DNA of 24,000 bases from Thiolinea sp. (GTDB taxonomy: Bacteria; Pseudomonadota; Gammaproteobacteria; Thiotrichales; Thiotrichaceae). A model generated the notes under the pieces. That model searched no databases. It saw only the letters and a list, made by a program, of their open reading frames with translations, and was not told where the DNA came from. A program made the position numbers and the translations under genes. The DNA is taken from assembly GCA_049292455.1 (NCBI GenBank), contig JBATRF010000014.1:112318-136317 (forward strand), written 5' to 3'. Positions within the stretch are counted from its first letter, which is position 1. The number at the start of each line of letters is the position of its first letter. Below, piece by piece: positions 1-24,000 of the stretch.

Positions 1-1176
1 AATCCGATGATTCAGCATCGGCTGATCATGACGTGGATTAGCACCGATCAAAAAAATCGACTGCTGCTGCTCTAACTCGGCAAAACTGACACCTAGACCA
101 GAAGCTAGCGGCGCAATGTCCTGATCGCTAAAATCGACTTGGCGCAGTCGATGATCAATATTGTTAACATTTAAGCCACGCATTACTTTTTGGAAAAGGA
201 ACAATTCTTCCAACGTAGAAGTGGCGCCTGCAAACGCAGCCATATTAAACGGCAATTGTTTACGCAAAATACCCGAAACAGTATCTAACGCTTCTTGCCA
301 GCTAACTTCTTTCCAGTGACCATTCTGCTTAAGTTGCGGCTTTAATAAGCGGTCTTGGCTTTGCAAGCCTTCATAACTAAAGCGATCACGGTCGGAAATC
401 CAGCACTCATTAATCGCATCATTATCACGCGGCACAACCCGCACGACTTGTCCACGCGCTGTATGCACATGAATATTCGAACCGACACAGTCATGCGGAG
501 CGATGCTATCATAAGAACGCATTTCCCAAGGGCGCGCGATATAACGCGAAGGCTTGGCAGTCAAAGCACCGACTGGGCAAACATCAATCACATTGCCCGA
601 TAATTCAGAAGTCACTGCTTTGGCGACATAAGTACCAATTTCAGTGTATTGGCTACGCCCTGTCGCACCCAGTTCACGCATTCCCGCGATTTCTTCGCCG
701 AAACGCACACAGCGCGTGCAATGAATGCAGCGTGTCATTGCAGTTTCAATCAAAGGACCAATGTCTTTATCGCGTACAACCCGTTTGACTTCGACATATG
801 CTGAAGAACTATTGCCAAAACCAACTGATAAATCTTGTAGCTCACACTCACCACCCTGATCACAAATTGGGCAATCTAGCGGGTGATTAATGAGCAAAAA
901 TTCCATCACATCTTTCTGAGCAGCACGCGCTTTGGGCGAATCCGTCCAAACTTTCATGCCTGCCATGATCGGCGTTGCACAAGCAGGCATAGGCTTAGGT
1001 GCGCGTTCGACTTCGACTAAGCACATCCGGCAATTCGCAGCGACCGACAATTTTTTGTGATAACAAAAGCGTGGAATTGTAATGCCTGCTGCATCCGTTG
1101 CCGCAATCAACATGCTACCGGGGCGAGCTTGTAAGGTTTGGCCGTTAACTTCAAAGCTAACTAATTCGTCGCTCAT
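1..1176 (-). CDS. nuoG: NADH-quinone oxidoreductase subunit G, N-terminal ~392 codons (gene continues beyond the left edge)
   Basis: It is absent from the ORF track because it stays open to position 1. Hand translation of the minus strand from the ATG at 1176-1174 gives [52 protein letters not shown]..., the 2Fe-2S ferredoxin-like N-terminus of NuoG/Nqo3. There is an ATGA start/stop overlap with nuoF. The gene sits in the canonical position after nuoF. Confidence 0.9.
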
Positions 1177-2468
1177 GCAGCCCCCTTCATCGGTGCATCC
1201 ACCATGCTACGACCATATTGCACATAGTGCTCAAATTCAGGGCGAAAATGCTTAATAAAGCTCCAGACTGGCATCGCAGCTGCATCACCTAAGGCACAAA
1301 TCGTGCGGCCTTCAATTTTATGTGAAACTACTTCGAGGCGCTCAATATCAGCCATCATGCCTTTGCCCTCGACGATGCGTGTGAGCATCCGATACAACCA
1401 CCCTGTACCTTCACGACAAGGCGTACATTGTCCACAAGATTCAAAATGGTAGAAACGTGATAAACGCTGCAGCGCTTTCACCATATCCGTGGTTTCATCC
1501 ATGACAATGACCGCGCCGGAACCTAACATCGATCCTGCTTTCGAGATCGAGTCGTAATCCATCGTCAGCTCCATCATTACTTCTGCTGGCACGACGGGCA
1601 CGGAGGAGCCACCCGGAATCACTGCTTTCAGTTTGCGACCTTTACGCACACCACCCGCCATTTCTAGTAAATCGCGAAATGGTGTACCTAAGCCAATTTC
1701 AAAATTCCCTGGGCGATTCACATGCCCTGACACTGAAAATAGCTTTTCGCCACCCGCATTCTTCACCCCTAAGCTGGCAAACCAGTCGCCGCCTTGACGC
1801 AAAATCGTGGGGACTGAAGATAAGGTTTCAACATTATTAATCGTAGTCGGCCGACCGTATAAACCGAAGCTCGCAGGAAACGGAGGCTTGAAGCGTGGTT
1901 GACCCTTTTTGCCTTCCAAAGACTCCAGCAAAGCCGTTTCTTCACCACAAATATAGGCCCCTGCGCCGAGTGAGCCATAAATATCCACATCAATGCCACT
2001 ACCGAGGATATTTTTACCCAGTAGACCCGCTTCATAAGCCTCACGGACTGCTTGCTCAAAGCGTTGGAATGGCTCATCCATGAACTCGCCGCGCATATAG
2101 TTGTAAGCGACCGTTGCACCGATGCAATAAGCACCAATTGCCATCCCTTCCACTAACGCATGCGGATTAAAACGCAGGATATCGCGATCTTTACAGGTTC
2201 CAGGCTCAGACTCGTCGCCATTGCAGACTAAATACTTTTGACCAGGCATAGTGCGGGGCATAAAGCTCCACTTCATCCCAGTAGGGAAGCCAGCACCACC
2301 ACGACCCCGTAAGCCAGACTTTTTCAGTTCATCAATCACTTCGGTTTGCGGCGTATTGTTGCTTAGGATTTTTTTCCACGCGTCATAACCACCAATTTTC
2401 AGGTAGTTGTCGTAAGTATGGGATTGATCACCAAACTGCCGTGTATTGAAACAAACTTGATTGGCCAT
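1173..2468 (-). CDS. nuoF: NADH-quinone oxidoreductase subunit F (51-kDa, FMN/NADH-binding)
   Basis: 431-aa ORF. Motifs are [13 protein letters not shown] (NADH/FMN site) and [12 protein letters not shown] (4Fe-4S ligands). It is flanked by nuoE and nuoG. Confidence 0.97.
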
Positions 2469-2470
2469 GT

Positions 2471-2983
2471 TTACTCCAATCCGTCGAGGATGCTATCCAC
2501 CTTTTCAGGGGTTAACTCCGTATAATAAACGTGATTCACTTGCATCATGGGCGCGCCGCAGCAAGCAGCCAAGCACTCTTCTTCACGCTTCAGATAAAAC
2601 TTCCGATCTACTGTGGACTCACCTAAGCGCACACCTAGTTTCTTTTCAATATGTGCCAGAATATCGTCTGAACCGTTCAACATGCAGGAAATATTGGTGC
2701 AAACCGAAATACTATGGCGAGCTGCAGCGCGTTCATCGGTTTCATACATCGAATAGAAACTGGCGACTTCATAGACAGCAATTGGTGGCAAACCTAAATA
2801 AGCAGCCACTGCATCCATTTTCGGAACCGATAAATAATGGTCTTCATGCATGACTGCACGTAAAGCGCCGAGTAAGGCCGATTGACGCTGATTGGCTGGG
2901 TAGCGTGCTAACCAACTATCGATTTCAGCTTGTTCGTGAGCAGATAAAATTGTAGTTTTATCTGAAGTTTCTGCAGCCGTCAT
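2471..2983 (-). CDS. nuoE: NADH-quinone oxidoreductase subunit E (24-kDa, 2Fe-2S)
   Basis: 170-aa ORF with the Cys pattern SVCTNISC...[10 protein letters not shown], typical of the thioredoxin-like 2Fe-2S subunit. There is a TAATG overlap with the nuoD stop and a 2-nt gap to nuoF. Confidence 0.95.
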
Positions 2984-4236
2984 TAACGGTCTACCTCCCC
3001 AAAGACGATATCTTGGGAACCAATAATCGTCACAACATCCGACAACATATGTCCGCGCGCCATTTCATTCATACCGGACAAATGCGCAAAACCGGGCGCA
3101 CGAATTTTTAAGCGATAAGGCTTATTCGCGCCATCAGAAATTAAATAACAAGCAAATTCACCCTTAGGATGCTCAATCGCTGCATAAGCCTCACCGGCTG
3201 GCAAGCAATAGCCTTCGGTCATTAACTTAAAGTGGTGAATCAAAGCTTCCATATCGTGCTTCATATCTGCACGCTTAGGTGGCGTCACTTTATGATTATC
3301 CGAGCGCACTGGCCCTGAGTGATGACGTAACCAATCGATGCATTGCTTAATAATCCGATTGGATTGGCGCATCTCTGCAATCCGCACTAAATAGCGGTCA
3401 TATGAATCACCATTAGTACCGACGGGAATATCAAAATCGACCTGCGAGTAAGCGGCATAAGGCTGCTTCTTACGCAAATCCCATTCCACTCCTGAACCCC
3501 GTAGCATTGGCCCCGTAAAGCCCATTTGCAGCGCACGCTCTGGAGAAACGATACCCACATCCACTAAGCGCTGCTTCCAAATACGGTTATCCGTGAGCAG
3601 GGTTTCATATTCATCGACTTTACCGGGAAAACGCTCAGTAAAATCTTCTAGAAAATCGAGTAAGCTGCCTTGGCGATTCGCATTCTGTCGTTTTACTTCG
3701 CTCTCGTCGCGCCAACGTGTTTTTTCATACTGCGGCATGCTATCCGGCAGATCGCGGTTCACACCACCGGGGCGATAATAAGTAGCATGTAAACGTGCAC
3801 CCGAAACAGCCTCATACGCATCCATTAAATCCTCACGCTCACGGAAAGCGTACAGGAACATAGTCATCGCACCGACGTCGAGACCATGACCCGCAATCCA
3901 GAGTAAGTGATTGAGAATACGCGTAATTTCATCGAACATGGTGCGAATATATTGCGCACGAATCGGTACTTCGATCCCTAAAAGCTTTTCAATTGCCAAC
4001 ACATAGCCGTGCTCATTGCACATCATGGAGACATAATCTAAACGATCCATGTAGCCAATGTTTTGGTTATACGGTTTGCTTTCCACTAGTTTTTCAGTAC
4101 CGCGGTGCAGTAAGCCAATATGTGGATCAGCGCGTACAATCATCTCGCCATCCATCTCTAACACCAGACGCAATACACCATGCGCAGCAGGATGAGCTGG
4201 ACCAAAGTTCAGTGTAAAGTTACGAATTTCTGGCAT
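2983..4236 (-). CDS. nuoD: NADH-quinone oxidoreductase subunit D (49-kDa)
   Basis: 417-aa ORF. The N-terminus [18 protein letters not shown] and the C-terminus DIVFGEVDR are hallmark NuoD sequences. There is a TAATG overlap with the nuoC stop. Confidence 0.97.
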
Positions 4237-4958
4237 TAATTATCGCGCTCCTGCGAAGCAATAGAGGGCTGATCTTGGCGGATAACGCGCGGAACACTGG
4301 GCTGCGTCACAATAGAAACTGGCTGATAAACCACCCGCTTTTGTAAGGGGTCATAACGCATTTCGACTTGCCCAGCCAAAGGAAAATCCTTGCGTAAGGG
4401 GTGGCCGATGAAGCCATAATCGGTCAAAATCCGGCGCAAATCAGGATGATGATTAAACATAATCCCAAATAAATCAAACGCTTCGCGCTCGTACCAATTG
4501 GCTGAACTCCAAATCCGCACCACGGAAGGTACTACTGGATAAGCATTATCCTCACAAAAGGTGCGGAGGCGAATCCGCATATTATGCTTGATCGACAAGA
4601 GATGAAGAACTACTGCAAAGCGTTTACCTGCTTCGGCCTCAGTCGGTTCATCTTTAATCGTGGCTTGATCAAAATCAAAAGGGTCAATAGCTGGTGCTTG
4701 CACAGCACGACTAAAGCCGGTGGAGCTGGCATGTGTATCCCATTCTGCCTTCCCATAAGCGGAGTAATCTACCCCACATAAATCAGACAGCTGCTCAAAC
4801 AAAGTTTGATCATCATGGCGTAAATAATTGCAAACATCTAACCAGCTACGTGCTGGGATTTCTAAAGTCAACTCGCCCAAAGCCAATACACTCGAAGTGA
4901 ATTTACCTTCTAGATGCGTATTTAAGTAAGCTTGTAGCGCTTCGATTTTTGAACTCAT
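4236..4958 (-). CDS. nuoC: NADH-quinone oxidoreductase subunit C (30-kDa), unfused to NuoD
   Basis: 240-aa ORF containing [40 protein letters not shown]. There is an ATGA overlap with the nuoB stop. It carries a ~35-aa acidic insertion ([13 protein letters not shown]...) relative to ~200-aa NuoC proteins. Confidence 0.95.
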
Positions 4959-5440
4959 GATAACTGCCGTGCAATCGTGCTAGTGCGGCGAATTTTGCTT
5001 TGCAGCTGCAAAATGCCATATAACAACGCTTCTGCAGTCGGTGGGCAGCCGGGCACATAAATATCTACTGGAATAATTCGATCACAACCACGCATCACTG
5101 CATAAGAGTCGTGATAATAGCCGCCACCATTCGCGCAAGATCCCATCGAGATCACCCAACGCGGTTCAGCCATTTGGTCATAAACCTTGCGTAAGGCAGG
5201 TGCCATTTTATTGGTGAGGGTTCCGGCCACAATCATCACATCCGACTGGCGTGGACTCGGGCGGAAAATAATCCCAAAGCGGTCAAGATCGTAACGCGCA
5301 CCACCCGCTTGCATCATTTCGACTGCACAACAGGCTAAACCAAAGGTGACAGGCCACATTGAACCCGTGCGCGCCCAATTAATGAGCTTGTCTGCAGTAG
5401 TAGTGACAAAACCCTTGTCAAGGATGCCTTCTATTCCCAC
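4955..5440 (-). CDS. nuoB: NADH-quinone oxidoreductase subunit B (20-kDa, N2 4Fe-4S)
   Basis: Contains the [20 protein letters not shown] and VPGCPP cluster motifs. The ORF track starts at the ATG at 5461, but no Shine-Dalgarno precedes it. The in-frame GTG at 5440 is preceded by AAGGGAG with 7-nt spacing and gives the usual (M)[14 protein letters not shown]-terminus. The start is therefore uncertain by 21 nt. Confidence 0.9.
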
Positions 5441-5787
5441 TCCAGTGCTCCCTTTTTCCATTCATAAATAAAACCAATCCCTAAGATGCCTAAGAATAGA
5501 CACATGGCTAATAGGCCAGCGGTGCCTATTTTATCCAGCACGATAGCCCAAGAGAAGAGATAGGCAATTTCCAAATCGAAAATGATAAAGAGAATAGCAA
5601 CGAGGTAATAGCGGATGTCAAAGCGAATGCGTGCATCTTCAAAAGCATCAAAGCCGCACTCAAAGGGAGAATCTTTAGCAGCATCAGGACGACGCGGGCC
5701 GACTAATAAACCTAGAGTCAGAAGGACGACGGCAAGGCCGATTCCGACGGCAAGAAAGATAAACACCGGTAAATAGGCCTGCAACAT
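5431..5787 (-). CDS. nuoA: NADH-quinone oxidoreductase subunit A
   Basis: Three-TM small subunit with the PFECGF motif and a C-terminal [11 protein letters not shown]. The ATG at 5787 is preceded by AGGAG (5793-5797). The TTG at 5802 used by the ORF track would overlap that RBS. Confidence 0.93.
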
Positions 5788-6000
5788 GCTGACTCCTAAC
5801 AACTTTTCGCTCTGCGCTGCTTGATAACTGCTTGTTACACGTACCTTATTTTGGGTTTTGTGTACTGCAGCAAGACTATATAGGAGGAACGAGTAAAAGA
5901 CTACCCCATAAGAAATATATGTCTGCCCTTGGCAAACTCATCCTATCGGTGGCTTTACAAAAAACTTTTTCTTCGTCCTCATCTACTGAGGCAAATAAGT

Positions 6001-6041
6001 AAAAATAGTGCTGCGCAAAACTAACTGAACTCACTATTTTT
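6001..6041. repeat. Perfect 10-bp inverted repeat AAAAATAGTG / CACTATTTTT with a 21-nt spacer (A-tract/stem/T-tract, weak bidirectional-terminator-like)
   Basis: Arms at 6001-6010 and 6032-6041 are exact reverse complements, read directly. The repeat lies between the sbmA 3' end and the nuoA upstream region. Confidence 0.35.
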
Positions 6042-6080
6042 AGCAGCTACTAAGTCATGATAAAACTGATACTTTTTTGC

Positions 6081-6112
6081 TAGCACTGCTAATCATTAGC
6101 TTAGCAGTGCTA
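6081..6112. terminator. Strong hairpin: perfect 12-bp inverted repeat TAGCACTGCTAA-N8-TTAGCAGTGCTA, 20 nt downstream of the sbmA stop
   Basis: Arms at 6081-6092 and 6101-6112 are exact reverse complements. Flanks are TTTTTT (6073-6078) on the left and CTTTAAATTTTAT on the right. The U-rich tail is therefore better for a plus-strand transcript than for sbmA (minus), so the role could be terminator or protein-binding palindrome. Confidence 0.4.
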
Positions 6113-6131
6113 CTTTAAATTTTATACTTAA

Positions 6132-7424
6132 TTAGGAGGCGATGTTGGATTCACTAGCTTTTAACTCTGGAACCTGTTCAATACTCGGTAGTGGTTGATT
6201 GGCAATCGCTAGTTCAAAGGCTTTTAAGCGCTTATAGATAGAGAGCAATTCAACAATCGTTGTCCATGAATTAACCAAATATTGGAAGGAGCCTTCAACA
6301 CGGCCGAAAGCTCGTAAAATCTGCTGCATCACACCCAAAGTGAAGCCGCCCGCGATAATGGTTGGCCCTAAAGCAATATAAGGCACTAATACCCCTACTT
6401 GTAGATAGCTGTAGCGAGCCACATTGAAATACAAATAATTGAAATACAGCCTGAAATAGTTTTTGCGCACATCCGTAAATAAGTCTTTCAGTACAGGCGG
6501 ACTAGCACGATTCGCATTATCCTCACCATAAACTAACTCTTTACGATAAGCTGCTTCAACTCGTTGATTCTTAAACTCTAAGCCCGGCAAGCGAATGCCG
6601 ACTAAGGCGAGCAAGCCTGTACCTAAGACCGACCAAATCAAGGCAACCCAAACTAGCGCATGAGCCACTTCCCCAACCACCGGCAGCGCTTTCACATGCG
6701 CGGATAAAGCCCAAAGAATGGGTAAGAAAGCGATCAAAGTCATGACAGAGTCCACTAGACTCACGCCTAAACTTTCCATAATGCTTGAAAAGCGCATGGT
6801 GTCTTCTTGTACCCGCTGCGAAGCACCTTCAATATGCCGAACCCGTGTCCACAGACCGGTGTAATAATCATTCATCGCAGTACGCCAACGGAAAATCCAA
6901 TGACTGACAAAAAAGCGGGTAAATACCGATAAAGTCACCGCAACTAAAGCAATCTTGCCGAAAGTGAGTAGCTGCCCATAATACTCACTAGCAGTGATAC
7001 TGTTCGGTTTAGCGAGGGCTTGTTGAATGGAGTCATAAAACGTCCCAAACCAATCATTGATCAAGACATCTAAATGCACTTGGAACCAAGTCACGAAAAT
7101 AATTAAAGCAGTCCCTAACACTGACCAGCGCGCCCATTTACTGGGCGAAATAAACATCCACACCCCAACAAACAAGGCATAGCAGTAAAACATATACTGA
7201 TAAAACCAAAATTCAGCACCAGGATTGATCACTGGCTCAGCGGTGGCGGCAGCCCCTTCAGCCACAGGCGGTGGAATAATATAGTCATAGCCAAATAGTC
7301 CGCCGAAGCTCAAATATTGACCCAGCTGCTCACCGTAAAAGAACCAAGTCAACACACAGAGCAATGACCAAAGGACAAAGCTCCAAAAAAACCACTTCGG
7401 GCTTGGAAAAAAAGATTTAAACAT
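6132..7424 (-). CDS. sbmA: SbmA/BacA-family peptide (antimicrobial peptide/microcin) uptake transporter, transmembrane-only form
   Basis: 430-aa polytopic ORF with long blocks that I recognise from E. coli SbmA: MFKSFFP..., [121 protein letters not shown] lies 8 nt upstream of the ATG. Confidence 0.9.
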
Positions 7425-7462
7425 GCAGAAAGCTCCCTACTTATTCGATCTGAACGCTACGA

Positions 7463-9154
7463 CTAGCTTAATAAGCGCCGTAATAGCGGACTACTGACCC
7501 ATTCCTCACCTGTCAGTAAATAGTGCAGTACTTTTTGATTCTGTGTAGCCCATTGCATTTGTTCATACGCATGATAAGGGGCGCACATCAAGATACGATC
7601 TCCCGCTTGCAACAAAGTTTCCTCATCGGGCACTAGCAAGAGAACATCTACTCTTTTTAACAACAGCGGAATAATAGGAAGATCTTGGTCGCGCTGCTCC
7701 GGCTTTGCAATCACATATTTAAGGGGTACACGCTCGCCTGCTGCACAAGCTCTATACAAAGCGGGCGAATGGCGCGGCGTCACCTTGGTTTCCCATAAAT
7801 AAGGTACTTTATCTTGAGTGATACCAATGATGCGACTTAACAATTGATCGACCCAAGCTTTATCTTCAGCCGCTACCAAACGTAGAAAACTGCGCGCTAA
7901 AGGAGTACGCAACATGGTAAACATCTGGTGCGCAATCACATCGCCGCGATTCATGGTCAATTGGAAATGCGCGCGCTCAAAAATCAGTGAATTATCTTGC
8001 TGACTCTGGCGTGCCACCATAAACAGCTTCGGATTTAACTCGCGAGCTGTCATTAGCACCGATAAGTTAGTAGCATCATCACTAGTAGCAGCAATAATCC
8101 CTACGGCTGAATCAATCCCAGCCAGCTTCAGCGATTCAATATTGGCTTGATAGCCCATTAAACTATTGACTGGCGCATTCGGCAGATCAGTTTTTAAATC
8201 AATTACATGAACTTCAATGCCAATGGCATTCAAACGTCGATATACTGCTTGCCCAAAGCGTCCGTAGCCAATTAACAACCAAGAACCAGGCTTAGGAAAA
8301 CTAGGATCTTTTAGCGACTGATTCGGAATGCCAGTCAGCCATTCACTGAGCAAATAATGACTGGGCTTGGTGATGACTAAATCGAGGCGCTCAGCAAATA
8401 CTTCAAAGGGACTGATGACTTCATTACCGCCAAAGGAACGGATCGAAGTCACAATTTCTGGGCTTTCTGCACGCGCTAACAAGCGTAAATGAGGCTTAAA
8501 TAACTCGGTACTGAGGGCAATCAATAAATTCGCTTGATCAGAGTCGGTGAGCGCGATCACTCCCTTGCAATAAGGGCTGAGCACTCCAGCCCATTCTAAC
8601 ACTTCAGGTTTAGAGGCATCGACCGTCAATGCTAAGGGGCGGCCTAAGGTATCACGCAACTCTAAGGCATTGATCCGATTCTCATCTTTATCCAAAACGA
8701 CGGTACGCACCCCCTCTTGGGCTAAGGCTTGTACTAAGCGCGAGCCAGTGTCGCCATAACCACACACCAGATAAAACGGCTCATGCAATAGTTTTATTTT
8801 GGTACGAAACTTAGACTCACGACGCAAGCGATAAATCGCCGGATCTTGGAGTACCGACAACAAGGAACCAATGCTATATAACCAACCAATGACGCTGGTA
8901 TAAATGGTAATGGTCGTCCACAAGCGCTGTGCATCGGTGAACGCATAGGGAATTTCACCAAAACCAATGGTCGAGGCGGTGTAGCTCACAAAATAGAAGG
9001 CATGAAAATACGACATCATCCAGACATTGCCGTCATTATCTCGACCCGGAATAAGGACAAAGCCAATAATCGAAACGGCATAAATTAGAATTAACGTGAC
9101 CAAGGGCACACGTAGCCGCTTCATGAGAACGTAATAGAGATTAGGTCTAGCCAT
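7463..9154 (-). CDS. Two-TM pore-loop cation (K+-type) channel with two tandem RCK/TrkA-N domains and a TrkA-C-like tail
   Basis: 563 aa. It has an N-terminal TM-pore-TM region with the filter-like sequence YTASTIGFGEIPY. Two Rossmann motifs are present: LVCGYGDTGSRLV...VVLD and LLIGYGRFGQAVY...VIDL. The C-terminal LLQAGDRILMCA resembles TrkA-C. Confidence 0.8.
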   Translation of the reverse strand: MARPNLYYVLMKRLRVPLVTLILIYAVSIIGFVLIPGRDNDGNVWMMSYFHAFYFVSYTASTIGFGEIPYAFTDAQRLWTTITIYTSVIGWLYSIGSLLSVLQDPAIYRLRRESKFRTKIKLLHEPFYLVCGYGDTGSRLVQALAQEGVRTVVLDKDENRINALELRDTLGRPLALTVDASKPEVLEWAGVLSPYCKGVIALTDSDQANLLIALSTELFKPHLRLLARAESPEIVTSIRSFGGNEVISPFEVFAERLDLVITKPSHYLLSEWLTGIPNQSLKDPSFPKPGSWLLIGYGRFGQAVYRRLNAIGIEVHVIDLKTDLPNAPVNSLMGYQANIESLKLAGIDSAVGIIAATSDDATNLSVLMTARELNPKLFMVARQSQQDNSLIFERAHFQLTMNRGDVIAHQMFTMLRTPLARSFLRLVAAEDKAWVDQLLSRIIGITQDKVPYLWETKVTPRHSPALYRACAAGERVPLKYVIAKPEQRDQDLPIIPLLLKRVDVLLLVPDEETLLQAGDRILMCAPYHAYEQMQWATQNQKVLHYLLTGEEWVSSPLLRRLLS

Positions 9155-9537
9155 TAGCGACGGATGCTTAGTGTTTCAGCAACTAATAAGACCACCGAAA
9201 CAATGTTAGCCAATAGTGCTCCACCTGAAATAGAAACAACCGTGACCATCGCTGCGGGTGTGACTCCAGCCTCACTGATGTGAGCCGCCCAGCCCCAAAT
9301 CACTGCAGCCACTAACAACTGAATATCGGCCACTAAACTAGTCGCAAAGAAAATTGCGCCCATATGCGTGCTGTCGCCAAACTTGAGGATAGTCGTAATT
9401 AAACTGACTATTAAGGCTGCGAATAGAATAAAGGTATTGTGGTAGATCGGATTAGTCATATCGCCCACGAAAAAAGCGAAGTTGAGAGTTAAAGCCAGCA
9501 CGATAAAAAAGCCGAAAATTACTTTTTCTAAATTCAT
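9154..9537 (-). CDS. Small hydrophobic membrane protein (~4 TM), function unknown
   Basis: 127-aa ORF that is almost entirely hydrophobic segments. A GGGAAG sequence lies upstream of the ATG at 9537. Its TAA stop overlaps the channel ATG (TAATG at 9152-9156). Confidence 0.65.
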   Translation of the reverse strand: MNLEKVIFGFFIVLALTLNFAFFVGDMTNPIYHNTFILFAALIVSLITTILKFGDSTHMGAIFFATSLVADIQLLVAAVIWGWAAHISEAGVTPAAMVTVVSISGGALLANIVSVVLLVAETLSIRR

Positions 9538-9614
9538 ATTCGCTTCCCAGCAAGATCATTGATTAGTGGAGAGAATAGCAGCTCTGCTTGGACTCTCCCA
9601 GCCTCAGCTAAGAT

Positions 9615-9643
9615 TTGAGCCAGCCCGTTTGTCACAGTATGAT
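9615..9643 (+). promoter_or_regulatory. Putative sigma70-type promoter for rsmE (TTGAGC-17 nt-TATGAT)
   Basis: The -35-like TTGAGC is at 9615-9620, followed by an exact 17-nt spacer and the -10-like TATGAT at 9638-9643. This lies ~34 nt upstream of the rsmE ATG. It is a sequence match only. Confidence 0.4.
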
Positions 9644-9676
9644 CAAGGCCAGTTAATGAACCGAGCCTGATTAGAC

Positions 9677-10423
9677 ATGCGTATTCCTCGCTTTTATTGC
9701 CCGATTGAACTTGAATTAAAGCAAACCCTTATACTGCCAGACGAAGTCTTTCGGCATGCCATTCAAGTTTTACGCTTACAAGTCGGGGGAAATCTGCTGC
9801 TCTTCAATGGGCAAGGCGGTGAGTATCTGGCTGAATTAATCGAAGTGGGTAAGCGCTCTGCTACCGTGATGCTAAACAGCTTTAACTCCACTCATAAAGA
9901 ATCACCTTTAGAACTGACTTTAGTGCAAGCCCTGCTTAAACCAGACAAAATGGATTTTGCCTTGCAGAAAGCCGTGGAACTAGGCATAACTAGCTTTCAG
10001 CCACTGATCACCCAACGCAGTGTCGTACGGACTGATAAAGAAAAAATTGAGAAAAAACTTCAACATTGGCAAGCCGTAGCGATCAGTGCCTGCGAACAAT
10101 GTGGCCGGACTCACTTACCCTCCATTCAAGTACCACAAACCTTAAACCATTACCTTAGCAACTTAGATAGCACTAGCCACTCTGTGATCTTAGCGCCTGA
10201 TAGCACCAAAGATTTAACTCAAATTACGGTAGCCAGCCAGAAACTAGCCGTCATAATTGGCCCAGAAGGTGGTTTTACTGACGAAGAAGTCCAGCTGTGC
10301 TTAGAGGCGGGTATACAAGCTGCTTCTCTAGGGCAGCGGATTTTAAGAGCCGAAACCGCCAGTACTAGTGTCATCGCTATTCTACAGCTACTGCATGGCG
10401 ATTTAGGGATTCGGCGTAGTTAA
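9677..10423 (+). CDS. rsmE: 16S rRNA (uracil1498-N3)-methyltransferase RsmE
   Basis: 248 aa. It begins MRIPRFY... and contains ...QHWQAVAISACEQCGR... and ...IGPEGGFTDEE...LGQRILRAETA, which match the RsmE/SPOUT family pattern. Confidence 0.9.
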   Translation: MRIPRFYCPIELELKQTLILPDEVFRHAIQVLRLQVGGNLLLFNGQGGEYLAELIEVGKRSATVMLNSFNSTHKESPLELTLVQALLKPDKMDFALQKAVELGITSFQPLITQRSVVRTDKEKIEKKLQHWQAVAISACEQCGRTHLPSIQVPQTLNHYLSNLDSTSHSVILAPDSTKDLTQITVASQKLAVIIGPEGGFTDEEVQLCLEAGIQAASLGQRILRAETASTSVIAILQLLHGDLGIRRS

Positions 10424-11359
10424 CTGCTGCTCGGTTTGCACAAAATACTCATCAATCGTTAAAGTAGGTTTTAAGCGTAGATCCCAAGCACTTAAATTAC
10501 GATTGAAATTGGCTTGACCGGTAAACTCATTGCCTACTGCCCATTGATCAGTTAAGTCCATCGCCTGATAAACTAATAAAGGTGCACTAAACAATAAGGC
10601 TACCCCTAAAGCAGACCAACGCTCAGCATGGTGTACAAGGCGGATATACACATAAAACAAGAGTGGTATTAATAAGAAATTACTCAGTAATAATAAATAA
10701 TTTAAAGGCCAATTAGCAGTAAAGAAATAATTTAAACCATGACCTAATTCACCCAATAGATGGGGAACTAGCATACACAAAGATGCTAGACCCAAAGCTG
10801 GAAAAAATTCCCAACGCTGATTAGCTAAACGGCTAATACCGGCGATAATTAAAGCTAAAGCAATCATGCCCAATAAATAAGGCATCACACTGCTGAAATA
10901 ATAAATCAGTTCTTTATTAAAGATACTCTGAATATAAGCCTCATATAAAAACGCTGCTACCGTTAATGAGGCTAAGGCAATCGAGCAGACTGGTCTGCAA
11001 AATACTCTTAGCCAGCCACCACAACGACTCGCACTGGCTTGTGCAACCTGCATGCCACTGGTTAACAGCCGAGCACGCCGATTACCAATCCGCAAATTCG
11101 CAGGCTGTGCTAAGGTTAGGATGGACTCTTGCAAGCCTCTACCATTTAAGCGTGTGCCATTTTCTTTCGATAAATTACGTAAAGCCAAACCTTGATCAGT
11201 CTGGTCGATTTCTAAGTGATAAGCAGAAACAGTCGGGTCTGAGAGGATAATATCATTATCTAACGCACGGCCAATCCGTACTGGAAATTGAGTTAAATTA
11301 TGATATTGATTTAAGGGGCGTAGCTGTATTTCCAGCAAAATGGTATCTAAGTTTGCCAT
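10403..11359 (-). CDS. FHA-domain protein with a C-terminal polytopic membrane region
   Basis: 318 aa. Residues ~20-100 carry the FHA signature residues (VRIGR, VSAYH, ENGTRLNG). Residues ~115-265 form 5-6 hydrophobic segments, followed by a ~50-aa polar tail. The ATG at 11359 overlaps the upstream protease gene by 13 nt (ATGGCAAACTTAG). Confidence 0.8.
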   Translation of the reverse strand: MANLDTILLEIQLRPLNQYHNLTQFPVRIGRALDNDIILSDPTVSAYHLEIDQTDQGLALRNLSKENGTRLNGRGLQESILTLAQPANLRIGNRRARLLTSGMQVAQASASRCGGWLRVFCRPVCSIALASLTVAAFLYEAYIQSIFNKELIYYFSSVMPYLLGMIALALIIAGISRLANQRWEFFPALGLASLCMLVPHLLGELGHGLNYFFTANWPLNYLLLLSNFLLIPLLFYVYIRLVHHAERWSALGVALLFSAPLLVYQAMDLTDQWAVGNEFTGQANFNRNLSAWDLRLKPTLTIDEYFVQTEQQLTTPNP

Positions 11360-12642
11360 TTGAAATTCTCAAACACTTGCTTCACTAGCAGCATGGATTC
11401 TTTGAAATCGACGCCTGTCAAAAATAACTCAAACAAAAATCCTTGGTGCTTTTGACTCACCATTGCACCCGTCACTAAAACATCACTCAAGCCGCTATAG
11501 CGCAAATAATCACGGTGACAGACTGTCATTTTAAAGGCTTGGCTGGCGATATCGACAAATTGAGTATCACATTTAAACTCAGTGACATTTTCCTTGCTGG
11601 ATCGATTATCCGTTTCATCCGTATTTTGCGCTTCATACATACGATAAAAACGCGGCGGAATCATTTTTTCGCTCTCATACCAAGTATATTGGTATTGCAG
11701 ACTACCTACACTGAGTTTCTCATCTAAGTAAATCTCGCGTTCATTCGAGCAATTCACCGAAATCACATTGACTAAGCCACGATCCTCATCCGCTTCGCTA
11801 CCATCCCAACAATTAATCGATTTATCAATACGGCTAGGTACTTGAAAATTGCCTACTGCAACTAATTTCCAAGGATTAGACTTAATGCGCTTGAGCATGT
11901 CGATACTGCTGGCTTTGAGCTGCTGCACGATAGAATCATGCAGGTTTTTGGCTGGGATAAAGTTACGCGCTTTGACCTGCGCTAACAGTGCGTCTAAATA
12001 GTCAGTGGCTACTAAAAAACTAACCGCATTCCCTGCGGTCGCTACATTCACGCCAATCACTGCGCCTGCTTGATTTAAAGCAGGGCCACCACTCATGCCT
12101 GAATTCAAATTGCCTGAGAATAGGATGTTTTTATCCTCACTCTCAGTCAGTAGGCCATTGTTAGTGCCCGTGACTACTGAAAATCCTAAACCTAAGGGAT
12201 TTCCAAAAGCATACAGGGTCGCGCCTTTTTCAGGAATGTCAGCTGTTTTTAACGGTGTACCCAAGTCTTTATCAGCTGCTAACACAGCTAAATCGTGCAA
12301 CACATCGACATCAATCAGATTGAGCGAGCCTGTGGAACCGTCCGTTCCAAGATAATCAATCGAGTAAGTATCGGGATCATTGATATACGCACTGACGACA
12401 TGATAATTCGTAGCGAGCAATTGAGCCTGTTCAACCACAAAACCTGAACCTATCGTGCGCTTATGCCCAGTTGTCCGATTAATGACTCTAATTTGATAAA
12501 TGGAATGCTGTACCTCAGCATATAAACTTGAGGAGCGATCAACAGCCTGTACACTCACAGGCTGTACAATCAACAGGATCATTAGTAATAAGCAGCAGAG
12601 TTTTGGTAGCTCACTATAGTAATAATTACGTATACCAATCAC
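11347..12642 (-). CDS. Secreted/periplasmic trypsin-fold (S1, Trypsin_2-like) serine protease with an unassigned ~210-aa C-terminal domain
   Basis: 431 aa. The GTG start at 12642 is preceded by GAGG with 5-nt spacing. It has a signal-peptide-like N-terminus (...LLLMILLIVQPVSVQA/VD). The putative triad is His in ATNYHVV, Asp in HDLAVLA and Ser in NSGMSGGP. No PDZ-like region was recognised. The C-terminal half contains 4 Cys and matches no family I know. Confidence 0.8.
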   Translation of the reverse strand: MIGIRNYYYSELPKLCCLLLMILLIVQPVSVQAVDRSSSLYAEVQHSIYQIRVINRTTGHKRTIGSGFVVEQAQLLATNYHVVSAYINDPDTYSIDYLGTDGSTGSLNLIDVDVLHDLAVLAADKDLGTPLKTADIPEKGATLYAFGNPLGLGFSVVTGTNNGLLTESEDKNILFSGNLNSGMSGGPALNQAGAVIGVNVATAGNAVSFLVATDYLDALLAQVKARNFIPAKNLHDSIVQQLKASSIDMLKRIKSNPWKLVAVGNFQVPSRIDKSINCWDGSEADEDRGLVNVISVNCSNEREIYLDEKLSVGSLQYQYTWYESEKMIPPRFYRMYEAQNTDETDNRSSKENVTEFKCDTQFVDIASQAFKMTVCHRDYLRYSGLSDVLVTGAMVSQKHQGFLFELFLTGVDFKESMLLVKQVFENFKWQT

Positions 12643-12669
12643 AAAAACCTCAAATCGACACCGAACGCT

Positions 12670-13953
12670 TTATTTTATTAGAGCGAATACTTCGCGGGCG
12701 GCTGCGATAGTTGTATTAATATCCTCTTCTGAATGGGCAGTTGACATGAAACCCGCCTCGAATGCAGAAGGTGCTAAGTAAATGCCGCGTTCTAACATGC
12801 CGTGAAAGAACTGATTAAACTTGGGCACATCACAAGCAGTTGCTTGTTGGTAACTAGTGACTTGGGGTTCGCTGGTGAAAAACAAACCAAACATTCCACC
12901 AACCTGAGCTGTTGTGAACGGAATTTTCGCCTGTTTCGCAGCAGCCTCTATACCTTTGACTAGCTGAGTCGTCTTTGCGTTCAATGCGGGATAAAAATTG
13001 TCACGGCTAATAATTTCCATCATTTTTAAACCCGCCGCCATTGCAATCGGATTACCTGACAAAGTACCCGCTTGATAGACTGCCCCCAACGGTGACAGTT
13101 TAGACATAATGTCACGCCGTCCACCAAAAGCACCGACTGGCATACCGCCGCCAATAATTTTGCCTAAAGTGGTTAAATCAGGCTTAACCCCATATAACTC
13201 CTGTGCACCACCGCGTGAAACTCGAAAGCCCGTCATCACCTCATCAAAAATCAGTACCGTGCCATGCTGATCACAAACCTCACGTAAGGTTTCTAAAAAG
13301 CCGGGTGCGGGGGGAATGCAGTTCATATTTCCACAGACTGGCTCGACAATAATGCAGGCAATTTCATCGCCACGCGCAGCGAAAACTTCACGCACTTGCG
13401 CGCTGTCGTTGAAATTAAGGGTTAGCGTATATTGTGCAAGTTCAGCCGGAACACCCGGAGAACTAGGCTGACCAAAGGTCAATAAACCCGACCCCGCTTT
13501 CACTAACAGTGAATCACCATGCCCATGATAACCACCTTCGAATTTCACTATGAAATTGCGCCCCGTGAAGCCACGCGCTAAGCGAATGGCGGACATAGTC
13601 GCTTCCGTACCAGAGCTAACCATACGAAGCATTTCCATTGAAGGCATGATTTCATTGATTTTTTCGGCCATCTGCACTTCTTGCGCGGTCGGAGCACCAT
13701 AGCTCAAACCTAATAAAGCGGCTTCGCGCACCGCTTCCACCACTTCTGGATGCGCATGCCCAGCAATCATTGGCCCCCATGAACCGATATAATCAATATA
13801 ACGCTGGCCGTCCACATCATACATATAAGCGCCTTCAGCACGCGCAATAAAGCGCGGCGTGCCGCCCACTCCACGAAAGGCGCGTACTGGTGAATTTACT
13901 CCGCCCGGAATCGTTTTTTGGGCTTGTTGGAATAAGGCTTCAGATTTGCTCAT
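12670..13953 (-). CDS. hemL: Glutamate-1-semialdehyde 2,1-aminomutase
   Basis: [26 protein letters not shown]... is the canonical HemL N-terminus, and the protein belongs to the class-III aminotransferase family. The ATG at 13953 has AAGAGG 7 nt upstream, so the 14 extra codons in the ORF track are probably not translated. Confidence 0.95.
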
Positions 13954-14005
13954 GATGGGACCTCTTAAGCATGCAAAGGAATAGGCGGCGGACAATCAGC
14001 CTGCA

Positions 14006-14045
14006 GCTACACTCTAAAAAGACCCCGCATTGTGAATTAATCAGG
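14006..14045 (-). terminator. Weak candidate rho-independent terminator after the DUF3047-like gene
   Basis: The minus strand reads GACAGCCCTGC-N16-GCGGGGTC followed by TTTTTAG. The stem is only 8 bp with two bulges. Confidence 0.3.
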
Positions 14046-14060
14046 CAGGGCTGTCCAACC

Positions 14061-14714
14061 TTACTGAGCCGAGAAGAAAATATCTCCATATTTAGCCGCC
14101 GCTTCACCACCACTATTATCCGTATCGGTCATTAAGGCTATCCCATCAATCGTTTTAATATCGACGCCATACAGCTTTTTAAAATCCGCACGTACATTGC
14201 GCTTTTCAGTCACCCAAACTCCAGCTTTATCTTGTTTACCGCGCACTGCTAGCATCTGCGCATTCTTTGGTAAATAAGCATTGCCCCAACTAGCGCCGCG
14301 TGCTGAACTGCCTGACCAGACATAGTTGACTGCTTTTGAATTCCACACCAGTAAGCCACCATCGACAATTACATAAATACGCGCAGCATAATCATCGCCT
14401 GCTTTCGTTTGCTCCTCTAAAGCAGGTAAGGCTTGATCGACTCGCCATGACCAATTCAAAAAAGGTGTTTTGGTTAAATCGACTTCGATTTTACGGGTTA
14501 AACCCGAAGCAGCCGCTTTACTCTTGGCACTCAAGACCCAACGTTGCCCCTCTTGCACTAATTGATACTGCGTCTTGCCTTTGAATACCTTGTCATCCCA
14601 AGCTTGCAATTGTTTGGCTGAAAATTCGCCGATAGGCAGTTTGCTATCCGCTGCGTACAAACTAGTGCTTAATAAGCAAGCACCCAGTAAACTCCATGCT
14701 TTCAAAATCATCAT
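14061..14714 (-). CDS. Secreted DUF3047-like protein
   Basis: Contains blocks I associate with DUF3047: LNWSWRV, GDDYAARIYVIV, NYVWS, LMTDTDNSGGEAAAKYGDIFF. The likely start is the MM pair at 14714/14711, with GGGAG just upstream, giving the signal peptide MMILKAWSLLGACLLSTSLYA/AD. The upstream 34 codons in the ORF track are probably spurious. Confidence 0.7.
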   Translation of the reverse strand: MMILKAWSLLGACLLSTSLYAADSKLPIGEFSAKQLQAWDDKVFKGKTQYQLVQEGQRWVLSAKSKAAASGLTRKIEVDLTKTPFLNWSWRVDQALPALEEQTKAGDDYAARIYVIVDGGLLVWNSKAVNYVWSGSSARGASWGNAYLPKNAQMLAVRGKQDKAGVWVTEKRNVRADFKKLYGVDIKTIDGIALMTDTDNSGGEAAAKYGDIFFSAQ

Positions 14715-14750
14715 TCGCTCCCTAATTGATAAAAATATAAGAGATAGATC

Positions 14751-14786
14751 TGCATCTAATACGCAGTAGCTGTGCGTATAGATGCA
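14751..14786. promoter_or_regulatory. Imperfect palindrome TGCATCTAATACGCA-N7-TGCGTATAGATGCA in the divergent promoter region (candidate operator)
   Basis: Arms at 14751-14765 and 14773-14786 are reverse complements apart from a single 1-nt indel. The palindrome is centred in the ~104-bp gap between the DUF3047-like gene (-) and the flavoprotein gene (+). Confidence 0.4.
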
Positions 14787-14818
14787 AGAACTCACAGCAA
14801 AACTAGATAACAACACTT

Positions 14819-15943
14819 ATGACACATTTAGTATTAATCGGTGGAGGGCATGCCCATGTAGCAGTCCTGAGCGCTTTAGCCCAACAGTCCTTACCTAATT
14901 TGCGCTTGACGGTGATTAGCCCACAAGCCTATCAAACCTATTCAGGTATGCTGCCGGGCTGGTTGGCGGGACATTACAGTCTTGAAGAATGCCAAATTAA
15001 CTTGGCGCCTTTAGTGGCTGCGGCTCAAGGTGAATTAATCCTTGATAAAGTCATCCGCTTAGATGCTAATCAGCAATGCCTAGAAACAGCCAGCGGGCAA
15101 CTGATTCACTATGATGTACTCTCCATCAATAGTGGTAGCGAAACAGCTTTACCTGCTAATAGTGCTAGCAACTTAATCCCGATTCGCCCTTTAGAACGCT
15201 TATTAACTGCTTGGCCACAGATTTTAAATCATGCCCAGCAAGACAATTATCAGCTAGCAGTGTTAGGCGGAGGTGCTGCTGGCATCGAGTTAGCACTGGC
15301 TATTCAATATGCTTTCCAGCAAAAAGGCGCTGCAGCTCAAGTGCATTTAATAGCACCTAAACTCTTAGCGGATCACTCGCCGACCGTACAACAGCGTGTA
15401 CAAGGGCAATTAGCTAAAGCAGGGGTTCAAGTTCACTCTGCCAAGGCCAGTATCGAAAATGGAGTGCTTTTCCTTGAAACCGGTGAATCCATTCAAGCCA
15501 ATCAAATTCTTGCGGCCACTGGCGCAAAAGCACCCGCATGGTTAGCAACTTCTGGTTTAACAGTGGATTCACACGGCTATATTGCGGTGAATGCTCAACA
15601 CCAAAGCCGCTCACACCCTAATGTGTTTGCCGCTGGTGATTGCAGCTCGCGTGAAGATTTAAACTTTGGCCGCTCTGGCGTGCATGCTGTGTATGCAGGA
15701 AAAGTGTTGGCGCATAACCTGCCTGCTTTTATTAATCAGCAGAGCCTGCAAAGCTATTACCCGAAAAAGCGCTCACTGTACTTACTTGCGACAGGCCCCA
15801 AACATGCGATTGCCTCTTGGGGAACTTGGAGTGCGAGTGGCACTTGGGTTTGGCATTGGAAAAATCACATCGATCAAAGTTTTATGCGACACTATCGCAT
15901 GAAAACTAGCCCACTATTAAACCCTGCCGAGCAGCAATCATGA
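14819..15943 (+). CDS. NDH-2-like FAD-dependent pyridine nucleotide-disulfide oxidoreductase family protein
   Basis: 374 aa. It has an N-terminal Rossmann motif LVLIGGGHAHV, then YSGMLPGWLAGHY, a second dinucleotide motif LAVLGGGAAGIELA, and FAAGDC near the C-terminal third. From memory it resembles the subfamily found fused N-terminally to SelD in some genomes (TIGR03169); this is not verified. Confidence 0.75.
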   Translation: MTHLVLIGGGHAHVAVLSALAQQSLPNLRLTVISPQAYQTYSGMLPGWLAGHYSLEECQINLAPLVAAAQGELILDKVIRLDANQQCLETASGQLIHYDVLSINSGSETALPANSASNLIPIRPLERLLTAWPQILNHAQQDNYQLAVLGGGAAGIELALAIQYAFQQKGAAAQVHLIAPKLLADHSPTVQQRVQGQLAKAGVQVHSAKASIENGVLFLETGESIQANQILAATGAKAPAWLATSGLTVDSHGYIAVNAQHQSRSHPNVFAAGDCSSREDLNFGRSGVHAVYAGKVLAHNLPAFINQQSLQSYYPKKRSLYLLATGPKHAIASWGTWSASGTWVWHWKNHIDQSFMRHYRMKTSPLLNPAEQQS

Positions 15944-18090
15944 AAAAATCACTGCTGCTAGCCAGCGTTCTATTACTGATTATTTTATTTTTCGTTTTCG
16001 ATCTCGATCGTTATTTAACCTTAGAGCAGCTCAAAGCTAGCCAAGCGCAATTTGCTAGTTGGCAAGCAGAGCATCCTTGGTTATTCGCCTTAGGTTATTT
16101 TGTTATCTATGTGCTAATCACCGGACTTTCGCTACCGGGTGCAGCCATTTTGACTTTAGCAGGGGGAGCAATTTTTGGTTTATGGCAAGGCTTATTACTC
16201 GTTTCCTTTGCCTCCTCTATCGGTGCTACGCTGGCCTTTCTCGCTTCCCGCTATTTATTTCGTAATGCTGTCGAGCAGCGTTTTAGCAAGCAATTAGCAG
16301 CGATCAATCAAGGCATTGCTAAAGAAGGTGCTTTTTATCTGTTCACCTTGCGCCTTGTGCCGCTATTTCCTTTCTTTATTATTAACTTATTAATGGGTCT
16401 CACCCAGCTGCCGACTCGTACTTTTTATTGGGTGAGCCAATTAGGTATGTTGGCAGGCACGATTGTATATGTGAATGCTGGTACGCAGCTCGCGCAAATC
16501 TCTAGCTTAAGTAATATCCTCTCCCCTAGCCTGCTGTTATCTTTCATTTTACTGGGCATTTTTCCTTGGATAGCTAAAGGTATTTTGGCTTTTATTCAAG
16601 GTCGACGAGTTTACCAAGGGTTTACTAAGCCGAAGCAATTTGATCGCAATTTAATTGTAATTGGTGCAGGTTCAGCCGGTTTGGTTTCTTCCTATATTGC
16701 AGCGGCTGTCAAGGCTAAAGTCACCTTGATTGAAGCGCATAAAATGGGCGGAGACTGTTTAAACTATGGCTGTGTTCCGAGTAAAACACTGATTAAAAGC
16801 GCTAAAGTCGCCCAACAAATTCGACACGCCGCTGATTATGGAATCGAGAGCCCTGCCCCTACTGTTCAATTTTCGCAAGTCATGCAGCGGGTACAGGCTG
16901 TGATTGATGAAGTAGAGCCGCATGATAGTGTCGAACGCTACACTCAATTAGGCGTTGAGGTCTTACAAGGCTATGCCAAGCTGCTTGATCCTTGGACTGT
17001 CGAAATTAAATTCCCAGATGGCTCCAGCCAACGTCTTAGCGCTCGCAGCATTATTTTAGCCACTGGCGCACAAGCGAATATTCCTGAATTTCCGGGGATT
17101 GAGAACTCTGGTTATGTGACCAGCGACACCTTATGGGAACGGTTTGCTGCCCTAGAGCAAGCGCCTGAGCATGTAGTGATTTTAGGCGGAGGCCCGATTG
17201 GTTGTGAGCTTGCGCAAGCCTTAACTCGCTTAGGCTCAAATGTTAGCATCATTGAAAAATCGGCACGCATTTTAGCCCGTGAAGATAGCGATGCTGCGCA
17301 AATTGCCGCCCAAGCCTTACAAGCGGATGGTGTAAAACTATTGACTGAGCATCAGGTACTACGCTTTGAGCAAAGCGGCACTAGCAAACAAGTCATGGTG
17401 CGAACCCAAGGCCAAGAGTTAGCCATTCCTTATGATCAAGTTATTATCGCTTTGGGCCGCAAAGCACGTTTAACAGGGTTTGGTTTAGAAGAGCTAGGCC
17501 TGCCAACTGAGCGCACTATCTCTACCAATGAATACTTAGAAACTTTATTTCCGAATATTTATGCCGCAGGCGATGTCGCAGGGCCTTATCAATTTACCCA
17601 TGTCGCCGCCCATCAAGCCTGGTATGCCAGCGTGAATGCTTTGTTTGGGCAGTTCAAACGCTTCAAAGCGGATTATCGAGTCATTCCGCGCGTCACCTTT
17701 GTCGACCCAGAAATTGCCAGCGTGGGCTTCACTGAGCAAGAGGCACAAGCTCAAAACATCGCTTATGAACTCAGTCATTTTGAATTGGCCGAACTGGATC
17801 GTGCAATTGCCGAGGGCACGAAAACGGGCTTTATTAAAGTATTAACTGTGCCGGGTAAAGATAAGATTTTAGGTGTGACGATTGTGGGCGCACAAGCAGG
17901 CGAGTTATTAGCAGAATATGTGCTCGCCATGAAACATGGGTTGGGCTTGAATAAAATCTTAGGCACGATTCATAGCTATCCGACTTTGGCGGAAGCGAAT
18001 AAATACGTAGCTGGTACTTGGAAACGTCAACATACCCCAGAACGTTTGCTGGCTTGGGTGGCACGCTATCACGCTTGGCGACGCGGCTAA
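15940..18090 (+). CDS. Fusion protein: DedA/TVP38/TMEM64 (SNARE-associated) membrane domain + class-I flavoprotein disulfide reductase
   Basis: 716 aa. Residues 1-~220 are polytopic and carry the LPGAAILTLAGGAIFG TVP38-type motif. Residues ~235-716 have IVIGAGSAGL, the redox-active GGDCLNYGCVPSK, VILGGGPIGCE, YAAGDV and the C-terminal HSYPTLAE His-Glu dyad. There is an ATGA overlap with the upstream gene. Confidence 0.85.
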   Translation: MKKSLLLASVLLLIILFFVFDLDRYLTLEQLKASQAQFASWQAEHPWLFALGYFVIYVLITGLSLPGAAILTLAGGAIFGLWQGLLLVSFASSIGATLAFLASRYLFRNAVEQRFSKQLAAINQGIAKEGAFYLFTLRLVPLFPFFIINLLMGLTQLPTRTFYWVSQLGMLAGTIVYVNAGTQLAQISSLSNILSPSLLLSFILLGIFPWIAKGILAFIQGRRVYQGFTKPKQFDRNLIVIGAGSAGLVSSYIAAAVKAKVTLIEAHKMGGDCLNYGCVPSKTLIKSAKVAQQIRHAADYGIESPAPTVQFSQVMQRVQAVIDEVEPHDSVERYTQLGVEVLQGYAKLLDPWTVEIKFPDGSSQRLSARSIILATGAQANIPEFPGIENSGYVTSDTLWERFAALEQAPEHVVILGGGPIGCELAQALTRLGSNVSIIEKSARILAREDSDAAQIAAQALQADGVKLLTEHQVLRFEQSGTSKQVMVRTQGQELAIPYDQVIIALGRKARLTGFGLEELGLPTERTISTNEYLETLFPNIYAAGDVAGPYQFTHVAAHQAWYASVNALFGQFKRFKADYRVIPRVTFVDPEIASVGFTEQEAQAQNIAYELSHFELAELDRAIAEGTKTGFIKVLTVPGKDKILGVTIVGAQAGELLAEYVLAMKHGLGLNKILGTIHSYPTLAEANKYVAGTWKRQHTPERLLAWVARYHAWRRG

Positions 18091-18114
18091 AAATTTATCT
18101 ACAGGACTTATTAC

Positions 18115-19290
18115 ATGCAATTCAAATTTCTCAATTTAACCGCGCTAGCACTCGCTAGTAGCCTTAGTTTTAATGTGCAAGCGGCTGAAACCGATTGGGC
18201 AAAGATCGAACAGACTGCTAAAGGCCAAACGGTCTATTTCAATGCTTGGGGTGGCGGTGAAAATATCAATAACTATCTTGAATGGGCGGCTGAACAAGCC
18301 AAGCAACGTTATGACATTACGGTGAAGCATGTGAAAATCACCGATGCCGCTGAAGTGGTCAAACGCATTCAAACCGAGCAACAAGCAGGGCGCACGACCG
18401 ATGGCTCCGTCGACTTAATTTGGGTCAATGGTGAAAATTTTAGCGCCCTTAAGCGTGGGAAATTATTGTACGGGCCGTGGGCAGAGCAATTACCCAATTG
18501 GGTTAATGTCGATACTAAGAAGCCTGTTCAGCAAGATTTCTCAGAGAGCACCGATGGCTTAGAAGCACCGTGGGGAACTGCACAGCTCACCTTTATTGCT
18601 GATCGTAGTAAAGTCGCTAGCGCTCCTGATTCAGCCACTGCTTTATTAGAGTTTGCCAAGCAAAATCCAGGACGCGTCACTTATCCCAAACCACCTAGCT
18701 TTCATGGCACTACTTTTCTCAAACAATTACTGCTAGAGCTAAGCGCTGAGCCTAGCGCTTTAACTAAACCTGTCGATCCTGCTCAATTTGAGACGATCAC
18801 TAAGCCACTTTGGGAGTACCTTGATCAACTGCATACCGTCGCTTGGCAACAAGGCAAAAGTTTCCCCGCTAGCGATTCAGAAATGCATCAAAAATTAGCA
18901 GATGGTGAATTATTGATTTCCCTCACTTTCAATCCTAATGAAGCAGCCAGCCTGATTGAAAAAGGCAGTTTACCGAAAACCGCTTATAGCTTTGGCTTCA
19001 AGCAAGGCACGATTGGCAATGTGCACTTTGTAGCGATTCCCTTCAATACCAAAGCGAAAGAAGGCGCACAAGTCTTTGCTAATTTTTTACTTTCCCCTGA
19101 AGCACAAGCCCGTAAAGCCGATGTGAAAGTTTGGGGTGATCCGAGTGTGTTGCTGGCTGATAAGTTACCAACTGCGAACAAAGAGGCCGCCGCCAGCACG
19201 CTACCTGCTGACATACCCACCTTAGCCGAGCCGCATGCGAGTTGGGTGGAAGCTTTGGAAAAAGCATGGTTGCAGCGCTACGGCAGCTAG
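18115..19290 (+). CDS. ynjB: ABC transporter periplasmic substrate-binding protein, YnjB-like
   Basis: 391 aa with the signal peptide MQFKFLNLTALALASSLSFNVQA/AE. AGGA lies 8 nt upstream of the ATG. The size, the gene order (binding protein, double-length permease, ATPase, CDP-alcohol transferase) and the YnjF homologue downstream match the E. coli ynjBCD...ynjF cluster as I remember it. Confidence 0.65.
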   Translation: MQFKFLNLTALALASSLSFNVQAAETDWAKIEQTAKGQTVYFNAWGGGENINNYLEWAAEQAKQRYDITVKHVKITDAAEVVKRIQTEQQAGRTTDGSVDLIWVNGENFSALKRGKLLYGPWAEQLPNWVNVDTKKPVQQDFSESTDGLEAPWGTAQLTFIADRSKVASAPDSATALLEFAKQNPGRVTYPKPPSFHGTTFLKQLLLELSAEPSALTKPVDPAQFETITKPLWEYLDQLHTVAWQQGKSFPASDSEMHQKLADGELLISLTFNPNEAASLIEKGSLPKTAYSFGFKQGTIGNVHFVAIPFNTKAKEGAQVFANFLLSPEAQARKADVKVWGDPSVLLADKLPTANKEAAASTLPADIPTLAEPHASWVEALEKAWLQRYGS

Positions 19291-20948
19291 GCTTGCAGAA
19301 GCTGACGGCAAATAACTTGGCTAAACGTGCTCCCCATAATCCAGTCGATTGGATGTTATGGGGAGTCGCTTGGTTAGGCGTGCTAGCTATTTTGGGGTTG
19401 CCATTGCTGGGGTTAATCCCAGCCCTTAGTGAGGGTTTGAGTGCAAACAATGGGCACTTGCTTTGGGCTGACTCACAAACCTTACCTGCCTTAAAACTCA
19501 CCCTATTTTCAGCAGGTATTTCGACTGCTTGGTCTTTGTTCTTAGCCTGTTCGCTGGTGTTTTTATTTTACCCCTCGCGAACTTGGCAGCGTATACAGCG
19601 ACAATTACCTCTTTTTTTAGCCATGCCCCATGCGGCTTTTGCGATTGGTTTGGTCTTCTTGTTAGCGCCCTCTGGCTGGCTAGTACGTTTAATCACGCCC
19701 TTATTTACTTGGACAGCACCACCGCATTGGATCACCACGCAAGATCCTTATGCCTTGAGTTTGACGCTTGCCTTAGTTCTAAAAGAAACTTGGTTTCTAC
19801 TCTGGGTGCTCACTAGCCTGCTTAATCAAGACTGGCTGCTCAAACAAAGTCTAGTCGCGCAGAGTTTGGGCTATGGTCGCTGGCAAATAGGCTGGCAAAT
19901 TCTATTTCCGCAGTTATTAAGGCGCTTAGCGTGGCCGTTACTCGCAGTGTTTGCTTATGGTTTGTCGGTGGTGGATATGGCGCTAATTATAGGTCCATCG
20001 ACTCCGCCGACTTTGGCCGTGCTCGCTTGGCAATGGTTTACCGATCCTGATCCAACTCAGCAATTAAAAGCGCAGAGCTTAGCTTTGCTGCTGATTGGCT
20101 TATTGCTGGTGGGTGTAGCCTTGGGCTATTTAGCTTATTGGCTATTCAATAAAATGCTTGCGACACCGACCGGCAGACGTAATAAGCTGCGTACTTATTC
20201 TGTGTTTAAACTAGCGCTCAGCAGCCTACTCAGTTTGCCTATTTGGCTAGCTTTGTTTTTATTACTGCTATGGTCAGTAGCAGGTTCATGGTTTTTTCCG
20301 CAGATTTTTCCTGCTAACTTCAGTTTAAATGCTTGGCAGCAAGCTGATTTAGTGCCGTTTGGCACTACTATTTTCATTGCTAGTTGCTGTGTTTTCATCG
20401 CCCTACCCTTAACTCTGCTTTGGTTAGAATGGGGGAACAAGCAGCAAGCTTGGTTATATATTCCCTTAATTATTCCTGCTTTACCTTTTACTGCTGCACA
20501 GTATCAAATCGCTTTAGTATTAGATTTCGACGGGAATTTGGCTGCCGTGATTTGGAGCCATTTAGCTTGGGTCTTGCCCTATATGCTGCTGACGCTCGCA
20601 GGAGCTTATCGGAATTTTGACGAGCGCTTTGTGCTCACGGCAAAAACCTTAGCTTATAAGCATTGGCAAGCCTGCCTTTATATTAAATGGCCGATGCTGA
20701 TTCGCCCGATCTTAGGGGCTTGTGCCGTAGGTTTTGCGGTGAGCGTAGCGCAGTATTTGCCCACTTTATTTATTGGCGGCGGGCGGATTGAAACAGTTAC
20801 TACTGAAGCAGTCAGTTTAAGCGCAGGCGGCAATCGCTCAAATTTAGCCGTGCAAGCGGTGCTGCAAGCCTTATTGCCCCTAATCGCTTTTGTCTTCGCC
20901 GCTAGTGTGAGCCAGTGGTTGGGACGTAAACACCAAGGATTAAAATAA
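19266..20948 (+). CDS. ynjC: ABC transporter permease, fused double-domain type, YnjC-like
   Basis: Polytopic ORF of ~12 TM and ~530-560 aa. The start is uncertain. Candidates are ATG 19266 (overlaps ynjB by 25 nt), TTG 19293 (2 nt after the ynjB stop) and ATG 19353. The stop overlaps the ynjD ATG (TAATG). Confidence 0.7.
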   Translation: MVAALRQLGLQKLTANNLAKRAPHNPVDWMLWGVAWLGVLAILGLPLLGLIPALSEGLSANNGHLLWADSQTLPALKLTLFSAGISTAWSLFLACSLVFLFYPSRTWQRIQRQLPLFLAMPHAAFAIGLVFLLAPSGWLVRLITPLFTWTAPPHWITTQDPYALSLTLALVLKETWFLLWVLTSLLNQDWLLKQSLVAQSLGYGRWQIGWQILFPQLLRRLAWPLLAVFAYGLSVVDMALIIGPSTPPTLAVLAWQWFTDPDPTQQLKAQSLALLLIGLLLVGVALGYLAYWLFNKMLATPTGRRNKLRTYSVFKLALSSLLSLPIWLALFLLLLWSVAGSWFFPQIFPANFSLNAWQQADLVPFGTTIFIASCCVFIALPLTLLWLEWGNKQQAWLYIPLIIPALPFTAAQYQIALVLDFDGNLAAVIWSHLAWVLPYMLLTLAGAYRNFDERFVLTAKTLAYKHWQACLYIKWPMLIRPILGACAVGFAVSVAQYLPTLFIGGGRIETVTTEAVSLSAGGNRSNLAVQAVLQALLPLIAFVFAASVSQWLGRKHQGLK

Positions 20949-21589
20949 TGCTCAGCATTCACAATCTCAGCATTCAACAACAGGCACATTATTTAATTCG
21001 TGACTTAAACCTGCAGGTTAATGCCGGTGAAGTCCTAACCCTGATGGGCGCTTCCGGCGTAGGCAAATCAACGCTGCTCAGCTGGTTGATTGGTGCTTTA
21101 CCAACAGCTTTTGTGGCGAGTGGTCAGGCTTATTTAAACCAGCAGCAAATTGATCAACTCCCTACCGAGCAGCGCCGAGTGGGTATTTTATTTCAAGATG
21201 ATTTGTTATTTCCGCATTTGAGCGTGGGGGGCAATTTAGGCTTTGCCCTGCCTGCCAAGATCAAAGGAGCTGAGCGCAAAATGCAAATTGAAGCGGCTTT
21301 AGCTCAAGCCGGTTTAACAGGCTTTTACCAACGCGACCCTAGCAGTTTATCGGGTGGGCAACGCGCTCGTGTGAGTGTATTACGCGCCCTGCTCGCTCAG
21401 CCTCAAGCTTTGTTATTAGATGAACCCTTTGCACGCTTAGATACCGAATTACGGCAGCAATTTCGCCAGTTCGTCTTTACGCAAATTACTGAACTTAACA
21501 TTCCAGCTATTTTAGTTACGCATGATCAGGCTGATAGCCCTGAGGGTGGACATATCATTCGGTTAGAGGAGCAGCGCTATGTTAGATAG
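20948..21589 (+). CDS. ynjD: ABC transporter ATP-binding protein, YnjD-like
   Basis: 213 aa with Walker A GASGVGKST, ABC signature LSGGQRARV, Walker B LLLDEPF and H-loop VTHD. Confidence 0.85.
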   Translation: MLSIHNLSIQQQAHYLIRDLNLQVNAGEVLTLMGASGVGKSTLLSWLIGALPTAFVASGQAYLNQQQIDQLPTEQRRVGILFQDDLLFPHLSVGGNLGFALPAKIKGAERKMQIEAALAQAGLTGFYQRDPSSLSGGQRARVSVLRALLAQPQALLLDEPFARLDTELRQQFRQFVFTQITELNIPAILVTHDQADSPEGGHIIRLEEQRYVR

Positions 21590-22187
21590 CCTAGTGTTGA
21601 AACATAGCAAACAGCAACAAATTCAACTGGCTCAGCGAGTCATCCAATGGGGCTTCAATGCCAATCAAGTCACTGTTATTGGCTTCTTGATCGGCATCAG
21701 TGCTTTACCCTTATTAGCCTTTGAGCATTATTGGCTGGCCTTGCTAGCTATTTTATTGAACCGCCTGTTAGATGGTTTGGATGGCACGATTGCCCGCTTG
21801 ACGCAAACCTCTGATCGCGGTGGCTTTTTGGATATTGTGCTAGATTTTTTATTCTATTCAGCCATTCCTTTGGGTTTTGCACTGGCAAATCCTACAGAAA
21901 ATGCCTTAGCAGCAGCAGTATTAATCTATAGTTTTATAGGTACGGGTAGTAGTTTTTTAGCCTTTGCGATTTTTGCAGCTAAGCGCCAAATAAGTAGCTC
22001 AGTTTATCCCCATAAAAGCTTCTACTATCTAGGCGGTTTAACAGAAGCTACTGAAACTATTCTAGTATTTACCTTGATGTGCTTAATCCCAGCTTGGTTT
22101 AGTGAGCTTGCTTATTTATTCGCTTCTTTATGCTTTATTAGCACAGCTTTAAGAATTTATACCGGCTGGATAAACTTTCGCGACTGA
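21579..22187 (+). CDS. ynjF: CDP-alcohol phosphatidyltransferase family membrane protein, YnjF-like
   Basis: 202 aa and polytopic. It has the motif DGLDGTIAR-x7-GGFLDIVLD (D-G-x2-A-R...G-x3-D-x3-D). Blocks such as LLNRLLDGLDG, FIGTGSSFLAFA and HKSFYYLGGLTE resemble E. coli YnjF as I recall it. GAGGAG lies 7 nt upstream of the ATG, and the gene overlaps ynjD by 11 nt. Confidence 0.75.
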   Translation: MLDSLVLKHSKQQQIQLAQRVIQWGFNANQVTVIGFLIGISALPLLAFEHYWLALLAILLNRLLDGLDGTIARLTQTSDRGGFLDIVLDFLFYSAIPLGFALANPTENALAAAVLIYSFIGTGSSFLAFAIFAAKRQISSSVYPHKSFYYLGGLTEATETILVFTLMCLIPAWFSELAYLFASLCFISTALRIYTGWINFRD

Positions 22188-22208
22188 TTGAGTCTAAATA
22201 CCAACCCC

Positions 22209-22230
22209 AATAGGCTTAGGCTTATTTTCT
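22209..22230 (+). terminator. Weak candidate terminator after ynjF (AATAGGC-TTAG-GCTTATT followed by TTCT)
   Basis: A 7-bp AT-rich stem with one G:U pair and a 4-nt loop, followed by a short T-rich tail. This is the only hairpin-like element seen after the six-gene unit. Confidence 0.25.
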
Positions 22231-22258
22231 GATAATTATTGCGAGCGAGGTGCTGAAA

Positions 22259-23383
22259 ATGCTTAAGCCTTTATTGACTATTTCTGTGTTGGCTTTCACC
22301 ACACAAGCGGCCTTAGTACAAGCGGATCAAGTCATTGAATTGCCCGTGGAATCAACACGCGCCGAGGTAACTCTTGATTATGCTAATGCCCGGTCGGTGC
22401 AACCTAAACTGACAGGCGCTCTGGATTTGGATCTGAATGCTAACTCAGCAGTGCGAGCAGCCGGTCAAGCAGGCTTTACTCAAGGAGGTGTTGGTAGTGG
22501 CCAGACATCTCCTGTGCAACTGTTAGATAGCGCTACGAGTGAGTCTTTAGCCCAACAGGCAGTTGCAGATAGCCGCGCTTATGGGACTGCAGGTCTGCCC
22601 TTCACGACTTCGCGGGTAGACATGGGTGGGCTGCAACTTTCAAAAGTGGATTATTTCCGGCGTGCAGGGCGCTTATTTTTTAAAGTGGGCGCTGACACTG
22701 GCGTTTGTTCGGCTTCTCTGATCAAGCCGGGCGTAGTAGTCACGGCTGCACATTGTGTTGCTGAGTTTGGCAGCAATACAGGTTATACCAATTTCCAATA
22801 CATACCTGCTTACTATAAAGGCCAAGCCCCTTACGGAGTTTGGACTGCAGCCAAAGTTTATGTCATGGATAGTTATGTGAATGGCAGTGCCAGTTGCGCG
22901 CAACCTGGTATTGTTTGCACCAATGATATTGCGGTGATCAAATTAGCGCCTAAAGCGGGTAAATACGCAGGGCAGCAGACGGGCTGGTTTGGTTATGCTT
23001 GGAATGGCTTTGGGTTTGTGGAAGGCAAAACACAAATAACTCAATTAGGCTATCCCAGTTCGCATGATGGTGGTGAGCTGATGCAGCGCACGGATGCGGG
23101 TGGACAAGTCTTCGCGGACGTATCCAATAATACCGTGATTGGTTCACGCCAAACAGGTGGCTCAAGTGGTGGCCCTTGGTTAGTCAATTTCGGTGAAGCC
23201 GCCAAACTTCAAGGTACTACTCTGGGTATCGATGGAAAAATGAATATAGTCGTGGGCACAACCAGCTGGGGGCCGAATGATAGTGCCTTAAAATTTATGG
23301 GAGCTAGCCCTTTTACCAGCACAAATATAGTACCCTTGATGAAAGCAGCCTGCCCTGCTGCCAATACGGCAGGCTGCAAGTAG
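22259..23383 (+). CDS. Secreted trypsin-like (S1 family) serine protease with a long N-terminal pro-region
   Basis: The ATG at 22259 has GAGG 8 nt upstream; the ORF track begins 9 nt earlier at a GTG. The signal peptide is MLKPLLTISVLAFTTQAALVQA/DQ. The triad context is VVTAAHCV (His), NDIAVIKL (Asp) and TGGSSGGPW (Ser). About 130 residues precede the catalytic domain. Confidence 0.8.
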   Translation: MLKPLLTISVLAFTTQAALVQADQVIELPVESTRAEVTLDYANARSVQPKLTGALDLDLNANSAVRAAGQAGFTQGGVGSGQTSPVQLLDSATSESLAQQAVADSRAYGTAGLPFTTSRVDMGGLQLSKVDYFRRAGRLFFKVGADTGVCSASLIKPGVVVTAAHCVAEFGSNTGYTNFQYIPAYYKGQAPYGVWTAAKVYVMDSYVNGSASCAQPGIVCTNDIAVIKLAPKAGKYAGQQTGWFGYAWNGFGFVEGKTQITQLGYPSSHDGGELMQRTDAGGQVFADVSNNTVIGSRQTGGSSGGPWLVNFGEAAKLQGTTLGIDGKMNIVVGTTSWGPNDSALKFMGASPFTSTNIVPLMKAACPAANTAGCK

Positions 23384-23410
23384 CTGAGTATCATCAACTG
23401 AGTAAAACAT

Positions 23411-24000
23411 TTGCCTTCGATTCTATTAAAAAATGCCACCCTGCTCGCTACTTTTGACGATGCAGGGACTGAGCTAGCGGACGCTGGTATTTATATTGAA
23501 GACCATCTAATTAAACAGGTCGGCGCTAGCAAAGATTTACCGGCTAGCGCTGATCAAGTGTTTGACTTGCGTGATCATCTGATTCTGCCTGGTCTGGTGA
23601 ATACCCACCATCATTTGTACCAAACTCTCACGCGGGTCGTTGCACAAGATGCTGATTTATTCACTTGGCTCAAAACACTCTATCCGATTTGGGCAAAGCT
23701 CACCGATGAAGGTGTGTACATCAGCACTTTAACGGGTTTAGCCGAGTTAATGCTGTCTGGCTGCACCACGAGCAGTGATCATCTGTATATTTATCCGAAT
23801 GACTGCACACTGGATAGCCAGATTCGCGCTGCGCAAGAAATAGGAATACGCTTTCATGCTGCACGCGGTTCGATGTCTTTAGGTGCAAGCAAGGGCGGTT
23901 TGCCGCCGGATCGGGTGACCGAAAATGAAGCGGCCATTCTGAAGGATTCACAGCGCTTAATTGAAACTTATCATGATGCGAGTGAGCACAGCATGCTGCG
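23411..24000 (+). CDS. Amidohydrolase-superfamily deaminase, 8-oxoguanine deaminase-like, N-terminal ~196 codons (runs off the right edge)
   Basis: It is absent from the ORF track because it stays open to the window end. Hand translation gives ...LLKNATLLATFDDAGTELADAGIYIEDHLIKQVG...LILPGLVNTHHHLYQTLTR...FTWLKTLYPIWAKL...ELMLSGCTTSSDH...ARGSMSLG. This closely follows the 8-oxoguanine deaminase/SsnA-type pattern. The frame opens after a TGA at 23399-23401, and TTG 23411 is the only plausible start, which makes the start uncertain. Confidence 0.7.
   Translation, partial: MPSILLKNATLLATFDDAGTELADAGIYIEDHLIKQVGASKDLPASADQVFDLRDHLILPGLVNTHHHLYQTLTRVVAQDADLFTWLKTLYPIWAKLTDEGVYISTLTGLAELMLSGCTTSSDHLYIYPNDCTLDSQIRAAQEIGIRFHAARGSMSLGASKGGLPPDRVTENEAAILKDSQRLIETYHDASEHSML

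Follow-up and report, generated by a model that had tools for sequence, protein, structure and literature searches.

The window, which is the whole 24,000-nucleotide stretch of Thiolinea sp. DNA that was analysed, carried two overlapping genes for a putatively secreted HtrA-like serine protease and a five-helix membrane protein with an FHA domain. The two families are obligate neighbours, linked in both directions, and a functional unit of protease, membrane protein and FHA domain is well supported. In the favoured reading, with a probability of about 0.42, the two products would be subunits of an envelope protease complex in which the FHA domain serves as a cytoplasmic regulatory input. The pair appears to be uncharacterised and apparently unstudied, and the variant of regulated periplasmic proteolysis that it suggests appears to be new.

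The features of the locus are listed in Table 1. Reading of the sequence showed that the overlap of the two ORFs given in the preliminary description is real, and that hemL does stop at 12670, which leaves 27 nt before the start of the protease gene. No promoter or terminator signal in the hemL-protease spacer stood above the shuffled background. The pair had also been proposed to be read through from hemL, and with this short gap and no terminator above background such read-through is possible in the Thiolinea sp. genome; the proposal does not extend to the family, as hemL adjoined the pair in only 15 of 80 loci. Because that adjacency was confined to close relatives, hemL is not part of the protease/FHA module.

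Table 1. Features of the protease/FHA gene pair, numbered by position in the window.
Feature	Position	Strand	Basis
hemL-protease spacer, 27 nt; GAGG at 12648-12651, 5 nt before GTG	12643..12669	(-)	Read from sequence
Protease gene, predicted secreted HtrA-like (S1C) serine protease, 431 aa, GTG start	11347..12642	(-)	ORF, Trypsin_2, Foldseek, homologues
Predicted signal peptide, aa 1-33, ...VSVQA/VD	12544..12642	(-)	Hydrophobic N-terminus and small-x-small site, by inspection
Chymotrypsin-fold protease domain, aa 48-212	12007..12501	(-)	Triad conservation, strands as in HtrA
Catalytic codons His81, Asp117, Ser184 (GMSGGP)	12400-12402, 12292-12294, 12091-12093	(-)	Sequence read
Family-specific C-terminal domain, aa 234-431	11350..11943	(-)	AF2, mostly pLDDT 85-92
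Gene overlap, 13 nt, ATGGCAAACTTAG; partner ATG within protease AAA-TGG (Lys428-Trp429) codons	11347..11359	(-)	Read from sequence
FHA / 5-TM / tail inner-membrane protein gene (predicted), 318 aa	10403..11359	(-)	ORF, homologues, position 3' of protease
FHA domain (predicted cytoplasmic), aa 5-100; Gly30-Arg31, Ser45-x-x-His48, Asn67-Gly68	11060..11347	(-)	Pfam, Foldseek
Five TM helices, aa 123-144, 151-180, 185-213, 217-242, 247-276	10532..10993	(-)	AF2 model
Predicted periplasmic C-terminal tail, aa 277-318, short helix 302-313	10406..10531	(-)	AF2, motif

A signal peptide and a full His/Asp/Ser triad had been described for the protease and both were borne out, the former by inspection and the latter by its invariance in 78/78 relatives, all of which also carried the GxSGG motif. 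The hydrophobic segment ended in a signal-peptidase site of the VQA/VD type with the same form in the aligned homologues (by inspection), and the AF2 model showed an N-terminal helix at residues 5-25 followed by low pLDDT. The full-length protease matched Pfam Trypsin_2 over residues 65-198 (E 1e-19), while the best structural matches in Foldseek were the protease domains of HtrA, DegS and DegP (E~1e-16; TM ~0.8 on target for HtrA and DegS). Homologues within Thiotrichaceae were 48-98% identical. At the level of sequence the protease was shown to be catalytically competent. It appears to be soluble by way of a cleavable signal peptide rather than membrane-anchored, and it is predicted to be periplasmic on the basis of this signal peptide and of four cysteines conserved in 77/78 relatives.

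The protease resembles the HtrA or S1C family (DegP, DegQ and DegS; M. tuberculosis HtrA) in its chymotrypsin-fold domain, triad, predicted periplasmic location and C-terminal, possibly regulatory domain after the protease domain, and differs from it in lacking PDZ, in carrying a Cys-bearing domain of approximately 200 aa instead and in having an obligate FHA membrane partner. Its best NCBIfam matches were with the HtrA family at 23-60 bits against cut-offs of 408-756 bits, and membership of degP_htrA_DO (59.8 vs 416 bits), DegS (41 vs 423) and DegQ (31 vs 756) was rejected. MarP (Rv3671c), in which TM helices and protease form one polypeptide, also has an S1 domain without PDZ that acts on the outside of the cytoplasmic membrane and is a useful functional model, but it has no FHA domain or equivalent C-terminal domain. 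The NCBIfam MarP_fam_protase match (aa 34-223, E 4e-13) reached 49 bits against a 250-bit cut-off and membership was rejected, the TM helices being on a separate partner here. The ectodomain of C. thermocellum RsgI9 (S1C-NTF2, PDB 7sjy), at Foldseek ranks 3 and 5, likewise joins an S1C fold to a non-PDZ domain on the outer side of the membrane in a trans-membrane signalling protein. Only the protease domain superposed (rmsd ~16 Å over a long alignment, TM 0.53 on target), and this coverage gave no support for an NTF2-like C-terminal domain in the present protease. The S1C domain of RsgI9 is a protease-like, cellulose-binding sensor (PMC12203970), whereas the triad is invariant in the present family.

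The preliminary description had the protease without PDZ domains and with an unassigned Cys-containing domain in their place, and this agreed with the searches against Pfam and PDB sequences. Pfam gave no PDZ match at E≤1 for the full protease or at E≤10 for 31 C-terminal domains, these 31 domains matched no Pfam family at all at E≤10, and a profile of the domain found no match among PDB sequences at E≤10. In the AF2 model the domain consisted of a helix, five strands, a helix, four strands and a final helix; the Foldseek ranking was dominated by matches to the protease domain, which left the fold of the C-terminal domain unclassified. The conserved cysteines C278, C298, C358 and C375 (in INCWDG, VNCSNE, FKCDTQ and TVCHRD, respectively) probably form two disulfides, C278/C298 and C358/C375. 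Among 690 representatives (clusters at 50% identity), nearly all of ~415-445 aa with the domain at ~215-430, it occurred only behind this protease domain.

For the partner, Pfam matched both FHA (E 1.7e-11) and, with a slightly higher score, Yop-YscD_cpl at residues 20-95. Foldseek aligned the region with the FHA domains of GarA, OdhI and FhaA (TM 0.8-0.9 on target, rmsd ~1.9 Å). The signature residues reported earlier (GR, SxxH and NG) are retained in the partner and conserved across its family, with R31 found in 72/73 members, S45 in 57/73, H48 in 71/73 and N67 in 70/73. Judged by these residues and by its closest structures, the pThr-binding GarA, OdhI and FhaA, the domain is a canonical FHA domain. 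Homologues of the partner were 26-98% identical and all of ~315-340 aa.

In the AF2 model the partner had five TM helices followed by a polar tail (residues 277-318) where five to six helices and a tail of about 50 aa had been described, so that the tail and the lower helix number stood and six helices did not. The content of K+R per loop was 2.2 and 1.5 for loops 2 and 4, and 0.7 and 0.15 for loops 1 and 3. A five-helix topology with the N-terminus in and the C-terminus out is predicted from the model and the positive-inside rule, by which the tail would be periplasmic. The TM region had no Pfam family above threshold and no structural match among the top 50 Foldseek hits. The tail was modelled as a low-pLDDT coil followed by a helix and showed the motif [FY]xxxLSxxDxRLxPTxS[IL][DE]x[FY], with Y/F285 in 57/73, L289 in 61/73 and R295 in 45/73 family members. 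Besides this tail of ~45 aa, a predicted periplasmic loop was conserved. FhaB/FipA (Rv0019c), the Rv1747 ABC transporter, SctD/YscD and TagH similarly fuse a cytoplasmic FHA domain to TM segments and link (phospho-)signals to an envelope machine; they differ from the present partner in its five-helix, short-tail membrane part and its protease partner. Membership of FhaB (31 vs 125 bits), TagH (19.6 vs 120 bits, TIGR03354) and SctD (11.5 vs 86 bits, TIGR02500) was rejected, and no T3SS, T6SS or ABC genes were found near the pair, where the neighbours were housekeeping genes.

Examination of 80 protease loci showed the FHA-TM gene directly downstream in 75, an FHA-less version in two and a contig end in three. 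A membrane partner was immediately downstream in 77/77 evaluable loci, whose hosts ranged over Gammaproteobacteria, Flavobacterium, Omnitrophota and others, and this confirmed that the two families are conserved neighbours elsewhere; the same arrangement in every evaluable relative locus is far beyond chance. In the reverse direction, the genes of three very divergent FHA-TM proteins were each preceded by the protease gene and overlapped it by 13 nt, and their housekeeping contexts differed. At 71/71 junctions the two genes overlapped by 10, 13 or 16 nt and the start codon of the partner lay inside the conserved Trp codon of the protease. An embedded start of this kind is a mark of subunits of a complex that are co-produced in stoichiometric amounts.

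Across the 80 loci no third neighbour gene was conserved, and a kinase or phosphatase was likewise not conserved. The housekeeping genes in the contexts seen were hemL, rsmE, queG, tsaE, metG, rnf and rapA. Such core housekeeping surroundings everywhere the pair was seen speak against a role as an anti-phage defence or conflict module with a protease effector and a membrane sensor. Conflict systems do include trypsin-like peptidases and FHA domains (PMC7159879), and PADLOC returned weak matches of the protease to RT-Protease_XI and PDC-M35A that covered the generic protease domain only. This role is disfavoured and highly improbable, as the partner had no PADLOC match, none of 72,556 plasmids and 50,697 phage records contained the C-terminal domain, and the protease is predicted to be periplasmic. 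Neither a reverse transcriptase nor an NTPase was linked, and membership of the known defence systems in PADLOC was rejected.

The two FHA-less loci, L064 and L078, belong to Cardiobacteriaceae and retained an intact protease alongside a translationally coupled TM-plus-tail gene, whose product kept the five TM helices as well as the motif of the tail, while FHA was absent altogether; both are related MAGs and possibly decaying systems. In other Cardiobacteriaceae the pThr residues were decaying, with R31S and S45A at L051 and S45G and N67D at L068. Because of these FHA-less partners and decaying residues, the relationship of the protease to the TM region and tail would be the core of the system and FHA an accessory to it.

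The viability of FHA-less variants also fits a reading without phospho-signalling, in which the membrane protein would be the cognate inhibitor or maturation factor of a dedicated protease. It would keep the protease inactive or be required once, for folding or release, much as in protease/inhibitor operons, and FHA would only oligomerise or bind a non-phosphorylated ligand. Tight 1:1 co-expression is consistent with such a pairing, and so is the slight lead of Yop-YscD_cpl over FHA, as some FHA-like domains (YscD/SctD) do not bind pThr. Kinases and phosphatases were not linked either: as stated in the preliminary description, the window had no Pkinase or PP2C domain in ORFs of at least 100 aa, and the count over the loci gave a Ser/Thr kinase or PP2C at 1/80 (a Pkinase ORF two genes away). 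This explanation is nonetheless unlikely, since purifying selection on the pThr contacts is strong across phyla, as would not be expected if the domain had a role other than pThr binding, and the structures nearest to it are those of true pThr-binding proteins. A partly comparable case is the popC/popD operon of Myxococcus xanthus, which encodes the subtilisin-type protease PopC and the soluble cytoplasmic, FHA-containing protein PopD. It is not known to have any sequence relationship to the present pair. The likeness lies in a protease held in check by a complex-forming partner, as the partner complexes with and restrains PopC, which has no signal peptide (PMC6434023).

Pairwise distances of the tail and of the protease C-terminal domain gave a partial r of 0.34 (bootstrap interval 0.24-0.44) in an exploratory test with non-independent pairs, simple p-distances and a 34-column tail. 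The partial correlation of the tail with the protease domain, with FHA or with its own TM region was 0.02-0.05, and the co-variation was unexplained by matched evolutionary rates. Substrate recognition would fit this co-variation as well, as in an outside-in reading where an envelope cue would activate the protease to cleave the partner tail, so that the membrane protein is destabilised, FHA is released or inactivated and the fate of a pThr ligand is altered. A flexible, conserved and predicted periplasmic tail is a plausible cleavage site, the protease domain is nearest to the HtrA/DegS family, and the protease is strictly linked to a membrane protein with a cytoplasmic signalling domain. In this last respect the pair is like DegS-RseA-RseP of E. 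coli, where a periplasmic HtrA-type protease is tied to an inner-membrane protein with a cytoplasmic regulatory domain. DegS is membrane-anchored with a PDZ gated by OMP C-termini, RseA is a single-pass protein that sequesters a sigma factor, and degS and rseA are not adjacent. The present pair, in contrast, has overlapping genes, a soluble-looking protease without a DegS-like anchor and FHA-less variants. The partner, with five TM helices and FHA, was rejected as a substrate of the DegS/RseA type, which is single-pass with an anti-sigma domain, and it is unlike known site-1/site-2 substrates.

The DegS/RseA logic of the preliminary description, with site-1 cleavage and FHA as the released output, was not supported given the five-helix partner, the apparently soluble protease and the FHA-less loci, and outside-in proteolysis of this kind is judged improbable. 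FHA as an essential output is hard to reconcile with the Cardiobacteriaceae loci, because two are without FHA and others have decaying pThr residues; variants that keep protease, TM helices and tail would have nothing to release. Divergence of the tail, which followed that of the protease C-terminal domain alone, also speaks against a released output like that of RseA. Conserved translational coupling through an embedded start is more usual for the subunits of a complex, or for an enzyme and its inhibitor, than for an enzyme and the substrate through which it signals. Neither a site-2 protease nor a further downstream component was linked, although rseP is unlinked in E. coli as well.

In the favoured reading of the pair as a protease complex, the protease would be exported through its cleavable signal peptide as an active HtrA-like serine protease, in which the PDZ of classical HtrA would be replaced by the disulfide-stabilised, family-specific C-terminal domain. 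The partner would span the inner membrane with its five TM helices, FHA facing the cytoplasm and the conserved flexible tail the periplasm. The C-terminal domain would dock on this tail, and perhaps also on the conserved TM3-TM4 loop, and docking may both tether the otherwise soluble protease at the inner membrane and control it allosterically, as PDZ-bound peptides do in HtrA. FHA would be the input, and its binding of a pThr protein would determine where the membrane subunit lies, how it oligomerises or which conformation it takes. The state of FHA could in this way govern periplasmic protease activity from the inside out, and the substrates of the protease would be other envelope proteins. 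The full form of this proposal, an inside-out switch of Gram-negative bacteria in which Ser/Thr phosphorylation read by FHA turns on or off an HtrA-like protease docked by means of a new peptide-binding domain in the place of PDZ, is held tentatively and is somewhat doubtful.

HtrA-type proteases are central in envelope quality control and stress signalling, and their regulation is understood almost wholly through PDZ. In the present family, which comprises 690 clusters (50% identity) from several phyla, PDZ is swapped for an unclassified domain and an embedded start codon ties an FHA membrane protein to the protease. Cultured carriers of the pair include Thiothrix eikelboomii, Dichelobacter nodosus, Suttonella, Leucothrix arctica, Colwellia and Thalassotalea, and these should make experiments possible. 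If the proposal is true, the protease C-terminal domain and the module of five TM helices plus tail would be two new domain families. Hanks-type Ser/Thr signalling, of which little is understood in Gram-negatives, would then connect to periplasmic proteolysis, and the pair may represent a link between this cytoplasmic phospho-signalling and the proteolytic machinery of the periplasm.

The protease gene and the FHA-TM partner gene overlapped by 13 nt (ATGGCAAACTTAG) and a GAGG motif was located 5 nt ahead of the protease start codon. The hemL gene stopped at 12670, leaving a gap of 27 nt to the protease gene. The preliminary description of the pair was thus accurate in its ORFs, overlap and hemL gap. 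A scan of every window ORF of at least 100 aa showed nuoA-F, sbmA/bacA, a TrkA-N channel, DUF6394, rsmE, hemL, DUF3047, oxidoreductases and an ABC transporter as neighbours, and no protein kinase or PP2C phosphatase, as first stated, was found among these ORFs. The coordinates of the features are collected in the table.

Positions of the gene pair, its neighbours and related genes in the window and in genomic loci of relatives (L handles)
Feature	Location	Position	Strand	Description
Protease ORF	window	11347-12642	minus	431 aa, GTG start
FHA-TM partner ORF	window	10403-11359	minus	318 aa
Five long partner helices	window partner	residues 123-144, 151-180, 185-213, 217-242, 247-276		AF2 model
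rsmE	window	9677-10423	plus	convergent with partner gene
hemL	window	12670-13995	minus	listed start TTG at 13995
DUF6394 and TrkA-N/ion-channel genes	window	7463-9537	minus	127 aa and 563 aa
VTT-oxidoreductase fusion	window	15940-18090	plus	716 aa
Presumed ABC permease	window	19242-20948	plus	568 aa, listed start TTG
Second trypsin-family ORF	window	22250-23383	plus	377 aa
FHA-less partner	L064	11158-11721	plus	Cardiobacteriaceae MAG; five TM helices and tail
FHA-less partner	L078	4401-4955	plus	Cardiobacteriaceae MAG; five TM helices and tail
Split FHA-TM gene	L021	11218-12220	plus	two ORFs, 267 aa and 93 aa
Alpha-2-macroglobulin	L037	12318-17873	plus	Permianibacter; ~1850 aa
Hanks-type kinase gene	L043	13046-13557	plus	Sedimenticolaceae MAG; cut by contig end

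Other genes of the window were also inspected. Over 21 nt (10403-10423) rsmE overlapped the FHA-TM gene at its 3' end, and in 15 related loci rsmE likewise lay downstream in convergent orientation. The true start of hemL is probably an ATG at about 13953, since the homologue in the related locus L001 begins (MSKSEALF...) at Met15 of the listed ORF. The DUF6394 membrane protein and TrkA-N genes, which overlapped by 1 nt at 9154, co-recurred in five related loci and may be another conserved pair. The VTT fusion joined a VTT (DedA/TVP38-type) membrane domain at the N-terminus to a pyridine-nucleotide-disulphide oxidoreductase with its dimerisation domain, and its start overlapped by 4 nt with the Pyr_redox_2 gene ahead of it. 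The 568-aa ORF, flanked by genes for a solute-binding protein and an ABC ATPase, had no Pfam match at E≤1e-5 and is presumably the permease of the adjoining transporter; its listed start, which reaches 49 nt into the preceding gene, may be wrong.

The catalytic part of the protease was assigned by Pfam to Trypsin_2 (residues 65-198, E 1e-19). It was related to the HtrA, DegS and MarP families with scores far under every NCBIfam family cut-off. An alignment of 37 homologues (47-84% identity to the window protein) showed an N-terminal hydrophobic segment closing with a small-x-small site and an invariant H81/D117/S184 triad. Across 80 genomic loci, 78/78 full-length relatives had the triad and GxSGG motif. 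The AF2 model was confident (mean pLDDT 83.8) with an HtrA-like barrel at residues 48-212, and Foldseek against the PDB matched the protease domains of HtrA, DegS, DegP and Deg1 (E~1e-16). The second trypsin-family ORF of the window (Pfam Trypsin, E 4e-7, aa 150-341), which lies downstream of genes for an ABC transporter and a CDP-alcohol phosphatidyltransferase, was rejected as a paralogue because it does not have the C-domain of the protease family.

Pfam assigned nothing to protease residues 220-431. The four cysteines of this half were invariant in the 37-homologue alignment and all four were present in 77 of the 78 full-length relatives. In the AF2 model the C-domain was compact (residues 234-425), in the order helix, five strands, helix, four strands, helix. 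For the C-domain, no meaningful Pfam match was obtained with the full protease or, at E≤10, with 31 isolated C-domains, and a profile built from 31 diverse loci had no match among all PDB sequences at E≤10. Foldseek matches of the full model were confined to the protease domain; long alignments to PDZ-containing HtrAs and RsgI9 had an rmsd of 10-17 Å and were uninformative on the C-domain, and superposition on the S1C-NTF2 bi-domain of RsgI9 (rank 3) was limited to the protease part. A word-indexed protein search with the profile gave 11 matches. When 1.84 billion representatives were searched exhaustively by HMM, 690 proteins matched at E≤1e-3 (458 at E≤1e-10); almost all had a length of 415-445 aa with the domain at ~215-430. 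Stand-alone C-domains were rejected, as the shorter matches examined all begin inside GMSGGP and are truncated gene calls. As nearly all of the 690 matches had this architecture and no Pfam or PDB-sequence counterpart was found, the C-domain is, by sequence comparison, best described as a family-specific replacement of PDZ. The predicted signal peptide, complete triad, missing PDZ and unassignable Cys-containing domain noted at the outset were all borne out. A defence or mobile-element role, for which PADLOC matches might speak, was rejected as very improbable, since these matches were to the generic protease domain only and the C-domain was not found in plasmid and phage collections.

In the partner, Pfam identified FHA/Yop-YscD_cpl at residues 20-95, and scores against FhaB, OdhI, TagH and SctD were far under each NCBIfam cut-off. 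The AF2 model (pLDDT 79.6) placed an FHA sandwich at residues 7-100, followed by the long helices and a low-confidence tail closing with a short helix (302-313); of the 5-6 TM segments first proposed, five were therefore retained and a sixth was not. The FHA domain superposed on those of GarA, OdhI and FhaA, which bind pThr (TM 0.8-0.9 on the target, rmsd ~1.9 Å), and no counterpart of the membrane part was present among the top 50 Foldseek matches. Mean K+R was 2.2 in loop 2 and 1.5 in loop 4 versus 0.7 in loop 1 and 0.15 in loop 3. These loop charges obey the positive-inside rule, so the predicted topology is N-in and C-out with the TM3-TM4 loop and tail in the periplasm. Y/F211 of this loop was conserved in 73/73 partners, and the tail motif comprised Y/F285 (57 of 73), L289 (61), D293 (39) and R295 (45). 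The pThr-contact residues, already recognised as retained in the window protein, were conserved across the same 73 partners (G30 in 73, R31 in 72, S45 in 57, H48 in 71, N67 in 70 and G68 in 67). The FHA domain is thus canonical, and the protein is not FhaB, TagH or SctD. This strong conservation weakens a reading of the partner as a non-signalling inhibitor or maturation factor of the protease, which is considered unlikely. In L021, a related locus from a MAG, the FHA-TM gene is split by a frameshift or else by a fault of the assembly.

When one genome was scanned for each GTDB species, at least 569 relatives were found, and the best 80 loci were examined. These belonged to Thiotrichaceae, Chromatiales, Sedimenticolaceae, Permianibacter, Cellvibrionaceae, Porticoccaceae, Cardiobacteriaceae (Dichelobacter nodosus, Suttonella), a Moraxellaceae MAG, Colwellia, Thalassotalea, Lysobacterales, a Flavobacterium isolate and Omnitrophota, Fibrobacteres and Planctomycetales MAGs. 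In 75/80 loci the protease gene was followed directly, on the same strand, by the FHA-TM gene; the five exceptions were three contig ends and the Cardiobacteriaceae MAG loci L064 and L078. With the contig ends set aside and the FHA-less genes of L064 and L078 counted, a membrane partner was present in 77/77 evaluable loci. The reverse test agreed: for each of three FHA-TM proteins with just 26-30% identity to the window protein, a Trypsin_2 gene of 411-423 aa preceded the FHA-TM gene and overlapped it by 13 nt. Their flanks differed, with metG and rnfABCDGE in one instance versus rapA and selU in the other. The two families are therefore conserved neighbours, as the preliminary description had asked to be checked.

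The overlap measured 13 nt at 51 loci, 10 nt at 13 and 16 nt at six. In 71/71 clean junctions the partner start (ATG 66, GTG 4, TTG 1) lay inside the conserved Trp429 codon of the protease, so the second residue of the partner is always A, E, D or G. This near-universal embedding suggests that the arrangement is old. Clustering of all flanking ORFs of the 80 loci gave no third conserved gene; queG adjoined the pair in 20 loci, hemL in 15 and rsmE in 15. Read-through from hemL had been proposed; the 27-nt gap stands, but hemL was rejected as part of the module because it is a neighbour in just 15/80 loci, and its adjacency is incidental. Overall, the pair is a chromosomal, self-contained two-gene module. 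In Permianibacter (L037, L038, L039 and L041) a bacterial alpha-2-macroglobulin, a periplasmic protease inhibitor, was directly downstream of the pair; this adjacency was confined to the genus and is suggestive. The sole Pkinase ORF across the 80 loci (regex scan and Pfam, E 7e-30) was in L043, two genes downstream of the pair, and was rejected as a chance neighbour because a fumarylacetoacetate-hydrolase gene intervenes.

The partner of L064 and L078 was 184-187 aa, abutted the protease stop codon and aligned from TM1 through the tail without FHA. Within Cardiobacteriaceae, Suttonella retains the pThr residues, D. nodosus (L051) has R31S and S45A, and L068 has S45G and N67D, while the triad and cysteines of the protease, as well as all five helices and the tail motif of the partner, persist across the whole series. 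The FHA domain thus appears to be decaying across the host-associated family Cardiobacteriaceae, which points to a core relation of protease to TM/tail with FHA as an accessory that can be lost. For the same pair a DegS/RseA-like, outside-in mechanism had been proposed. Linkage supports the functional unit in that hypothesis, but the RseA-like mechanism fits less well with a polytopic partner, a soluble protease and FHA-less variants, and it is rather improbable.

An exploratory co-variation analysis of pairwise distances among 72 pairs, with other regions controlled for, gave a partial r of 0.34 (bootstrap interval 0.24-0.44) for the tail against the protease C-domain, and 0.02-0.05 for the tail against the protease domain, the FHA domain and its own TM region. 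Tail divergence was linked to the C-domain only, in near and far subsets. Matched rates were rejected as the cause, since the TM region, whose divergence is closest to that of the tail, and FHA, whose divergence equals that of the C-domain, showed no association. The conserved translational coupling suggests stoichiometric subunits. Coupling, modularity and co-variation together favour a protease-partner complex, to which we give a probability of about 0.4: the soluble periplasmic protease would dock via its C-domain, in the place of PDZ, on the periplasmic tail of the partner, and the cytoplasmic FHA domain would supply pThr-dependent regulation of the docked protease.

Compared with known systems, the protease domain is HtrA-like, but two defining features of that family, a PDZ domain and the curated score, are lacking. 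DegS/RseA and MarP are alike in working logic, and the pair is a member of neither. The S1C domain of RsgI9 is a cellulose-binding sensor that resembles a protease (PMC12203970). Trypco1/2, which partner trypsin-like peptidases, were rejected as a match because they belong to vWA-MoxR conflict systems (PMC7159879). Source annotations of homologues and cluster members were generic only, and no description of the pair was found in full-text literature outside subscription journals. We class the pair as a form of regulated, HtrA-type proteolysis in the periplasm that involves a membrane partner, to which it adds two unclassified domain families. The module is widespread and tightly conserved, and it appears not to have been studied. 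Its domain types are familiar, and, on the mechanism we infer, it may connect Ser/Thr phospho-signalling with periplasmic proteolysis.

Follow-up and report, generated by a model that had tools for sequence, protein, structure and literature searches.

Why should two flavoprotein reductases stand directly in front of a YnjBCD-type importer and a YnjF-type lipid enzyme, and do these genes act together? In the window, the whole stretch of 24,000 nucleotides of Thiolinea sp. (GCA_049292455.1, JBATRF010000014.1:112318-136317) that was analyzed, ORF reading recovers six co-directional genes on the plus strand between 14819 and 22187, and their junctions, read directly, either overlap or leave no more than 24 nt between the genes. 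Genes 1 and 2 overlap by an ATGA (15940-15943), gene 2 and ynjB are separated by a 24-nt gap with an AGGA inside (18091-18114), ynjC and ynjD share a TAATG (20946-20950), and ynjD and ynjF overlap by 11 nt, preceded by a GAGGAG (21579-21589). The start of ynjC is ambiguous: its longest ORF runs from 19242, and a TTG at 19293 lies 2 nt past the ynjB TAG (19288-19290). Since ynjC of T. eikelboomii starts 7 nt past the ynjB stop and its upstream frame is closed, TTG 19293 is favored. The junctions, the packing and the ambiguous ynjC start described in the earlier note were thus borne out, the last now with a preferred solution.

Across 13900-23600, scanning for consensus sites yielded 8 promoter-like sites (12.9±3.6 in shuffles) and 13 terminator-like sites (11.9±2.9 in shuffles), hence no excess of either, and none of them falls at a junction of the six genes, in line with the note, which saw no hairpin and no promoter-sized gap there. 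The terminator-like element that it placed after 22187 did not hold up: all that follows this position is a weak A/U-rich hairpin of 7 bp, whose stability does not exceed that of shuffled sequence (z = 0.59) and which is absent from the terminator scan. Given the tight junctions, the lack of excess promoter or terminator sites, the same gene order in T. eikelboomii and the published operon of the corresponding E. coli genes ydjXYZ-ynjABCD, the six genes form one operon.

The first two genes encode the reductases. Gene 1 (14819-15943, plus strand) specifies a TIGR03169-family FAD/NAD(P)H oxidoreductase of the FSP1/NDH-2/AIF-like type; it scores 366 bits in the profile search, above the cut-off of 310, and its closest PDB sequences are FSP1/AIFM2, NDH-2 YjlD, AIF and SQR. 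Motif checking of gene 1 found neither a redox-active Cys pair nor a TM segment. Gene 2 (15940-18090, plus strand) encodes a fusion: roughly residues 1-216 form a DedA membrane domain of the COG0398/TVP38 type, and residues 236-716 are a pyridine-nucleotide disulfide reductase of class I, with Pfam matches to VTT_dom (VTT/DedA), Pyr_redox_2 and Pyr_redox_dim. It carries C273LNYGC278 (CLNYGC), GAGSAG242, GGGPIG416 and a His-Glu dyad; a C-terminal Cys pair was not found in the motif check, and every equivalog cut-off in the profile search lies above its score. Its N-terminal part shares 32-37% identity with YdjX/YdjZ of E. coli, and homologues with 60-83% identity occur in many lineages. This DedA~reductase combination has been reported as the commonest fusion among COG0398 DedA proteins, which have been argued to resemble eukaryotic phospholipid scramblases (PMC10127716).

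The remaining four genes, all on the plus strand, encode the importer and the lipid enzyme. Gene 3 (18115-19290) is the periplasmic substrate-binding protein YnjB, with a readable signal peptide and 541 bits against the YnjB family PRK11622 (cut-off 203). Gene 4 (19293-20948, start placed by orthology) is the fused double-domain ABC permease YnjC, with BPD_transp_1 in its C-terminal half and CysT-like and ModB-like matches covering both halves. Gene 5 (20948-21589) is the short ABC ATPase YnjD (ABC_tran, 110 bits), and gene 6 (21579-22187) is YnjF, a membrane enzyme of the CDP-alcohol phosphotransferase family (PF01066). The complete catalytic motif D-x2-DG-x2-AR...G-x3-D-x3-D is found at residues 65-89 of gene 6, as in E. 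coli YnjF; the closest solved relatives are DIPP synthase 4mnd and AF2299 4o6m, and the best, sub-threshold profile matches are inositol-phosphate-type synthases. With identities of 57, 40, 52 and 53% (YnjF over its full length), genes 3-6 are shown by comparison to be orthologues of YnjB, C, D and F of E. coli. Orthology to YdjX/YdjZ likewise holds for the DedA domain of gene 2. The domain assignments made earlier for the six genes all proved right in profile, motif and identity checks. As CDP-alcohols can also serve CDP-alcohol phosphotransferases as donors, the 'phosphatidyl' transfer ascribed to YnjF is an assumption. Our literature search found no experimental work on the function of ynjF or ynjBCD.

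What is imported cannot be read from the YnjB AF2 model (pLDDT 87.9), since the nearest solved binding proteins, only 12-17% identical, bind unrelated ligands: 2-aminoethylphosphonate (2-AEP), polyamines, GABA, Fe3+, metal-citrate, sugar phosphates and thiamin. That YnjBCD is a thiamine importer with unrelated neighbors is very improbable. Several homologues do bear the KEGG/JGI name 'putative thiamine transport system', and the set of binding protein, fused double permease and short ATPase resembles ThiBPQ, with ThiQ among the ATPase matches. However, the thiamin-binding protein 2qry ranks 50th among the structural matches of YnjB, at 17% identity, neither a TPP riboswitch nor any other Rfam match was obtained (none for the inverted repeat described below either), and thiamine genes occur in none of roughly 170 loci, whose conserved partners are lipid and redox genes.

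A seventh gene probably belongs to the module and had been left out of the earlier note, whose six genes were otherwise correct. Divergent from gene 1, on the minus strand at 14061-14714, lies a gene for a secreted DUF3047 protein (signal peptide MMILKAWSLLGACLLSTSLYA; PF11249, 194 bits), for which the AF2 model (pLDDT 88) shows a beta jelly roll with CBM, lectin and GH12 domains and CFAP20 as the closest solved folds (TM 0.45-0.56). DUF3047 genes adjoin the DedA~reductase fusion in 25 of 76 fusion-anchored loci, with labels checked by Pfam (153-233 bits). The 104-nt divergent promoter region between this gene and gene 1 contains an inverted repeat, TGCATCTAATACG-N11-CGTATAGATGCA (14751-14786), which lies 33 nt before the ATG of gene 1. 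The repeat occurs once in the window, and T. eikelboomii has the same two arms around a different spacer (L002:8808-8843); it is a candidate operator.

Do the reductases and the ynj genes belong together beyond this one genome? Among 160 related loci and three plasmids, at least eight arrangements of the set TIGR03169, fusion, YnjB/C/D and YnjF were seen. They are spread over Alpha-, Beta- and Gammaproteobacteria, and the plasmids belong to Klebsiella, Pseudooceanicola and Pseudoalteromonas; the Klebsiella NDM-5 plasmid carries one copy on an IS26-flanked island. This census covered the best 80 matches of each scan, with crude ORF calling and blastp labels, and its sample includes truncated contigs and redundant relatives. 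Among the 45 YnjB-anchored loci with good flanks within those best 80 matches, ynjC is present in 42, ynjD in 41 and ynjF in 37, and the 37 ynjC+ynjF core loci have a DedA-type gene within 9 kb in 29 cases and the reductase fusion in 15. Of the 76 loci anchored on the fusion, 33 have flanks of 4 kb or more in both directions; here YnjF, scored within 8 kb, is found in 18, YnjBCD and DUF3047 in 10 each, TIGR03169 and the ArsS/TIGR04283/TIGR04282 set in 9 each, and DUF547 in 8. The fusion is thus a hub with YnjF as its commonest partner, and in the fusion tree the partner types are intermixed, which takes no fewer than 15 and 12 state changes.

Chance adjacency of two functionally uncoupled modules (DUF3047/TIGR03169/fusion and YnjBCDF) could draw on the fact that each also occurs alone: 8 of the 37 core loci have YnjBCDF without any DedA gene, and the fusion is also found with DUF547 only, observations that equally count against the mechanism proposed below. 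The comparative data nevertheless speak strongly against it and leave it hardly credible. The recurrence in at least eight orders, three proteobacterial classes and plasmids indicates that the adjacency is more than chance, the junctions overlap or nearly so, each module is frequently within 8-9 kb of the other (15/37 and 18/33 loci, as above), and DedA genes are co-transcribed with ynjBCD in E. coli (PMC3688515). Uniqueness to this genome had been named beforehand as refuting; wide recurrence was found instead, and the central claim of the earlier note, that reductases and YnjBCD/YnjF form one functional unit, is supported by this gene-neighborhood evidence.

The nature of the partners suggests what the unit might handle. 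The importer slot is swappable, being filled by YnjBCD or a CNT nucleoside transporter, often with a TonB receptor: in two loci TIGR03169, fusion, DoxX, CNT and YnjF follow each other with gaps of 19-45 nt, and a TonB receptor lies directly upstream in five loci. An FA_hydroxylase/OlsE-like gene adjoins the module in eight loci and in one of those with the TonB receptor (L171). As an alternative partner the fusion has the "arsenosugar" gene set ArsS/TIGR04283/TIGR04282, all three labels over their cut-offs. SelD, rhodanese, AhpD-like, EgtB, mer and bufferin genes recur nearby. Compared with the sulfur or redox theme suspected earlier, the ArsS set, SelD, EgtB, mer and bufferin point more broadly to chalcogen/metalloid chemistry or metal stress.

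One could ask whether the unit salvages selenium or another chalcogen, with YnjBCD, elsewhere accompanied by TonB receptors that imply scavenging of a scarce nutrient, taking up an organoselenium compound, the fusion and TIGR03169 reducing it to selenide for SelD, and YnjF only loosely coupled. TIGR03169 is defined as a domain N-terminal to SelD, a true SelD or TIGR03169~SelD fusion adjoins ynjBCD or the fusion in three loci, and the best sub-threshold matches of E. coli YnjA and YnjE are '(seleno)protein' families. SelD, however, adjoins the fusion in only 2 of 33 well-flanked loci and is absent from the 24-kb window, and both YnjF, the commonest partner of the fusion, and the lipid-enzyme neighbors are left unexplained, which renders this account rather improbable.

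Somewhat unlikely, though overlapping with the explanation we favor, is an envelope defense island against metal or oxidative stress. Here the two flavoproteins, one a quinone reductase of the FSP1 type and the other a disulfide reductase, would work with lipid enzymes to shield or remodel the lipids of the membrane under stress; YnjBCD would bring in a thiol or antioxidant of low molecular weight with a protective role, e.g., ergothioneine-like, and YnjF would adjust phospholipid composition. Stress protection is then central and a new lipid head group unneeded. Indeed, FSP1 and NDH-2 are the closest solved relatives of gene 1, the module is borne by an IS26-flanked island on conjugative multidrug-resistance plasmids, and on the Klebsiella plasmid the operon of a bufferin, a copper-chelating RiPP, lies directly upstream (BufB 384 > 310). 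MbnB/HvfC/DoxX-type genes adjoin the module in five loci, ECF sigma factors in two, and EgtB with glutathione reductase in one, while mer operons lie near two modules. Bufferins protect against copper (PMC11626156), and in E. coli BaeR causes a slight induction of ynjA and ynjB (PMC2731931). Against this, bufferin, mer or ECF-sigma genes occur in a minority of about 10 of about 160 loci and are absent from the window, the bufferin papers make no mention of the genes of the module, and ArsS/TIGR04283/TIGR04282, SelD, the TonB receptor and the CNT transporter find no explanation.

We tentatively favor a modular envelope system in which a polar compound is imported (elsewhere made) and lipid-coupled by YnjF, with redox handling and translocation at the membrane. 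A redox-active chalcogen or metalloid (S, Se or As) is probably part of this compound, which may be ribose- or nucleoside-derived. YnjB would take it up in the periplasm as a small polar molecule and YnjCD would import it; YnjF would join it, or a derivative, to a lipid via a phosphodiester bond, most likely with CDP-diacylglycerol as donor. The COG0398 DedA domain could then carry the lipid or head group across the inner membrane. Reducing power at the membrane face would come from the NAD(P)H-dependent disulfide reductase, fused to this domain on its cytoplasmic side, and from the TIGR03169 protein, which resembles FSP1/NDH-2; together they would keep reduced either the head group itself or else a thiol or quinone that acts on it. 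DUF3047, with its beta jelly roll, would be a partner in the periplasm, perhaps with a binding function. In related bacteria the CNT nucleoside transporter fills the importer slot, and in others the fusion and DUF3047 are paired with ArsS/TIGR04283/TIGR04282, which would make such a compound internally. Further observations count against this mechanism: the window holds no ArsS, SelD, rhodanese or DUF547 gene, and most ArsS-type loci are without YnjF within 8 kb, so that YnjF, at least as a member of the cluster, is no obligatory downstream step there. The hypothetical chain proposed earlier, of importing an alcohol or thiol, keeping it reduced, attaching it to a phospholipid and scrambling the product, is compatible with all findings and is strengthened by the lipid-enzyme neighbors and swappable importers.

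Several known systems share parts of this logic. In the bacterial Pcs pathway a head-group alcohol, choline, is imported and then condensed with CDP-diacylglycerol by a CDP-alcohol phosphatidyltransferase-family enzyme, and by analogy a binding-protein-dependent importer may feed a head-group transferase in the window. Unlike the window, the Pcs pathway has neither flavoprotein reductases nor a DedA protein, and YnjF, weakly matched by Pcs families, is far under their cut-offs (26 vs 440 bits). The mer operon (MerT/MerC to MerA) likewise pairs transport through the membrane with a CxxxxC-bearing FAD disulfide reductase of class I in the cytoplasm, but gene 2 is without the C-terminal Cys pair and NmerA domain of MerA, scores under the MerA cut-offs (370 < 454) and retains the His-Glu dyad that true disulfide reductases typically have. 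In cyanobacteria ArsS has a known arsenosugar role, which is putative for the proteobacterial clusters. Their ArsS/TIGR04283/TIGR04282 neighborhood, formerly termed rSAM/selenodomain-associated, holds the same fusion (60-67% identity) and DUF3047, often with TIGR03169, DUF547 or SelD; the window lacks the three signature genes and has the importer and YnjF in their place, and two loci combine the set with YnjBCDF. Gene 2 itself is a full-length member of the 'Bifunctional TVP38/TMEM64 family protein/FAD-dependent oxidoreductase' group (COG0398 DedA + PF07992/PF02852), 56-83% identical to named examples, for which the literature gives neither function nor gene neighborhood; the links to YnjF, YnjBCD, DUF3047, TIGR03169, DUF547 and the ArsS set come from the present census.

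The closest counterpart is the E. coli K-12 locus ydjX(DedA)-ydjY-ydjZ(DedA)-ynjA(AhpD-like)-ynjB-ynjC-ynjD with ynjE and a convergent ynjF (b1750-b1758), in which ydjXYZ-ynjABCD is one FNR-activated operon (PMC3688515). YdjX and YdjZ are of the same COG0398/TVP38 subtype as the DedA domain of gene 2, and both loci place a thiol-redox component between DedA gene and importer. The combination in the window is thus not unusual, as the earlier note had held: the note rightly named the rhodanese gene ynjE in E. coli, but two DedA genes and the thiol-redox YnjA are found there too. The differences are that one DedA~disulfide-reductase fusion, the TIGR03169 flavoprotein and DUF3047 in the window stand opposite two unfused DedA proteins, YdjY, AhpD-like YnjA and rhodanese YnjE in E. 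coli, and that ynjF is the last operon gene in the window. Since DedA and thiol-redox genes are linked to the importer in the E. coli operon as well, the window reads as a variant of the ydjX-ynjF locus in which the fusion and TIGR03169 replace the two free DedA proteins and YnjA/YnjE.

We consider it very probable that the six genes form one operon and, together with the divergent DUF3047 gene upstream, a conserved functional unit. All six lie on the forward strand: a TIGR03169 flavoprotein gene (gene 1, 14819-15943), a gene fusing a DedA domain to a disulfide reductase (gene 2, 15940-18090), ynjB (18115-19290), ynjC (19242 or 19293-20948, with two candidate starts), ynjD (20948-21589) and ynjF (21579-22187). 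Direct reading of the junctions bears out the packing described in the earlier note: genes 1 and 2 share an ATGA at 15940-15943, gene 2 and ynjB are separated by a 24-nt gap (18091-18114) holding an AGGA, ynjC and ynjD overlap in a TAATG at 20946-20950, and ynjD and ynjF overlap by 11 nt (21579-21589) with a GAGGAG upstream. The start of ynjC is, as had been said, ambiguous from the window alone. In Thiothrix eikelboomii, ynjC starts 7 nt past the ynjB stop and the frame upstream is closed; the aligned N-termini would favour TTG 19293 as the window start, 2 nt past the ynjB TAG. A consensus scan of 13900-23600 for promoter-like and terminator-like sites gave no enrichment over shuffled sequences and none at the junctions. 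The terminator-like element that had been placed after 22187 did not hold up, being a weak A/U-rich 7-bp hairpin with a stability not above that of shuffled sequence (z = 0.59). The predicted single operon combines co-directional genes that overlap or lie very close together, a lack of internal terminators and an order kept in T. eikelboomii.

Gene 1 scores 366 bits against the TIGR03169 'Nterm_to_SelD' model (cut-off 310), with model positions 2-365 covered. Its nearest solved relatives are FSP1/AIFM2, NDH-2, AIF and SQR, and the redox-active cysteine pair is absent. The 24-kb window holds no SelD-like ORF, fused to gene 1 or otherwise; a SelD fused or adjacent to TIGR03169 is present in three related loci. 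Two of these carry TIGR03169~SelD fusions beside ynjBCD and the DedA~reductase fusion (L010, 13493-15778 (-), 761 aa; L126, 13737-16142 (+), 801 aa; SelD domain ~291 bits, cut-off 125), while in the third (L132) TIGR03169 has a separate SelD gene immediately after it.

Domain searches divide gene 2 into a VTT/DedA domain and a class I disulfide reductase. The former matches PF09335 with a score of 81.5 (Pfam cut-off 33.9) and, in a comparison with the DedA proteins of the ynj locus only, is 32% identical to YdjX (1e-18) and 37% to YdjZ; on these matches it is a predicted DedA domain of the COG0398/TVP38-TMEM64 type. Within the DedA superfamily, COG0398 is the branch nearest to human TMEM41B and VMP1, and we know of no established bacterial function for it. 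The reductase carries C273LNYGC278, GAGSAG242, GGGPIG416 and HSYPTLAE with its His-Glu dyad, and scores 102 bits for Pyr_redox_dim. The CxxxxC, the dinucleotide motifs and the dyad are invariant in eight diverse fusions, and by these features the domain is a predicted class I pyridine-nucleotide disulfide oxidoreductase of the GR/LipDH/MerA group. We assign it to none of these three enzymes, because it stays below every equivalog cut-off (MerA, 370 against 454 bits; dihydrolipoyl dehydrogenase, 394.8 against 408.8; glutathione reductase, 288.6 against 480) and its C-terminus (...YHAWRRG) lacks the Cys-Cys pair of MerA. A positively charged linker past the last hydrophobic segment would place the reductase in the cytoplasm according to the positive-inside rule. 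The closest homologues of gene 2 (83%) are found in T. eikelboomii, within an identical gene order, and the window is therefore assigned to a relative of Thiothrix. In the literature, the DedA~reductase fusion is listed as the commonest fusion of COG0398 DedA proteins, with neither function nor context given, and scramblase or transport activity of COG0398 is drawn only from eukaryotic homologues (PMC10127716).

The next three genes encode a YnjBCD-type importer. YnjB scores 541 bits against PRK11622 (cut-off 203), is 57% identical to E. coli YnjB and has a signal peptide ending in VQA; ynjC and ynjD follow ynjB directly. YnjC is a fused two-domain permease with about 12 hydrophobic segments (40% identity to E. 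coli YnjC over 522 aa, permease-family matches across both halves) and YnjD a short ATPase, 52% identical to E. coli YnjD. The predicted structure of YnjB (pLDDT 87.9) resembles cluster-D binding proteins, all at 12-17% identity and with unrelated ligands (2-AEP, polyamines, GABA, iron, metal-citrate, sugar phosphates, thiamin). YnjBCD homologues bear the label 'putative thiamine transport', yet this label finds no support in the gene context, and we regard thiamine import as highly improbable, ranking it below the envelope stress defence weighed further on. No Rfam match to a riboswitch or other regulatory RNA was found in 13900-23600 at E ≤ 1. The last gene product, YnjF, is a polytopic membrane protein, 53% identical to E. 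coli YnjF, that matches PF01066 (45.9, cut-off 22). Its CDP-alcohol phosphotransferase motif D-x2-D-G-x2-A-R...G-x3-D-x3-D is complete (DGLDGTIARLTQTSDRGGFLDIVLD, residues 65-89) and lies at the same position in E. coli YnjF. With CDP-diacylglycerol as donor the reaction would be a true phosphatidyl transfer; scores against the equivalog models of PIP, AIP, PC and PS synthases are all far below their cut-offs.

The DUF3047 protein, encoded upstream on the opposite strand (14061-14714), has a signal peptide and a predicted beta jelly roll structure with weak likeness to carbohydrate-binding modules. YdjY was tried as a distant counterpart and rejected (hhalign probability 0.1), and DUF3047 is mentioned with DUF3641 in unrelated clusters (PMC3597751). 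An inverted repeat with 13/12-nt arms, TGCATCTAATACG-N11-CGTATAGATGCA, occupies the divergent promoter region between DUF3047 and gene 1 (14751-14786). T. eikelboomii (L002:8808-8843) has the same arms around a different spacer. The repeat is a candidate operator with no adjoining regulator gene. Genes for secreted trypsin-like serine proteases occur on both flanks, at 10403-12642 (-), where the gene overlaps an FHA-domain gene in a pair kept in T. eikelboomii, and at 22250-23383 (+). The latter was left outside the unit, since T. eikelboomii lacks it at this place and has an amidohydrolase gene after ynjF. Further out, 1173-5461 (-), 6132-7424 (-) and 7463-9154 (-) hold housekeeping genes syntenic with T. 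eikelboomii, namely nuoB-C-D-E-F of complex I, an SbmA/BacA-family transporter and a TrkA_N-domain K+ channel.

The earlier note had named uniqueness of the reductase/ynj adjacency to this genome as a finding that would refute its hypothesis; instead, the adjacency recurs in many gene orders, lineages and plasmids. The order DUF3047 (opposite strand)-TIGR03169-fusion-ynjBCD-ynjF is common to the window and T. eikelboomii. Vibrionaceae have fusion-ynjBCD-ynjF, Burkholderiales and Marinobacterium ynjBCD-ynjF-fusion-DUF3047-(TIGR03169), and locus L025 ynjBCD-ynjF-TIGR03169-fusion-DUF547. Marine Gammaproteobacteria and a Pseudoalteromonas plasmid (L171) share TonB-fusion-DUF547-ynjBCD-ynjF plus a lipid hydroxylase, and a Pseudooceanicola plasmid (L170) carries fusion-ynjF-ynjBCD-TIGR03169. 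In two metagenome loci (L152 and L153, about 8.6-17 kb), the order is TIGR03169-fusion-DoxX/MauE-CNT-ynjF with DUF1499 convergent; here CNT, a secondary nucleoside transporter, sits in the exact slot of the YnjBCD ABC importer. The whole six-gene set, as fusion-TIGR03169-like-ynjBCD-ynjF with ynjC split into two ORFs, is found on an IS26/IS4321-flanked island of the conjugative IncC/IncF NDM-5 plasmid p_b78b_NDM5 of K. pneumoniae (L169; NZ_CP095588.1, ~214-225 kb). A bufferin operon (DUF2282-BufB-HvfC-like-DoxX) stands immediately upstream of the set there, and genes for an ECF sigma factor, an AhpD-like protein and a TetR protein adjoin it. Matches by tblastn on Providencia, Citrobacter and Salmonella plasmids have the same identity (56.3%) and score as this locus.

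Two censuses, both read with the limits of crude ORF calls, blastp labels, truncated contigs and redundant relatives, describe how regularly these genes meet. The first took the best 80 genome loci anchored on YnjB, 45 of them with adequate flanks; ynjC occurs in 42, ynjD in 41 and ynjF in 37. A DedA-type gene lies within 9 kb in 29 of the 37 loci with ynjC and ynjF, as the reductase fusion, whole or split, in 15 and as free ydjX/Z-type genes in the rest, which are enterics. Recurring alongside the ynjC-ynjF loci are TIGR03169, at 9 loci, and DUF3047, at 6. A subgroup of YnjB homologues (~55-59% identical; L024, L029, L030, L034, L042, L046 and L076), mostly from Rhodoferax and other Burkholderiales, has no ynjC, ynjD or ynjF nearby; M16 peptidase genes adjoin most and ftsY some, and these proteins may be orphan binding proteins with another partner. 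The second census took the best 80 metagenome loci anchored on the fusion (all 60-67% identical to gene 2) and counted neighbours within 8 kb in the 33 loci whose flanks reach 4 kb or more on both sides, representative genes scoring above curated cut-offs. YnjF is the most frequent neighbour (18), followed by YnjBCD and DUF3047 (10 each), TIGR03169 and TIGR04283-like genes (9 each), TIGR04282-like genes and DUF547 (8 each), ArsS-like genes (7), TonB-dependent receptors (5) and SelD (2). Importer and YnjF occur together at eight loci, YnjF alone at eight, the ArsS set alone at seven, importer, YnjF and ArsS set at two, and none of these at eight. No window ORF matches the three references ArsS (TIGR04167), TIGR04283 and TIGR04282, which are present beside orthologous fusions elsewhere. 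In a neighbour-joining tree of the fusions the partner types are intermixed: the Ynj adjacency calls for at least 15 changes and the presence of the ArsS set for at least 12, both numbers being inflated by truncated contigs. Even with this inflation, they show that the partners were reshuffled repeatedly and exclude a single inherited accident. Chance adjacency is close to negligible as an explanation and ranks below the stress-defence reading.

Other neighbours recur as well. A fatty-acid-hydroxylase/OlsE-like membrane enzyme is found at eight loci and on L171, and DUF1499, DoxX/MauE and bufferin genes are further recurrent neighbours; an APH-family kinase adjoins YnjB, and mer operons occur in L008 and L016. 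The latter, a Rhodoferax MAG, has ynjB convergent with TIGR04282 and TIGR04283 genes (2038-7824), with an APH-family kinase upstream and a merA-merC pair 1-3 kb away. Immediately upstream of ynjB, locus L019 carries genes for glutathione reductase and for a sulfoxide synthase of the EgtB type (5989-9573; EgtB score 573, cut-off 360; SenA model 388, below 420), and in L018 a putatively related gene (cluster u65) adjoins the fusion. These neighbours fall under two themes, one of membrane lipids and the other of chalcogen/metalloid or metal-stress redox chemistry.

By guilt by association, on which all functional assignments depend, we tentatively propose, at somewhat less than even chance, that a polar compound would be imported and coupled to lipid by YnjF, that the DedA domain would serve its translocation and that the flavoproteins would supply reducing power. 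What is imported probably contains S, Se or As; it may also derive from ribose or a nucleoside, as suggested by the swap to CNT, by the ArsS set as a partner and by the APH kinase. The main rival, with which this lipid-coupling mechanism overlaps, is a defence of the envelope against metal or oxidative stress; the mer and bufferin neighbours can be read that way, and we hold it to be rather unlikely. Selenium salvage ranks below it: SelD stands beside some relatives of the unit and is missing from the window, and we think this reading distinctly improbable. The simple version of lipid coupling in which YnjF attaches the ArsS product is weakened, as most ArsS-type loci have no YnjF nearby.

A more specific form of the lipid-coupling mechanism, which we judge unlikely, would have YnjF and the DedA~reductase fusion assemble, and also translocate, an undescribed bacterial phospholipid resembling an arsenosugar phospholipid, with a ribose- or nucleoside-derived organo-arsenic or organo-selenium head group. 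This head group would either be scavenged through YnjBCD, a CNT transporter or TonB receptors, or arise inside the cell through ArsS/TIGR04283/TIGR04282, and both flavoproteins would set the redox state of its heteroatom. If true, this would give a function to E. coli ynjF, ynjBCD, ydjX and ydjZ and to the COG0398 DedA fusion, and would fill in the lipid-attachment step that arsenolipid or selenolipid biosynthesis still lacks.

Taken together, the E. coli ynj/ydj orphans form one mosaic gene network with the widespread DedA~disulfide-reductase fusion and with TIGR03169, DUF3047 and DUF547. This network extends to the 'arsenosugar' genes of the ArsS set, to SelD and to lipid hydroxylases, and is carried on clinical multidrug-resistance plasmids. 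Literature on ynjF, ynjB/ynjBCD, TIGR03169, DUF3047, the ArsS neighbourhood and bufferin neighbours yielded no functional data on the module and no description of this gene-neighbourhood network. The network turns unconnected 'y-genes' into testable hypotheses, and the outcome may be a new class of membrane lipids or a new envelope stress defence.

To our knowledge, E. coli YnjBCD, YnjF, YdjX and YdjZ have long been orphan proteins. The order annotated in K-12 is ydjX(DedA)-ydjY-ydjZ(DedA)-ynjA(AhpD-like)-ynjB-ynjC-ynjD-ynjE(rhodanese), with ynjF convergent; for ydjXYZ-ynjABCD the literature gives one operon activated by FNR (PMC3688515). The combination had previously been called unusual, a description that no longer applies: the E. 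coli locus likewise joins DedA to ynjBCD, with YdjX and YdjZ as matches to the gene 2 DedA domain. The window is therefore a variant of that known, uncharacterised locus, a real finding placed inside a wider gene network that is apparently new to the literature. Whereas E. coli has free DedA proteins, YnjA and YnjE, the window has the DedA~reductase fusion and TIGR03169 in their place.
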